DNA of 64,000 nucleotides from an uncultured Holophagales bacterium (GCA_963842525.1 CAWJGT010000034.1:384001-448000); one strand, 5' to 3'; positions 1 through 64,000 are shown, counted from the first letter of the stretch. Notes: generated by a model not told the origin, from the sequence alone. Numbers and translations: made by a program.

Positions 1-1467
1 GACCGTCTCGAGGGTCTGACGGCGCTGCTCCTCGGGGCTCATCGGCGGCAGGCTATGGCACTCGCCGGCGGGAATCGACAACAGGAAGGCGAGCAGCGGC
101 ACGGCCTGCGGGAGGTCGGGGACCAGGCGCGCCGCCTCCTGCTCCAGGCGAGCGAGCCGGTCCTGCGGCGGCTCGTTGCGGTCGGCGGCGAGCCAGCGCT
201 GCAGCAGCTCGCGGATCGGGTGCAAGGCGCTGTGGCGGTGGTACGGCGAGCCGTGGGCCTCCAGCCAGTCCGCGGCGCCGGCAGTCACCCGCTGCCGCAG
301 CTCCCAGACCAGGCGCGACTTGCCCAGGCCCGCCTCGCCCGCGAGCAGGACCACCTGCCCCGCGCCCTCCCGGGCCACGGCCCAGCGTTCCAGCAGCAGG
401 CCCAGCTCCTGCTCGCGCCCCACCAGCGGAGTCAGGGAGACGGAAGCCTCGATCCGGGTCTGGGCCCCGCTTTCGGCCAGGACTCGCCAGGCGCGCAGCG
501 GCGGGTCACCCCCCGGCAGCGAGACCGGCACCAGCTCTTCGCACTCGAAGTACCCCGCGATCAACCGGTGTGTCGCCGAGCTGACCAGCACCTTGCCGGG
601 CGCGGCCAGGCTCTGGACCAGGAATGCCACCTCCGGGGCCTCGGTCAGGGTCACGTCGCCGTTCGCGGCGCCCTCGCCTGCGGCGGTGATCATCGGGCCG
701 GTGTGGATGCCAATCCGCAGTGTCCAGGCCCCGGGTCGCGCCGGGAGCTGTCTGGCCCGGGTGACGATTTCCAGGGCTGCGCGAAGCGCCCGGTGCGCGT
801 CGTCCTCGTGCGCGAGGGGATAGCCGAACCAGGCCACCCAGCCGCGGCCTCGCCTACGGCCGAGGCGCCCTTCGAAACGATCCACGACCTCGGCCAGGAG
901 ATTTTGCAGGGCCGGCATCTCCGCGAGCAGGTCCTCGGGATCGAGCGGAGCGTCTCCTGCCTCGGCGAGACTGCAGCTCAGCGCCGTCGCCTGCCGGCGC
1001 TCCGCCGCCCGCTGGAGTGAGGGTGCCTCAGCGGCGTCCATGCCGCCCGTGCGGTCTTCGAGCGGGTAGGAGCCGATCCTGGCTGGCTCCTCCCCAGGCG
1101 CTTCGGTCGCCTTCTCCGCCGGCACGGCCGGAGCGAGCAGGCGGTATCCCCGCTTGGGAATGGTCTGGACATAGCGCGGCTCCCGGGCGTCGTCTCCCAA
1201 GGCCTTGCGGAGGCTGTGGATCGCCTGGGAGAGCACACCTTCCTCGACGAACGCGCTGCCCCAGACGGCCGCCAGCAGCTCGTCCTTGGAGACCACTCTC
1301 CCCTCCTGGACCGCCAGATAGATGAGCACATCCATGACCCGCGGCTCAAGCCGGACCGACTTGCGGTCCGAGCACAGCGTGCCTTCCGCCTGGCGAACCA
1401 ACCACTCGCCGAGCCGGAACCCGCCGATCCGCGGAAAGCGTGTGGCTGGCTCTTGCGACTCGCTCAT
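1..1467 (-). CDS. CadC/OmpR-type winged-helix regulator fused to a degenerate class III nucleotide cyclase and a P-loop (AAA_16/STAND-like) ATPase; 3' end runs off the window
   Basis: Not in the ORF track because it has no stop in the window. Manual translation from ATG 1467: MSESQEP...LEPRVMDVLIYLAVQEGRVVSKDELLAAVWG...LSQAIHSLRKALGDDAREPRYVQTIPKRGYRL (wHTH); ERRQAT..., FGYPLAHEDDAHRA, LRIGIHTG (cyclase fold); LVGREQEL...GEAGLGKSRL (Walker A). Confidence 0.9.
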   Translation of the reverse strand, partial: MSESQEPATRFPRIGGFRLGEWLVRQAEGTLCSDRKSVRLEPRVMDVLIYLAVQEGRVVSKDELLAAVWGSAFVEEGVLSQAIHSLRKALGDDAREPRYVQTIPKRGYRLLAPAVPAEKATEAPGEEPARIGSYPLEDRTGGMDAAEAPSLQRAAERRQATALSCSLAEAGDAPLDPEDLLAEMPALQNLLAEVVDRFEGRLGRRRGRGWVAWFGYPLAHEDDAHRALRAALEIVTRARQLPARPGAWTLRIGIHTGPMITAAGEGAANGDVTLTEAPEVAFLVQSLAAPGKVLVSSATHRLIAGYFECEELVPVSLPGGDPPLRAWRVLAESGAQTRIEASVSLTPLVGREQELGLLLERWAVAREGAGQVVLLAGEAGLGKSRLVWELRQRVTAGAADWLEAHGSPYHRHSALHPIRELLQRWLAADRNEPPQDRLARLEQEAARLVPDLPQAVPLLAFLLSIPAGECHSLPPMSPEEQRRQTLETV

Positions 1468-1523
1468 GGTGAAGGAGTGGCCCCGAAAGACAGAGGACGC
1501 GCTCCTTCAATTCTACGCTCCTC

Positions 1524-1592
1524 TCCTGAGGTTCTTCCTGAGAGTTTCCTAAGATTTCCCAAAAGACGTGCAGTGCCTCGCCGGACCAGACT
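1524..1592 (+). promoter_or_regulatory. Direct-repeat boxes (TCCT(G/A)AG, 10-12 bp spacing) next to a putative -35 AAGACG / 18 bp / -10 CAGACT; copy 1, upstream of the TIR gene
   Basis: TCCTGAG at 1524 and 1536, TCCTAAG at 1547, TCCCAAA at 1557; near-identical copy at 2965-3021. Confidence 0.7.
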
Positions 1593-1647
1593 ATGACAGA
1601 CGGCTTCCGCACACCTTCCAGGTCCGTCCGCCGTCGAGGAGAAAACA

Positions 1648-2943
1648 ATGAACGCGACACCTGCCAGACAAGCGGAGAGATCCGCGAATATCTTCATCAG
1701 CTATCGCCGCGAGGACAGCGGGGGCCATGCCGGGCGGCTTTTCGATGGCCTCAGCGATCACTTCTCCGGCCGGCTCTTCATGGACGTCGACACCCTCGAG
1801 CCAGGCGTCGATTTCGTCGAGGCGATCGAGAAGGCCGTCGGCTTCTGCGAAGTGCTGATCGTAGTCATCGGCCGCGAGTGGCTGACTCTGACGGATGCGA
1901 GCGGGCGCCGGCGCCTCGACAACCCGGGGGATTTCGTACGCCTGGAAGTCGAGCACGCCCTGGCGCGCAACATCCGGGTCATTCCCGTCCTGGTCGAGGA
2001 CGCGCCGATGCCGCGCGGCGAGGAGCTGCCGCCTTCGCTCGCCCGGCTGGCGCGACGCAACGCCATCGAGCTCAGCGATGCCCGCTGGGCCTACGACGTG
2101 GACCGCCTCGCGCAGGCGATCCGCGACGTCCTGGGCGAGGAGGGTGCCCCGGCGCCGCAGCCGGCCCCTGGAAAGCGGCGGGACACACCACCCCAGGCGC
2201 CGCCTGCAAGCATCGCGCGGCCCAGACCGCGACGGCTCGTCCTCGCCTCCGTCGCGCTGCTGTCGATGACCGCGCTGGCGACCGGGGGATGGATCGGAGG
2301 GAAGGCCCTGCAAGGCGATTCGCCCGCGGAGGTCCCCACGGCCGGCCGCGGCGGCAGCGACCCTCCACCCACACCGGTCGTTCCCGGCCCGGGCCCCGAG
2401 AGCGGCGAGGCGATCGGGGTTGCCGCCCGCGGCCAGACCGCGGAGCCTCCTTCCAGCCCTTGGCCTGCCGACAGGACCCGGCAGCGGTCCACCGCCAAGG
2501 CTGCGCGATTCCGAGCCGCCCGTGGCGAATTCCCTTCCGGAAGAGGCCTTGCCGACGGCGCAGGCCATGATCACCTCGCCGCGGGACGGCGACAAAGTGG
2601 GCAAGTCCATCACGGTCGAAGGCGTCCTCTCCGGGCTCGCCGACGGCCAGAGGGCATTCCTCTGCGTGCAGCCGCTCCAGGGCCCGATCTATCCTCAAGG
2701 GGAGCTGTTCCCCGAGGCCGACGGTCGATGGTCTCTGCGTGCGGACAGCTCGGACAGGGACTATCAGACCTTCGTCGTGCTCTCGACCAGTGCGGAGGCG
2801 GCAGAGGCGCTGCACGCGCGTGCCAGCCTCGGCAGTCTGCCCGAGGGGGCCTCCATCCTGGGCCTGTCGTCACGCTCGACCGACAGGGGAAGCTCGCCAA
2901 TCTCCGGGAGAGGTGGAAACGCCGCCAGGATTCGAGCCGTTGA
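1648..2943 (+). CDS. TIR_2-domain membrane protein (TIR - Pro-rich linker - TM - extracellular Ig-like domain); two compensating frameshifts
   Basis: IFISYRREDS...FMDVDTLEPGVDF...DFVRLEVEHAL...VIPVLV is a typical TIR; TM LVLASVALLSMTALATGGWIG; the C-terminal domain (ITSPRDGDKV...ITVEG...IYPQG) is in the frame of ORF 2420..3196 and returns to the first frame near 2860 (ASILG/PVVTLDR). Confidence 0.85.
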   Translation: MNATPARQAERSANIFISYRREDSGGHAGRLFDGLSDHFSGRLFMDVDTLEPGVDFVEAIEKAVGFCEVLIVVIGREWLTLTDASGRRRLDNPGDFVRLEVEHALARNIRVIPVLVEDAPMPRGEELPPSLARLARRNAIELSDARWAYDVDRLAQAIRDVLGEEGAPAPQPAPGKRRDTPPQAPPASIARPRPRRLVLASVALLSMTALATGGWIGGKALQGDSPAEVPTAGRGGSDPPPTPVVPGPGPESGEAIGVAARGQTAEPPSSPWPADRTRQRSTAKAARFRAARGEFPSGRGLADGAGHDHLAAGRRQSGQVHHGRRRPLRARRRPEGIPLRAAAPGPDLSSRGAVPRGRRSMVSACGQLGQGLSDLRRALDQCGGGRGAARACQPRQSARGGLHPGPVVTLDRQGKLANLRERWKRRQDSSR

Positions 2944-2964
2944 TGCGCGCGGACAGGAGGACTT

Positions 2965-3021
2965 TCCTGAGATTTTCCTAAGGTTTCCTCAAAGACGCGC
3001 AGTGCCCCGCCGGGCCAGGCT
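2965..3021 (+). promoter_or_regulatory. Copy 2 of the direct-repeat promoter element, upstream of the ECF sigma gene
   Basis: ttcctgagattttcctaaggtttcctcaaagacgcgcagtgccccgccgggccaggct aligns without gaps to 1535-1592. Confidence 0.7.
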
Positions 3022-3075
3022 CCATGCAGAGACCGGGTTGCGGCCCTGCATCCCGGCCCCCTCTGGAGGTCCGAG

Positions 3076-3471
3076 ATGGTGGCTGAGCCCACGAAATCTG
3101 CGAACCGATCCGTCGACGAGGCACGGCAGGCGGCGCGGGGGCGGGCGCTCTTCGAAAACCATTTCGACCTCATTCAGCAGAGACTCCGGCAATTGAGCCG
3201 CCGCAGCGGCCTGCCCGACCGCGAAGCGGAGGCGCTCTGCTCCTGGGCCCTGTTGCGGCTCGTCGAGAACGATTATCGAGCGCTGGCGAAGTGGGAGGGC
3301 CGGAGCTCCTTCTCCACCTATCTCACCGTCGTTCTCGTCAGCCTGATGCTGGACTACCGGCGTTCACGCTTGGGGCCTACAGCTTCGGATGCCGCAGATG
3401 GAATCCGGTCGCGTCCTGGTAGGCCCTGGCCAGCGCCAGGACCTCCCCTTCTCCGAAAAGCCGGCCCATGA
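3076..3471 (+). pseudogene. ECF-type sigma-70 factor, region 2 only (truncated)
   Basis: LFENHFDLIQ...LLRLVENDYRALAKWEGRSSFSTYLTVVLVSLMLDYRR resembles sigma region 2; similarity ends where the convergent amidase gene ends (3377); no region 4. Confidence 0.7.
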
Positions 3472-5083
3472 ACGTGATGCTGGTCGGGGTCCCGTCCTTC
3501 CGGAAGCCGTTTGGTAGGACCACGGCCGGATGGCCTGTCAGGTTGGTCAACAGCAGGTTGCCGCCGCCATAGCTGGGCGAGACGTAGGCGTCGAAGTCGG
3601 CCATCAGCTTCGCCATCTCGCGCATGGCCACGGTCCGGATGCGGTTGGCCGCCAGGTAGGCCACGGCCGGGATGGTCTGGCCCTGGCGGAAGACGTTGGG
3701 CCAGGCCTGCTCGATCTGGCGGACCAGCAGGTCGTCCTTGCCGCTGCGGGTCAGCTCGTCGAAGGCGTCGCGGCCTCGACGCTCGAGGATGATCCCCAGG
3801 GCGTCGATCGGCAGGTCGGGCAGCTCGATCGGGCGGAGATCGATCCCCAGCTTGCGCAGGTCTTCGAGGGTCTGCAGGTCGAAGGCGTGCCACTCTTCGC
3901 GGCCTTCCTGCGGCTTGGCCTCGAAGGTCGACTTGAAGTAGCCGACGCGGAGCTTGCGCACGTCCAGGTCGGGGTCCCAGCGGAACGGCGCATCGATCAC
4001 CGTGTTGTCCTTGCCGTCCGGACCGTGGATCGCCTGGAAGACCAGGGCGCAGTCCTCGACGCTGCGGCAGATCGGGCCGAGCTTGTCCATGGTCCAGCAC
4101 AGGGCCATGGCGCCGTGGCGGCTGACCCGGCCGAAGGTGGGACGCAGCCCGGTCGCGCCGTTCCGGGTGCAGGGGGAGACGATGGAGCCCAGCGTCTCGC
4201 TGCCGATGGTGAAGCCGACTGCTCCCGCGGCCGTCGTCGAGGCCGAGCCGGCCGACGAGCCGCTCGAGCCCTGCTCGAGGTTCCAGGGGTTACGCGTCAT
4301 GCCGCCGAACCAGACATCGCCCCAGGCGAGCTCGCCCAGGGTGAGCTTGGCGACCAGCACCGCCCCGGCCTGTTCCAGGCGCTCGACGACGGTCGCGTCC
4401 ATGTCGATCACCTGGTCCTTGAACAGCACCGAGCCCCAGGTGGTCTTGTAGCCGCGAGCGGCGAGCAGGTCCTTGGCACCCCACGGGATGCCGTGGAGCG
4501 GTCCGCGATACTTGCCGGCCGCGACCTCCCGGTCCGCCCTCTCCGCCTGCTGGAGCGCCAGCTCCTCGGTGTAGGTGATCACGGCGAGCAGCTTCGGATC
4601 GAGGCGCTTCAGCCGCGCCAGGTACATCTGCGTGAGGTCGACCGAACGGATCTTGCCGGCCCGGACGAGCGGCGCGAGTCGGGTCACCGGCCAGAAAGCC
4701 ACGTCTTCCAGAGACGCCGGGGCGGCAAGCGGCTCCTTCGGCTCGCTCATCCGGACGCCGCTCGGGCCGCCGAGCTTCGTGCCGGGCAACACCGGATCGA
4801 AACGGAGCGCCGGCGGCACGCTGTTGTCCAGATGGAAGGCCCGGATCTTTTCGTAGTCCTGCTTCTGCTCGTCGAGCCCCTTGAGCATCAGGTCGCGCTC
4901 GGCAGGGGTGAATTCGAGGCCGGCGACCTTCTCGGCCTCGGCAAGGCTCTGGGCGGAAACGCCGGGCGCCTTCTCGTCCGCGGTGAGAACGGCAGGCAGG
5001 GCGCCGCCGGCCGCCACGGCAATGGTGAGAAACCGCCGGCGGTCGAGGCTGGGCAGAGCAGGGCGATCGATGGGCTCGGACAT
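3377..5083 (-). CDS. Amidase-signature family enzyme with Tat signal
   Basis: LDRRRFL Tat motif; GPLHGIPWGAKDL, GSSGSSAGS, GSETLGSIVSP; small compensating indel near 3780. Confidence 0.92.
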   Translation of the reverse strand: MSEPIDRPALPSLDRRRFLTIAVAAGGALPAVLTADEKAPGVSAQSLAEAEKVAGLEFTPAERDLMLKGLDEQKQDYEKIRAFHLDNSVPPALRFDPVLPGTKLGGPSGVRMSEPKEPLAAPASLEDVAFWPVTRLAPLVRAGKIRSVDLTQMYLARLKRLDPKLLAVITYTEELALQQAERADREVAAGKYRGPLHGIPWGAKDLLAARGYKTTWGSVLFKDQVIDMDATVVERLEQAGAVLVAKLTLGELAWGDVWFGGMTRNPWNLEQGSSGSSAGSASTTAAGAVGFTIGSETLGSIVSPCTRNGATGLRPTFGRVSRHGAMALCWTMDKLGPICRSVEDCALVFQAIHGPDGKDNTVIDAPFRWDPDLDVRKLRVGYFKSTFEAKPQEGREEWHAFDLQTLEDLRKLGIDLRPIELPDLPIDALGIILERRGRDAFDELTRSGKDDLLVRQIEQAWPNVFRQGQTIPAVAYLAANRIRTVAMREMAKLMADFDAYVSPSYGGGNLLLTNLTGHPAVVLPNGFRKDGTPTSITFMGRLFGEGEVLALARAYQDATGFHLRHPKL

Positions 5084-5200
5084 CGGACCTCCTGGAAAGG
5101 ACGAGACCGCCGGATTCTACTCCGGACGTGAAACCTTTCGCGCCCCTGCTTCGTCTGGTTGGACAAGCAGGCGCCATCGGGTGCCCCAGGAGGAGACGAA

Positions 5201-5769
5201 ATGAACGGCAAGAAAGCCCTTGTGATCTCACTGCTCGCGGTCAGCCTGACGGCGGCGCGAGCTTCCGCGGAAGACCTCTATCTCCATGTGAAGGTCCACG
5301 ATGCGAAAGAGGACAGCCATGTGAACATCAACCTCCCGCTCTCGGTGGTCGAGAAGTCGTCGGCCTTCATCCCGTCCGAAGCCCGCTCGTCCGGCAAGAT
5401 CCGGATCGACGACGAGGACATGAGCGTCGCCGAGATGCGCGAATGTGGGCCGAGCTCCAGAAGCATCCGGATGCGACCTGGATCAGCGTCGACGAGCCGG
5501 ACTCCAAGGTCCGCGTCTCCAAGCGAGGCAAATACCTGCACATCCTCGCGCAGGACCGGAAGGGGGGATCCGGTCGAGGTGAGGACGTGGAGATCAAGAT
5601 CCCGGCGTCCGTCGTGGCGGCAATGCTGTCGTCGACCAAGGGCAATGAATTCGATATCGCCGGGGCCATCCGCGCGCTGGCCCGCGAGGGCGAGGGCGAG
5701 TTGGTGACCGTCACCGGCGAGGACGAGACCGTCCGCATCTGGATCGACGCTCGGTCCGAGAGCAGGTAA
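5201..5769 (+). CDS. Secreted hypothetical protein (frameshift near 5445)
   Basis: RBS GGAGGAG; signal peptide MNGKKALVISLLAVSLTAARASA; N-half in ORF 5159..5707, C-half (MWAELQKHPD...VRIWID) in ORF 5128..5769. Confidence 0.75.
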
Positions 5770-5781
5770 AAGGAGATCGCC

Positions 5782-6234
5782 ATGTCACGCGGCGCCAAGA
5801 TCCTCACCGCGATCGCAGCAGCGTTCGCGATCCTCTTCCTCGGGTCCGGCCTGCTGGTCGCGGGCACGATCGCCGCGACCGGCTTGGTCACGGTCAATGT
5901 GCACGACAAGGCCGAGGGCACTCACATCTATCTGCCGGTCCCGGCCATGGCTGTCTACCTGGGCATGGACCTGCTCCCGCTGGTCATGGACGACTCCGAC
6001 CTGGCCGAGATGCGCCGGGACATCGGCGACTGGGGCCCCTTCATGGCCGCCACGCTGCAAGGCCTCGCGGACTGCCCCGACGGAGTTCTGGTCGACGTCC
6101 GCGACGGTGACGAGACGGTCCGTATCGTCAAGGAAGGCCGGTCCTTCGAGATCCGTGTCCGCAACCGCGACGAGTCGGTCGACATCTCGGTGCCCGCGCG
6201 GGTGCTCTCGAAGGTCGCGCGGTTCGTGGCCTGA
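5782..6234 (+). CDS. Membrane-anchored hypothetical protein, distantly similar to the upstream gene
   Basis: AAGGAG RBS; N-terminal TM; shares VxVHD...xLP and DETVRI motifs with 5201..5769. Confidence 0.8.
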   Translation: MSRGAKILTAIAAAFAILFLGSGLLVAGTIAATGLVTVNVHDKAEGTHIYLPVPAMAVYLGMDLLPLVMDDSDLAEMRRDIGDWGPFMAATLQGLADCPDGVLVDVRDGDETVRIVKEGRSFEIRVRNRDESVDISVPARVLSKVARFVA

Positions 6235-6235
6235 A

Positions 6236-6289
6236 CCTCACCCCCTACCCCCCTCTCTCGTCGTGCTCCCGCCGACCGGGAGAGGGGGA
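6236..6289 (+). repeat. REP-like palindromic element (CCTCACCCCC...CCCTCTC...GGGAGAGGGGG family)
   Basis: Same family at 10195-10250 and 26709-26861. Confidence 0.75.
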
Positions 6290-6430
6290 CGTCGTTGAGG
6301 TAGCCTGCGCGAGGTCGTCGCTGCCCCGCCGTGTCATCCTGAGCGAAGCAACCTCTCTGCCCGCAAAGCCATATTCCACGTGCGCTTGCCGTCGTCGACG
6401 CTCGCATGCTGCCGTCGAAGCCGATATCCA

Positions 6431-6610
6431 AGGTTTTTAAGACCTACACCCGACTTTTGAGGCTTATCCCGAACTTTCCAGGCCAACGCCAGACTTTTAA
6501 GGCCAGCACTCGATTTTTCAGGCTGACGCCGGACTTTTAAGGCCTTCGCCAGACTTTTAAGGCTTACACCGAATTTTTGAGGCCTATCCCCGACTTTTCA
6601 GGCTCGCCCG
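6431..6610. repeat. Tandem array of nine degenerate 20-bp units (nGACTTTTnAGGCynnnnCC)
   Basis: Units at exact 20-bp register, e.g. cgacttttgaggcttatccc, agacttttaaggccagcact, ggacttttaaggccttcgcc. Confidence 0.9.
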
Positions 6611-7835
6611 CGGCGGCTCGACTTACTGCCGGTTCGGGCTTCACCACCATCGCCGCAATCCGTCGTCCAATCGCGATCGAGGCGGTGGCGCCGGGCGATG
6701 GGGCGTTGAGGACGTGGATGGCCCGTTCGCTCTGGGCGATGCGGAAATCGTCCACCAGCCTCCCCTGCCGGTCGAGCGCCTGGGCTCTCACGCCGCTGCC
6801 GGCGCGCTGGACGTCCTCGTCGCGGATCGCCGGGACGAGCCTCTGCAGGTCCTTCACGAAGGCCTCCTTGACCAGCGAGCGCCAGACTTCGTAGGCGGCA
6901 GTCTGCCAGAACCGGGCGGCCAGCCGCCAGAGGCCCGGCCAGGCGGCGGATTCGAGGGCATCGCGCAGGGAGATGTCCCGCCAGCGGTAGCCCTCGCGCT
7001 TGAGGGCCAGCACGGCGTTGGGCCCCGCCTCGACCGAGCCGTCCACCCTGCGCGTCAGGTGGACGCCGAGGAAGGGGAAGCGCGGGTCGGGCACCGGGTA
7101 GATGAGGCCTCGCACGAGGTCCCTTTTCTCCGCTGCCAAGTCGTAGTACTCGCCGCGGAAGGGGACGATCCGCACGTCCACCGCGGCGCCGCAGAGGCGC
7201 GCGATGCGGTCGGACTGGAGGCCGGCGCAGTTGACCAGGAGCGAGCAGGCGACCGGCCCCTGCCGGGTCTCGACCACGAGTCCGTTGCCATCGCGGCGGA
7301 CCGCGGTCACCCGGGCGTTGGTCAGGACCCGGCCGCCGCGCTTCTCGATCCGGCGGCCATAGGCACGGGCCACGGCCTTGTAGTCTACGATGCCGGTTTC
7401 GGGCACGAGCAACGCCGCAATGCCGGCGGCGTGCGGCTCGATATCCTTGATTTCGTCGGCGCGCAGCCTGCGCAGGCCCTGGAGGCCGTTTTCCCGGCCG
7501 CGCCGTTCGAGCTCGTCGAGCCGCGGCAACTCCTCGGGGTCGAGAGCCACGACCAGTTTGCCGCAGCGCTCGTGGGCGATTCCCTCTTCGGCGCAGAGCC
7601 GGTAGAGGGCGCGAGCCCCTTCTACACAGAGCTGCGCCTTGAGCGAGCCCGGCTTGTAGTAGAGGCCGGAGTGGATGACGCCGCTGTTGTGGCCGCTCTG
7701 GTGGACGGCGAGGCGGTCTTCGGCTTCCAGGACCAGGACGGACCGGCCGGCCTCGGCCAGCGCCATGGCCGTGGCCGCACCCACCAGGCCGCCGCCGACC
7801 ACGGCCACCTCGCACCGGAGGTCCGCGGAGGTCAG
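6564..7835 (-). CDS. lhgO: L-2-hydroxyglutarate oxidase
   Basis: VAVVGGGLVG, HQSGHNSGVIHSGLYYKPGSLKA, IVPFRGEYY, PVPDPRFPFLGVH, GVRAQA, NAPSPGATAS; exact start uncertain, placed at the pdxH stop overlap. Confidence 0.9.
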   Translation of the reverse strand: MTSADLRCEVAVVGGGLVGAATAMALAEAGRSVLVLEAEDRLAVHQSGHNSGVIHSGLYYKPGSLKAQLCVEGARALYRLCAEEGIAHERCGKLVVALDPEELPRLDELERRGRENGLQGLRRLRADEIKDIEPHAAGIAALLVPETGIVDYKAVARAYGRRIEKRGGRVLTNARVTAVRRDGNGLVVETRQGPVACSLLVNCAGLQSDRIARLCGAAVDVRIVPFRGEYYDLAAEKRDLVRGLIYPVPDPRFPFLGVHLTRRVDGSVEAGPNAVLALKREGYRWRDISLRDALESAAWPGLWRLAARFWQTAAYEVWRSLVKEAFVKDLQRLVPAIRDEDVQRAGSGVRAQALDRQGRLVDDFRIAQSERAIHVLNAPSPGATASIAIGRRIAAMVVKPEPAVSRAAAGEPEKSGIGLKNSV

Positions 7836-8482
7836 GGCGACAACCTCTCGACGATCCAGGCTCCATCCGACGCTTCGTCCGGCAGCCGCCGGTAACGCAG
7901 TCGGTCGTGCAGGCGGTCGGGCCGCCCCTGCCAGAACTCGACTCTCTCGGGGCGGAGCCGGAAGCCTCCCCAGCTCTCGGGGAGCGGCACCTCGGCGCCT
8001 TCGAAGCGCTGGGCGACCTCCCCCACCGCCAGCTCGAGGAACTCTCGGCTCGCGATCACGCCACTCTGCCGCGAGGCCCAGGCGCCTACCTGGGCGCCGC
8101 GCGGCCGGGACCGGAAGTAGGCCTCGGACTCCTCGCGCGAGGTCCTCTCCACAGTGCCTTCGACCCGCACCTGGCGGTCGAATGCCGACCAGTAGAAGAC
8201 CAGGGCCGCACGCGGGTTTTCGGCCAGCTCTCGCGCCTTGCGGCTCTCGTAGCTCGTGTAGAAGACGAGTCCCCGCGCGTCGCACCCCTTGAGGAGGACC
8301 ACACGCGCCGAAGGCCGTCCCTCACGGTCGGCGGTCGCCAGGACCATGGAGGTCCAGTCGTGGGGATCGGCAGCGGCCGCCTCGGCCAGCCAGAGCTGGA
8401 GCTGCTCGATGGGATCGGCGGCGAGGTCGCGCTCGTCGAGCCCGCTCCTGGCGTACTCCCGGCGCACGTCGGCGATGTCCAT
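7832..8482 (-). CDS. pdxH: Pyridoxamine 5'-phosphate oxidase
   Basis: PSARVVLLK, FYTSYESRK, RQVRVEG, YFRSRP, WGGFRL, EFWQGRPDRLHDR. Confidence 0.96.
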   Translation of the reverse strand: MDIADVRREYARSGLDERDLAADPIEQLQLWLAEAAAADPHDWTSMVLATADREGRPSARVVLLKGCDARGLVFYTSYESRKARELAENPRAALVFYWSAFDRQVRVEGTVERTSREESEAYFRSRPRGAQVGAWASRQSGVIASREFLELAVGEVAQRFEGAEVPLPESWGGFRLRPERVEFWQGRPDRLHDRLRYRRLPDEASDGAWIVERLSP

Positions 8483-8500
8483 GAGTCGTCGGGCCCCTGC

Positions 8501-9016
8501 TCAGGGCCGCCCCAGGAGGGTGCCCAGGATGCCCTTCTTCTTGGCGCCCTTCTGGTAGGTACCCATCAGGACGGCCTGGGCCAGGATGTGCCCGTCCATC
8601 GCCGCTTCGAGCTTCGATTTCGTCGGGTGGTGGAGGTCGGGCAGGACGGTGTCGAGGGCGTACAGCTTGAAGAAGTAGCGGTGGCGGCCGATGGGTGGAC
8701 AGGGGCCGCCCCAGCCGGTGCGCTTCCAGTCGTTGAGCCCTTCGAGCGTGCCCGCCGGCAAATCGGTCGGAGGAATCCCCTCGCGCAGCCCGGTCGAGGA
8801 GGCCGGCAGGTTGTAGAGCACCCAGTGGACCCAGGTCATCTTGGGAGCCCGCGGGTCGGGCGCGTCAGGATCGTCCACGATCAGGGCGAGGCTGGCGGCG
8901 CCCGCCGGAACCTCGCGCCAGTCAAGCGCGGGCGAGATGTCGTCCCCTTCGCAGGTGTAGAGAACGGGTATTTCTTGATCGTTCTCGAAGACCGGAGACA
9001 TTAAAGTCAGGCTCAT
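8501..9016 (-). CDS. YbhB/YbcL (PEBP/Raf kinase inhibitor-like) protein
   Basis: YTCEGDDISP, LIVDDPDAP, WVHWVLYN, GPCPPIGRHRYFFKLYALD; GAGGAG before ATG 9016. Confidence 0.93.
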   Translation of the reverse strand: MSLTLMSPVFENDQEIPVLYTCEGDDISPALDWREVPAGAASLALIVDDPDAPDPRAPKMTWVHWVLYNLPASSTGLREGIPPTDLPAGTLEGLNDWKRTGWGGPCPPIGRHRYFFKLYALDTVLPDLHHPTKSKLEAAMDGHILAQAVLMGTYQKGAKKKGILGTLLGRP

Positions 9017-9228
9017 CGCACGCTCCTCCTCGCGGCCTATTCTATCCAAACCGTCCTCCGCGTGGCGGTAACGGATCTCCACCTCTTCGGTAGTGGAAAT
9101 CGAGTCTTTTTCGATCCCCTTCTCTTTTGCAGAGAACCGCTGGAACGAATCATCCTTTGAATCGATCAATTGGCGCACGAATGCAGTACTCACGGCGGTT
9201 TGCGTGATGTTAAATCTCGTTCGTCATA

Positions 9229-9257
9229 TTGACTTACGCCGTCATTACGCTTAACAT
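9229..9257 (+). promoter_or_regulatory. Sigma-70 promoter of imuA-imuB (TTGACT - 17 bp - TAACAT)
   Basis: -35 at 9229-9234, -10 at 9252-9257, 35 bp upstream of the imuA ATG, in an AT-rich intergenic region. Confidence 0.75.
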
Positions 9258-9291
9258 TCGAATGTCGAGCACGGAGGAGAGGAAAAAAGAA

Positions 9292-10176
9292 ATGGTCAGC
9301 CCGCTGCTTCGAGAGACTCCCGAGGAAACGCTGGCCGAGGGCGCATTCTCTCCCGCTTTGCGGCGGCTGCGCTCTTCTCTGCCTCAAGAGCTTCGGCCGC
9401 GTCTGGTCAGCGCCCGCGAGCTCGGCCGGTCGCTGCGCGACGAGGAGGAGGAACATCCGCCGTTCCGGACCGCCGTGCCGGCGCTCGACCGTCTTCTCGA
9501 AGGGGGTCTGCCGCGCGGGCACCTGGTCGAGCTGGTCGGCGCGCGGTCGAGCGGTCGCTTCTCCACCCTGCTCGCGGCTCTCGCCGCGGCCACCGGCGTG
9601 GGAGAGGCGGCGGCGCTGGTCGACCTGGGAGATGGGCTCGATCCGGCGGTGGCCGAGTCCATGGGCACGGACCTGGAGCGCCTGCTCTGGCTCCGTCCCA
9701 CGGACTTGAAGCAGGCCCTGGCCGGCACCGAGATGCTGCTCGGCGCCGGGTTTCCGCTGGTGGCGCTCGACCTGGGCAATCCGCCGGTGCGCGGCGGGCG
9801 TGGCGTCGAGGCCGTCTGGCTGCGGCTGGCCCGGACCGCCCGCTCGCACGGCTCGGTGCTGCTGGTGGGGAGCCCCTACCGGGTGAGCGGCACCGCGGCG
9901 AGCGCCGTGCTGAAGGCGGGCCGCGCCCGCGCCGTCTGGCAGGGTGGCGAGGGCTCTCCATGGCTGCTCGGCGGCTTCACCTCGCACCTCGAGATCGAGA
10001 AGCACCGGGGCCGCCTCGCCGGCCAGAGCGAGGGTCTGGAGCTGGCCGTGGCCGAGAGCCCGCTCCCCTCCGCGAAGCCCATCGCTCCGCCTCGGCCGCA
10101 GCCCCGGCCCGCAGAGCCGCGCGAGCTGCCGGAGGCCTGGGACATGCCCCTGCGGGCCGCGGGCGGGCGGAGGTAG
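9292..10176 (+). CDS. imuA: ImuA, RecA-like mutasome accessory protein
   Basis: ALDRLLEGGLPRGHLVELVGARSSGR (degenerate Walker A), DLERLLWLRP; directly upstream of imuB. Confidence 0.85.
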   Translation: MVSPLLRETPEETLAEGAFSPALRRLRSSLPQELRPRLVSARELGRSLRDEEEEHPPFRTAVPALDRLLEGGLPRGHLVELVGARSSGRFSTLLAALAAATGVGEAAALVDLGDGLDPAVAESMGTDLERLLWLRPTDLKQALAGTEMLLGAGFPLVALDLGNPPVRGGRGVEAVWLRLARTARSHGSVLLVGSPYRVSGTAASAVLKAGRARAVWQGGEGSPWLLGGFTSHLEIEKHRGRLAGQSEGLELAVAESPLPSAKPIAPPRPQPRPAEPRELPEAWDMPLRAAGGRR

Positions 10177-10194
10177 ACCGTGGTTGATCCCGTT

Positions 10195-10250
10195 CCCCCT
10201 CTCCCGGCGGGGGGTGGAAGGGAGATGGGAGAGGGGGCCAGGGGGTGAGG
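10195..10250 (-). repeat. REP-like element overlapping the imuB start
   Basis: CCCCCTCTCCC...GGGAGAGGGGGCCAGGGGGTGAGG, reverse complement of the 6236 family. Confidence 0.75.
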
Positions 10251-11786
10251 ATCGCCTGCATCTCTCTCCCGCTCTTCCCCCTGGCCGCGCGGCTGCGAAG
10301 CGAGCCGGAGCTCGGCCGCGAGGCCGTGGTCGTCGTGGATGGCAACGGCAACGCCGCCCGGGTGGTCGCGGCCAACAAGCTGGCACGCGGGGCCGGCGTC
10401 AAGCCGGGCCAGACCCTCCCGCAGGCGCGAGCGCTCTGCCCCAAGCTGGTAGCCCGGCCGCGCGACGAGGAGTGCGAGCGGGCCGCCCAGGAGGCGCTCC
10501 TCGAGGCGGCGGACCGTTTCTCGCCGCGGGTCGAGGACGCCGGCGAGGGCGTCGCCTTCCTCGATGTCGACGGGATCGAACGGCATTTCCGCGGCGACTC
10601 GCCGGAGCTCGACCTCGGACGGGCGCTGATCGCCGCGGCCGAAAACGAAGGATTGCCCGTCCGGGTCGGGATCGCCGGAAGCAAGCTGGCGTCGCGGATC
10701 GCCGCCGGGCTCCCCGACTCGCCGGTGGTGGTCCCCGACGGTGAAGAGGCGGGCTTCCTGGCGCCCCTGCCCCTTGCCCGGCTGGCTCCCGAGGTGGACC
10801 TCGCCGAGACCCTGGAGCGCTGGGGCGTGCGCTCCGTCGGCGACTTCGCGAAGCTCCCCACGTCCCGCGTGTCGAGCCGGCTGGGCCGGCACGGCCGCGA
10901 GCTGCACGCCACGGCGCGGGGGATCGATCCGCGTCCGCTCATCCCCCGCGAGCCGCCGCCGGCCTTCAGCGAAGGGATGAATCTGGAATGGCCGCTGGTC
11001 TCTCTGGAGCCCTTCCTGTTCGTGGGCCGCGCGGCCCTGGAGCGGCTTTGCGCCCGCCTGGAGGCCCAGGGCCTCGCCTGCATCCGCCTGGAGCTCCAGC
11101 TTCGCCTGGAGCCCGACGGCCATCAGGTGCGCTCGATCGACCTGCCGGCGCCGAGCCACGACACCAAGACCCTGCTCACCCTGGTCCGCCTCGACCTGGA
11201 AGCGAACCCGCCGGGAGCGCCGGTGGCCGGCTTCAGCTTCGCCGCCCATCCGGACCGTCCACGGGAGGCCCAGCTCTCCCTCTACGGCCCGGCGGCGCTC
11301 TCGCCCGACAAGCTGGCCACCACCCTGGCCCGGCTCTTCGCCCTCCTCGGACCCGACCGCGTCGGCTCGCCGCGGCCGGTGGACGGCCACCGCCCCGAGC
11401 GCTTCGAGCTGGTCGAATACCAGCCGCCTCCCCCGCCGGACGTCCGCCGCGAGCCGCGCACCGGCCGCGGCCTGCTCGCCGTCCGCGTCCTCCGTCCGGC
11501 CGTATCGGTCGAGGTGCTCACCCGCGAGCCCGCGCCGGAAGAGGAGCCGCGGCTCCTGCCGCCGGTCGAGGTCCGCGCGCAGTCCCAGGAAGAGGCCGAC
11601 AAGCGCCCACGGATCGAAGGCAGGATCAAGGTCGCCTCCGGCCCCTGGGGCCTGGAGGACGCCTGGTGGTCCGAAGACCCCGCCGGCCGCGACTATTGGG
11701 ACGTCGAGCTCGCCGGAGGCGCCATCTACCGTCTCTTCCGCGAGCGCCGGACCGGCGAGTGGTTTGCGGATGGGATCTACGATTGA
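10245..11786 (+). CDS. imuB: ImuB, inactive Y-family DNA polymerase homolog
   Basis: [33 protein letters not shown], clamp-binding-like QLSLY, C-terminal GPW...WW...RDYWDVEL...YRLF...W.ADGIYD. Confidence 0.9.
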
Positions 11787-13789
11787 GTCGACGAGGCCGG
11801 GGGTGCCTCGCCCACGATCGTGAAGTGGAAGGTCGATCCCCGGCCGACGGTGCTCTCCGCCCAGATCTCGCCGCCCAGGAGCTCGGCCAGCCGCTTGCTG
11901 ATGGCGAGGCCGAGCCCGGCGCCGCCATACCGGCGGGACGGCGAGCCGTCGAGTTGGAGAAAGGGAGTGAAGAGGCGATCCAGGTCCTCGCTGGAGATGC
12001 CGATCCCGGTGTCAGTGACGGCGAAATGGGCCTGATAGCGATCTTCTTCCAGCAGGCGGGCGGAAAGCTCAACGCGCACCTCTCCGCGCGTCGTAAACTT
12101 CACGGCGTTGCCTAGCAGGTTGAGCAGGATCTGACGGGTGCGGCCACGGTCGCCGAGGAGCAGCCCCGGCGTGCCGTCGGCGATCGAAGAGCGGAGCGCC
12201 AGGCCCTGCCTGGCCGCCAGGGGAGCGATCATCTGGAGGCTCTCCGCGACGACCGCCGCGAGGCTGAAGGGCGCGCACTCCACGGCGAGCTTCCTCGACT
12301 CCAGCTTGGAGAAGTCGAGGATCTGTTCGATCAATGCCAGGAGGGCTTCGCCGCTGATCTGCAGGGCCTCCACATACTGCCTCTGCGCTGCGTTGAGCGA
12401 GGTGCCTGCCAGCAGCTCCGTCAGGCCGATGACACCGTTCATGGGGGTCCGGATCTCGTGGCTGATGTTGGCGAGAAACTCGCTCTTCGCACGACTGGCG
12501 GCGAGCGCCTGGTCCCTGGCCTCTTCGAGCTCGCGGGTGCGCTCCAGCACCTGCGCCTCCAGGCCGAGGCGCAGGCGGTCGAGCTCGTCATGGACGCGCC
12601 GGAAGCGGCTCGACAGGGCGATGCGCATCGCAACGAGGACCGCCGCGAAGCCGAAGGCCGCCAGCGAGAACGGCGCGCTCCACGGCAGAGGGAGAAGGTG
12701 CCTCGCCAGCTCCAGCCCCTGGATCGCGATCATCGCCAGTCCACCCGCGGCGATCGTCCGCGCCTCCACGTCGCCGCGCCGGGCCTCGCGCAGGATGAGG
12801 ACCGTCGCGGCGATGAGCAGCGGCAGGAGCCATAAGTAGCGGAAGGGGTTGCTGGCGACGACCGGATGGATGTCCGGCCACAGGCCCACGAACCCTGCCA
12901 GCACCAGATGGGAGAGTTGGTACGCGCGAAGCCAGGACGGAATGGGCCGCGCAAAGAAACGCCAGAGGAACTGGATCGCCAGCGCCGCGGCGAAGTGTCC
13001 CGAGATGTCGCTCAGCCGCACCGCGACGGCGTGGCTCGCGGTGACCTGGTAGATCCAGAAGGTGCAGGCCGTCGTGTTGACCGCGAAGGCCAGCGCGAGC
13101 AGGCCGAACCAGAGGTGCTCGATCTGCGTGCGGCGGCGGCTGAACAGCAGGAGATGATAGAGGGCCGCGGCGGCGAAGAGGGCCGCGAGGACCAACAGGG
13201 GAAGCTCCCTCAACAGGTGGCCCGCCCAGATTGCCCGGACGCGGTCCCGCAGGGCTGGATAGGAGCCGAGCGTCAGATCCTCGCCGACCGGAGCGGCCTG
13301 CGGGTCCCGGTCCGAGGCCCAGCCAATGCGCCGCACCCGCAGGGCGAGGCGCAGCATCCCTCCCGGCCCGACCTCCTCGCGGGGGACGAGAAAGACCTCG
13401 GGAAATGGGAACGGCAGGGTCGAGGACCAGCCCCGGGAGCGCCCGAGCAGCCTCCCGCCAGCGTAGACCTCATAGCCTCCATACATGGGCGGACCGAGAA
13501 GAAGGCCCAATTGGCCCTTGGCGGAGGCCAAGCGCGCTGCCTCGCCGAGCGGCACGGTGCTCCGGAACCAGATGTCGCCGTCGACATCGTCCAGGCCGAG
13601 CTCGCTCCATGTGGCAGGCAGTCGCGCCGCCGGCCAGGCCGAGTCGTCGAAGCCGGGCCGTGCCCAGCCAGGGTCGTCGCCGGTCTGGACCCTCCACCCG
13701 GCGGGTCCCTGTGCGGCGGCAACGGCAGGGGTCAGCAGGACGATGGCAAGGAGGACCATGCCGGTCGCTCCGCGGCTGTGCTGGGTCAT
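11777..13789 (-). CDS. Sensor histidine kinase (galactose-binding-like periplasmic domain, 7TM, HisKA, HATPase), no receiver domain
   Basis: [16 protein letters not shown]; about seven hydrophobic helices; [40 protein letters not shown]. Confidence 0.92.
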
Positions 13790-13884
13790 CGTGCAGACCC
13801 AGTATACGTCTGTGGGAGGACCGAAGGGGAGAGGCTGGAGGGGAAGGAGAGCCGCGGTCAGGGACCGCGGCTCTCTCTCAGGAT

Positions 13885-14451
13885 CTAGAAGCGCCAGACG
13901 ATGCCGGCGTTGACGCCGATGCCGCTCAGGTCGATGGCGACATCGTCGCGGATGTCGTCGGGAAAGCCGTCGTCGTCCTCAGTGACGGTCCCCTCGATGC
14001 CACGGTAGATGGCCTCGACGTTGAAGGCCAGGCCAGAGGGCCTGCGACCGAAGTCGCCGCCCGCCACCACGTACCAGCCCACCTCGTCGTCGATGTCACC
14101 TTCGGTGGTGTCGAGCAGGTAATAGCCGGCGCCGCCGCCGACGTACGGCTCAAAGGCGGCACCCTCAGCGAAGCGGAAGGCGAGACCCGCCTCTATTGGA
14201 ATGGCGCTGATCTCGAAGTCGAAGCGCTCGGGGTCGGTATCGGCGGTCACGTCGCTGAAATAGGTGCCGCGCAGCTCGACGATGCCCCAGCGCAGCTTGG
14301 TCGCGACGCCGAGTGCCTCGTCCGAGTCCTTGGTGCTCCAGTAGGCACCGCCGACGCTGAAGTCCGTCGCAGCCGCTGGTTGCGCCAGCAATCCCAGGCC
14401 GGCGATGGCGCCGAGCACGAGCACACACATCGTGATGATCTTTCTGTTCAT
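13885..14451 (-). CDS. Outer-membrane beta-barrel protein (OmpA/OmpW-like 8-strand)
   Basis: Signal peptide, [11 protein letters not shown]-terminal GIVWRF with terminal Phe; GGAGG RBS. Confidence 0.85.
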
Positions 14452-14663
14452 GGTGCTACCTCCGTTTTCCCTTGCATGTCGCATGTCGCGTAACCACCCT
14501 CACCGAGTTACGACTGGTTGAGCCCTCCCGGCCGGAATCTCGAGAAGACCTCTCCCCCGTTGACCGGCCGAGCTTTGGCAACACGGTGCCCTTCAGGGCA
14601 CGCGGTGCTGTCCCGAGCTTTACTGCAAGGGGCGTTCCAAGTGCAGAGAGGAGATAGGATCGA

Positions 14664-16469
14664 CTACTTGCGCCGGTTGGCCTGCAGGATGCGCTTGCGG
14701 ATGCGGGCCGAGCGGGGAGTCACCTCGACCAGCTCGTCCTCGCGGATGAACTCGAGCGCCTGCTCGAGGTTCATCACTCGGGGCGGCACGAGACGGATCG
14801 TGTCGTCGGACCCGGAGGCTCGCATGTTGGTGAGCTTCTTCTCCTTGGTGATATTGACGTCGAGGTCGTTGGTACGGGCATTCTCCCCCACCACCATCCC
14901 CTCGTAGACCTCGTCTCCGGGAGCGATGAACAGCTCGCCCCGGGGCTGGAGGTTCTCGATGGAGTAGGCGGTGGCCCGGCCGGTCCGGTCCGCCACCAGG
15001 GCGCCGTTGGTGCGGTGGGCGATCTCCCCCTGCCAGATGTCCCAACCGTCGAAGAGGTGGTTCATGATGCCGGTCCCCTTGGTGACGGTCAGGAACTCGC
15101 TGCGGAACCCGATCAGGCCGCGGGACGGGATCCGGAACTCCATGCGCACCCGGCCCGAGCCGTGGTTGACCATCTTCATCATCCGGCCGCGGCGCACCCC
15201 CATCTCCTGGGTGACGACGCCGATGAACTCCTCCGGGCAGTCGATCACCAGCATCTCCATGGGCTCGTGGAGCTGGCCGTCGACCCTGCGGGTGATGACC
15301 TCGGGCTTGCCGACCGAGAGCTCGTAGCCTTCGCGGCGCATCATCTCGATCAGGATGGCGAGCTGGAGCTCGCCGCGGCCCGAGACCTTGAACACCTCCG
15401 GCGAATCGGTGGGCTCGACCCGGATCGAGACGTTCGTCAGGATCTCCCTCTCCAGGCGTTCCCTGAGCTTGCGCGAGGTGAGGTGCTTGCCATCACGGCC
15501 GGAGAACGGTGAATCGTTGATCGACACCATCATGGAGATGGTCGGCTCGTCGATCAGGATCGGCGGCAGCGGCCGCGGATCGTCGCGGTCGGTCAGGGTC
15601 TCGCCGATGTTGACCTCCTCGATCCCGGCGATGGCCACGATGTCGCCCGGCCCGGCCTCGGCAATCTCGACGCGCTTCAAGCCGTCGTAGCCGTAGAGGA
15701 GGGTCACCTTGACGTGATCGACCCGGCCGTCGTGGCGGCAGAGCCCGGCCTCCTGGGCCTTGCGCAGCCGGCCGTTGAAGATGCGGCCGATGGCAAGGCG
15801 CCCGACGTAGTCGTCGTAATCGAGGGTGTTGAACTGCATCTGGAGCGGCGTCGCGGCATCCCAGACCGGCGCCGGCACGGAGCGCAGGATCTCCTCGAAG
15901 AGGGCCTCCAGGGTCGTATCCGCACCGTCGGGCTCGCGGCGGCACAGCCCCGCCCGGGCGTTGGCGTAGAGGATCGGGAAGTCGAGCTGCTCCTCCGTGG
16001 CCTCGAGGTCGATGAAGAGGTCATAGACCTCGTTGACCACCTCGCTGATGCGGGCGTCCTGGCGGTCGATCTTGTTGATCACAACAATCGGCGGCAGACC
16101 GGCCTCCAGGGCCTTGCGCAGCACGAAGCGGGTCTGCGGCAGCGGCCCCTCGCTGGCGTCGACCAGCAGCAGGACGCCGTCGACCATCTTGAGCGTTCGC
16201 TCGACCTCGCCGCCGAAGTCGGCGTGGCCCGGCGTGTCGACGATGTTGATCCGCACGCCGCGCCAGGTGATGGCCGTATTTTTGGCCATGATGGTGATGC
16301 CCTTCTCCCGCTCGAGGTCGATCGAGTCCATGACCCGGTCCACGACGTTCTCGTTGGCGCGGAAGATCCCGCTCTGCCAGAGCATGGCGTCGACCAGGGT
16401 TGTCTTGCCGTGGTCGACGTGGGCGATGATCGCCAGATTGCGGACGTCCTCTCTGATCTGCTCAGTCAA
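14664..16469 (-). CDS. typA: Translational GTPase TypA/BipA
   Basis: [49 protein letters not shown]; TTG start at 16469 (the 1053-aa ORF extension is spurious). Confidence 0.97.
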
Positions 16470-16581
16470 GCGGTTCTCTCCGAATGAAAAGGGGAAAGCC
16501 CGGGGCGCGGCTCCGCCGCGGTATGGGGACTCGAGGATAACACAGGGCAGGCCGGGGGAGATTCCCCGAAAGATCCAGGGC

Positions 16582-16932
16582 TCAGGCGCTGTTGGACCGT
16601 CCGAGGTCGAGGACCGCCTTGCGGACCCGCTCCACCTCGCCGCGCTCGAAGTAGGCCGTGCCGCAGTGGGAGCAGACCCAGGCGGGCACGTCCTTCCAGG
16701 CCAAGCGGTAGCCGTTGCGGGCGACGGTGACCGGCGCCGTGGCGCGCTGGATGGCCCCCTGGCAGCCCAGGCAGCGCATGGGCAGGACCTCGGAGGCCGG
16801 CACGGGACGCGCCAGGACCGGCAGGGTCGCATCGAGGTCGGCCGGGCTCGGCTCCCGCAGCTTGGCCGCCGGCATGGCGTAAGCTTTCCGGGTGAACGAG
16901 GAAGAGAAGCGCTCTTGCATGGGCATGGACAT
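16582..16932 (-). CDS. YgiT-type zinc finger protein
   Basis: MRCLGCQG...[15 protein letters not shown]. Confidence 0.8.
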
Positions 16933-17066
16933 GTAGATCCCCCTCGTGAAGCGCCATTATATCCTGCAAAACGCTTGCCGGAACTGTCCTGCACCGCGGC
17001 GAGTCTAAAGAGGAAGGATGGGGACATGACAACATTCGAGGACCTGCAGCAGGAGGAGGGGCTCCG

Positions 17067-18503
17067 GTGAGGCTCTTCCTGGCTGCCCTGGCCCTGATGG
17101 CCACCCCGCCGGCTCCGCCGCCTGCGCCCGAGCTGCCGCGCGGCCAGGTCGTCGAGAAGGTCGCCTGCGCCAATGCGCCCCGGTACAGCTATGCGCTCTA
17201 CCTGCCGTCGGGCTACCGGCCGGACCGGGTGTGGCCCGTCGTGTACGCCTTCGACTCCAAAGGGAATGCCAAGGAGATGGCGGAGCGGCTGCGGGCCGGG
17301 GCCGAAAAGTATGGCTGGGTGGTGGTCAGCTCGCACGACTCCTCCAATCTGATCGCCATGGAGGAGAACTTCCAGATCATGCGTGCGCTGTGGGCGGATA
17401 CCCACTCGCGCCTGGCAATCAACGACCGGCGGGTGTACGGACTGGGCTTCTCGGGGCTCGTCCGCTTCGTCTGCATGCTGGAGAACACGGTTCCCGGCAG
17501 CCTGGCCGGAGTGCTCGGCCTCAACGGCGGGTTCCCCCTCGGCTATCCGCCGTCGAAAGAGACCCCGTTCCCCTTCTACTTCACCGTCGGCGACAAGGAC
17601 TTCAGCTACTACGAGCTGCTCGACCTCGACGCCAAGCTCGCGTCGCTGCGCCTCCCCCACCACCTGGAGATCTTCGAAGGCTCCCATCAGTGGCCGCCCG
17701 AGGCGCTCTTCACCCGGGGGATCGCCTGGATGGAGCTCCAGGCGATGCGGCGCGGCCTGCGCGAGAAGAACGCCGCCCTGGTGGAGCCGCTGTGGGCCGA
17801 GGACCTCGCCCGGGCCCGCGAGCACGAGGCCGCCGGCCGGGTCTGGGAGGCCTTCCGCGCCTGGACCGCGCTGGCGGCGGACTATACCGGCCTCCGGAGC
17901 ACCGAGGAGATGAAAGAGGTCGAATCCCGCATCGCCGCTCTCAGGGATTCAGAGGCGCTCCGCGGGAACCTCACGGCGCGCGAGGCGAGAGACCGACGCG
18001 ACCGCGAGTACCTCGAACGGATACCCCGCCTCTTCGAGCAGGTGCCGTCGGAGATCGGCCCCGACAGCGTCAGCCAGATGCTGACCGACCTCAAGATCCC
18101 CGACCTCAAGAAGAAGGCCGAATCCAGCCCCGACCCCGCGGAGCGCCTGGCCGCCGAGCGCCTGCTCTACGCGGTCTACATCCAGACCGGCCTCTATCTG
18201 CCGCGCGAGCACTCCCAGCGCAAGCAGTACGACCGCGCGATCTTCTTCCTCCAGGTTGCCGCGACAATCGATCCCGACGTGCCCCATATCCCCTACCGCC
18301 TCGCCTCCACCTGGGCGCAGAAGGGGAACCCGCGCAGGGCCTTGGACTACCTGGCGCTCGCGGTGGACAAGGGTTGGACCGACCTGGTGATGCTGGAGGG
18401 CGACCGCACCTTCGACACGCTGCGGCAGACCGAGGACTACAAGAAGATCGTCGACGAGATCCTGCGCCGCCAGCAGCAGGCCTCGACCAAGCCGCCTTCG
18501 TAG
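17067..18503 (+). CDS. Secreted alpha/beta-hydrolase-like protein with C-terminal TPR
   Basis: Signal peptide; [14 protein letters not shown] nucleophile-elbow-like motif, FEGSHQWP; TPR-like [11 protein letters not shown]...[13 protein letters not shown]. Confidence 0.75.
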
Positions 18504-18504
18504 G

Positions 18505-18801
18505 TCACCGCTCCTCGAACGGCTCTTCCATCCCGACCGAGAACATGCCTTCCAGGTCGTAGCGGGAGAAGGCGCGGAACGCGATCAGGGTCTCGGTGCG
18601 CACGATCCCTTCGATCTTCAGCATGTGATTGGTGACGGCGTCGGCGATCTGCTCGTTGTCCTTGACGCGGGCTATGGCTACCAGGTCGTAGTGCCCGGCC
18701 ACGGAATAGACCTCGGTGATCCCAGGCAGCTCCACGAGCTTTTCCGCGACTTCGTTGACCCGGGCCTTCTCGACAATCAGGAGAATGACAGCGCTGACCA
18801 T
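18505..18801 (-). CDS. Stand-alone Lrp/AsnC ligand-binding domain protein
   Basis: EVYSVAGHYDLVA...IEGIVRTETLIAF. Confidence 0.9.
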   Translation of the reverse strand: MVSAVILLIVEKARVNEVAEKLVELPGITEVYSVAGHYDLVAIARVKDNEQIADAVTNHMLKIEGIVRTETLIAFRAFSRYDLEGMFSVGMEEPFEER

Positions 18802-18861
18802 GACCCCTCCTCTCGGCTGCCGCTCACTCTATAACAGGGCAACTGTTAGGCTATCGCCGCC

Positions 18862-20091
18862 ATGGACGTCGCCAACCCGCTGCCCGACGCGCTGCCCGAT
18901 CCCATCTTCCGCCGGACGCTCGACGTGCTGATCGAGCTGACGGCCCTGTCTTCCCAAAGCAGCGATACCGAGGGCTTGGGCCGCATGGCCGCCCGCCTCG
19001 CCGAGGAGCTGTCGGCCCGCGGGCTCGCCGTCGAGGTCCGGGAGGACGAAGGAGAGGGCGGCCTCCGGCTTCCCGTCCTGGTCGCGCGGGGAGAGGACAC
19101 CGCGCGCGGCCACCTCCTCCTCATCGGCCACATGGACACGGTGCTGCCTGCGGCCGAGCCGCGGATCGAGGACGGTCGGCTGGTGGCAAGTGGGGCCATC
19201 GACATGAAGGGAGGGCTCGCGGCCTTCCTGGGGGCCCTCGACCTCGTGCGGCACCGGGGTGGAACGTTGCCTCCCGACCTCCTCCTGGCCGTGGTGCCGG
19301 ACGAGGAGGTGGGCGGCAGGATCTCCCGGGCCACGGTGCGGAGCTGGGGGGAGTCGGCGCGGGCCCTCTGGGTCCTGGAGCCCGGCGAGCCGGCGGCGGA
19401 CGGCGCCGAGACCCTGGTCGCCGGCCGGCGGGGCATGTTCGACTGGCACCTGCGAGTCACCGGGCGCGCGGCGCATTCGGGCCTTCACTACTGGCAGGGC
19501 CGCTCGGCCCTGATCGCTGCCGCGAGCTGGTGCCTCGAGGCCGAGTCGCTCTCGCAGCGGAAGAGCGGCCCCACCGTGAACGTCGGCCGGTTCGTTGCCG
19601 GTGATGCGAGCTTCGTCGAGGATCTGGCCGAGCAGCACGTCCTTCTCGGCACTGACCAGCAGCTCAACGTGGTGCCGGACCGCGCCATCGTCGAAGGCGA
19701 AGCCCGCTTCCTCCGTGCTCCCGAGGGGGAGGAGATCGCGCAGCGTCTCGAGACCCTGGCCCAGGAGGTGGCCGCCAGGACCGAGACAGAGCTGACCTTC
19801 ACGCGCCAGCCGACCATTCCTCCCGTCGATCCGGATGGACCCCACGCCGCCTGGAGCGAGCGGGCCGTGGCCCTGGCTGCTGCCCGCGGCTGGCGTCTGG
19901 AAGTGGAAAGGGAGCGCGGCGGGATCTCGTTCCCCAATTTCCTGCGGGACCCGGACCGCATCCCGGTCCTCGACGGCCTCGGCCCAGTCGGAGACGGGAT
20001 GCACACGCGCGGCGAGTATGTGGACCTGCGGTCGCTCGCGCGCCGCATTGTGCTGCTGGCGGATCTGCTGGCCGAGGCCCCGGCCACCTGA
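18862..20091 (+). CDS. M20 family metallopeptidase (glutamate carboxypeptidase-like)
   Basis: GHMDTV, DMKGG, DEEVG, GRAAHSG, DGLGPVGDGMH. Confidence 0.9.
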   Translation: MDVANPLPDALPDPIFRRTLDVLIELTALSSQSSDTEGLGRMAARLAEELSARGLAVEVREDEGEGGLRLPVLVARGEDTARGHLLLIGHMDTVLPAAEPRIEDGRLVASGAIDMKGGLAAFLGALDLVRHRGGTLPPDLLLAVVPDEEVGGRISRATVRSWGESARALWVLEPGEPAADGAETLVAGRRGMFDWHLRVTGRAAHSGLHYWQGRSALIAAASWCLEAESLSQRKSGPTVNVGRFVAGDASFVEDLAEQHVLLGTDQQLNVVPDRAIVEGEARFLRAPEGEEIAQRLETLAQEVAARTETELTFTRQPTIPPVDPDGPHAAWSERAVALAAARGWRLEVERERGGISFPNFLRDPDRIPVLDGLGPVGDGMHTRGEYVDLRSLARRIVLLADLLAEAPAT

Positions 20092-20366
20092 AACGTACCT
20101 ACTCTTCCGCCAGCTCTTTCCCGATCGTCCGTCGGAGCTGTGCGTAGGCCTCCAGGAGGCCCTCCCCGATGTGCGCAAGCTCGCTGAAGGCCTGGCGGAG
20201 CTTTCCGAGATCGTTCATCTGTCCCGACATGAGGCCGGTCAGAGCCTTGTCGAAAAATGAGATGTCCGTTTCTTGACACCCTGACGACCACGGTCAACTG
20301 AGCCAGGATGGTTTAGACTCCCCCTCCGACATCTGATTTGCCAAGATGGCACGGAGGGACCGAAGA

Positions 20367-21479
20367 ATGAGCGGAAGGCTGAACCGTCGTGAGCTCCTCC
20401 GCGCCGGCGCCGCAGCAGGTCTGGCGGCTGCGGCGCCGCGCGGGATGTTCGGGCAGGCCCCGGCTGTCGTTGCGCCCAAGGGCATCCAGCCCGTCGTCAT
20501 TGCCTCCGCCAACGGCAACGTGGCCAAAAACGGCGGCGAGGTCACCTGCGTCCAGAAGGCGTTCGCGATGATGACCCAGGGCTCTGACGTCCTGGACGCC
20601 GTCGTGGCAGGCGTCAACATCGTCGAGCTCGACCCCGAGGACGACAGCGTCGGCTACGGCGGCCTGCCGAACGCCGAGGGCGTCGTCCAGCTCGACTCGT
20701 CGTGCATGCACGGCCCGAAGAAGCGGGCCGGCGCCGTGGCTTCGCTCGAAGGCGTGCGCACCCCGTCGCTCGTCGCCAAGGCGGTCCTGGAGAACACGGA
20801 CCACCACCTGCTGGTCGGACACGGCGCCCAGAGCTTCGCACGCAGCCTGGGATTCAAGATCGAGGACGACCTCAACACCGACCATTCGCGCCGCCTCTGG
20901 CTCGAATGGAAGCGCCGGATCGATCCGGACCACTACCTCGACCCGCAGAAGCGCGTCCAGGCCGGCTACCGGGTCGCGCTCCAGATGGCCCACGAGGGAC
21001 TCATCAATCCCGAGCACCTGTGGGGCACGATCAACTGCAGCGGCATCAACGCCAAGGGCGAGATCTGCGGCGTGACGACCACCAGCGGCCTGGCCTGGAA
21101 GATCCCGGGCCGCGTGGGCGACTCCCCCATCCTCGGCGCCGGCCTGTACGTGGACGGCGCGGTCGGCGCCGCGGGCTCGACCGGACGCGGCGAGGCGAAT
21201 CTCTACAACCTCTCGTCGTTCCTGATCGTCGAAGCCCTGCGCAGTGGCGCGAAACCCAAGGACGCCGGCATGGCAGCGCTCCGCCGCGTCGTCGCCAACA
21301 CGGTCGAAAAGCGGCTGCTCAACGACCGCGGGCTACCGGCCTTCGGGCTGAATTTCTATGTCCTGAACGCGAAAGGCGAGCACGCGGGCGTCTCGATGTA
21401 CCCGTCGAAGTACGCGTTCTGCAACGAGGATGGTCCCCGAATCATCGAGACCGAGGCGCTCTACGAAGAAAGGCCGTAG
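20367..21479 (+). CDS. Tat-exported Ntn-hydrolase, glycosylasparaginase / isoaspartyl peptidase family
   Basis: NRRELL Tat motif; SVGYGGLPN, GTINC (autoproteolytic Thr), TTTSGLAWKIPGRVGDSPILGAG, STGRGE. Confidence 0.9.
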   Translation: MSGRLNRRELLRAGAAAGLAAAAPRGMFGQAPAVVAPKGIQPVVIASANGNVAKNGGEVTCVQKAFAMMTQGSDVLDAVVAGVNIVELDPEDDSVGYGGLPNAEGVVQLDSSCMHGPKKRAGAVASLEGVRTPSLVAKAVLENTDHHLLVGHGAQSFARSLGFKIEDDLNTDHSRRLWLEWKRRIDPDHYLDPQKRVQAGYRVALQMAHEGLINPEHLWGTINCSGINAKGEICGVTTTSGLAWKIPGRVGDSPILGAGLYVDGAVGAAGSTGRGEANLYNLSSFLIVEALRSGAKPKDAGMAALRRVVANTVEKRLLNDRGLPAFGLNFYVLNAKGEHAGVSMYPSKYAFCNEDGPRIIETEALYEERP

Positions 21480-21485
21480 CGGCTG

Positions 21486-21956
21486 TCAGACCTGCAGGAA
21501 GCGTTCGATCTGCCGCCGGTGGCGGAGGATGTGAACAATGGCGTGCTCCAGCATCTGTTCGAGGTCGTAGACCACGCCCCAGCGGCTGTGGATCCGGACC
21601 GCTTCCATCTCCGCGTCGCTCATCTGCCACCTGCCCTCCAGTGTCGCGACCGAGTGCTCCATCATCTCCGCCAGCCGGAGCAGGCTGTCCGTGCGGGAAA
21701 AAGGCGGCCGGTTTGTGGGCCGCTCTGCCGGGATAGAGAGCGCCTCGCGGATATACAAGGAATAGCCGTAGCCCGCGGCGATCACATGCTGGACGATCGT
21801 CTGGATCGAGCGGCAGGCCGCATCCTGCGTCTGCTCGTCGCGGACGAGCTCGTAATCGGCGTCGGACAGACCACCGACCAGGCGAGAAAACTCGGCGGCG
21901 GCCCGCTCGTATTCGTCCATCAAGGCCCCGACGGCGCCGGGGCGGTAGGTTTTCAT
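21486..21956 (-). CDS. DinB family protein
   Basis: SIQTIVQHV ... EHAIVHILRHRRQI three-His pattern. Confidence 0.85.
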   Translation of the reverse strand: MKTYRPGAVGALMDEYERAAAEFSRLVGGLSDADYELVRDEQTQDAACRSIQTIVQHVIAAGYGYSLYIREALSIPAERPTNRPPFSRTDSLLRLAEMMEHSVATLEGRWQMSDAEMEAVRIHSRWGVVYDLEQMLEHAIVHILRHRRQIERFLQV

Positions 21957-21957
21957 A

Positions 21958-22341
21958 TCAGTCTTGGATCAGATCGATCGTAACGATGTGATCGGTCGGA
22001 TCGATGTTCAGGGCGTACGTATAGCGGCCGGGCTCGAGGAGGGTTTCGCCCACGAAATCGATCGGCTGGAAGGTGAAGGTCTCACCGTTCGCCACCACGT
22101 CGATCTTCGCGTACCGGTACGCTTCTTTGACCGGTTTGTAGGCGCTCACCCCGCCCTTGGGAATGGCTCCATATTCGAACTTGTCCGAGGTGAAGGTCAC
22201 GTCGACTTTATCGAAATCCCGATCGCTCCGGTTGGCGATCCGGATCTCCAGGCCGTCGGATTTGCCGTTGGCGCTGGTGCAGGCACCAGCGGCGAATGCG
22301 AGCAGGAAGGCAATTGCGAAGAGGTGTAGTGTGACTTTCAT
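21958..22341 (-). CDS. Hypothetical lipoprotein
   Basis: Lipobox AAGAC; beta-rich mature domain; AAGGAG RBS. Confidence 0.75.
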   Translation of the reverse strand: MKVTLHLFAIAFLLAFAAGACTSANGKSDGLEIRIANRSDRDFDKVDVTFTSDKFEYGAIPKGGVSAYKPVKEAYRYAKIDVVANGETFTFQPIDFVGETLLEPGRYTYALNIDPTDHIVTIDLIQD

Positions 22342-22378
22342 GTGGTCAAACTCCTTGGAGCGCGGATCTATTCATCTC

Positions 22379-22633
22379 TCATGAGTCGGGCCACAGCTGC
22401 GCCTTGACCTCTTCCCACGTCTCCTCGTCTTCCGGGTGCCGGTCAATATCGACAAGACGTTCGTCCAGGATCTTCCTTTGCCATACAGGGTTTGTGACAA
22501 CGCCCTGGACGTCGGACGAGGCGGGGCCGTAGAAGTCGCGTTCGAACTCCTCCAGCGGCTCATCAAAATCGTCTGGAACTATAAGCTTTCCCTGATCGCT
22601 GCCGAACACGCGATCTTTCGGAGCACCGCTCAT
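22379..22633 (-). CDS. Orphan antitoxin-like chimera (DUF2281/VapB-type tail + addiction-module antitoxin tail)
   Basis: RVFGSDQGKLIVPDDFDEPLEEF and WQRKILDERL...PEDEETWEEVKAQL in one frame. Confidence 0.65.
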   Translation of the reverse strand: MSGAPKDRVFGSDQGKLIVPDDFDEPLEEFERDFYGPASSDVQGVVTNPVWQRKILDERLVDIDRHPEDEETWEEVKAQLWPDS

Positions 22634-22706
22634 GGCTTGCACCTTAGCGGGAATGGGAAGCTAAATCAAGCTCTCGCCAACGTGCTTCGACTCCTCGTGT
22701 GTGTTT

Positions 22707-22921
22707 GAAAATCAGCCCCGATAGGGGCGGCCGGAATTAGCCCGGGATTTCAATCCCGGGAAGCCAGCATCCCCTAGACCCGGAGCCCCGCCAGGGGCGA
22801 CAGGAAGCCGTCCGGCGAGGCCTCCTGCGCCCCTGACGGGGCTGGATCGTGGGTTTGGACTCGCGATCCCGGGCATGAATGCCCGGGCTAATTCAGGCCG
22901 CCCCTGGCGGGGCTGGTTTTC
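22707..22921. repeat. ~215-bp fold-back (MITE/REP-like) element with long terminal inverted repeats
   Basis: GAAAATCAGCCCCGATAGGGGCGGCCGGAATTAGCCCGGG ... CCCGGGCTAATTCAGGCCGCCCCTGGCGGGGCTGGTTTTC; four GCCCCnnnnGGGGC hairpins. Confidence 0.85.
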
Positions 22922-22932
22922 CAGACACCCAC

Positions 22933-25725
22933 TCAATCATCATGCTCGCCCGCGCTCTGTAGGACCGCGACCTCCGAGGCCGCGGCGGGCGCGGTGACGA
23001 TCGGCGGCAGCGACGTGGGGTCGGGAGCGTCGTCTCGCGTGAGGAAGATCGGGGCGACCGGGGCCATTCCGACGGGGGCCTCGGCGGGACGGCCGAAGCT
23101 CACGATCTGCTGCCAGCTCCGGTCCAGCTTGTCGCCGAAGATGACGAGGAGGTCGCCGGGCTGCGCCAGCTCCAGCGCTTGCTGGACGGCGTCGACCTCG
23201 GAGAGGACGTCGGAGGAGATGCGCTCCTCCGGGAAGCCGGCTTCGAGGAGGCCGCGGCGAAGGAGGGCCCCGATCTCTCCCGGCTTGCGCCCGCGGTGGT
23301 TGTCGTCCTCGCGCAGGAGGATGAGGTCGAACCCGGGCGCTGCCACGCGCGCCAGGTCGAGGATGTCCTCGTCCCGGCGGTCGCCTGGCGCGGAGAGGAC
23401 TCCCAGTCTGCGGCCGTGCACGGTCAGCTCGCGGATGGTCTTCGCCATGAAGGACATGCCGTGGGCGTTGTGGGCGTAGTCGAGCAGGACCCGGAAGGGA
23501 TGCTCGTTGTAGAAGTTCATCCGGCCCGGGGTCTGGAAGAAGTCGGTGGTGAAGGTGCGGAGCCCCTGGCGGATGTTGTCCAGGCTCATGCCCATGGCGA
23601 GCGAGATGGCGGTGGCGAACATCGCGTTCTGCACGTTGTGCAGGGCGTGCCCTTCTACAGTTGCCGGGATCTGCCGCGCCCAGAGGACCGGGATGTGCTC
23701 TTCGCCGTTGTAGAGGACGAGCATGCGGCCGTTCAGGCCTTCCTCCAGGACGACCGCCTTGCCGTGGTCGCGGATATGGCGGCGGACCCGCTCGTTGTTG
23801 CGGTCCATGGTCACGTAGATCGGCTTGCCCGGGCTGTGCTCGGCCATGGGCGCGACCCGCGGGTCGTCGGCGTTCAGGACGCACCATTCCTGCGCCACCT
23901 CGACGACCACGCGCTTGACCTCGGCCAGCTCGTCCAGATCCTTGATCCCGCCCATGCCGAGGTGGTCGGAGGCAACGTTCAACACCGCGCCGACCGTGCA
24001 CTTGCGCCAGCCCAGGCCGGCGCGCACGATGCCGCCGCGGGCGGTCTCCAGCACCGCGGCGTCGACGTTCGGGTCGCGCAGCACCAGATGGCTCGCCCAC
24101 GGGCCGGTCATGTCCCCCTTGGCGGTCAGCACGCCGTCGATGTAGACGCCGTCGCTGGTCGACATCCCGACGTGGCGGCCGGAGAGCTTGAGGATGTGGC
24201 CGACCATGCGCGTGGTGGTGGTCTTGCCGTTGGTGCCGGTGATGGCGGCGATGGGGATGCGGTAGGGGGTCCCCTTGGGGAACAGCATGTCGATCACCGG
24301 GCCGGCCGCGTCGCGCGGCTTGCCTTCGGTGGGCGCGACGTGCATGCGGAAGCCGGGAGCCGCATTGATTTCGACGATGGCGCCGCCCACGTCCTGCCAG
24401 CTCCGCGAGATGTCCAGCGAGAGGAAATCGACGCCGCCTACGTCGAGGCCCACGGCCTGCACGGCCCGCTCGGCCATGACCCGGTTGTCGTAGTGGATGA
24501 CGTCGGTCCGGTCGATCGCCGTGCCGCCCGTGGAAAGGTTGCCGGTCGAGCGGAGATAGAAGACCTGGCCCGCGGGGAGGACCGTGTCGAGCGTATGCCC
24601 GGCCTCCTCCACCAGGCGCTCGGCCTGGTGGTCGACCTCGAGGCGAGTGAGGACCTTCTCGTGCCCGACGCCGCGCCGGGGATCGCTGTTGACGATCTCG
24701 ACGAGCTCGCGGATCGTGTGGACGCCGTCGCCCACCACGTGGCCGGGGACCCGCTCGGCCACGGCCACGACCTTGCCGTTGACCACCAGGATGCGGTAGT
24801 CGTTCCCCTCCTGGAAGGTCTCGACGATCACGGTCGAGGAGCGGTCATAGGCCTCGTCGAAGGCGGTGCGCACCTGCTCGGGCGTCCGGAGGTTGATCGA
24901 CACGCCGCGGCCGTGGTTGCCGTCGAGCGGCTTGACCACCACCGGGTAGCCGATCTTCTCGGCGGCGGCGACCGCGTCGTCGGCCTCCCAGACCCGCTCC
25001 TGGCGCGGCACCGGAAGGCCCAGGTCGGCGAGGATCTGGTTGGTGAGCCGCTTGTCCGAGGCGATCTCGACGGCGATGTGGTGGGTGCCGCTGGTGACCG
25101 TGGCCTGGATGCGCCGCTGGTACTTGCCGTGTCCGAGCTGGACCAGGGAGCGGTCGTTCAAACGGATCCAGGGGATGTCGTGCTCCTCGGCGGCACGCAC
25201 GAGGGAGGCGGTGGACGGTCCAAAGGCACGGCGCTGGGCGAGGCGGACGAGCGAGGTCAGCTCGGCCGGGAAGTCGAAGGGCTCCGGATCGTGCGCCGCG
25301 CGCTCGGGCGGCAACAGATGCCGGATCAGCCGCAGGCCGAGCTCGGCGGCGCGCAGGCCGACCGACTCCTCCTCGAAGCTGTAGATCACGTGGTACTGCC
25401 CGCGAGGCAGGTCGTGGCTCCGCGTCTTGCCGTAAGTGACCGGCGTGCCGGCGAGGCATTGCAGCTCGATCGCCACGTGCTCCAGGACATGACCGAGCCA
25501 GGTGCCCTCGTCCTCGGTCATCCGCCGCACGAAGCCGCCCTCCTGGTCATACGAGCAGTGGTGCTCGGCGAGGGTCGGCGCCAGCTCCAGCAGACGGTCG
25601 GCGAAGCCGGGCAGGCGAAGGGTGGGATAGTCCTCCAGCTCGCCGAGGTCGACGCGCAGGCGGATGACCTTGCGCAGGGCGTAGAGATTGGGGCCGCGGT
25701 AGACGCGGGTATCAAGGATCTTCAC
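22933..25725 (-). CDS. cphA: Cyanophycin synthetase (CphA1)
   Basis: YRGPNLY, HVLEHVAIELQ, ATP-grasp VVKPLDGNHGRGV / EINAAPGFRMH, Mur-ligase ITGTNGKTTT, ETARGG, DYAHN. Confidence 0.97.
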   Translation of the reverse strand: MKILDTRVYRGPNLYALRKVIRLRVDLGELEDYPTLRLPGFADRLLELAPTLAEHHCSYDQEGGFVRRMTEDEGTWLGHVLEHVAIELQCLAGTPVTYGKTRSHDLPRGQYHVIYSFEEESVGLRAAELGLRLIRHLLPPERAAHDPEPFDFPAELTSLVRLAQRRAFGPSTASLVRAAEEHDIPWIRLNDRSLVQLGHGKYQRRIQATVTSGTHHIAVEIASDKRLTNQILADLGLPVPRQERVWEADDAVAAAEKIGYPVVVKPLDGNHGRGVSINLRTPEQVRTAFDEAYDRSSTVIVETFQEGNDYRILVVNGKVVAVAERVPGHVVGDGVHTIRELVEIVNSDPRRGVGHEKVLTRLEVDHQAERLVEEAGHTLDTVLPAGQVFYLRSTGNLSTGGTAIDRTDVIHYDNRVMAERAVQAVGLDVGGVDFLSLDISRSWQDVGGAIVEINAAPGFRMHVAPTEGKPRDAAGPVIDMLFPKGTPYRIPIAAITGTNGKTTTTRMVGHILKLSGRHVGMSTSDGVYIDGVLTAKGDMTGPWASHLVLRDPNVDAAVLETARGGIVRAGLGWRKCTVGAVLNVASDHLGMGGIKDLDELAEVKRVVVEVAQEWCVLNADDPRVAPMAEHSPGKPIYVTMDRNNERVRRHIRDHGKAVVLEEGLNGRMLVLYNGEEHIPVLWARQIPATVEGHALHNVQNAMFATAISLAMGMSLDNIRQGLRTFTTDFFQTPGRMNFYNEHPFRVLLDYAHNAHGMSFMAKTIRELTVHGRRLGVLSAPGDRRDEDILDLARVAAPGFDLILLREDDNHRGRKPGEIGALLRRGLLEAGFPEERISSDVLSEVDAVQQALELAQPGDLLVIFGDKLDRSWQQIVSFGRPAEAPVGMAPVAPIFLTRDDAPDPTSLPPIVTAPAAASEVAVLQSAGEHDD

Positions 25726-26618
25726 GAGTAGCTCTCGACCGTGAGGTCATCGTAGGCCACGGCCCGCGTCTCCCTCGCAGAAGCGGTCTCGGCAGGCGGA
25801 ATGCCCATCCGGCGCTTCAGATCATAGCGGCATCCGGCGGTCAGGACGTCGAGCTTCAGGCCCAGCATCGCCAGGGGCTGGCCGCGATGGGTGGCGAAGG
25901 CGTCGGTGAAGCGCATCCCGCAGGCGTCGACCACGGTCACCGCCCCGGCGCCGAGGACTTGCAGCGTGCCGTCCGGATCGATGACCGCGGCGGTGTCCTC
26001 GTCGACCCCTACGCCGAGCGGCTCCGGGTTGTAGGAGAGCGCGGTGAGCAGCCGGCCGAGGCGGTCACGGCGCCGGAAGTGCTGGTCGATGACGAGGTCG
26101 GGAGCGAGGCCGAGCCCCTTCGCCATCTGGACGAGCCGGCGTCGGGGGGTGGCGCCGCTGTCGCCCATGGAGATCATGTGCTCGGAGAGGACGGCGGCGC
26201 CCGCGCTGGTGCCGGCCACGACCATGCCGGCCCGGTGGCGGCGCAGGATGGCCTCGCCGAGCCGCGTGCCGCCGAGGGCCGAGGAGATGCGGAGCTGGCT
26301 GCCGCCGGTCAGGAACAGGCCGGTCGCATACTCCAGAAGGTCGAACATCTCCTGGTCGGCGCCGAGGGCGTCCTCGCGGGTGGAGACGCGCAGCACCTCG
26401 GCCGAATCGGCGTCCAGGCGGTGGAACAGCTCGGCGTAGCGCTCGCCGGTGTCCGATAGCTCCGACGCGGTCGCCAGGATGACCACGCTGGCGTCGGGCC
26501 CGCCGCACGCCTCCACGAAGTGGCGCAGGATCAGGCGCTCGCGGACCTTGTCCTCGGCGCCTCCGATCGCCATCAGCAGCCCCGGCCGCGGGCCAACCGG
26601 CACGGCAATATCTTCCAT
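25722..26618 (-). CDS. cphB: Cyanophycinase
   Basis: IGGAEDK, TGGSQLR, GTSAGA (Ser), IDQHF (His), GVDEDT (Glu); overlaps the cphA start. Confidence 0.95.
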   Translation of the reverse strand: MEDIAVPVGPRPGLLMAIGGAEDKVRERLILRHFVEACGGPDASVVILATASELSDTGERYAELFHRLDADSAEVLRVSTREDALGADQEMFDLLEYATGLFLTGGSQLRISSALGGTRLGEAILRRHRAGMVVAGTSAGAAVLSEHMISMGDSGATPRRRLVQMAKGLGLAPDLVIDQHFRRRDRLGRLLTALSYNPEPLGVGVDEDTAAVIDPDGTLQVLGAGAVTVVDACGMRFTDAFATHRGQPLAMLGLKLDVLTAGCRYDLKRRMGIPPAETASARETRAVAYDDLTVESYS

Positions 26619-26708
26619 GGATAGCAACCTCCCTCCGCCGGGCGCCGGTGCGCGCGACGCGGTGAAACAACCTGGTGCCGAAAAGGCGACGGAATGGTAA
26701 CACGGACA

Positions 26709-26861
26709 CCCTCACCCCCTAGCCCCCTCTCCCATCCGCACTCCCATCCTCCCGGGAGAGGGGGAACTCCCAACGCTCGCTTTTTCAAGGTCTTGGGTGG
26801 TGGCGCCCCCTCTCCCGGGCGGGTGTGAGTGCGGATGGGAGAGGGGGACGGGGGGTGAGGG
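26709..26861. repeat. Inverted REP doublet (REPIN-like)
   Basis: Left arm 26709-26764 (CCCTCACCCCCTAGCCCCCTCTCCC...GGGAGAGGGGG) and its inverted copy at 26806-26861. Confidence 0.85.
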
Positions 26862-26920
26862 TAGGCGGGCGGAGGCTCCAGCTACGATGACTTTGACGGG
26901 ACCGTGTGGGCTCCCGAAGC

Positions 26921-29837
26921 TTACCGGCTTTGCGGCAACCGCGAGCGGCGGTAGCGGCCGAGGAAGTGATTCAGGTAGAGGATGAGGAGAATCGCAATGA
27001 GGAGCCAGGTCGAAATCCGGCCTGAGAACGAAACGGGCGGCACCGCGATCCGGCCGCGGGCCAGGCGCGAGCCCACGAGGACGACCAGCTCGCCGCCGTC
27101 CGTGAAGTCGAGGTCGTCGACCGCTCCGGAGGCCGGCAACCCGCCGGTCACGGTGCGCACGTTCCGGGTGCCGGGCCGGTACCCGATCAGGTCCGGCGGC
27201 ACGAACGGCGGCCACGACCACCTGCGGCTTTCCACCCCCGCCCAGACCGTGCCGCGGCGGTCCACCGCAAGGATTGCCACCGGCCGCCTCACGGCACCGA
27301 CTTCCGCGAAACGGGAGCCCGCCCGGAGAGCCCGGCGGGCGACGAACAGGCCTTCCCGGGTGCCCGCCCAGAGGGTTGCGCCGTCGGGAGAGGCAGCGAG
27401 GGCGCGGATCTGCACAGTGCCGGGAAAATCGATCCGGTGGCCGGGCCCGCCGCGGGCCGGCAGGAACCGCACATGGGTCGCGGCACGCCGCATCGCCAGC
27501 CGCGGATCGAGGAGGAAGGCTCGGTCGAGAGCGTTGTAGGCGAGGAAGGCTGAGCCGTCCGGGAGAGCCGCCAGCGCGTCCACCGGACCGGACGGCAGGC
27601 CATCGTCCACCCTCGCCGTGCGCTCGACCACCGGCCTCTCACCCTCGATGCGGACGCGCGCCGCGCCCCCGGCGGTGGCCGCCCACACCGTCCGGCCGCC
27701 GCTGCCGGGAACGGCGGCCAAGGCGTGCACGTCCAGCGAGGGCAGGCCGCGGACGCTGTCGCGGCAGGCTTCTCCTTCCTGAGGCCCGCAGAGCCGGAGA
27801 CCGCCGAACCGCAGAGCCACCCAGACCCGTTCCGCGCCGGCAGGCGCCACATCCCAGACCGGCAGGCCGAACGGGACCGCCGCCACGGCCGGAGGACCGG
27901 TGGCCCGCAGCTCGGTGAAGCTCACGCTGTCGCCACGGCTGCGCACCACGAAGCGGCCTGCGAGGGCGACGCGCGAAGGCGGCGGCGGGACGCGCGGAAA
28001 GGAATGGTCTGGAAACGGGAGGATGCTGAGCGCGCCGGCCTCATCCTGGTCCTCGGCGCCGGCCAGGACCAGGCGAAGGAGACCTCCGTGCGTCGCCAGC
28101 CAGGCGGCTCTTCCCGCCGGATCCGGCAGGATGCGATCGATGTCCCGGAACGGCCGGTCGATGCCGTCATAGGCAGCGATGGTCCTGCCCGCCGCGTCGA
28201 AGCGGTGGAGGAAGGGCCGGTAGTTGCGCACCTCCGTGCCCGGCTGCTGCGGCCCCACGACCGCGCCGGCCATCCATCCGCCCCCCGATGCCTCGACCGC
28301 AAGGGCTCTCACCTCACCGGGCCAGCGTGCAAACCTGCCGGAGCGGACGTCGAAGCGCAGCAGCCCCCTCCGCTGTGTCTCGATCCACAGAGCCCGCCCG
28401 CCGGGCTGAAGGTGGACACGCCGGATCATGTCGCCGCTCGCCGGACTGAGGAGCGGCGTCGAGAACAGCGTGGAGGCTCCGGTCGCGCGGTCGGCGCGGA
28501 GGAGATCTTCCTGCGTGGCGATCCACACGGTCTTCGCCGCCGGATCTTCGAGCAGCGCGAGAGTCGAGCCGTCCGGCCACCTCCCGGGCGGGCGGCCAGG
28601 GGACGAACCGGTCCGCTGCGGGATCGAAGCGGGCGACCCCGCGCGAACCTCCGGCCAGCAGAGCGCCGCCGGCAGGATCGCGACCGAAGTAGGAGACCGA
28701 CCGGCTCGGCAGGCCGTCCGCTTCGCCATAGTTGCGGAACTTCGAGGTCTGGGGATCGAAGCGACTCACCCCCACGCCGTTCACGACGAGCCAGAGCGGA
28801 CCGCCGGCACGTTCCTGGTGGAGGACGGTCACCCAGCCGGGGAGCCCGTCTGCGGCGGTGACCTGCGACCAGCTCCCGGACCGGGGATCGAAACGGATCA
28901 GGCTCCGGTTCGTGGCCAGCCACACCGGACCGCCACCGCGTTCCTGGACGAACGCGGCGACACGGTCGCCTTCCTGCAAGAGGCCGGGAGCCGGAACGGT
29001 GAGCCGGCCCGTTGCCGGATCGAGCCGGACGAGAGAGCCGGAGCCCGCGAGCCACAACGCGCCGCCGGACTCCTGCCAGAGCCCTTCGAGATCGTTCGCC
29101 GGAAACCCGGGACGCCGCAGCAGCGGGGTGACCGCTCCGGTGGCCGCTTCGAGCCGCACGATCCCTGCGCTGGTGGCGAGCCAGACCGGACCACCGGCTG
29201 CGCGATAGAGGGCCTGCACCGTGCCGACCCGCTGTCGGGGCGGGGGGAAGAAACGGGTCTCGCCGGTCGCTGGATCGAGCCGGGCGAGCTGGTTTTCAGC
29301 CCAGGCCCAGAGAGCGCCGCCGGCTCCCTCTTCACGGTAGAGAGCCGAGATCGACATCCCGTCGAGCTTGCCGGGCGCTGCCTTCACCTCCCCAGGCACG
29401 CTGCCACCAAGCTCGGGCTTCCAGGGCCGCTCCGCCGTGGCAACGAGATCCGGAGTCTTACCGCGTCCCTCCGGGGTGAAGTCGATGCGGCCCGTCCGGC
29501 GATCGAAACGGCTCAGCGCCCCATCTGTGCCGAGCCAGAGATCGCCCTCGACATCCAATTGAAAGCTGTGGACGGCGTCGCTGGCGAGACCGTCGCGGGT
29601 GGTGAGGCGCGTCAGGATGCCGGTCCGCGGATCGAAGCGGATCGCGCCGCCGCCGGTCGCAAGCCAGAAAGCTCCCGAGGGCTCCTGATAGACCGTCTCG
29701 ACCGGTTGGACCAACGCCGGTCGGTCCGCGACCGGCACGTCCCAGGGCTCGAGCGGCGCCACCCACTCCAATGCCCGGCATCCTGCCAGGCCGAGAGGGC
29801 CTGCGACGACGATGGCCAGCAAGGCTCTCGTTCGCAT
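26921..29837 (-). CDS. Multi-bladed beta-propeller lipoprotein (Reg_prop-like repeats) with C-terminal TM; frameshift near 28550
   Basis: Lipobox LGLAGC; repeated (L/V)WLAT..G..RFDP.TG and DGLPS..V motifs across ORFs 28314..29837 and 26921..28729; C-terminal WLLIAILLILYL followed by a basic tail. Confidence 0.8.
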
Positions 29838-29935
29838 GATGGAGGCTCGATCCCAGACAGGTGAAACATGATGATACCACGCGGGCTCCCGGCCGCTTGA
29901 CGCAAGGTCCGCGCGCCCGCAACATTGCGCCTCAC

Positions 29936-30640
29936 ATGACTGCGCAGAGAAAGCTCCTCGGCATCCTCGGCGGCATGGGGCCCCTGGCCTCCGCCGAGCT
30001 CATGACCACGATCTACCGGGTCAGCCGTTTCGACCGCGAGCAGGAGGCGCCGGCCTGCCTCCTCTACTCGGACCCCAGCATCCCCGACCGCACCACCGCC
30101 ATCCTCGCCGGCGACGTTGCGCCAGTGGCCGCCCGGCTCGCCGAGGGGATCGAGGCCCTCCTGCGCCTGGGGGCGCGCCGGGTGGTCATCGCCTGCGTGA
30201 CTGCGCACGGCTGCCTCCCCCACCTGCCGGAGGAGCTGCGGGACAACGTCATCTCCCTCATCGACCTCGTGATCGACGAGGTCGAGGCCAACCCGGGCCG
30301 TTTCCTGCTCCTCGCCACCCGCGGCACCCGGTCCGTGCGCATCTTCCAGGACCACCCCCGCTGGCCGGCGGTCGGGGACCGGGTCGTCCTGCCCGGCGAC
30401 GAGGACCAGCAGCGGATGCACGACTGGCTCTACCGCATCAAGCAGAGCGAGCCTCTGGAGCCCTGCGTCGACTGGCTCCACGCCCTCGCCCGCTCCGAAC
30501 AGGCAGACGGCCTGATCTTCGGCTGTACCGAGCTCCACCTCCTGCACCGGGTCTGGAAGGCCAGCGCGGACGTTCCAGACCTGCGGATCGTCGATCCGCT
30601 GCTCACAGTGGCGCGGGAGCTGCCTCGGCTGATGGCTTGA
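29936..30640 (+). CDS. PLP-independent aspartate/glutamate racemase family protein
   Basis: LGILGGMGPLAS, IPDRT, IACVTAH and FGCTEL (both catalytic Cys present). Confidence 0.92.
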   Translation: MTAQRKLLGILGGMGPLASAELMTTIYRVSRFDREQEAPACLLYSDPSIPDRTTAILAGDVAPVAARLAEGIEALLRLGARRVVIACVTAHGCLPHLPEELRDNVISLIDLVIDEVEANPGRFLLLATRGTRSVRIFQDHPRWPAVGDRVVLPGDEDQQRMHDWLYRIKQSEPLEPCVDWLHALARSEQADGLIFGCTELHLLHRVWKASADVPDLRIVDPLLTVARELPRLMA

Positions 30641-30659
30641 GCGCCGCAGAATCGCGGCA

Positions 30660-31310
30660 GGCACTCCGTCGCAACAGGCTCATCATCCGATACAGAGTGT
30701 CGACACATTGTCGCAGAGCGAGGCGCGCTGCCGTCGCATTGCGACACTTTGTCGCAGAGAGGCTTCCTCTATTCCGGCGCAAGCTCACACTGGCGCAGCG
30801 TCCGCAAACATTGCGACAGTGTGAGCTTGCAATGTCGCAGCGGCAGCGTACGCTGCGACTGCGGAACGCTCACTGTCGCAGCGCCTCCCGCGCTCCACGG
30901 GACTCTCCCTGCGTTGTCGCAATGAAACAGAGCAATGTCGCAGATGCTTCGCGCATCATCGCGAAATGTCGCTGCATCGTCGCGATGCTTCAACACCTTG
31001 TCGCGATGTCACCTGAGATGTCGCAGTACATGGTGCTTCTGTTGCATCGCTCCCGAGCACTGCCGCAACTCCCGCTGCGCAGGACGACCGCGAGCGGGCA
31101 ATCCGTGAGGAGTTGGTCCCGCTGCGACAAATGGCGGGGGCAGCGGACCGGCGTTACGGCGCCCGTTTCTACTGCAAGCTGACGCTGTCGCAGGGTTAAT
31201 GAGACGCTGCGACAGTGCGAGCTTGCAAACGGCAGGCTCCGCCTTGGCTGCGACACTCAACATCGCTTCAGGGGGGAGCTTCGCGACGTTGCGACAAGCG
31301 GCGCGACTTC
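30660..31310. repeat. Degenerate ~21-bp-period array built on TGTCGCA/TGCGACA cores
   Basis: Cores at 30792, 30813, 30834, 30855, 30875, 30916, 30937, 30958, 30979, 31000, 31020, 31041, 31062 and others. Confidence 0.8.
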
Positions 31311-31403
31311 GACGGCAGGGAGAAAGACTTTCCTCGTATTCGTCATTCCGAATAGAAGCTGTAGGCTCGTAGGTGAGCGCGAGTCCTGGCGCACCGGACG
31401 GCG

Positions 31404-33461
31404 ATGACAACTCTCGAGCAGCAACCTCCGCCGGCAGGCCCGTTTCGAGGCGAGCCGATCATCCTGGACGGGAGGTACCGGCTGGAGCAACGGCTCGGCG
31501 AAGGCGCGACAGGCGTTGTCTACCGCGCCGTCCACCTCGGCCTGAAGAAGGCCTTCGCCGTCAAGCTGCTGAAGGCGACCTCGGATCCCCTCTCGCTGGC
31601 GCGGTTCCGGAGGGAAGCCGAGGCGCTGGGACAGCTCCGGCACCCGCACGTGGTCGAGGTCACGGATTTCGGGATCGATGACCAGGCGGGCGGAGAGCCC
31701 TACCTCGTGATGGAGCTGCTGGAGGGAATCTCGCTCGCTGACCTCCGTCGCGAGGTGTGCCCTATACCTCTGCCAAGGGCGCTGCCGATCCTGGAGGCGA
31801 TCGCCGCAGCGGTCGACGCCGCCCACGCGCGAGGCATCCTGCACCGCGACCTCAAGCCGGGCAACGTCCTGCTTTCTGCGACAGCGGAGGGCGAGCCGCT
31901 CATCAAGGTCCTGGACTTCGGTCTGGCGGAGATTTCCGGCTCGCCGGGTGTCGCCGGGGACGGAGAGGATCATCGTCCCGACGAGCGCCTGACCACCACG
32001 GGCTCGCTCCTCGGAACGCCTCTCTATGTGGCGCCGGAGGTCATCCGTCATTGCGCGGCGAGCGGCGCCTCCGACCTCTACTCGTTCGGGGTGATCGCCT
32101 ACGAGGTCCTCAGCGGAAGGCCACCTTTTCAGGGCTCGACGGCGGAGGTCCTGGCCGGTCACCTGAACCAGGAGCCTTCTCCGCCGGCTCACTCGGGAGC
32201 GCCGCTGTCCGAGGAGATTTGGCAAGCCCTGGAGGAGCCTCTGCGGAAGGACCCCGCGCTACGCCCTGCCAGCGCGCGGGAAGTGGTGAAGTCGATCCGG
32301 CGTGCGGCGGAGCGAGAGGCCCTGGCAAGGTGGCGGGCTGTCGAAATCCCGCGCCGGGCATGGCTCTCCGCCCTCCTGATCGCGATCTTTTTACTCGCGG
32401 CCCTCTCGCCCTGGCCCGAGCTCGCCGCCGAGCGCTGGGTCCGCGACCTGAGGCTGCGGGCGGTGCCGACGCGCGCGCCGGACCCACGGATTCTCCTGAT
32501 GACGCTGGACGATGCTCGTCCGGAAGGCGGAGAGATCCCTCTTACAGACCAGGCCGACGAGATCGGGAGCACGCTCGCCCGTGTTCTCGCGGCAGGGGCA
32601 CGCGGCGTGGCGATCGACCTTCTCCTCCACTCCAAATGGGCTGATTCGCCCGCTTTCTCGGATCTGGTCGTCCGGCATCCAGAGTCCCTGACCCTCGCGG
32701 CCTTTTCAGAGTCGGATGGAGAGGTGACCGGCACGGACTGTGTCGCCGGTTTGACCGCGACAGCTCTCGGCCCGGAGCGAGCCGCAGGCCTCTTCGGATT
32801 CGTGAACCTCGACGAGGATCTGGACGGCTTGGTCCGCCGGGGCCGGACGGGGTACCGCGACCGTTCTGGCCGTGTGCGCCCCTCCTGGGCAGCCAAAGCT
32901 GCTGCGTCGCTCAACACCGCCACAGGCCGGCCGGGCACCGGCGAGACCTTCTGGCTCGATCTCCGGATCGACTGGACCCGCTACACAAGGATCTCGTGGC
33001 GGGACGTCTCCGCCGTTCTCGACCGGACCCCGGAGCTCTTCCGCGACCGGCTCGTCTTGGTGGGAGCAGGCTTTTTGGTCTCCAGCGATGATTACTATCG
33101 GGTGCCGCACCAGCTGGCTGGAGACACGGCGGTCTCGGGGCTCACGCTCCAGGCTTTGCTCGTGGACACCATCGCCGCCGGGCTGCCGGTCCGTGAGCCG
33201 GACAGTGCACCGATCCGCGCCACGGCAGCTCTGTTGACGGGCCTCGCCCTGGCGGGCGTCCTCTGCGGGCGGCGGCCGGCCCTCTTTGTGGGCTCGCTCG
33301 CCACTGCGGCGGCCGTCTACGTCGGTCTTTCCTTTCTCGTCTTCAGATGGACGGGCTGGATGCTCCCGGTCTCGTCCCCCTTGCTCCTAGCCCTGCTCGG
33401 GCTTGTCCTGGCGCTGGCCGTACGGCGGATGCTGCCGCCAGGACCGGAGGTCTCGACATGA
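31404..33461 (+). CDS. Hanks-type Ser/Thr kinase - TM - CHASE2 - 3TM
   Basis: LGEGATGVVY, AVKLL, HRDLKPGN, DFG, GTPLYVAPE; CHASE2-like DPRILLMTLDD, GARGVAIDLL, GFVNLDEDLDGLVRR, RDRLVLVGA, SGLTLQA; three C-terminal TM helices. Confidence 0.9.
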   Translation: MTTLEQQPPPAGPFRGEPIILDGRYRLEQRLGEGATGVVYRAVHLGLKKAFAVKLLKATSDPLSLARFRREAEALGQLRHPHVVEVTDFGIDDQAGGEPYLVMELLEGISLADLRREVCPIPLPRALPILEAIAAAVDAAHARGILHRDLKPGNVLLSATAEGEPLIKVLDFGLAEISGSPGVAGDGEDHRPDERLTTTGSLLGTPLYVAPEVIRHCAASGASDLYSFGVIAYEVLSGRPPFQGSTAEVLAGHLNQEPSPPAHSGAPLSEEIWQALEEPLRKDPALRPASAREVVKSIRRAAEREALARWRAVEIPRRAWLSALLIAIFLLAALSPWPELAAERWVRDLRLRAVPTRAPDPRILLMTLDDARPEGGEIPLTDQADEIGSTLARVLAAGARGVAIDLLLHSKWADSPAFSDLVVRHPESLTLAAFSESDGEVTGTDCVAGLTATALGPERAAGLFGFVNLDEDLDGLVRRGRTGYRDRSGRVRPSWAAKAAASLNTATGRPGTGETFWLDLRIDWTRYTRISWRDVSAVLDRTPELFRDRLVLVGAGFLVSSDDYYRVPHQLAGDTAVSGLTLQALLVDTIAAGLPVREPDSAPIRATAALLTGLALAGVLCGRRPALFVGSLATAAAVYVGLSFLVFRWTGWMLPVSSPLLLALLGLVLALAVRRMLPPGPEVST

Positions 33462-36400
33462 AAGTATTTCGTACCGTCGGCCTCAGCGTGCTGCTGTGCC
33501 TTCTCCCCTACCACGAAGCTGCATCCGCCCCGCAACAATCCACCAAGCCAGTGGCTCTCATCTATGCGCTCACGGGCGAGGCCACGCTCACAGTACCCGG
33601 CGGCGGGCGCCAGCCGCTGCGCCTCTTCGATCGTCTCTCAGTGGGCACGGCCCTGGAGGTCGGAACGAGCTCACGTCTCGCGATTGCCTTCGCCAACGGG
33701 CGCCGCTACGAGCTCGGCGAGCGTTCCCGCGCGACGCTCGGGCAGTCGGATCTCGCCTCCCGAAGCGGGCCTGTGCGGCCTCTCCCCCGGGTCCCTCCCC
33801 TCCCCCGCATCCTGCCCATTGCCGAGGAGGAACATCCCGGGCCGCGCCCTGGCGCCCCACTCATCCGCGCGGAGCGGATCACGGGACTTTATCCCCGCGA
33901 TGGGGCGGCGACCCTCGCTGCAGCGACCACTCTCCGCTTCGAACCTGTCAACGGCGCCGGGAAGTACCGGATCGAGGTACAGGATCGTCAAGGAAACGTG
34001 GTTTTCGCGACCGAGACGACCGCGTCTTCGGTGGGTCTCTCGCCGAAGGCCCTGCAGCCCGGCAAGCGCTATGACTGGACTGTCCGAACCATCGACCGAG
34101 TGGGCCCTGTCGCGCAGGGGGAGGCAGGCTTCGTCACCCTGCCTGCGCGGGTCGCCGAGGAGCGAGAGGCACTGCGGAAGGCCGTCGAGAGGCTCGGAGA
34201 CAAAGAGCTGCTGGCGCTGCTTGCCGAGGTGGATCGGAGCCTTGGGCTCCTGGACGAGATGGAAACCGGCGTCCTGATAGAGGAGGTCACGCCAGAATCG
34301 TTGGGAAGCCGGGCGGGCCTTCAGGCCGGCGATCTCCTCCTTTCCTGGTGTCGGGCGGAAGACTCGACGGAACACTGTCTCGCCGAAGGGAAATTCGAAT
34401 CTCCTTTTGATTTCGAGGAGATGGATATCGAGCAGGCGCCGCGGGGCGGAGTGAAAGTCTTCGGGAGGCGGGGTGCGGAGAGCAGGACCTGGGCCTTGCT
34501 CCCGGGCTCTCAGTCGATCCGGGTCAGCCCCATGCGACAAGGAGCTGGAGAGGATTGGCTCAACGTCTGGTTCCTGTCACGTGAGGCAGGCGCTCTCGCC
34601 GAAGCCCGGCAGTGGCCGCAAGCCGACTCCCTTTACAAAGAGGCTGTCGATCAGGCTCAGCTCCTGCACGAGGAGAAAATCGAAGCACAGATCCTGAAGG
34701 CCTGGGGGAAAACCTTTCAAAGCCGCGGCACCTGGGAGAAGGCGGAAGATCTCTATCGCCGGTCTCTGGAGCTCGACCGGTCCGCCGGGCGTGAGCTGGC
34801 GGTCGCCTGGACCCTTGATAACCTGGGAGTCATCGCCACCCATCACGGCAGCTCTCAGGAAGCCGAGACCCTCCTCGGACAGGCTCTGGAGATCCTCGAA
34901 AAACTGGCACCGCAGAGCTCCAGATTGGCGGCGAGTCTGAGGAATCTGGGGCACGTGAGGCACATCCAGAGAGACTTCGCCTCTTCGGAGCCGCACCTCG
35001 AACGCGCCTTATCCATCCTCGAAGAACTGTCCCCCTGGAGCTTCGACACCGCGGACGCCCTGAGCTACATGGGCAGAGCCAAGTTGGAACGCGGGAATCA
35101 GGCGGAAGCCGAGGAGCTCTTCCGCCGCGCCAAGGCGATCTGTGAGCGGGTCCGACCCGAAAGCCTCGAAATGGCGAATGTCCTCCACAACCTCGGGCTG
35201 ACGGCGGTGTACCGGGGAGACGACGAGGCCGCGGATCATTTCTCGAAACGTGCGCTGGCGATCCGAGAGAGGCTCGACACCAGCGGGGCAACGGTTGCGA
35301 GCACTCTGGAGAGCCTGGGGCTCCAGGCGTACGGGCGTGAGGATTGGAAAGATGCCGAGGAGTACCTCAATCGCGCCGTCAGCCTGAACGAGAAGCTGGA
35401 GAACGGTCTGCCCCTCGCAAAAGCCCTCCAGAACCTCGGCGCCGCCGTCCTTCGCCGGGGCAAGGGTGATTGCGGCGCGGCCGAGAAACATTTCCAGCGC
35501 TCCCTCGCCATCCGGCAGGAGCTCGACCCCGACAGCCACAGCGTCGCCACGAGCCTACGGAGCCTTGGGTTTCACGGCTTGCAATGTGGTGACCTCCCAA
35601 AGGCAGAAGAGAACTATCAGCGAGCCCTGGTCATGTACGAGAGGCTTGGAGGAACCGGTCACAACTTGGTGTTGCACGACCTGGGCTGGACCTACCGGCA
35701 ACTGGGCCGCTTGTTGGCGGCTGAAGAAGCCCTCTGCCGAGCTGCCGACCTCTTCGAAGCTGGGCGGGAAAGCTCCGGCCGGGAAGTCTACAACGAAGCG
35801 TACTTCATCGATTGCCTCCTTGCGCGAGTCGAGACCGGACGGACGGCAGAGGCCTTCCACGTCCTCGAACGCGGGCGGGCTCGCGTGTTCCTCGAGCAGT
35901 TTGCCGAACGGGATCTCCTGTTCTCGGCCGACCTTCCAGCCGAGATCGCCCGCAGAAAAAGAGAGCTCGCCCATGAGATCGAGTCCACCCAAGGGGCTCT
36001 CGCCCGGCTGAGCTCGACCGAGAACACTGCCGATGCTGAGCGCCTTCTCAACCATCTCCGGGAAACTCGCGACCGGCAGCGGGTGCTCACGGCAGAGATC
36101 CGCAAGGCTCTCCCCGTTTCGCTTCCGTGCACTACCCCCAGCCTCTCGACCTCGACGGCGCGCGCCGAGCCCTCGACCCAGGCACCGTGCTCCTTGCGTA
36201 TGCCGTCGGCGAGGACAAGAGCTATCTCTTCGTGATCCAGCCACCGGATGTCCAAGGCTCCGGGTTTTCGGTCTTTCCTCTCGCGACGAGTGAGCAGGCG
36301 CTCCGGGAAGCCGTCCGATCGTTCCGCAACCTCCTGCAGAAAAGAGATTCCGACAGATCTCATCTGACCTCCCAGGCAAGCGCTCTCTACGATCTTTTGA

Positions 36401-37284
36401 TCGGACCGGCCGAAGCCCAGATTGCAGCGGCGAAGCGAATCCTCGTCTCGGCCGACGGCCCCCTCCACACGCTGCCCTTCGCTGCGCTCGTGCGCAAGGG
36501 CCGGTATTTCGTCGAATGGAAGCCACTCCATTCCATCCTTTCGGCGACCGTGTATGCGGAGCTGAAGAGGACGCGCCGCACATCCGCAGACCCCGCACAG
36601 AGCCAGCTCATCGCCTTTGGCGATCCGATCTATCCGCCGCTCCCGAAGGATCGAGAAACCGCACCCGCGCCGACTCTCGAAATCCTCACAGCGGTCCGCC
36701 GCGGCCTCTCTCTCGATCCGATCCCCGCCACTCGGAAAGAAGTCGAGAGCATCGCATCGCTTTACCCCCGGGCACGGATCTACCTGGGCGCAGAGGCAAC
36801 CGAGGAACGGGTCAAATCGGTCGGCTCAGAGGCCCGCCTTCTTCACTTTGCATCCCACGGTCTGTTCAACGAGCGCTTCCCCCTCGACTCCGCCCTGGCC
36901 CTAACCATCCCCCCACATCCGGCGGAAGGCCAGGATAATGGACTTCTGCAGGCGTGGGAAATCCTCGAGAGCCTGCGCCTGGACGCCGATCTCGTGACGC
37001 TTTCCGCCTGCGACACGGCGCTCGGAAAGGAAAGCGGCGGCGAAGGGCTCGTCGGCCTGACTCGGGCCTTTCAGTACGCCGGGGCACGTTCGGTCCTCGC
37101 TTCCTTGTGGAGCATCTCCGATATCTCCACAGGCGACCTCATGAAGAGTTTCTACGGCCATCTCCGGACCGGCCAGGCAAAAGACGAAGCTCTGCACCTG
37201 GCCCAGATCGAGCTGATCCGTTCTACCAAGTTCTCCCATCCCTATCACTGGGCCGCCTTCCAGCTCTCGGGCGACTGGAAATAG
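33458..37284 (+). CDS. Exported CHAT (caspase-like) protease: signal peptide - DUF928-like region - PDZ - TPR array - CHAT; frameshift near 36115
   Basis: ATGA overlap with the kinase; GVLIEEV...AGLQAGDLL (PDZ); repeated A.xLxNLG TPRs; DGPLHTLPFAAL, HFASHG (His), VTLSACDT (Cys), GEGLVGLTRAF, HPYHWAAF. Confidence 0.9.
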
Positions 37285-37298
37285 CTCGACCCACTCGG

Positions 37299-37347
37299 GT
37301 CTCAAGATTGAGACACTGCACCAGGCCAAGAGTGTCAAATGTGATAC
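37299..37347. promoter_or_regulatory. Enhancer-like palindrome pair 1
   Basis: GTCTCAAGATTGAGAC (37299-37314) and GTGTCAAATGTGATAC (37332-37347), starts 33 bp apart. Confidence 0.75.
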
Positions 37348-37379
37348 ACGGTGTGTCGTACGCCCGGCGAAATATGATT

Positions 37380-37395
37380 CGGCATGTACGTTGCA
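37380..37395 (+). promoter_or_regulatory. Sigma-54 (-24/-12) promoter
   Basis: CGGCATGTACGTTGCA, exact GG-N10-GC with TTGC. Confidence 0.7.
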
Positions 37396-37475
37396 CTTGG
37401 CCGGAGCGTCATCAACGGTGCGGCTGGGAGTCATTGCCGGCACCTGGCGCTGCACACAAGAAGGGAGAAGCACCT

Positions 37476-37823
37476 ATGAAGCGGATTCTGATCGGCCTCG
37501 TGATCGCCACCTTGTCCTCCGTGCCGTCGTATGCGGTCTGTACCAACAAGCCGATTGCCGTCACGGATGTCTTCAACATGCCGAAGAACACGACTCTGAC
37601 CATCCTCGACGCTACCCTGGCAAGCAATGATATCGACGGCGACGGCGATACCTTGTCCGCAGGGGTCCTGGGCCCACCCACCTACGGATCCTTTTGCGGC
37701 ATCGGTCCGGGCGGAGTCTGCTATCAACCGCCCACCAACTTCACGGGGTTGGACTCGATGCCTTACTACGTGACAGACGGCTGCTCCACGACCTACGGAA
37801 CGATCCTGATCTTCGTACAGTAG
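37476..37823 (+). CDS. Small secreted single Ig/cadherin-like (Big_9-type) domain protein, 115 aa
   Basis: Signal peptide MKRILIGLVIATLSSVPSYA; PIAVTD...NDIDGDGDTLS...PTYG...YQPPTNFTGLDS.PYYVTDG; four Cys. Confidence 0.85.
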   Translation: MKRILIGLVIATLSSVPSYAVCTNKPIAVTDVFNMPKNTTLTILDATLASNDIDGDGDTLSAGVLGPPTYGSFCGIGPGGVCYQPPTNFTGLDSMPYYVTDGCSTTYGTILIFVQ

Positions 37824-37831
37824 CCCGGACC

Positions 37832-37867
37832 GGGCCTCCCCTCGCGGTGTGACCCGAGGGGAGGCCC
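37832..37867 (+). terminator. Strong hairpin after the Ig-domain gene
   Basis: GGGCCTCCCCTCG...CGAGGGGAGGCCC 13-bp stem; no clear U-tract. Confidence 0.55.
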
Positions 37868-37883
37868 GCGCGGCCCGCTGTGC

Positions 37884-37931
37884 GTTTCAGGAATGAGACG
37901 CGCAACCTTCCAGCAGTCTCGAAAGTGAGAC
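37884..37931. promoter_or_regulatory. Enhancer-like palindrome pair 2
   Basis: GTTTCAGGAATGAGAC (37884-37899) and GTCTCGAAAGTGAGAC (37916-37931), starts 32 bp apart. Confidence 0.7.
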
Positions 37932-37941
37932 CGCCCGCGCG

Positions 37942-38028
37942 GCAGGGTCTGGTATCGATACTTGCGATGGAGGAACAGAGCCCGACACCTGCGTCAACTG
38001 CGAGAGCGTGAGCAACTGTAATCCGTAG
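37942..38028 (+). pseudogene. 3' remnant of a third RTX-like paralog
   Basis: Translates AGSGIDTCDGGTEPDTCVNCESVSNCNP*, matching the C-termini of the two downstream genes. Confidence 0.85.
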
Positions 38029-38147
38029 AGAACCCAAGCCGCCACGTCCTGACCCCGGGGACTCTCTGCACGCGCCTGAATGGAGGGTCCCTTCTCCTCA
38101 AGAGCGTCCTGACGTTCCAGACCCCCAGCCTCAAGGGCCTTCCCTGA

Positions 38148-38196
38148 GTCTCAAGATTGAGACGCAGGATCAAGCCAAGAGTCTCAGCGGTGATAC
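38148..38196. promoter_or_regulatory. Enhancer-like palindrome pair 3
   Basis: GTCTCAAGATTGAGAC (38148-38163, identical to 37299) and GTCTCAGCGGTGATAC (38181-38196), starts 33 bp apart. Confidence 0.75.
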
Positions 38197-38259
38197 GGCG
38201 GCGCGGCGCCCTCTGGGTCAAGTCCTTTGCTTTCAACAGATTCTCATTGCTACCCCCTC

Positions 38260-38274
38260 TGGAACGGACTTTGC
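38260..38274 (+). promoter_or_regulatory. Sigma-54 (-24/-12) promoter
   Basis: TGGAACGGACTTTGC, one mismatch to TGGCACG-N4-TTGC. Confidence 0.75.
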
Positions 38275-38330
38275 CCTGGGCTCAGTCACCTCCGGCGTGG
38301 TGCCGGGCATACCTCGAAAGGAGAAGAGAG

Positions 38331-38894
38331 ATGCAGACAGACGCACGCAAGATTCTCATGTTCGCAGCACTGGCACTCCTCGTCTGGGGCACGCCACGAG
38401 CCTTCGCGATTCCGCCCATCTGCGACGAAGAGGGGGTCGTGCTGCACGGCACCCCTGGGAACGACGTGATCTATGGAACCTGCGCCCCGGACGAGCTCTA
38501 CGGCGGGGCGGGCGACGACACCCTCTACGGCTTTGACAGTGGCGACATCCTGCGGGGAGAAAGTGGCAGCGACACCAGCGATGGCGGTGCCACCTTCAGG
38601 AGCGGGAGCGATTTCATCGAAGACTTTGACGGCAACGACATCGCCTGGGGCGGCCCCGGCAACGACGAGATCTATACCCACAAGGGCTATGACGAGCAGC
38701 ATGGAGGGAACGGAAACGACTTCATGACGGGAGGCGGTGACGGCGACACCATGTACGGTGACGCGGGGAGTGACACTCTCTGGGGGGAGAAAGGATATGA
38801 CTATCTCGATGGAGGCACCGAAACCGATACTCTCGACGGAGGTACGGAGTTCAACACCTGCGTCAACGGTGAGACGGTCAGCAACTGTCCATAG
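38331..38894 (+). CDS. Small secreted RTX-like (hemolysin-type) Ca-binding repeat protein 1
   Basis: Sec signal ending AFA; GGxGxDxUx nonamers (GGAGDDTLY, GGPGNDEIY, GGNGNDFMT); ends TCVNGETVSNCP. Confidence 0.9.
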   Translation: MQTDARKILMFAALALLVWGTPRAFAIPPICDEEGVVLHGTPGNDVIYGTCAPDELYGGAGDDTLYGFDSGDILRGESGSDTSDGGATFRSGSDFIEDFDGNDIAWGGPGNDEIYTHKGYDEQHGGNGNDFMTGGGDGDTMYGDAGSDTLWGEKGYDYLDGGTETDTLDGGTEFNTCVNGETVSNCP

Positions 38895-38966
38895 AGAAGG
38901 CGGCCCGCGATGTCTTGCGCGTCTCCGGCGTGGTGCCGACGACCATCATTCGAAAGGAGAAGACAG

Positions 38967-39503
38967 ATGCGGCAGACAGGTCTGCGAATCGTCCTCGTCG
39001 TTGTTTCAGGTCTCCTCGCCGGGGTCGTGCCTCCGGCATTTGCAACCTGCAACTGCACAACGACCATCCTGGGCACCAACGGTGCCGATTCGATCACCGG
39101 AACGTCGGCCGCGGAGTGCATCTATGGCCGGGATGGCGACGACTACCTCAATGGAGCGGATGGGAATGACTGCATCTTCGGTGAGGGCGGCAACGACATC
39201 AGCGTCGGGGGCTTCGGGAACGACACCATCAACGACGACGTAGGAAGCGACACGGCCTATGGCGACGAGGGCGGCGATGACATCTTCACCCATCAGGAGG
39301 TCGATTATCAGTACGGAGGGAATAGCAATGATTTCATGACAGGAGGCCAGGGAGGGGATGTCATGTCCGGCAACGGAGGGAATGACACTCTCTGGGGAGA
39401 GAAGGACAACGACTCCCTGACCGGAGGAAACGGTACCGACACCTGTGATGGAGGCACGGAAACCGACACCTGCTCCTGTGAGAGCACGACCAACTGCCCC
39501 TAG
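38967..39503 (+). CDS. Small secreted RTX-like Ca-binding repeat protein 2 (paralog)
   Basis: Sec signal ending AFA; GRDGDDYLN, GEGGNDISV, GNGGNDTLW; ends TCSCESTTNCP. Confidence 0.9.
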   Translation: MRQTGLRIVLVVVSGLLAGVVPPAFATCNCTTTILGTNGADSITGTSAAECIYGRDGDDYLNGADGNDCIFGEGGNDISVGGFGNDTINDDVGSDTAYGDEGGDDIFTHQEVDYQYGGNSNDFMTGGQGGDVMSGNGGNDTLWGEKDNDSLTGGNGTDTCDGGTETDTCSCESTTNCP

Positions 39504-39587
39504 AGGTCCCCAAGCCGTCACGATCTGACTCCGGGGCCCTCCGATCGCGCCGATCGAAGGGCCCCCCTTTCCTGGAGAGGCACCCTG

Positions 39588-42500
39588 ATGACCCGGCGAT
39601 CGACGTTCTCTCACGTTTTGCTCCCAGCCTTTCTCCTTCTTGGCGCTCCTTTTGCCCGCGCTGCCGAAATCGAGGTCCGCGGGACGATTCTGCGTCCGTC
39701 GGGCGAGCCGCTGCCGGGTGTGCGCGTCGAGCTGGTGGCCGAGCTTTCCCGGTACGATCTGGCCCAGGCAGCTCTTCGCGGCGAGGTTCGTCCCGTCCCA
39801 CTGGCGACAGCGGCCTCAGATCACCGAGGCCATTATCGATTGGTTGCGCCGAAAGCTGGAATTTTCCGCGTCCTCGTCGACGCCGAAGGGTGCTTTCCTT
39901 TGGCGGCCGGACCTTTGGCGCTCACCGGCTCCACCGACCTCGCCCCGGTCGTTCCGCCTGCGGCCTCTCAGATGCGTGTGCGCGTGCTGGACGCCGAAGG
40001 CCGGCCCATCGCCGGCGCACGGGTCCAGGCGCGCGGCCCGGCCGAGCGGCGCTTTGCGCGCGAGCTCCCGAAGCCTTGGGGCATCGCCCCCAGGACGGCG
40101 CGGACGGACGCGGACGGGCAGGCCCTCCTGCCGCAACTGCCCGGAGAGTCGCTCGAGGTCCTCGCCTCTCATGCGGGCGCGACCGAGGCCCGGGCGAAGG
40201 GAGCGAGCGCAGAGGCGATCCTCCGTCTGAGCCGCGAAATCACTCCTCACAGCGTCGCCCTGCCGGTGCTCTCCACCATCGCAGGGAACGTGCGGACAGG
40301 TGGAAGAGCCCCTCTCGCCGGCTCGCTCGTCTGGTCGCCCGAGGATCCCGGTCTGTGGACCATGACGGATGCGACGGGACAGTACCGCCTCGCCGTGCCT
40401 CCGGCGGTGCGCTCGTTGCGGGTCGAGGCCGCGGGCTTCCTCTCCCGGCAGGCCCGGCTGACTGAAGCCGACATCCGCCGCGGCCGGGCGCCGACCCTCG
40501 CCCTCCAGCCGGCCACGTCCCTGGTGGGCACGGTGCTCGATGAGAGCGGTACTGCGCTTGAAGGGATCGTCGTCGCGGCGACCCTGGAGGGCGGACCTCC
40601 CGGACTGTCGCCCTCGGCCGTCGTCGCCTGGGGCTCCAGCGATCGAGCGGGCCGGTTCGAGCTGCGTGGCTTGACGCCCGGAACCCCCTATCGGGTCGAG
40701 GAGGCGCAGGCCGGTCTCTTTGCGGAGCCGCAAACGGTGATCGCCTCGCGGCCGGGTGCTCCGCCGCCCCCTCTCCGGCTCGTGCTCGCCGTCTCCCAGG
40801 GAGTGCGCGGGCGGGTGCTCGATCTTGCCGGCCAGCCGATCCCCAAAGCCGAGATCCTCCTGCGAGGGGCTCGTCCCCCGAAACGCTCGGACCTCCAGCC
40901 GATCGAGCCCCTGCGCCCCGAGGAGGAGCCGTATCGCGCATGGACCGACGCGCGCGGCGTCTTCACCGTCCGTGAGCTGCCGGCACTCGACGTCGATGTG
41001 ATCGCTCGCAAGCCCGGCTTTACGCCGTCCGTCGTCCGCGGTCTGCAGATCCGTCCGGGCAAGACGCCTCAGCCGGCCGGCGACATCGTGCTGCGGCCGG
41101 GAGTTCGCCTCGCTGGCCGGGTCGTCGATTGGGCCGGCCGCGGGATCGCGGACGCGGCGGTCCACCGGGTCCAACAGATCGATGATCTCGACCGGCTGGA
41201 GGCGCGCCTGCGCGAGCGCCTGCCGGCTGCGGTCAGCGCCGGCGACGGCAGCTTCGTCCTCGGCGACCAGCCTTCAGGAGCCCCCCTGAACCTGGTCATC
41301 TCCGCCCAGGGCTTCACCCCGGCGGGCCTGCGCGGCGTGCGCGCTCCGGTCGCCCAGCCGGTCGTCGTGCGCCTCGATCCGGCAGCGCTGGTTCGCGGCC
41401 GCGTCGTGGATGAAGACGGTGCGGGCATTTCGGGAGCCAGGATCTTTCTTGAATGGCGGAGCAGCTTGCCGGAAAAGCCGAGCGTCCAGACCGGCGAGCA
41501 TGCCGCGCGCACTGCCGTCTCGGACCGCGAAGGACGCTTCGAGCTGCGGGGCGTGCCGGAGGGATCTGGTGAAGTCACCGTCGAGGCCGACGGGTTCGTC
41601 GCCTCGGACTCTTTCCCGGTGGTGATCCCCCAGGATCCCAAGAACGAATGGACCGTGGTCCTCCAGCGCGGCGCGATCCTCGAAGGGAGGATCTCCACCC
41701 GGCAGGGCGATCCGGTCGGCGGTACGCGCGTCACCGTCGAGAGTGCCCAAGCTCGGTCGGACGATGACGGAAAGTATCTTCTCGCGGGCGTCCCCCTCGG
41801 GGAGTTCGAGGTCGAGGTCGTTCATGCCGACTACCCGCGCCAGGTCCGCATGCTGAAGATCGAGAGCGGCTCCAACGTCCTGGACGTCCAACTCCAGGAC
41901 GGCCACCGGGTGACCGGAATCGTGCTTTCCGCGGCGCGCGAGCCGGTCCCGGGAGCCTCCGTCTCTCTGGAGACCCTGGTGGAGGGACGAGATCAACGGG
42001 CCTACCGCACCCATACCGGCATGGCCGGCACCTTCGAGCTTCCCGACCGTGGCGGACGGCGAATACCAGATCGTGGCGTCGGCCGACGGCTTCGCCGAGG
42101 AAAAGCCGTCCGAGACCATCACGATCCGCGGCAGCGATCGGAACGACCTCGAAGTGATCCTCGATCGCGGCGCCTCGATCGTCGGCCGCGTCCTCGGGCT
42201 GCCGCGGGAGGAGCTGGCCTGGGTCGAGGTGTCCGCCGAGGGCGACGATGTGGATGCCGGGAGCCCCGTCGTCCGAGTGGACGCCGAAGGCCGCTTCGCC
42301 TTGCGCCACCTTGCGCTGGGCAACTGGCAGGTGCGCGCACGGCACCCCCAACGCCAGCGTTCCGTCGAGGTGCGGGCCGTCCTCCGGGCCCACGGCGAAG
42401 AGGCCGTGCGCGATCTCCGGTTCGGTGGCGGCTTGAGCCTCACGGGCCGGGTGGTCCTCGCCGACGAGCCGCTCGCCGGCGCCCTGGTGAGCCTCCGCGC

Positions 42501-43437
42501 CCAGAGCCATTCGCTCGAGCGGAGCGCCGTCACGGACTATCAGGGAGAGTTCGAGCTCACCGATCTCGACACCGATCGCTATCACCTCGGAGTGATCGAT
42601 CGCAAGACGCTGGCGCTGCACAATGAGGACATTGTCCTCGACGAGGACCGGCAGGTCGAGATCCAACTCCGTGCCGGAACGGTCTCCGGGAACGTCCTCG
42701 ACAGCTCCAGCCGGGCACCCGTCGCAGGAGCGCTCCTCGCCCTCAGGCCGCTCGAGGGGGCCGACTTCATGATCGCCAGCACCTCGGAGGAGGACGGCAG
42801 CTTCCTACTGCCCAAGGTCCCGGAAGGCCGCTACCGGCTCGCCGCGCGCGCCGACGGCTACACATCTACCGAGCAGGAGGTCGAAGTCGCAGGCGCTGGA
42901 GTCGCCGGCCTCGACGTGAAGCTCGCGCCCACCCAGGGGCTCGATCTCATCGTTCGTCTGGCATCGGGCCAACCGCCGCAGTGGGTGCATCTGCGTGCGA
43001 CGGCCAGCGGCACTCTCTCGGAAACGCGCAGGGTCGGAGCGGATGGGCGGCTGAGGCTGGCAACATTGCCTGCCGGCGAATGGGACCTCTGGATCGCAGC
43101 TCCCGGAGGCGCCTCATTGCAGACCAAAGTAAGGGCTCCGGGAAAGACCGTGACGATCGATCTTCCACCAGCGGGCCGTCTCTCGGTGCAGGTGCCCGAG
43201 CTTGCGGAGTCCTCTCTTCTGGCGACCGTGGCCGTGTCGGGAGAAAGCCGGCAGCCGTTCTCGACTCTCACGTTCGGCGGTGAGATCTCCTCCTCCTGGC
43301 CCCTGAAGGCCGGCACTGCGGTCGTCGAGGGCCTCCCTGCGGGGCTGTGGACGGTGACGGTGCTCGCGCCGGATGGCCGGACCTGGACCAAGGCGGTTGC
43401 GACAACCGGGAGCGATGGAGCGGCGATCCTGGAATGA
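39588..43437 (+). CDS. Large secreted protein with carboxypeptidase-regulatory-like (transthyretin-fold) repeats; frameshift near 42040
   Basis: Signal peptide; about 12 repeats of GRVxDxxGxPxxGA...TDxxGxF across ORFs 39588..42626 and 42049..43437. Confidence 0.85.
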
Positions 43438-43475
43438 AGGCGGCTGCGGGGAGCTGCCCTCGCGGAACAGGAATC

Positions 43476-45108
43476 TCAGGCATCCCGGGTGATTCCGAGA
43501 GCCTTCAGGTATCTGTGGAAGGTCGCCTTGCTCAACCCCAGGCTCTCCCGCGCTGCCTTGACGCTGCCGCCGTGGCGCTCCAACCGCGCGAGGATCAGCT
43601 CGCGCTGAAAGGTGCGCATTGCATCGTGCATGGTGGCCCCCTCCCAGAGGAGGGGGCCGGCCTTCGGATTGGGCGCGGCGTGCAGGGCCTCGGGATAACA
43701 GCCTTCAATCAGGCCACGGTCGATTTGTGCGCCCGGCCGGGCATGGATGACGAAGAGCGAGCAGGCCCGCGAGACCTCCCGCACGTTGCCCGGCCAGTCG
43801 TAGGAGATCAGTGCTCGCAGCGCCTCCTGGCTGAATCCGAGGGTCCGCTTGCGGTGCTTGCTCTCGTGGTGACGCCGGAAGTGCTCCAGCAGCAGGGGGA
43901 TATCCCACGGGCGCTCGCGCAGGGGAAGGAGGCGGATCGCGAGAGTACGGAAACGATCGTAGAAGTCGGCTCGCAGGGTGCCTTCCCGAACGGCCTCGTC
44001 CAAATCGCGATTGGTCGCCAGGAGGACGGCGACGTCGACCGGGATCTCGCGCGTCTGCCCCACGGGCACGACGCGATGGTTCTCCAGGACCCGGAGCAGA
44101 TGGGCTTGCGCCCGCAGCGACAGCTCTGCGACCTCGTCGAGGAAGAGGACCCCGCCGTCGGCAGCCCGGAAGAAGCCGGGCTCATCCATCAAGGCGCCGG
44201 TGAAGGATCCCTTCTTGTGGCCGAAAAACCGGGAGGCGGCCAGCTCGTCCGTGATCTCGGCGCAGTTGACGACCACCAGGCGTTTGCGGCGGCGCGAGCT
44301 GTAGGCGTGGAGATAGCGGGCGATCAGGTCCTTGCCCGTTCCCCGCTCGCCCAGGAGCAGAATCGGCTCGGGGTTCTCCGCTTCGAGCGCGGGGATGTAG
44401 ATCTCGTGCAGCGTGCGACGCAGCGCCTGCGTGTGCGCCGAGTCGCCCAGAATCTCCGGCGCGTCGTCGCTCCCCTTGGCCGCTTCAAGGAGATCGCGGA
44501 GCTCGCGCTCCTGGCGCTCCTGGCGGAGATAGAAGCCGAAGATCCGGCCTGCCGCAGTGGCGTACCCCTCCAGCCAGGCGCGATCGTCTTCTCCATAGGC
44601 TTCGGCCACGCTGCTGTTCTGGAAATAGACCACGGCGAGCACCACGTCGCGCAACGGATCGCAGATCGGGGCGCACAGCACGCTGAACTGGCTTCCCTCG
44701 AGCGACGGGGTCTTGCGACGCGTCCTCCTGCAGCCGGGGATCCTCGATCAGCTCCGGCCGGCCGGTCTCGACGACCCGCTGGATGACTGAGGGGCTCACC
44801 CCGCGGACCGACTCTCCCCGCTCGCAAGCCTGCGATCTGCTCCGGGGTGAGATGGCCCAGGGTGTGCACGGCGCGCAGGCCGAGGGGCTCGGCTGGTTTC
44901 CACCAGGAGCAGGAGCGCCTTGCGTGCGCCCGAAGCCCCGGGCGGCGGCCTCGAAGGAGGCCCGCAACGCCGCTTCTTCGCCGCCGTCGCTGGACAGCAC
45001 GGCGAGGAGCTCGTTCATGGCTCCGAGGAGCTGGGCGTAGTCGCGCCCCGGCGGTTGGGACCTGGAAGCTGTCACGACTCTGGAAGTATCAGATAGAGCG
45101 GTGTCCAT
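43476..45108 (-). CDS. Sigma-54-dependent activator (GAF - AAA+ - Fis-type HTH); frameshifts in the GAF region
   Basis: GERGTGKD (Walker A), VVVNCA, FFGHKKGSFTGA, LFLDEV, LLRVLE, ATNRDL, WPGNVRE, HTH AARESLGLSKATFHRYL; GAF pieces (SVLCAPI, PELIEDPR) split over three frames between 44680 and 45108. Confidence 0.9.
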
Positions 45109-45199
45109 GCAACTCCGTTCGCCAGTCCCAATTCTGCGCCCGCCGGGGTTCCCGCGGGTTCCAAAGATGGAACGCCCCATGTATTCATGCGCGGACAAG

Positions 45200-45910
45200 G
45201 CGTTTCATTTCAGGAGCTTGTGGCCCGCCGGTTGCCTGGTCCAGGTATTGGCCAGCCGTATCCCACGGTCGCCGACTTGCGGATCTATGCCCGTCATGTC
45301 GTCTCAAGGCTGGCCGGCAATCACGTGATCTTCTCTCCCACCTTTGACCGGGCACCGGACATCGACCCGGACAACTGCACGCCGACTTCCGCCAACGCGA
45401 GCTGCCGGATGCGGTTCGTCGGCGAGGAGATCAAGAGCACCTCGCCGCGGCACCTGGTCACCAACCACTGGGCGGGCAGCCTGGCGGTCGCCTCGATGCA
45501 GCCCTTCCAGGACCAGGCCTGGCTCGACTTCCAGATGTTCCAGAGCGGCCAGGCCAAGTCCGCGTCCAACTGCAACACGACCACGCAGCTCCAACTCATC
45601 ACCCAGCGGGCCCGCGAGATCCCGTTGACCCTGTGGGGCTATACGCCGACCAAACCCAGCGTGAACGGCGAATCCATCCACGACGGCGTCAACGGCGGCT
45701 GCCTCGGAACGCTCCACTACAACGCCTACCGCGCCCGGCAGACCGGCTACCTCTCACTGTTATCGGGAGCGACCGGGTACACCTACGGGGTGCAGGGCGT
45801 CATGGACTGGGGCGCCTTCGGATCGAGTTACACCGCGGGCATGGCGCGGCCTTCGAATTTCCAGATGGAGTACCTGGGGAACGTCTTCCGCGGCGTCTTC
45901 GAGGGCCTTG
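45200..45910 (+). pseudogene. Internal fragment of a DUF4038 (apiosidase-like TIM-barrel) glycoside hydrolase
   Basis: YARHVVSRL, HLVTNH, WLDFQMFQSG, PTKPSVNGE, YLSLLSGATGYTYG, QMEYL; no N-terminus or C-terminal domain. Confidence 0.65.
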
Positions 45911-45919
45911 TGCCGCCGC

Positions 45920-46579
45920 CTACACCAACCCCTTGCGCTGCGCGTAGACCGCCAGCTCGAGGCGGCCGTCTACGGCCGTCTTCTGATAGATGTTGTGCAG
46001 GTGGATCTTGACCGTACCCTCGCTGATGAAGAGCTTTTCAGCGATCGCCCGGTTGCGCAGGCCGCTGGCGACCATGCGGACGATTTCGAGCTCGCGGAGC
46101 GTCAGAGTCTCGGCGGCCTCGAGGATGCGTTCCTCCCTCTGCAACAGCCGGCTGAGAGCGCGGTCCGTCGATCCCTTGTCCAGCCAGCGGCGGCCCGCAT
46201 GGACCTCCCGGACCGCCTCGACGAGGAGCCGTGGCGCCATCTCCTTGAGCACGACGCCGCCGACCCCGAGGCGCAGGGCTTCTACGAGCTGATCCTCCCC
46301 CAAAGCCGCCGTCAGCAACACCACCCGCGTGAGCAGCCCACCCGCCTCAATGGCTCGCAGAACGTCAAGACCGTCGCCCCGCGGCATCCGGATGTCCAGG
46401 ACCCCCACATCGGGACGGTGCACCCGAATGGCTCGCAGAGTCTCCTCCCCGTCCCGGCAGCGGGCCACGACCTCGAAGTCCTGCTCCAGCCGGAAAAGCT
46501 GCTCCAACCCGTCGAGAACGATCGGATGGTCGTCAGCCAGCAGCAGGCGGATCGGCAACGTCAGGCCCTCCCTTCGCAC
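45920..46579 (-). CDS. NarL/LuxR-family response regulator
   Basis: LLADDHPIV, LDIRMP, LTLRELEIVRMVASGLRNRAIAEKLFISEGTVKIHL. Confidence 0.95.
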   Translation of the reverse strand: MRREGLTLPIRLLLADDHPIVLDGLEQLFRLEQDFEVVARCRDGEETLRAIRVHRPDVGVLDIRMPRGDGLDVLRAIEAGGLLTRVVLLTAALGEDQLVEALRLGVGGVVLKEMAPRLLVEAVREVHAGRRWLDKGSTDRALSRLLQREERILEAAETLTLRELEIVRMVASGLRNRAIAEKLFISEGTVKIHLHNIYQKTAVDGRLELAVYAQRKGLV

Positions 46580-48258
46580 GGCAGCATGATATCGAGCCGC
46601 GCCCCGGCCGGGCTCGACTCCAGGGCAACCGAACCGCGTAACGACGTGACCCTCTCGAGCAAGGTGCGCGGCGCGAAGTCGCCCGCGCTCAGCTCCGCGT
46701 ACGTGAACTTCCCCGAGACCGGAAATCCCCGCCCGTTGTCGGCAATCATGAGAGAGAGGTGGCCGTCTTCTCCGTCAGCGATCTCGACTTGCACCGCCGT
46801 TGCATCGCCGTGCCGCACGGCGTTGACCAGGGCTTCGCGCACAACCAGATAGACCTCGCGCGCCAAAGGCTCCGGAATCCCCTTCAGCCCCTCGGTCCGC
46901 AGCTCCGCCCGAAGCCCCCATTCCAGCTCCATGCGCTGCACCAGCTCGGCCACCCGGGCGTCGAGGTCGCGGGCCTTATCCGCCGGCGCGAGCGGCGGCG
47001 GCTTCAGCTCCTGGATGAAAAAGCGCAAGTCGCGCTGCTCCAGAGCGATCAGCCGCTGCAGGGCGTCGAGCGCTTCGCGGGCCCGCTTCGGATCCTCGTC
47101 GAGCAGCCCCCGGACCGCGGCCAGCCGCAACCCGATCCCAGTCAACGACTGGAGGACACCATCGTGCAGGTCGCGCGCGAGTCGGAGACGCTCCTCCGTC
47201 GTCGCGGTCTCCTGGAGGGTCTGGTTCAGATAGAAGTGATCGAACCGCGCCGCCACCACGCTGGCGACCACCTCTCCGAGCACCAGGTCGTCGGATGTCA
47301 TGGCCGCTTTGTCAGCGAAGAAGAGGCGTCCCTCGACCGATTCTCCCTGGAGAGGAAGCGAAAGGACCACCCGCAGAGAGAAGCGATCGCGCAGTCCTGC
47401 GTCCAGCGGCAAGCCGCGCCAGCGCTGGAGCCCGTCGCGGCCGCGGCGGAGCACGGCCGGCTCCGGCACCGTCGCATCCAGGCACAGGAAGCTGTCCTGC
47501 GAAAGCGACTCTGCCACCAGACCAGCAAAGGACTCGGGAGCGGACCGGCTCCACGAGAAGGCACCGCCGCTCCAGGAAGCCAGATAGAGCCATGGCTCCT
47601 CCCGCTCCACCCAGGCAAGCAGCACACGCGGAGCCCCCATAGCCTGGGCGGAGTGCTCCAACAGGCCCCTGACCAGCACCTCGATCTGCCGCGGGACATC
47701 CTGCGGCCAGGCCGCCAGGTGCGCCATCTCGCGCCGCGTATGCTCCTCATGGGAGCCGAGATAGCCGAGGAGGACGGCCACGACGACCAGGTAGACGCTG
47801 CGGACGATGACCGGATAGACCTCGAAGCCAGGATCGTTCAGGACTTCCGCGACCCACAGGCCGACCCCGACGAACATGGCAAGGGACACGATAGCCGTCC
47901 AGAGCGTCCCCCGCCACTGCCACCGTAGCGTGGCGCAGACCAGGGCAAAGACAAAGTAGGCGGTGAACGGGCTCGCCGGCCCCCAGGTGAAGTAGATGAA
48001 GAGTGAAAAGAAAATCAGATCAAACACGTGGGTGACCAGGGCCACGCGGTGCGACGGCGCATCCCAACGCCAGACCAGGAGGGCGATCGCCGCCGCGTAC
48101 ACGACGTAGGCGGCCAGCAGCGAATAGGCGATGTCGGCGTACTTCGCCGGCTCGGCCGGATCGAGCCAGACGGCGAACAGGGAAAAGATCGCGAGGACCA
48201 CCCGTCCGGCGGCGATCAGACGCTCAGCACGGCTCTGCGGCGAATACAGGGGCTCCAT
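46561..48258 (-). CDS. Membrane sensor histidine kinase (HisKA_3)
   Basis: N-terminal TM helices; EERLRLARDLHDGVLQSL, REALVNAVRH, DNGRGF. Confidence 0.93.
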   Translation of the reverse strand: MEPLYSPQSRAERLIAAGRVVLAIFSLFAVWLDPAEPAKYADIAYSLLAAYVVYAAAIALLVWRWDAPSHRVALVTHVFDLIFFSLFIYFTWGPASPFTAYFVFALVCATLRWQWRGTLWTAIVSLAMFVGVGLWVAEVLNDPGFEVYPVIVRSVYLVVVAVLLGYLGSHEEHTRREMAHLAAWPQDVPRQIEVLVRGLLEHSAQAMGAPRVLLAWVEREEPWLYLASWSGGAFSWSRSAPESFAGLVAESLSQDSFLCLDATVPEPAVLRRGRDGLQRWRGLPLDAGLRDRFSLRVVLSLPLQGESVEGRLFFADKAAMTSDDLVLGEVVASVVAARFDHFYLNQTLQETATTEERLRLARDLHDGVLQSLTGIGLRLAAVRGLLDEDPKRAREALDALQRLIALEQRDLRFFIQELKPPPLAPADKARDLDARVAELVQRMELEWGLRAELRTEGLKGIPEPLAREVYLVVREALVNAVRHGDATAVQVEIADGEDGHLSLMIADNGRGFPVSGKFTYAELSAGDFAPRTLLERVTSLRGSVALESSPAGARLDIMLPCEGRA

Positions 48259-48413
48259 CGCTCGTATGATAACCGCCGGGCGGCGGCTTCCGCCTCTATC
48301 CGAAGATATAGCTGCAAAATATATCGAACGTTACATGCAGAGCCCGGCACGATCTCCGTATACTGCCGGAAGACCGGCTGGACAGCCGTTTCTGGACCTT
48401 GAGGAGAGCCGCC

Positions 48414-48995
48414 ATGCCTTCGAGAATCGTCATTCTAAGTCTCCTGTCGATTGCGCTTCTGACCGCCGTGGGCTGCTCCCGGCACAAGAAGGCCACCACC
48501 GCACCCGAGGCCGCGCCGCCGCCGGCCCTCACCGAAATCGCGCCCGCCCCGGAATCCGCCCCCGAGCTCATGCCCGCACCTCCGGAGGAGCCCGAGCCCG
48601 ATCCGCTCAGCGCTGACCTCGCCTCCGTCAACGAGTACCTGCGGCAGCGGGGGCTCCTGGGGGACGCCTACTTCGACTACGACCGCGCCAGCCTCACCGA
48701 CCAGGCGCGCGAGCAGCTCGCGCGCAACGCCCAGATCCTGCGGCAGTACCCGCAGTTCCTCGTCACTCTTGAGGGGCATTGCGACGAGCGCGGAACCCCC
48801 GAGTACAACCTGGCGCTCGGCGAGCGGCGCGCTTTCAGCGCCCGGGATTATCTCGCATCCCTCGGGATCGACGAGGGCCGCCTGCTTACCATGAGCTACG
48901 GCGTGGAGCGGCCCGTGTGCTCCGACGCTGAGGAGACGTGCTGGAGCCAGAATCGCCGTGCGCACCCTGTGGTCACCGGCCGCAGCAATCAGTGA
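48414..48995 (+). CDS. pal: Peptidoglycan-associated lipoprotein (Pal/OmpA-C family)
   Basis: Lipobox AVGC; YFDYD, LEGHCDERGTPEYNLALGERRA, SYG.ERP, NRRA; no tol genes adjacent, so possibly a paralog. Confidence 0.85.
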   Translation: MPSRIVILSLLSIALLTAVGCSRHKKATTAPEAAPPPALTEIAPAPESAPELMPAPPEEPEPDPLSADLASVNEYLRQRGLLGDAYFDYDRASLTDQAREQLARNAQILRQYPQFLVTLEGHCDERGTPEYNLALGERRAFSARDYLASLGIDEGRLLTMSYGVERPVCSDAEETCWSQNRRAHPVVTGRSNQ

Positions 48996-49033
48996 ACCGA
49001 TTCGCATCCCCGTTTTTCTCCCCGGGGAGCATG

Positions 49034-49061
49034 GGGCGGTCCCGGTGGGCCGCCCTTTTTT
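49034..49061 (+). terminator. Rho-independent terminator after pal
   Basis: GGGCGGTCC-CGGT-GGGCCGCCC followed by TTTTTT. Confidence 0.8.
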
Positions 49062-49079
49062 GAGACGCAACCGATCGAC

Positions 49080-49390
49080 CGCTTCGCCGTCGCGGTGATC
49101 CTCTTCGAGGGCGGCATGAACCTGCGCCTCGGGCGGATGCGCCGGGAGGCGCGAAGCATCCGCCAGCTCGTCACCCTGGGAGCCCTGGTCACAGCCGCTG
49201 GCGGTGCACTGGCCGCACACCTGATCCTGCGCTGGAATTGGGTCCTCGCCACCCTCTTCGGCACCCTCGTCATGGTCACCGGCCCGACGGTGATCAACCC
49301 GCTGCTGCGCCGCTTCAAAGTCAAGGAGCGGGTCGCGACCGTGCTGGAGGCGGAAGGGATCCTGGTGGACGCCATCGGCGCCATCGTCTA
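49080..49390 (+). pseudogene. Internal fragment of an NhaP-type cation:proton antiporter
   Basis: AVAVILFEGG...LVMVTGPTVINPLLR...VLEAEGILVDAIGAIV; both ends missing. Confidence 0.8.
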
Positions 49391-49402
49391 TCGTGATCCG
49401 GC

Positions 49403-49418
49403 CGGAATAGAAATTGCA
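49403..49418 (+). promoter_or_regulatory. Possible sigma-54 promoter
   Basis: CGGAATAGAAATTGCA, GG-N10-GC, about 53 bp upstream of ATG 49471. Confidence 0.4.
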
Positions 49419-49470
49419 TGAGCTTCCAGGAGCGGTCCGGCCGTTGCAACTCGTCCTGAAAGGAGGTAGC

Positions 49471-50160
49471 ATGCACAAGCTCGAACGACGGGTCTTTTCT
49501 CTGGTGGCGTCCTTGACAGCTGCGGTCCTGCTCGCGACCGGCGGCAGCGTGGCTTCCCAGAGCACCAACGAAACGGAGGCGCAGGAGCAGGAGCCGCAGA
49601 GCCAGACGCAAGAGCAGGCGCCGGAAGAAAGCCCGTCCACGGCTCCTGCGCGGCGTTCGGTCCCTCACGTCACCGGCACGGTGGCGCGCTGGACCGGCAA
49701 TCGAATCGACCTGAAAACATCGGCAGGCAAGTCGCAGAAGGTCGCCGTCAACCGGGACACGGAGCAACTGGTGGAAATCAAGGAAGGCACCGAGGTGACG
49801 GTCGAGTACCACCGGATCATCAGCGGCTTCATCATTGCGGAACGTGTGCTTCCGGCCCGTGAGGACGCTCCGGCGGCGCAGCCCGGTACAGGCACGGCCC
49901 AAGGCCAGAACGCCAGCGCGGTGACCGGCAGCGTCGTCTCCTGGAACAATGCAGCGTTGCTCCTGCGGACCGAAGCGGGCGAAATCACCTTGTTCCTGTC
50001 GCCATCCACCGAATACCTGGTCAAGTCGCTCGACCCTGGGTTGCTGGTGACCGTCGAATATCGAGAAGGCTCGAACGGTGCCAGATTGGCAACGCGCGTG
50101 CTCGCCGCCAAGGCCAAGGACGAGGATTCGACCAAGAAGGACAGCGGATCATCCGAATAG
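49471..50160 (+). CDS. Secreted protein with two OB-fold-like (DUF5666-like) repeats
   Basis: AAGGAGG RBS; signal peptide; two VTG.V..W...G..VTVEY....A.RV units. Confidence 0.75.
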   Translation: MHKLERRVFSLVASLTAAVLLATGGSVASQSTNETEAQEQEPQSQTQEQAPEESPSTAPARRSVPHVTGTVARWTGNRIDLKTSAGKSQKVAVNRDTEQLVEIKEGTEVTVEYHRIISGFIIAERVLPAREDAPAAQPGTGTAQGQNASAVTGSVVSWNNAALLLRTEAGEITLFLSPSTEYLVKSLDPGLLVTVEYREGSNGARLATRVLAAKAKDEDSTKKDSGSSE

Positions 50161-50240
50161 GCAATGGAGCCGGCGGTCGCCTGTTTCACCACGGAGCGCC
50201 TCCTCGGCTCAGGGAATGCCTTGTAGCAGCTCTCCTGTCG

Positions 50241-50975
50241 TTGCAGCCAGGGCTCCTGCCCGCACAGCCCCCGAGCGCGAACCCTCCGGCCCGCGAAAGG
50301 ATCTACAACCTGGAACAGGGCGCGGTCAGCGAGGTGGCGTTGCGGCAGCGGTTCAGCTCCGGTCAATTGGAGCTTCTGGAGAAGCTGAACCGTTCCGATG
50401 TCGCCCACCTCGCACGCCTTCCGGTCCTCGTCATCCCTGAGCCATGGATCGACGACGAGTTGCAGCACAGCCCCCTGCCTCTAGACTCCTCATGGGCGAG
50501 CAGCCACCCGAAGGCGCTGATCGTCCACCAGCCGTCCCAGGTCTTCGGGGCCTATGAGCACGGCCGATTAGTGCATTGGGGGCCGATCAGCTCAGGCCGC
50601 GAAAAGTACCCGACGCCTTCGGGGCTCTTCCACCTGAACTGGAGGTCGCCCGGACGGAGCAGCACGATGGATCCTGACTGGTACATGCGTTGGTATTTCA
50701 ACTTCCAGAACGACCGCGGCCTCGCATTCCATCAACTCGAGCTGCCTGGCCGTCCGGCGAGCCACGCCTGTGTCCGGCTTCTGGAGCGCGACGCCAGGTG
50801 GATCTACGATTGGGGTGCGGGTTGGGTGCTCGACGAGCGGGGATGGAACGTGCTCGATCCCGGGACTCCGGTCCTGATCCTGGGGCAGTACGACTTCGAT
50901 GCGCCGCCGCCGTGGCGCTCCCTGGAATGGCTGGCGACAGGAGTGGAGCTGCCGGAGGAGGTCCCAACAGGCTGA
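50241..50975 (+). CDS. L,D-transpeptidase (YkuD family); start uncertain
   Basis: GPISSG...TPSG, LAFHQLELPGRPASHACVRL. Confidence 0.88.
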   Translation: MQPGLLPAQPPSANPPARERIYNLEQGAVSEVALRQRFSSGQLELLEKLNRSDVAHLARLPVLVIPEPWIDDELQHSPLPLDSSWASSHPKALIVHQPSQVFGAYEHGRLVHWGPISSGREKYPTPSGLFHLNWRSPGRSSTMDPDWYMRWYFNFQNDRGLAFHQLELPGRPASHACVRLLERDARWIYDWGAGWVLDERGWNVLDPGTPVLILGQYDFDAPPPWRSLEWLATGVELPEEVPTG

Positions 50976-50993
50976 TCAACGAAAGGAGCAGGA

Positions 50994-51566
50994 ATGTCCA
51001 ATCGCAAACGTCTGATTCTTGAAATCGTGGTGGCATCGCTGCTGGTCCTGATCTGTTTCGCAATCTGGAGCACCGCACAAAGGCGCAGCGAGCGGCAGCT
51101 CGCGGAGCTTGAAGCTCGGCAGGAGACCGCCCTCAGCCAGGTTCGGCAGGACTGCGGTGCACGCGCCGGGAGGCTGGCAGCCAGCGAGGCCACGGCGGTC
51201 TTCCGCGCCTTCGCAGCGGGCATCCAGGGAGCCACCCTGGGCCAGCAGAAAGGGATGCTGGACATGGCGAAGGGAAGCCTTCTTCGCCTGCCCCATGTCG
51301 CCTTTATCCACGTTCTCGCGCCGGACGGCAAGGTCCTGACTAGCAGCAACGGGAAGTATGCTGTCGCCGGGAAGGCCGACGCCCGCGCCTCCTGGGCTCT
51401 CCAGGCGGCCGACCTGCAGACCCGGCCCGGTGACCTGCCGGGTACGACCGAGGTCGCAGCGCCGTTCCAAGGCGCATCGGGACGCGTCGCGGTCCTGTGG
51501 CTGGGCTACAAGACGCAGGAGCTGCTCGCGGCGAGCGGAGAGGAGGGCGCGCCGGCCGGAGGGTAG
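50994..51566 (+). CDS. Membrane-anchored hypothetical protein
   Basis: AAGGAG RBS, N-terminal TM, coiled coil, small PAS/Cache-like beta region. Confidence 0.7.
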   Translation: MSNRKRLILEIVVASLLVLICFAIWSTAQRRSERQLAELEARQETALSQVRQDCGARAGRLAASEATAVFRAFAAGIQGATLGQQKGMLDMAKGSLLRLPHVAFIHVLAPDGKVLTSSNGKYAVAGKADARASWALQAADLQTRPGDLPGTTEVAAPFQGASGRVAVLWLGYKTQELLAASGEEGAPAGG

Positions 51567-51686
51567 CTGGCAGCCATTCTTGATAGTGTACGTGACAGGT
51601 GGGCCATGGGACCAGCATCGAGGGGAGCGAGGCCGGCTCGATATCGGTGGCCGCCGCCGCGCTGGTGACCGCCACGGTCCCTGAGG

Positions 51687-54068
51687 ATGAACCTTGATGA
51701 CGCTCATGACGCTCAAAGATTCCCCGATCTTTTCGCCATGGCCGGAAGGCACTGGCCCGAGTCGAGAAGGTTCCGCATACCGGGCAGGCCTCCGGGGGCG
51801 GCGCCGGTGAGCGCGCTGGAGCCGGCCGCCTCGCCGCCCCAGGAAGCGGTGATCCCGGCAGGCCACGGCTTCGGCACCGCGCCGGTGTTCCTGGCGTCAA
51901 TCAGTACCATCCTCGGCGCCATCCTCTTTTTGCGCTTCGGCTATGCCGTCGCCCATGCCGGCATGCTCGGCGCCCTGATGATTGTGCTGCTCGGTCATCT
52001 GGTCACGCTGCCCACGGCGCTGGCGCTCTCGGAGATCGCCACCAACCGGCGGGTCGAGGGCGGCGGCGAGTACTTCATCATCTCGCGGTCGTTCGGGCGG
52101 ACGATCGGCGCCACGATCGGCTTCGGCCTCTACGTGTCCCAGGCGATCTCGGTGGCCTTCTACATGATCGCCTTCGCCGAGGCCTTCCGGCCTCTGGCTC
52201 CGGCCCTCGAGAGCTGGACCGGCCTGTCGTTCGATCCCCGCCTCGTCTCCCTCCCCGCCGCGGGTGTGCTGATCCTGCTGGTGCTGACGCGCGGCGCCAG
52301 CCTCGGCGTCACGGCGCTCTGGGGGATCGTGGCCGTGCTGGTGCTGTCGCTCGTCCTGTTCTTCGCCGGTCCCCCGCTGGCGGCAACCGCCACCGGCCAG
52401 TCGGTCGTCTTCCACGGCATTGAGGGAGGCGACCCGTTCATGCTGGTGTTCGCGATCGTCTTTCCGGCCTTCACCGGCATGACGGCCGGAGTCGGGTTGT
52501 CGGGAGATCTGAGCAATCCGCGCCGGTCGATCCCGCTCGGCGTGCTGTCGGCGACGGCGGTGGGCCTGTTGATGTACGTGGCGGTGGTGATCAAGCTGGC
52601 GCTCTCGGCGCCCGGTGAGCTGCTGGCGAGCGAGCCGCTGATCATGTCGCGCATCGCCGTCTGGGGCCCGATCGTGCCGGTCGGGCTCGCCTGTGCGACC
52701 CTCTCTTCCGCGATCGGCTCGATCCTGGTGGCACCGCGCACACTGCAGGCTCTGGCCTGCGATCAGGTGTTGCCAGGCCGCTTCCTGAATCGTTTCCTGG
52801 CGGAAGGGCGCGGGGAGGCCAACGAGCCGCGCAACGCCACGGTGGTGACCTCGCTGGTGGCCTTCGCCACCATCGGCGCCGGCTCGATCGACATCGTCGC
52901 GCGCATCGTCTCGATGTTTTTCATGGTCACCTACGGTTCGCTCTGCGCGATCAGCTTTTTCGAGCACCTCGCCGCTCGCCCCAGCTACCGGCCGAGCTTC
53001 CGGTCCCGGTGGTATCTGAGCCTGCTCGGCGCGGTGCTCTGTCTCCTGCTGATGTTCCAGATGGATCCCGGCTTCGCGGTGTTGTCGATCCTGATGATGG
53101 TCGGTATCTATTCCGGGCTGCGCGCCACCAAGGGCTGGCAGGGAGACCTCGCGGAGATCTTCCGTGGCGTTATGGCCCAGACGACGCGGTACTTCCAGAT
53201 CCAGTTGCAGCGTACCGCCTCGAACGCCGGCGCGGCCGAGTGGCGCCCCAACCTGATCGCGGTGGGCGAGCACACCTTCGAGCGCTCCGCGCCGCTGCTG
53301 ATGCTGACCTGGCTCTGCCGGCGTCAGGGCCTGGGCACCTACCTCCATCTCATCCGGGGCCGGCTCGACCATGCCACCTTCCGCAAGGGCCAGCGTCTGG
53401 TGCCGCGCCTGGTGGAGCTGACCGAGGCGCGGCACAGCGCCCTGGTGGTCGATACCATCGTCTCGCCGTCGCTGCGCACCGCCCTGGCGCAGGCTTTCCA
53501 GATGCCGAGCGTCACCGGCAAGGAACACAATGCGACGCTGTTCGAGCTCGTCGCCGGAGACGGCAAGGAGCAGGTTGAAGAGCTGGTGGACGGCTGCTCG
53601 CTGGCCTGGGACGCCAGCATCAGTCCCCTCGTGTTGCGGCACGGCGATCGCTTCTTCGGAAACCGGCGCGACATCCACCTCTGGCTCACCTGGCATGACT
53701 ACGGGAATGCGCCGTTGATGATCTTGCTCGCCTACGTCCTGCTCGGCCATCCGGACTGGAGCGCAGGGGAGATCCGGATCTTCGCGGCCTTTCCGAAGGC
53801 CGACGTCGCCGAGCAGCGGCGGCGGCTGACCGACTTGATCGAGACCGGCCGGCTGCCGATCAGCCTCAAGAACCTGCGCATTATCCCGACCGACGAGGAC
53901 GTCGATTTCGACCGTTTGGTGAGCAGCCTCTCGGCCGGCGCTGACCTCGTCCTCCTCGGCTTCATCCGCGAGCGGCTCCAGAGCAAAGGCTCCGCGCTGT
54001 TGCTCCGGCATCCGGATCTCTCCGATGTCCTGTTCGTCTCGGCTGCCGAGACGATCGTGATCGAATGA
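51687..54068 (+). CDS. APC-superfamily permease resembling prokaryotic cation-chloride cotransporters
   Basis: STILGAILFLR, IATN..VEGGGEYFIISRSFG, FPAFTGMTAG..LSGDL.NP..SIP.G, WRPN, long cytoplasmic C-domain; start may be downstream (GTG near 51807). Confidence 0.85.
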   Translation: MNLDDAHDAQRFPDLFAMAGRHWPESRRFRIPGRPPGAAPVSALEPAASPPQEAVIPAGHGFGTAPVFLASISTILGAILFLRFGYAVAHAGMLGALMIVLLGHLVTLPTALALSEIATNRRVEGGGEYFIISRSFGRTIGATIGFGLYVSQAISVAFYMIAFAEAFRPLAPALESWTGLSFDPRLVSLPAAGVLILLVLTRGASLGVTALWGIVAVLVLSLVLFFAGPPLAATATGQSVVFHGIEGGDPFMLVFAIVFPAFTGMTAGVGLSGDLSNPRRSIPLGVLSATAVGLLMYVAVVIKLALSAPGELLASEPLIMSRIAVWGPIVPVGLACATLSSAIGSILVAPRTLQALACDQVLPGRFLNRFLAEGRGEANEPRNATVVTSLVAFATIGAGSIDIVARIVSMFFMVTYGSLCAISFFEHLAARPSYRPSFRSRWYLSLLGAVLCLLLMFQMDPGFAVLSILMMVGIYSGLRATKGWQGDLAEIFRGVMAQTTRYFQIQLQRTASNAGAAEWRPNLIAVGEHTFERSAPLLMLTWLCRRQGLGTYLHLIRGRLDHATFRKGQRLVPRLVELTEARHSALVVDTIVSPSLRTALAQAFQMPSVTGKEHNATLFELVAGDGKEQVEELVDGCSLAWDASISPLVLRHGDRFFGNRRDIHLWLTWHDYGNAPLMILLAYVLLGHPDWSAGEIRIFAAFPKADVAEQRRRLTDLIETGRLPISLKNLRIIPTDEDVDFDRLVSSLSAGADLVLLGFIRERLQSKGSALLLRHPDLSDVLFVSAAETIVIE

Positions 54069-54100
54069 TCACCCCGGAGGGCAGCTGGCGGCGGAGAGGC

Positions 54101-55880
54101 TCAGAAGCTCCAGAACCGCGGGATCAGCAGAGTCGCGATCAGCCAGAACAAGAGGTTGAGAGGAGTGCCGACCCGCAGAAAGTCGGTGAACCGGTAGTGT
54201 CCCGGACCGTAGATCAAGGTGTTCGTCTGGTAGCCCACGGGAGTCATGAAGCTCGCCGACGCCGCAACGGTCACGGCCACGAGGAACGGCCGGGGATCGA
54301 CACCGAGCGCGGCAGCCGCGCTGATGGCGATCGGGGCGAGCAGCGCTGCCGTAGCGTTGTTCGAACATCGCTTCAGTCAGCAGCGAGGTCAACAGGTAGA
54401 AAGCCGAGACCATCGCCACCGGACCCCAAGCGCCGATCGTATCGACGAGCAGCGTTGACAGGAGCCGGGCCGCTCCGGTCGTCTCCAAGGCGATGCCCAG
54501 GGGCAGGATCCCACCGAGCAGGAAGATGACTCGCCACTCGATGGCGTGGTACGCCTCATCGAGGGTGAGACAGCGGGTGAGCACCAGCAGGACCGAACCG
54601 AGGATGGCGCTGCCGAGAATGGGCAGAAGATCCAGGGTCGCCGCGGCCACCACGCCGGCGACGATCGCCGTGGCCAAAAGGAGCTTGCCTCGCCGCGGCT
54701 CGTCAAGGCCGACCTCGGAAACGATGAGGAAGTCCGAATCGTGCTTCAGCGCTTCGATCCGGTCGCGCCGGACTTCGACGAGCAACACGTCGCCCGAGCG
54801 CAGCCGGGTCGTTCCCAGCCGCTCACGCATGATCTCGCCGCGGTGACGGATGGCCAGCGCCGTGCCGCCATAGATCTGGCGGAAGCGGGCCTCCTTGAGA
54901 GTCTTCCCCTCGAGGGCCGATCCCGGCGCGATCACAGTTTCCAGCAGGGCGGCGTCGGCCGAAAGCAGGTCGTCGTCGCGCCACTTCAGACCCGACCTCA
55001 AGACGATTCCCTCCTGCTTCTCGGCTCGGCGGATCTTCTGGATGGCACAGCGTACGCGGAGCAGGTCGCCCGCTTCAAGGACCGTTGCGGCACCGGGGGC
55101 TGCCAGCGACCGTTCGCCGCGGTAGATCTCCAGCACATCCAGGTCCAGATCTCGGACCAGAGGCGACTCGCTGAGGGGCCGCCCCACGGCGGGAGACTCG
55201 GGAAGCACGAGGATCTCCGTCATATAGTCGCCCATGCCGTAGGATTGCGTCAGGTCCGCGCCGGCGCGCCGGTCCGGGATGATCCGGACGCCGACGACCA
55301 GCAGATAGAAAGCTCCCATGGCGAACAGCACCAGACCGAGAGGGAGAAGCTCGAACATCCCGAACGGGGCCAGCCCATGCTGCGCGGCGATGGAGCTGAC
55401 CAGGATGTTCGTGGAGGTTCCGATCAGGGTACAGACGCCGCCGAACATCGACGCGAACGACAGCGGGATCAGCAGCTTCGAAGGGCTGATCCGCGCGTCC
55501 CGCGCCAGCCCGAGGACGATCGGCAGGAAGATGGCCACCGCCGCTGTGTTGTTGATAAAGGCGGAGACGAGCCCGACGAGGGCCATCAGAGCGATCAGCG
55601 TCGGCCGGAGACCGAGGCGCCCGACCACCGCAAGCCGCTGACCGAGTAGGCTCACCACACCTGTCCGCGCCAGGCCGGCGCTCAGCACGAACATGGCGGC
55701 CACCGTGACCGTGGCCGTATTACTGAAGCCCGAGACCGCCTGCTCGGGGGTGAGAACCCTGCTGGCGAGAAGCACCGACAACACCAACAGCGCCACAAGG
55801 TCCACCGGCAGGCGCTCGGTCGCGAAACAGGCGACCGCCCCGAACAGGATGGCGAGGACCAGGATGATCTCGAAAGTCAT
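54101..55880 (-). CDS. SLC13/DASS permease with TrkA-C domains; frameshift near 54360
   Basis: [38 protein letters not shown]-terminal [12 protein letters not shown] in the shifted frame. Confidence 0.9.
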
Positions 55881-56707
55881 GGCACGGCCTTTCCGGGCGG
55901 GAAGAGCTCGCCGATCACCTTGCGAAACCCGGCAGGCCCGACGCCGTCCACCCGCACCAGGCGCGCGATCTCGGTCTCCATCCCGGCCCAGGTGCCGTCC
56001 GGTTTCTGCACGAGGTAGGGCAGATCGACCTCCGCCAGCATCGGGCTGTCGTTCGGGCCGTCTCCGAAACCGATCGAAGTCAAGGAAGGGTCCTGGAGCC
56101 GGTACAAGCTCCGGACGAGGCGGGTGGCGCGTCCCTTGTCGGCTCCCTGGCCGGTCACGGTGAAAAACCGGCTGCCAGCCACGCCGGACAGGCCACGGGA
56201 GGCAAGGGCGTTCCGTAAGCAGTCCAGGGCTTCGGGGTTGAAGCTCTCCTGCACGAGCGTCTCGCTGTACTCGCGTTGGCTCGCCCGCCGGACCCCCTCT
56301 TCGTCGAGGCCCGTCCGCCGGCGGATCTCGGGCGGCGATAAATCGGCGTAGCCGCGAAGATCTAAGCCAAGCTCGCCGAGCAGGCCCGCCAGCCGTACCC
56401 GGACCTCTCCGACCCCCAAGCCCAGCTCGATCACCGACCGGCCTTGCCGCGATCCTCCAGGAGGGCCGCCTTGGTCCAAACATCCCTCCGGGATGAAGAT
56501 CGCGCTGCCATTTTCCACGATGAAAGGAGAGTCCAAGCCGAGCTCCCGCCGATGGTGCTCGATCTCCGCGCGCGTCTTCGACGAGCAGAGCACAAGAGGG
56601 ATGCCGCGGGTACGAAGCAGCTCCACCGCCGGCCGCGCCTCTTCGCAGGAGTAGGTCTCCAGATCCAGCAGAGTGCCGTCCAGGTCGCTGAAGACGAGCG
56701 CGGCCAC
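55877..56707 (-). CDS. mpgP: Mannosyl-3-phosphoglycerate phosphatase (HAD IIB)
   Basis: FSDLDGTLLD, CSSKTRAEI, FIVENG, REYSE, DKG, GDGPND; adjacent to mpgS. Confidence 0.9.
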   Translation of the reverse strand: MAALVFSDLDGTLLDLETYSCEEARPAVELLRTRGIPLVLCSSKTRAEIEHHRRELGLDSPFIVENGSAIFIPEGCLDQGGPPGGSRQGRSVIELGLGVGEVRVRLAGLLGELGLDLRGYADLSPPEIRRRTGLDEEGVRRASQREYSETLVQESFNPEALDCLRNALASRGLSGVAGSRFFTVTGQGADKGRATRLVRSLYRLQDPSLTSIGFGDGPNDSPMLAEVDLPYLVQKPDGTWAGMETEIARLVRVDGVGPAGFRKVIGELFPPGKAVP

Positions 56708-56716
56708 CTGTCCGCC

Positions 56717-58000
56717 TCAGACCTTGACCGCCGCGCGATGGGGGCGAATGCCGTTTCTGGAGTCTCCGCTCAGCGCCATCCGCCCGCCGGCCTCCGTCTC
56801 GCGGTCGGCCGGCTGGAGCTGGGCGGCATAGGGCTCCTCCTGGATCAGTTGCCGGAAACGCTCCAGGTCGACCTGCCGCAACGGTGAAAAGCAGACCAGC
56901 GGCGCGGGCTCTTCCGATGCGTCGAGCATGCCGCGCTTGCGCATCTCGTGCAACAGCTCCTCCTTGAGCGCCGGTGGGCAGATCGCCGATTGGTAGACCG
57001 TGCGCAAGGCATCGTAGCTCATGCTCTCCACGTGCTCCCCGCCCTTCGCTTCGTGCAGATGTGGGTTTCGCGACTCGATCTGAAAGATTTCCACGTTTTC
57101 CCGCATCAGCTCCGGAAAAGGGCTGGGCAGGATGCCGCCGAACTTCTCCCAGAGGTCGATGAAGTGGTAGGGCTCGATCGCGAAGCCTGACGCATAGCTC
57201 ATCGACATCGCCAGCTCCATGCTCAGCGCGTGCTCGCCCGCGTTGCCGGTCTTGATCACGTCCGTGCCGAAACCCGTGTAGTGGCCGATAACTTCGTTCA
57301 GGATCTGGTTGGTGCGTGCCGAGACCCGCCCCGATTTGGCGAAAAACAGGCTCGACTCGACAATCTTCGGCTTGCTGTGCCAGGCGATGCGCACCATGCT
57401 GTAAGGTGATTCGCTGAGGGCGAAGCCGGCGCTGTAGGCCCGCACGTATTCGAGAACGGAGCCGGGAAAGTAGTTGTCGGAGTCCACGAAGCCCACGTAC
57501 TTCTTACCGGCGAGCCGGGCGAGCAGCGTGGCGGCGATCATGCCCTCGGCCTTGCCATCCCGCACCAGGCCCTGCTCATCCAACAGCTCCGGATAGCCTG
57601 CGCCCGCGAGGGCCGCAGCCAAAGCCGGATCCTTCTGATGGACGACGACGATGGACTTGTCGGTGAACCGTCGAAAGCGTTCGATCGCGGCCTTCTCCAT
57701 GTGAAAGCGGTCGATCGGCTCGCGGGGGCTGTTGGAGACCACCAGCGTCAGGCAGTCGTGGGGAATGCCGCACAGCACCCCTTCGATCAAGCGGATGCGC
57801 TCCTTGCGCACCGGGACCACGATCGCCATCTGCCGCTCGATCTGCTGCCTTCTCTCGTACGAGATCCTCCAGGTGGTCGGGTTTCCGGGGGTACGCTCGA
57901 GCTCTGTGCGCAGGCCGGCGTCGAGCTCCAAAATCTTCTGCACACCGTGAAAGACCACCCCACCCAATCGTTCGGCTTCGCGCGGTATTTCGAGTCGCAT
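56717..58000 (-). CDS. mpgS: Mannosyl-3-phosphoglycerate synthase (GT55)
   Basis: MRLEIPR..ERLG...VQKILELD, GVLCGIPHDC, HQKDP, GKAEGM, GFVDSDNYFPG, MVRIAW.SKPK, NAGEHA, NPHLHE. Confidence 0.93.
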   Translation of the reverse strand: MRLEIPREAERLGGVVFHGVQKILELDAGLRTELERTPGNPTTWRISYERRQQIERQMAIVVPVRKERIRLIEGVLCGIPHDCLTLVVSNSPREPIDRFHMEKAAIERFRRFTDKSIVVVHQKDPALAAALAGAGYPELLDEQGLVRDGKAEGMIAATLLARLAGKKYVGFVDSDNYFPGSVLEYVRAYSAGFALSESPYSMVRIAWHSKPKIVESSLFFAKSGRVSARTNQILNEVIGHYTGFGTDVIKTGNAGEHALSMELAMSMSYASGFAIEPYHFIDLWEKFGGILPSPFPELMRENVEIFQIESRNPHLHEAKGGEHVESMSYDALRTVYQSAICPPALKEELLHEMRKRGMLDASEEPAPLVCFSPLRQVDLERFRQLIQEEPYAAQLQPADRETEAGGRMALSGDSRNGIRPHRAAVKV

Positions 58001-58032
58001 AAGGCCCTCCTCTCTCGGCCGGCCCGAGATCT

Positions 58033-61000
58033 TCAGTCGATCTCGCCCCGGCCCTGCTGCTGGCGCAACAACGTCTCGTAATAGTGGACCAGGTATTCCC
58101 CGGCCCGCTTCTTGATCCGGGACCAGCTCATCTCCTCGCCGATCGCCGCCAGCTCGGTTTCGATCTGCATCGTCACATAGAGCTGCCGGCTGAGCAGCGC
58201 TGAAATGCGCGCCTCGTTGGCTTTGCGGCTAAGAGTGGCCAGTCCGGTCCGGTGCCGCTGCAGCTCCGCCTGCCTCGCCAGGTCCCGCTGCGCCGCGTCG
58301 CGCTCGATCAGATCCTCCAGAGTGAAAACGTCCGCTTTCGCCTTGAGCAGCTCCGCTTCGAGGCTCGCCACCCGGTCGCGCTCCGCCTGCACCTCCTCCT
58401 CTGTAAGCACCGGCGGCAGGTCCGCCGGTGCGGCCTTGTCGCCAGGAGGAGGCGGCGGCAGCACGCGGGTCAGCTCGGAGCGCTCGGCGTCGATGAGCAG
58501 CCGAGGCTCCAACTCCAGCTTGAGCGTCACGATCTCCTTGGGCCGCGCCGTGACGCGGACCGCGCCGCCCCTGTCGAAGCCGAGCTCCTCCTGCGCTTCC
58601 TCGGCGAGATTGGTCTTGAGCACCCGGGAGATCTGCGGCCACCAGGTCGCCAACTCGCCCTCGGCAGGCTGATCCAGCGTGTTGAAGAAGCGGACGATCA
58701 CCCCGTCTCCCGCCTCCGCCCGCTTGAGGGCCGTGAGGCGGAAGGCATGGGAGGGCTCCGCGGAGCGCAGCGAGACGAAAGCCAGCTCGTCCGGAAGGTT
58801 CCCCGCCCGTGACGACGTCTGGACCACCCGCGGACGCAGGTTGTGGGACATGGCCTCCATGTGGGTCTGCTCCTTCGACCAGCCGCCGCGATGGGGATAG
58901 ATCGCATAGTGGAAGTTGTGCTCGCCCAGGCACTGCGCCTCGGGGGTAAAGATGTGCGGCCCCACGTCGCCGACGCGCGTCAACAGGTCGTCCCGGGCCA
59001 GCCAGCCGACGGCGCGCAAAAGCGTCAAGGCGATGGCGCCGTCTTTCTCGGGAACGATCTCGTACTCCGTGACACGGCGGCTGATGATCGCCAGCCCCTG
59101 GCGGCCGTCCGTATAGTCCACGAAGTTCTGGAAGGGATTCGTATGGACCGGGGCCGTATAGCGCCCCGCGGTCATCAGAGCGCGTACCGCGTCCGGCTCT
59201 TCGAGCACCGCCTCGCCGCGGATGGGCCAGCAGGCTACATCGAAAGGCTCTTCGGCAAAGCAGCAGTCGGCATGGAGGCCGGTGGGGAAAAGCACCCGCA
59301 GGCGGTGATCCTTGACCACGTTCTGGACCACGGTCTTGACCTCGACGTGCCGCGAGCCGGCCGCCAGCTCCACGTAGCTGACGATGGGAAAGGGACGACT
59401 CAGCACGCTGCGAGCCTGGCGGTCATGGCTCAACTCCTGCGGGAGATCGAGGGAGAAGCTCCACCTTGAGCCTGGCCATCAGCGGACCGGCCTGCAGCAC
59501 GCTGATCCTCGCCGCCTTCCCCAGGCTTGTCACCAGAGTATCCTGCAGCGGACCGGAGTAGTCGTACGTATCGCCGGCGTCGCCGCCGTCCTCGAAGTAG
59601 CCGAGCCGGTGATAGGTCCGGCCGCTCTGCTTCTCGGTCACCTCCAGGCTTGCGTCGGCGTTGACGGCCACCGACAGATACTCGTTCTCCAGGGAGGGAG
59701 GCTCCGCCGACGCCGATACCGTGGGATGTGGAGGAAACGCTTCGCCGCCGGCCGTCAGATAGTAGGTCCGGTAGCCGAGATAAGGCAGCTCGGCGGCGTA
59801 GAGATAGAGGTCGAGCTTGCGGCCCACGCGCGCCGCGATCTGATAAGGAACGGCGTGCCCGTGCCCGTCCTTCAGAGTGAAATCCTCGATGCCGGACGGC
59901 AGCTCGAGGCGGAGACCGACCACCTCCCACCGCTCGCGGGGAGAAGGGTTGAACACCACCAGGGCCAGCCGGCTGGCCCTGCGCGAGGTATCGATGCTGT
60001 TGGCGAGCACCCGCAGGCTCATGTCGGCGACATCGCCGGCCGTCTTCTGGCACAGGTCGAAGCGCTGCTCCATGTCCCGGGCGACCGGATCGACCGCACA
60101 GCCGCACACGTCATCGTGCGTGTGATTGAGCAGCAGAGCCTGCCAGGCGCGGGCCAATTGCGCCTTGGGGTAAGCCATGCCGATCGTCCACGCCACCGTC
60201 GCCAGCGGCTCGGCCCACCGCTCGAGCTCGCGCTGGCACTCGTTGTTGAGCAGCTTCAGATGGCTGCGGCTGGAGAAGACGCCCTTGAGGATGGGCATGT
60301 AGCGCCCGCTGTAAAGGTAGCCCTGCATCAGCGGCAGCTCCGGGTTGGCCGCGCGGACAGCGGCCAGGTACTCCTCCGGAGTGCTCTGCACGCAGTGGAA
60401 CCGGCCCCCGGCGCTTCGGTTGACCTCGTCGATCACCGGCAGCACGTCGTCCGGCCATGGCACCTGCTCGTAGCCGTTCATCAGGAGCACGTTGGGCGTG
60501 GTGGCGAACGGCCGCAGGGCCAGAGCCTCGGTGAGGACCCGGTCGGTGGCGATCTGGGGAGTCAGCGACAGCGCCATGGCGTTGCGGTAGCTGTTGACCA
60601 GGAAGATCGCCAGGACCTCCGAGCCGTCGGGCGCGCGCCAGCGCAGCTCCGACTTCAGGGACTCGGGCTCCAGGCCGACGCCGCGCCAGAGAAAGACCCC
60701 GTCAATGCCGAAGCCGCGGTAGATCTGCGGCGCCTGGGCGATCTGGCCGAAGTTGTCGAGCATCCAGCCCGCCTTCATCACCGGACCGAAGCGGGCAGCC
60801 ATTTGATGGCCGATCATCAGGTTCCGCACCAGAGCCTCGCCGCTGACCAGGCTCCAGTCCGGCTGGAGGTACGCCGGTCCGATCGCCAGGCGGCCCTCTG
60901 CGGAAAAGTGCCGCAGCCGCTCTTCACGCTCATGGGCCTCCTCCTCGGGCAGAAGGCTGAGATAGTCCTCAATCAACAGCGTCTGACCGTCCAGGACGAA

Positions 61001-61204
61001 GCGGTAGCCAGGCTGCTCGTCGAGCCTTCGAAACAGGTTGTCAAAGAAGCGGATCAGGCTGCGATTGGTGTATCTGGCGGTGAAGATCCACTCACGGTCC
61101 CAGTGGTTGTGGGTGATGAGGTGGATGGTCCAACCGTCGAGAGCCCTGCGTTGGCTGCCCCGGGTTGCCTCGACCTGAGGCCCGTTGGCCATGATCGCTG
61201 TCAC
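58033..61204 (-). CDS. GH38 alpha-mannosidase (mannosylglycerate hydrolase MngB-like); frameshift near 59440
   Basis: HNHWDREW, FVLDGQT, SGEALVRN, DNFGQ, HDDVCGC, DAGDTYDYS, LRVLFPT, LTLLRAVGWL; AGGAGG before GTG 61204. Confidence 0.9.
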
Positions 61205-61414
61205 GAGTACCTCCTGAAAACTTCCATCTGCTCGGAGCGGCCTGAGAAAGCGGATGGCTCGCGCCCGCGCACTGCTGCGCCTCGGGATCGCGCCCCGTGA
61301 CCGGGAAGATCCGGACCGGAGAGGTTCAGCACAGCGTACCATGCAGACAGGAACTAGCTCGTGGAGAATGACGGACGCCCCCCCCCCGTGTGGTACCCTC
61401 GCTGAAAAAGGGAG

Positions 61415-63877
61415 GTGGAGGTGGAGATGGAGATATTATTGGGAAGAAGGGGCGCAGCTTGCCTGGGGCTTGCGCTATGGTTCGCCGCTGTGGTACCGGC
61501 CGCCGGACAGCCGGAGGTCCTGCTGGAAAAGCTCACCAACGGCCAGGATGCGGATTCCCCGCCGGGGCCTGTCCTTCTCGTGGGAGCTCCGGTGACCTGG
61601 ACCTACGTGGTGACCAACTCCGGGAGCCGGGACCTGACAAACATCGTTGTCACGGACGATCAGGCGGTGTCCGTGAGCTGCCCCGCGACCACGCTTCCGG
61701 CGGGCGAATCGTTCACCTGCACGGCCAGCGGCGTCGCCCAGGCGGGCCAGTACGCCAACATCGGCACGGTCACGGCCAGTCTTCCCAACGGCATGCAGGT
61801 CTCCGACTCCGATCCCAGCCACTACTTCGGTCAGGACCAGGCCGCGGTTACGTTGGAGAAATCCACCAATGGCTTCGATGCCGATACCGCGCCGGGGCCG
61901 TCCCTGCCGGTCGGCGCCGCGGTGACCTGGGAATACGCCGTCACGAACACCGGCACCGATCCGCTGTCCAACATCACCGTCAGCGACGACCAGGGGGTGC
62001 CGGTGAGCTGCCCCGCGACGGATCTGGCTGCCGGCGCGCCCATGACCTGTACCGCCAGCGGCATTGTGCAGCCGGGCCAGTACGCGAACGTCGGCTCCGT
62101 CACGGCTGAGCTGCCCGGTGGCGCCCTGGTTGCCGCCTCCGATCCCAGCCACTACTACGGCCAGGTACTGCTGCTCGAAAAGGCGACCAACGGCCAGGAC
62201 GCCGATCTGCCGCCCGGCCCGACCCTCGATGCCGGCGCTGCCGTCGCCTGGACTTATGTCGTCACCAACCCGGGGCCGGCGGCGGTGACCGGGCTGTCGG
62301 TGACCGACGACCAGGGAGTGGCGGTGAGCTGCCCGGCCACCACCCTGGCGGCGGGGGAGTCGGTCACCTGTACCGGCAACGGCATTGCCCAGCCCGGCCA
62401 GTACACCAACGTCGGCACGGCGACCGCCCTCCTGCCTGCCGGCGGCACCGTCTCGGCCTCTGACCCCAGCCACTACGTCGGCCTGGTCGTCCGCCTGGAG
62501 AAGGCGACCAACGGCCAGGACGCCGACCTGCCGCCCGGCCCGGTCCTGGCCCCGGGCGCGCCGGTCGCCTGGACCTATGTGGTCACCAATCTTGGGGCGG
62601 ATGCGCTCACGGGTGTGAGTGTCACCGACGACCAGGGAGTGACGGTCACCTGCCCGGCGGCGACGCTGGCAGCCGCCGATTCGATGACCTGCACCGCCAC
62701 TGGCGTGGCAGGGCCGGGCCAGTACACCAATGTGGGGACGGTCACGGCTACCCATCCGGCCCTGGGAGCCGTTGCCGATTCAGACCCCAGCCACTACTTC
62801 GGTCAGGACCAGACCCTCGATTTCGGCGACGCGCCGGACCCGGCATATCCCACCCTCTTCGTTGCGGGCGGGGCGCGCCACCTCCTGGGCTCTGCCGTTT
62901 ATCTGGGCGCATGTGTGGACGCGGAGCTGGACGGTCAGCCGTCGGCCGGGTTGGACGGCGACGACACGGCCACCGGGACCTCGGCGTTCGGCATCTGCAC
63001 TGTGGCTGGCGACGACGAGGATGGCGTGGCCTTCACCTCGGCGCTGATTCAAGGCTCGACCGCGAGCGTCGACCTGACGGCCAATGCGGCCTGTACGCTG
63101 TCGGCCTGGATCGATTTCAACGGCGACGGCGATTGGGCCGACGCCGGTGAGAGCCTGTTCCCGGGCGGCATGGCCTTGGCGGCGGGCACCAACCCGCTGA
63201 GCTTCGCCGTGCCGGCCTCGGCCGTGCCGGGTACCACCGCAGCGCGTTTCCGCTGCACGACCGACGGCCAGGTGACGCTCGTCGGCGAGGCCTCCGATGG
63301 CGAGGTCGAGGACTACCCGGTCACGATCCTCTCCTCCCAGGCATCCGGCGTGGACGCCTCCAAGGCCGTGGCGCTGCTGGTCGATCAGAACGGAAACAGC
63401 GAGGCCAATCCGGGCGATACGCTGTCCTATACCGTGGTCCTCATCAACAACGGACCCGTGCCGGCCAACGGAGTCGTCTTCACCGATATGCCGGACCCCA
63501 ACACCGCCCTGGTCAACGGCTCGGTCACCACGACGGTCGGCACCGTGACCAGCGGCAACGGCCCGGGGGACTCGGCGGTCGGCGTTGCCGTTGGCACCCT
63601 CACCGCCAACGGCGGCACGGTGACGATCGCGTTTCAGGTGACGATCGATGATCCGCTGCCGGCGGGTGTGCAGCAGGTGGTCAACCAGGGGACCGCCTCT
63701 GGCAGCAACTTCGTCAGTGTTCCGACGGACGATCCGGCGCAGCCCGGGACTGCGGAACCGACGGCCATTGTCGTCGGTGCGCCGGCCGCTGAGATCCCGA
63801 CACTGAGCGAGTGGGGGCTGATGATGTTCCTGGCGCTGCTCGCCGGTCTCGGGGTCCGGAAGATCGTGATGGGGTAG
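61415..63877 (+). CDS. Surface protein: four DUF11/DUF7507-like repeats, GEVED domain, further DUF11 domain, IPTL-CTERM sorting signal
   Basis: 4x LEK.TNG.DAD..PGP...VTW.YVVTN.G...VTDDQ...CP...C...GQY.N; DFGDAP, AWIDFNGDGDW, GEVEDY; EIPTLSEWGLMMFLALL followed by RK. Confidence 0.92.
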   Translation: MEVEMEILLGRRGAACLGLALWFAAVVPAAGQPEVLLEKLTNGQDADSPPGPVLLVGAPVTWTYVVTNSGSRDLTNIVVTDDQAVSVSCPATTLPAGESFTCTASGVAQAGQYANIGTVTASLPNGMQVSDSDPSHYFGQDQAAVTLEKSTNGFDADTAPGPSLPVGAAVTWEYAVTNTGTDPLSNITVSDDQGVPVSCPATDLAAGAPMTCTASGIVQPGQYANVGSVTAELPGGALVAASDPSHYYGQVLLLEKATNGQDADLPPGPTLDAGAAVAWTYVVTNPGPAAVTGLSVTDDQGVAVSCPATTLAAGESVTCTGNGIAQPGQYTNVGTATALLPAGGTVSASDPSHYVGLVVRLEKATNGQDADLPPGPVLAPGAPVAWTYVVTNLGADALTGVSVTDDQGVTVTCPAATLAAADSMTCTATGVAGPGQYTNVGTVTATHPALGAVADSDPSHYFGQDQTLDFGDAPDPAYPTLFVAGGARHLLGSAVYLGACVDAELDGQPSAGLDGDDTATGTSAFGICTVAGDDEDGVAFTSALIQGSTASVDLTANAACTLSAWIDFNGDGDWADAGESLFPGGMALAAGTNPLSFAVPASAVPGTTAARFRCTTDGQVTLVGEASDGEVEDYPVTILSSQASGVDASKAVALLVDQNGNSEANPGDTLSYTVVLINNGPVPANGVVFTDMPDPNTALVNGSVTTTVGTVTSGNGPGDSAVGVAVGTLTANGGTVTIAFQVTIDDPLPAGVQQVVNQGTASGSNFVSVPTDDPAQPGTAEPTAIVVGAPAAEIPTLSEWGLMMFLALLAGLGVRKIVMG

Positions 63878-64000
63878 CCGCCCGCCCTTTGGAACGGTCA
63901 GTGGCCAGCGGCACCCGCCATCTGGCCCGCCATGCGGGCGAACGGCTCCGTCACTGCCTTCGTGCCAAAGGTCGCGTTCAATGAAGCTGTGGCTAAAACC

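Follow-up and report, generated by a model that had tools for sequence, protein, structure and literature searches.

A candidate envelope-signalling cassette of a kinase-CHASE2 receptor and a sigma-54 activator, with variable exported cargo, in Thermoanaerobaculia

Introduction

In Sinorhizobium meliloti, the CHASE2 cyclases CyaD1, CyaD2 and CyaK have a separate envelope partner, NsrA, and the cue is a protein; NsrA is an outer-membrane beta-barrel, the output of CyaK is an adenylate cyclase and the regulator is Clr/cAMP (PMC13001267). CHASE2 sensors are also joined to caspase-fold proteases, in the cyanobacterial metacaspase-CHASE2 fusion receptors (PMC3501461, PMC2853523) and in the EACC2-caspase-CHASE2 proteins (PMC8195603), in which the protease is the cytoplasmic output.

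Here, we describe a locus in an uncultured Holophagales bacterium (GCA_963842525.1, CAWJGT010000034.1:384001-448000; this whole stretch of 64,000 nucleotides is called the window) that shares features with both. Here, as in NsrA–CyaK, the CHASE2 receptor gene goes with a gene for a partner; where that partner is fused, it has TPRs. In contrast to that system, the output is a Ser/Thr kinase, the proposed downstream regulator is a sigma-54 activator, and the partner, exported and either soluble or of lipoprotein type, comes with a CHAT protease and has no barrel. The locus is not of the NsrA–CyaK type, its output being a Pkinase and its partner model lacking a barrel, and neither Pfam nor Atlas gave a sequence relationship between the partner domain and NsrA. 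With the caspase-fold/CHASE2 fusions it has in common that a caspase-fold protease and a CHASE2 sensor belong to one system, but here the protease is exported (signal peptide or lipobox) and the output is the kinase. We found no published description of a kinase-CHASE2/partner/CHAT set combined with a sigma-54 activator. The primary papers on NsrA and CyaK are reportedly Garnerone 2018 and Sorroche 2020.

An earlier note on this DNA had proposed a sigma-54-driven cassette of small, secreted, Cys-capped proteins lying between a kinase-CHASE2/CHAT pair and a dedicated activator. Pfam searches and inspection of the sequence found all of the genes, palindromes and -24/-12 promoters that it named.

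Receptor kinase, partner domain and exported protease

The regulatory genes are as follows:

31404-33461, + strand: kinase-CHASE2 gene (Pfam Pkinase, 154.7 bits; CHASE2, PF05226, 72.9 bits, cut-off 26.3)
33458-34360, + strand: partner domain (N-domain), here the N-terminus of the CHAT protein; its start overlaps the kinase stop
34260-37284, + strand: PDZ-like, TPR and CHAT part of the exported protein (whole gene 33458-37284; TPR_12, 179.7 bits; CHAT, PF12770, 246.1 bits)
43476-45108, - strand: sigma-54 enhancer-binding protein with a GAF-like N-terminus, AAA+ and HTH (Sigma54_activat, PF00158, 180.1 bits; AAA lid; HTH)

Hydropathy predicts for the first protein a cytoplasmic kinase, a transmembrane segment, a periplasmic CHASE2 domain (residues ~340-602) and three C-terminal transmembrane segments (hydrophobic stretches 319-339, 603-622, 626-647 and 650-679). 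This layout and the PF05226 score identify it as a CHASE2 receptor, and its cytoplasmic output is a Ser/Thr kinase. Orthologues at 15 other loci are 35-73% identical. The kinase stop codon overlaps the start of the exported PDZ-TPR-CHAT gene (ATGA).

The partner domain, of about 300 aa, comprises a signal peptide, a beta-domain (29-117), a conserved and disordered linker motif (residues ~119-137, P-I-A ... G-A-x-x-I-R), an FN3-like domain (138-230) and a helical hairpin. Its AF2 model (pLDDT 78.8) consists of two beta-sandwich domains and the hairpin, without a barrel; structure comparison of the model gives a Z of 10.7 against FN3, and the first beta-domain matches 5ix9 (Z 10.4, rmsd 2.8, 75 aligned residues, 23% identity); for the LapA-type retention module NF033682 it scores 16.4 bits, under the cut-off of 50. 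This beta-domain may thus be akin to an adhesin retention or anchoring domain, and the locus resembles LapA/LapG/LapD systems in that a periplasmic Cys protease lies beside repeat-rich surface proteins; unlike in those systems, the protease is a CHAT rather than a LapG-type enzyme and there is no LapD-like protein. A profile search with the partner domain returned 351 cluster representatives at E<=1e-30. It occurs as a stand-alone protein, as a PDZ-TPR-CHAT fusion or, rarely, as a kinase fusion: it is a separate gene of 237-302 aa at 6 of 15 loci, and four Pkinase-CHASE2-partner fusions, which could be gene-calling artefacts, are among its best 150 profile matches.

The PDZ-TPR-CHAT protein has a signal peptide, and its PDZ_6 match is weak (18.7 bits, below the Pfam cut-off of 27). 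In an alignment of 59 CHAT domains, His is conserved in 59 and Cys in 58; we take these to be the catalytic dyad of CHAT, a caspase-fold protease of clan CD, and the PF12770 score and retention of both residues here agree with that assignment. The orthologue in genome G002 is a single frame of 1357 aa, and where the partner domain is a gene of its own, all six stand-alone CHAT proteins, as judged by eye from their translations, have a signal or lipoprotein leader. With 63 CHAT matches in this genome, such domains are so common that a CHAT neighbour by itself says little. A caspase-fold/CHASE2 fusion is also encoded in this genome (C7:21201-23075). The TPR-CHAT architecture is that of Csx29 (type III-E CRISPR, Craspase), but identity with Csx29 was rejected, NF041237 scoring 18.4 bits against a cut-off of 300 and the protein here having a signal peptide; inspection of ORFs also revealed no CRISPR genes among them.

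The activator and its predicted sites

At glnAp2, for example, the tandem upstream sites of an NtrC-type activator are spaced by about 32 bp. The activator here is like the NtrC type in its AAA+ domain with a GAFTGA-type loop (GSFTGA in the translation, as expected of a bacterial enhancer-binding protein), its C-terminal HTH and its same-face tandem palindromes ~100-130 bp upstream of -24/-12 promoters. It differs in having no receiver, and its N-terminus is GAF-like, as in NifA/NorR-type activators. The HTH, the predicted upstream sites and the presence of rpoN in the genome (PF04552 match at C34:61948) point to an enhancer-binding protein. Both HTH_50 and HTH_8 fall slightly under their cut-offs, as does GAF_2 in an intact orthologue (25.8 bits, cut-off 28.6); Pfam detects neither a receiver nor an FHA domain in the activator, and no NCBIfam equivalog reaches its cut-off. 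It is 72% identical over 481 residues to the intact 531-aa orthologue of G002. Orthologous activators share 73-89% identity, against 34-44% for paralogues, and about 37 activators are encoded in this genome. The activator could answer a small molecule independently, via its own GAF-like sensor.

The sites and promoters are:

37299/37332, spanning 37299-37347: palindrome pair 1, GTCTCAAGATTGAGAC / GTGTCAAATGTGATAC
37380-37395, + strand: -24/-12 element CGGCATGTACGTTGCA, 80 nt 5' of the Ig-mini start, 9 of 11 consensus positions
37884/37916, spanning 37884-37931: palindrome pair 2, with no promoter remaining behind it
38148/38181, spanning 38148-38196: palindrome pair 3, GTCTCAAGATTGAGAC / GTCTCAGCGGTGATAC
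38260-38275, + strand: -24/-12 element TGGAACGGACTTTGCC, 63 nt past pair 3
45125/45158, spanning 45125-45173: palindrome pair 4, GTCCCAATTCTGCGCC / GTTCCAAAGATGGAAC, 17 nt upstream of the activator start
45221-45236, + strand: -24/-12-like element TGGCCCGCCGGTTGCC, directed away from the activator, 47 nt past pair 4

The general form of this cis-module is two 16-bp GTYYCA-N4-TGRRAC palindromes 33 nt apart, followed after 61-65 nt by a -24/-12 promoter; the Ig-mini promoter lies 32 nt from pair 1, as against 63 nt at pair 3. Pair 4, which the earlier note had overlooked, faces a gene that is truncated. GG-N10-GC follows at 62-65 nt in 9 of 13 pairs examined. Across all 9.95 Mb of the genome, the scan yields 43 pairs at the score applied, five of which have GG-N10-GC at 60-66 nt, and only five pairs have a summed score of at least 21 of 24, four of them at this locus. 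A search for sigma-70-like promoters in 37200-45400 found none, and RTX2 has no promoter of its own. From these sequence features, the activator very probably switches on the cargo through the palindrome/-24/-12 module.

Exported proteins behind the sites

Two units make up the cargo here, a mini-protein of Ig type and an operon that encodes a pair of beta-roll mini-proteins with Cys caps and a giant protein:

37476-37823, + strand: Ig-like mini-protein, 115 aa, signal peptide, 4 Cys, Big_9/cadherin-like (Pfam Big_9, 52 bits)
37831-37868: perfect 14-bp hairpin, 3' of the Ig-mini
37945-38028, + strand: remnant of a beta-roll mini gene, comprising its final ~25 codons (tblastn, 68-72% identity to the ends of both intact minis)
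38331-38894, + strand: RTX1, secreted beta-roll protein of 187 aa (Pfam HemolysinCabind, 72.8 bits)
38967-39503, + strand: RTX2, 178-aa paralogue of RTX1 (Pfam HemolysinCabind)
39588-43437, + strand: giant protein, ~1280 aa, signal peptide and ~13 CarboxypepD_reg (transthyretin-like) domains (Pfam, 264.3 and 142.7 bits)
45268-46011, + strand: apiosidase-like fragment (Pfam Apiosidase, 90.5 bits, profile positions 125-314 of 320)

RTX1 and RTX2 are 47.6% identical, the leader of RTX2 is a duplicate of that of RTX1, and repeat analysis shows that the 3' flank of the remnant resembles that of RTX2. Cys31, Cys177 and Cys186 of RTX1 are invariant in the mini alignment. Its AF2 model is a beta-roll (pLDDT 88.5) whose top PDB matches are RTX blocks (E 4e-3), and the PF00353 scores of the two minis (72.8 and 63.6 bits) place them among proteins with Ca-binding nonapeptide repeats. 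They share these repeats with RTX/T1SS proteins; unlike those, they are ~180 aa long and carry Sec signal peptides at the N-terminus, together with conserved Cys caps, in place of a C-terminal T1SS signal. Their assignment as RTX toxins or T1SS substrates was rejected, given the hydrophobic N-terminal signal peptides (14 of 14 aligned minis) and an NF033943 score of 57.7 bits against a cut-off of 1000. The giant protein's similarity to a family of S-layer glycoproteins is weak (34.7 bits, cut-off 1400). The apiosidase-like fragment, which lacks the first ~125 profile positions and a signal peptide, is possibly a truncated former cargo gene.

Among 14 loci fetched around RTX-mini homologues, the giant protein lies 3' of the mini on the same strand in nine, and the two adjoin on opposite strands in two more (L018, L021). 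A genome may have as many as three copies of the pair; the activator is missing from most of them, and in several, sigma-70-like hexamers were seen by eye. Beta-roll mini and giant CarboxypepD_reg protein form an older, independent conserved pair, also present without the activator or its sites. Here they stand behind the cis-module, but the palindrome-plus-promoter module was found in none of the 12 RTX/giant-protein loci without activator, which narrows the earlier view of them as part of the circuit.

Conservation of the cassette

Of 151 sampled genomes of the order, 13 encode kinase-CHASE2 as well as the activator, three the activator only, two the kinase only (with one further weak match) and the rest neither. 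The earlier note had named, as evidence against its proposal, that the kinase/CHAT pair and the activator never occur together in other genomes; they do. One genus (g5) accounts for most of the genomes that have both, and the counts are therefore not independent. Kinase and activator lie on the same contig within ~20 kb in 10 of the 12 other genomes having both. Among 29 loci found via the partner domain, the kinase is directly 5' of that domain in 28 (the other one being truncated where its contig stops), CHAT occurs in 27, the pair plus sigma-54 promoter in 22 and the orthologous activator in 17, with two more from extended fetches. The flanking genes are not conserved between genomes, and between G000 and G002 the internal order is rearranged by an inversion that leaves the parts adjacent.

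The exceptions are of several kinds. In G001 (99% complete), genes for the activator, RTX, the giant protein and a CHAT protein are present and no CHASE2 match was obtained, and in the order sample the activator is likewise found without detectable kinase-CHASE2 in G013, G068 (65% identity) and G011 (truncated). In the kinase-bearing G071 and G125, nothing closer than a distant activator (34-35% identity) adjoins the kinase, and matching palindromes are absent. In distant loci of Vicinamibacteria type and in further divergent ones (L075, L077, L038), a different sigma-54 activator is beside the kinase.

The first gene past the cis-module is usually exported and its kind varies by genome: RTX minis, Cys-rich proteins, S8 subtilases, GH-like proteins and CBM96/Ig giants. 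A module confined to RTX/giant-protein pairs is contradicted by the subtilase, Cys-rich and CBM96/Ig cargo. The variability of the small-gene cassette that had been anticipated is thus borne out, while the small Cys-capped proteins, present here, prove to be one of many cargo kinds. Since the same regulators and cis-module drive different cargo elsewhere, the conserved part is the regulatory cassette and not the mini/giant cargo. These data support a real cassette in Thermoanaerobaculia MAGs (Acidobacteriota), made up of kinase-CHASE2, partner domain, activator and cis-module.

Proposed mechanism and alternatives

We consider it fairly probable that the locus represents a conserved cassette for envelope signalling, of which it is one copy, and in which kinase-CHASE2, partner, CHAT and sigma-54 activator serve a swappable exported cargo. 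The partner domain would sit with CHASE2 in the periplasm, and together with the CHAT protease it would convert an extracytoplasmic cue into kinase activity; the likeliest cue is a protein or else a cleavage event. The kinase would modulate the activator, probably through phosphorylation in view of the missing receiver domain; the activator would then bind the palindromes and drive the cargo genes, giving a burst of secreted or surface proteins. The link from kinase to activator and the role of the protease are parts that we infer. A more specific version, which we regard as speculative and unlikely, is that of a protease-gated receptor kinase: the partner would be a tethered CHASE2 co-receptor whose linker is cut or held by CHAT, an extracellular protein cue or cleavage would switch the kinase, and phosphorylation of the receiver-less activator would release the swappable secretome.

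Two unrelated modules might instead share an island, the activator regulon being run by its own GAF-like sensor and the kinase, partner and CHAT signalling elsewhere. The genomes with an activator and no detectable kinase-CHASE2 (G001, G013, G068, G011) are in keeping with this, as is the lack of a receiver or FHA domain that would mark the activator as a kinase target, and with ~37 activators and 63 CHAT matches in the genome such neighbours are frequent. Yet the two are found together in 13 of 151 genomes and singly in two and three, mostly share a contig, and remain adjacent through inversion and turnover of their flanks; moreover, even at the divergent loci (L075, L077, L038), another sigma-54 activator is beside the kinase. 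On balance we hold two modules to be rather unlikely. That the locus is an ordinary surface-protein operon, with mini and giant as its core (e.g. a Ca-dependent surface layer or adhesin) and the regulators as a lineage-specific add-on, seems improbable: the recurrence of the pair, its copies with sigma-70-like hexamers in place of an activator and the weak S-layer similarity would fit, but regulators and cis-module elsewhere precede subtilases, Cys-rich proteins and CBM96/Ig giants.

Decay of the locus, by which the CHAT protease, giant protein and activator would be pseudogenes, has to be weighed because of six frame breaks within 13.7 kb that the earlier note overlooked. One is in the CHAT gene (~36115-36140, beside a run of four C), one in the giant gene (~42042-42049) and four in the first ~120 codons of the activator, within ~360 nt. 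Their number and clustering, the gene remnant and truncated apiosidase-like fragment nearby, and the absence of breaks from five long essential genes (three or four tRNA synthetases and rpoB) would suit real decay. Against it, an independent contig (run X1; depth 3.7, covering two activator breaks, the other four of the six being without such coverage) is one base short at 44716 and at 44833 and otherwise identical; removal of both bases lengthens the activator open frame from 423 to 474 aa, which aligns to residues 63-527 of the G002 protein. All four activator shifts are in the same direction, splits of the same kind affect at least four other CHAT genes, one GH38 gene and two of the ~37 activators (inside a 168-aa domain) elsewhere in the genome, and orthologues are intact. 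The breaks are most likely assembly errors, and decay is a very improbable explanation.

Significance

NsrA–CyaK is the sole case in which CHASE2 sensing is known; to it the conserved cassette adds a co-translated periplasmic partner and an exported protease as input candidates, and also a readable output in the form of a precise DNA site, promoter and cargo gene set. If the kinase-to-activator link holds, the cassette would document a Ser/Thr receptor kinase coupled to an activator of sigma-54 type that lacks both receiver and FHA domains. If the protease-gated reading is true, bacteria would have an equivalent of protease-activated receptors, and a CHASE2 kinase would for the first time have a defined input and output. 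The cis-module is directly usable for predicting the regulon in MAGs, and the varied genes behind it indicate how Acidobacteriota, abundant in soil, exchange one kind of secreted protein for another (proteases, glycosidases, Ca-binding or Cys-rich proteins) while keeping a single regulatory module.

Genes of the locus and their reading frames

The locus belongs to a source genome (G000) of 9.95 Mb in 34 contigs with 68% G+C. The domains that the earlier note had named for its genes were each recovered by Pfam (the PDZ match being weak):

31404-33461, +, protein kinase (Pkinase) with CHASE2
start 33458, +, signal-peptide protein with TPR (strong), CHAT and a weak PDZ match
37476-37823, +, 115-aa Big_9/cadherin-like mini-protein (Ig mini)
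38331-38894 and 38967-39503, +, HemolysinCabind mini-proteins (RTX1 and RTX2)
39588-43437, +, protein with ~13 CarboxypepD_reg domains (the giant)
43476-45108, -, convergent Sigma54_activat/HTH protein (the activator)

The coupling claimed for the first two genes also holds, the ATG of the CHAT protein at 33458 overlapping the kinase stop. The receptor kinase has one transmembrane segment (TM), a periplasmic CHASE2 stretch of ~260 residues and then three further TMs. RTX1 and RTX2 are 47.6% identical, and a remnant gene consists of the final ~25 codons of a mini gene and an RTX2-type 3' flank. The GAF_2 match in the activator's intact orthologue is sub-threshold in Pfam, and in NCBIfam all proteins of the locus stayed below the equivalog cut-offs. 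The whole genome holds 63 CHAT-domain matches and ~37 sigma-54 activators.

The earlier note overlooked six breaks that divide three of the genes (CHAT protein, giant and activator) between frames:

~36115-36140, +, break in the CHAT protein, beside a run of four C
~42042-42049, +, break in the giant
first ~120 codons of the activator, -, four breaks, all shifting in one direction

In G002, a genome of the same genus (locus L014), each of the three orthologues is one uninterrupted frame, with lengths of 1357 aa (CHAT protein), ~1380 aa (giant) and 531 aa (activator). A contig (depth 3.7) from the public soil sequencing run X1 has one base fewer at 44716 and at 44833, two of the activator's four break sites, and is otherwise identical over 176 nt; deleting both bases extends the activator open frame from 423 to 474 aa, and the product aligns with residues 63-527 of the G002 protein. 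Because this contig lacks the bases at two activator break sites and the frame is thereby restored, we regard the breaks largely as assembly errors, with X1 contigs spanning two of the six and the CHAT-gene, giant-gene and other two activator sites lying outside their coverage. Two further runs (X2 and X3) yielded short diverged pieces only. Elsewhere in G000, at least four further CHAT genes are split, as are two of the ~37 activators inside a 168-aa domain, and the split CHAT and activator genes suggest a genome-wide indel error of ~1 per 8-10 kb of these genes. Five long essential genes of G000 were checked and contained no frame breaks. A GH38 alpha-mannosidase in the window (58033-61435, -) is read in two overlapping frames, one with the N-terminal and middle domains and the other with the C-terminal domains, split near 59423-59478.

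Conservation of the cassette

With the CHASE2 half of the kinase as query, orthologues were found in 16 of 151 genomes sampled from the order, and a TPR-CHAT gene adjoins the kinase in every locus fetched from this search. Many of these loci carry an activator 75-89% identical to that of the window (paralogues: 34-44%), and an orthologue of the activator likewise occurs in 16 of the 151 genomes. Kinase and activator occur together in 13 genomes, the kinase only in two and the activator only in three; where both are present in a genome other than G000, they lie within ~20 kb on one contig in ten of 12 cases. The proposed co-occurrence of the kinase/CHAT pair with the activator is thus borne out, although the genomes are related to one another and most are congeneric, so that the counts overstate independence.

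A scan of a sequence collection with a seven-sequence alignment of the partner domain (the N-terminal ~300 residues of the exported PDZ-TPR-CHAT protein) returned 29 loci, all in Acidobacteriota MAG records and nine of them overlapping the set fetched earlier. The kinase-CHASE2 gene is immediately upstream of the partner domain in 28, the 29th beginning at a contig end, and CHAT is present in 27, the remaining two being cut shortly past the partner domain. Seventeen loci contain an orthologous activator and two more have one just outside the fetched stretch; there are also one activator remnant and two loci with a distant activator (34-37% identity). The palindrome-pair and promoter module described below is present in 22 of the 29.

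Inherited synteny is one possible source of this linkage. Of ten products encoded by flanking genes in the window, none was matched in the 29 collection loci, and among the loci fetched earlier two were matched, both in a single locus. Between G000 and G002, moreover, the cargo segment is inverted with all parts still adjacent. The unshared flanks and the inversion argue against mere inherited synteny.

In four genomes, G001 among them, the activator is present and no CHASE2 kinase was detected. In G001, a partial second activator copy (L040:9613-10152; residues 219-398, 75% identity) sits between the full activator and a palindrome pair with an RTX gene, and N-terminally truncated activator copies occur in G011, G086 and G109. 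In G086 (L030:14601-16052) and G109 (L050), the cassette contains a stack of additional TPR-CHAT copies, whole or partial; behind the palindrome pair at L030:14601, fragments of a CHAT gene take the place of a promoter.

The cis-regulatory module

Enhancer-binding proteins work by binding palindromes upstream of a sigma-54 promoter, and rpoN is encoded in G000. The exact palindrome GTCTCA-N4-TGAGAC has three copies in the whole genome, two of them in the window locus, and comparison across genomes widens it to GTYYCA-N4-TGRRAC. The sites are paired with a start-to-start spacing of 32-34 nt, and in nine of 13 pairs examined a GG-N10-GC element, well matching TGGCAC-N5-TTGCW, begins 62-65 nt past the pair. 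At the score used, a whole-genome scan found 43 pairs, five of which have GG-N10-GC at 60-66 nt; five pairs score at least 21 out of 24, and four of these are in the window locus.

Within the locus, the RTX1 promoter element lies 63 nt past its pair, and that of the Ig mini departs from the usual spacing at 32 nt. Pair 2 (37884/37916) has the remnant alone downstream and no promoter, and pair 4 (45125/45158), immediately upstream of the activator start, is followed at 47 nt by a promoter-like element at 45221. No sigma-70-like promoter was found across 37200-45400. The leader of RTX2 is a duplicate that lacks a promoter, so RTX1 and RTX2 make up a single transcription unit, which probably also includes the giant gene; a hairpin separates the latter from RTX2.

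Directly behind pair 4 and a -24/-12-like element is an apiosidase-like ORF (45187-46011, +), which starts at profile position 125 of 320, has no signal peptide and looks like a truncated cargo gene. The third exact site (C11:161303, partner 161269) was considered as a further target and set aside, there being no convincing adjoining promoter or gene. It belongs to an orphan high-scoring pair (C11:161269-161318; GTTCCAATTCTGAGAC / GTCTCAAAAATGAGAC, 34 nt apart) in a stretch where no gene is evident and a -24/-12 element is missing from the usual position.

Exported cargo

The first gene behind each conserved promoter nearly always starts with a signal peptide and varies in kind between loci, as had been anticipated for the small-gene set. 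The cassette of Cys-capped mini-proteins proposed in the earlier note stands for about one-third of loci, in which beta-roll minis lie behind the module; elsewhere the exported cargo differs, comprising Cys-rich proteins (172-317 aa with 14-15 Cys), S8 subtilases, one GH10-like protein, and CBM96/Ig proteins of 1400-1500 aa. At two loci the conserved sigma-54 promoter is immediately followed by a short ORF, of 52 aa (L033:14768-14926) and 58 aa (L035:5285-5461), which may encode a cargo peptide or a signal: both have an N-terminus that ends in GG and looks like a double-glycine leader, and one of the two has six Cys among its last 25 residues.

The beta-roll mini family has three invariant Cys, one right behind the signal peptide and a C-terminal pair, and up to three copies per genome. 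The RTX1 model is a confident beta-roll, for which Foldseek found no match in the PDB at E<=0.001. Among 14 loci fetched around mini homologues, the mini is followed by a giant CarboxypepD_reg gene on the same strand in nine, and the giant adjoins it on the opposite strand in two more. Since 12 of the 14 lack the activator and none of these 12 has the palindrome and promoter module, the mini/giant pair is an older module, captured by the cassette as one possible cargo. Several of the 12 have sigma-70-like hexamers, as judged by eye.

The partner domain and the CHAT protease

The partner domain is more conserved (44-65% identity) than the TPR part and, in six of 15 loci, is a separate gene of 237-302 aa overlapping the kinase stop. 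In all six, the PDZ-TPR-CHAT protein begins with a separate leader of signal or lipoprotein type (judged by eye), for which reason the CHAT protease, whose His and Cys are conserved, is predicted to be extracytoplasmic in both arrangements.

In an AF2 model of the partner domain (pLDDT 78.8), a beta-domain (29-117) best matches an adhesin 'cell surface anchoring domain' (5ix9, Z 10.4), followed by an FN3-like domain (Z 10.7) and a helical hairpin among the other parts. The linker at ~119-137 is predicted to be disordered (pLDDT <50), yet I121, G128, G132, A133, I136 and R137 are invariant across 15 orthologues, making it a candidate docking or cleavage motif. Possible substrates of the CHAT protease are this linker, the cargo and an external protein. 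When 1.84 billion representatives were searched with a profile, 351 proteins matched at E<=1e-30, mostly of ~300 aa; four among the best 150 matches are Pkinase-CHASE2-partner fusions, possibly gene-calling artefacts, whose topology would make sense with the signal peptide of the partner acting as a fifth TM. Pfam at E<=5 gave weak Ig/FN3/PDZ matches alone (FecR and DUF928 were not listed) and the ESM Atlas nothing above 0.82; the partner domain fits no named family in either.

Signalling links and relation to known systems

We propose that the activator would act through the palindromes on the sigma-54 promoter and hence on exported cargo, a link for which the comparative evidence is strong and the sites are putative. 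The kinase, in turn, would act on the activator, as their conserved adjacency suggests; the activator has neither a receiver nor an FHA domain.

About 190 kb downstream (C34:612500-617350), the genes for a Ser/Thr kinase (-) and for a sigma-54 activator, FHA-like at its N-terminus, point away from each other; the activator's long open frame continues into a secreted RTX protein of ~300 aa that is Cys-capped at both ends as the minis are. G000 thus has a second version of the kinase, activator and RTX-type output.

The nearest studied CHASE2 precedent, as described in the available part of the source, is in S. meliloti, where the envelope partner NsrA relays a protein cue to the CHASE2 cyclases CyaD1/D2/K (PMC13001267). 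The sole other CHASE2 domain in G000 lies with CHAT in one 833-aa open frame (C7:21201-23075). We considered this fusion as a Rosetta stone for periplasmic contact and dropped that reading because, according to the available parts of the papers on caspase-fold/CHASE2 fusions (PMC3501461, PMC2853523, PMC8195603), such proteins have the protease as their cytoplasmic output.

Literature searches (supplements excluded) found nothing pairing CHASE2 with 'CHAT domain', nothing joining CHASE2 with 'enhancer-binding protein' and nothing on 'CHAT domain' in Acidobacteria; whole-word CHASE2 and CHAT gave one relevant paper, on metacaspases. No published description was found of a putative system combining a Ser/Thr kinase-CHASE2, an exported CHAT protein with its partner domain, and a sigma-54 activator. 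CHASE2 signalling and caspase-fold/CHASE2 fusions are thus already in print, as far as the available parts of these sources go, and the present combination appears to be new among the literature searched.
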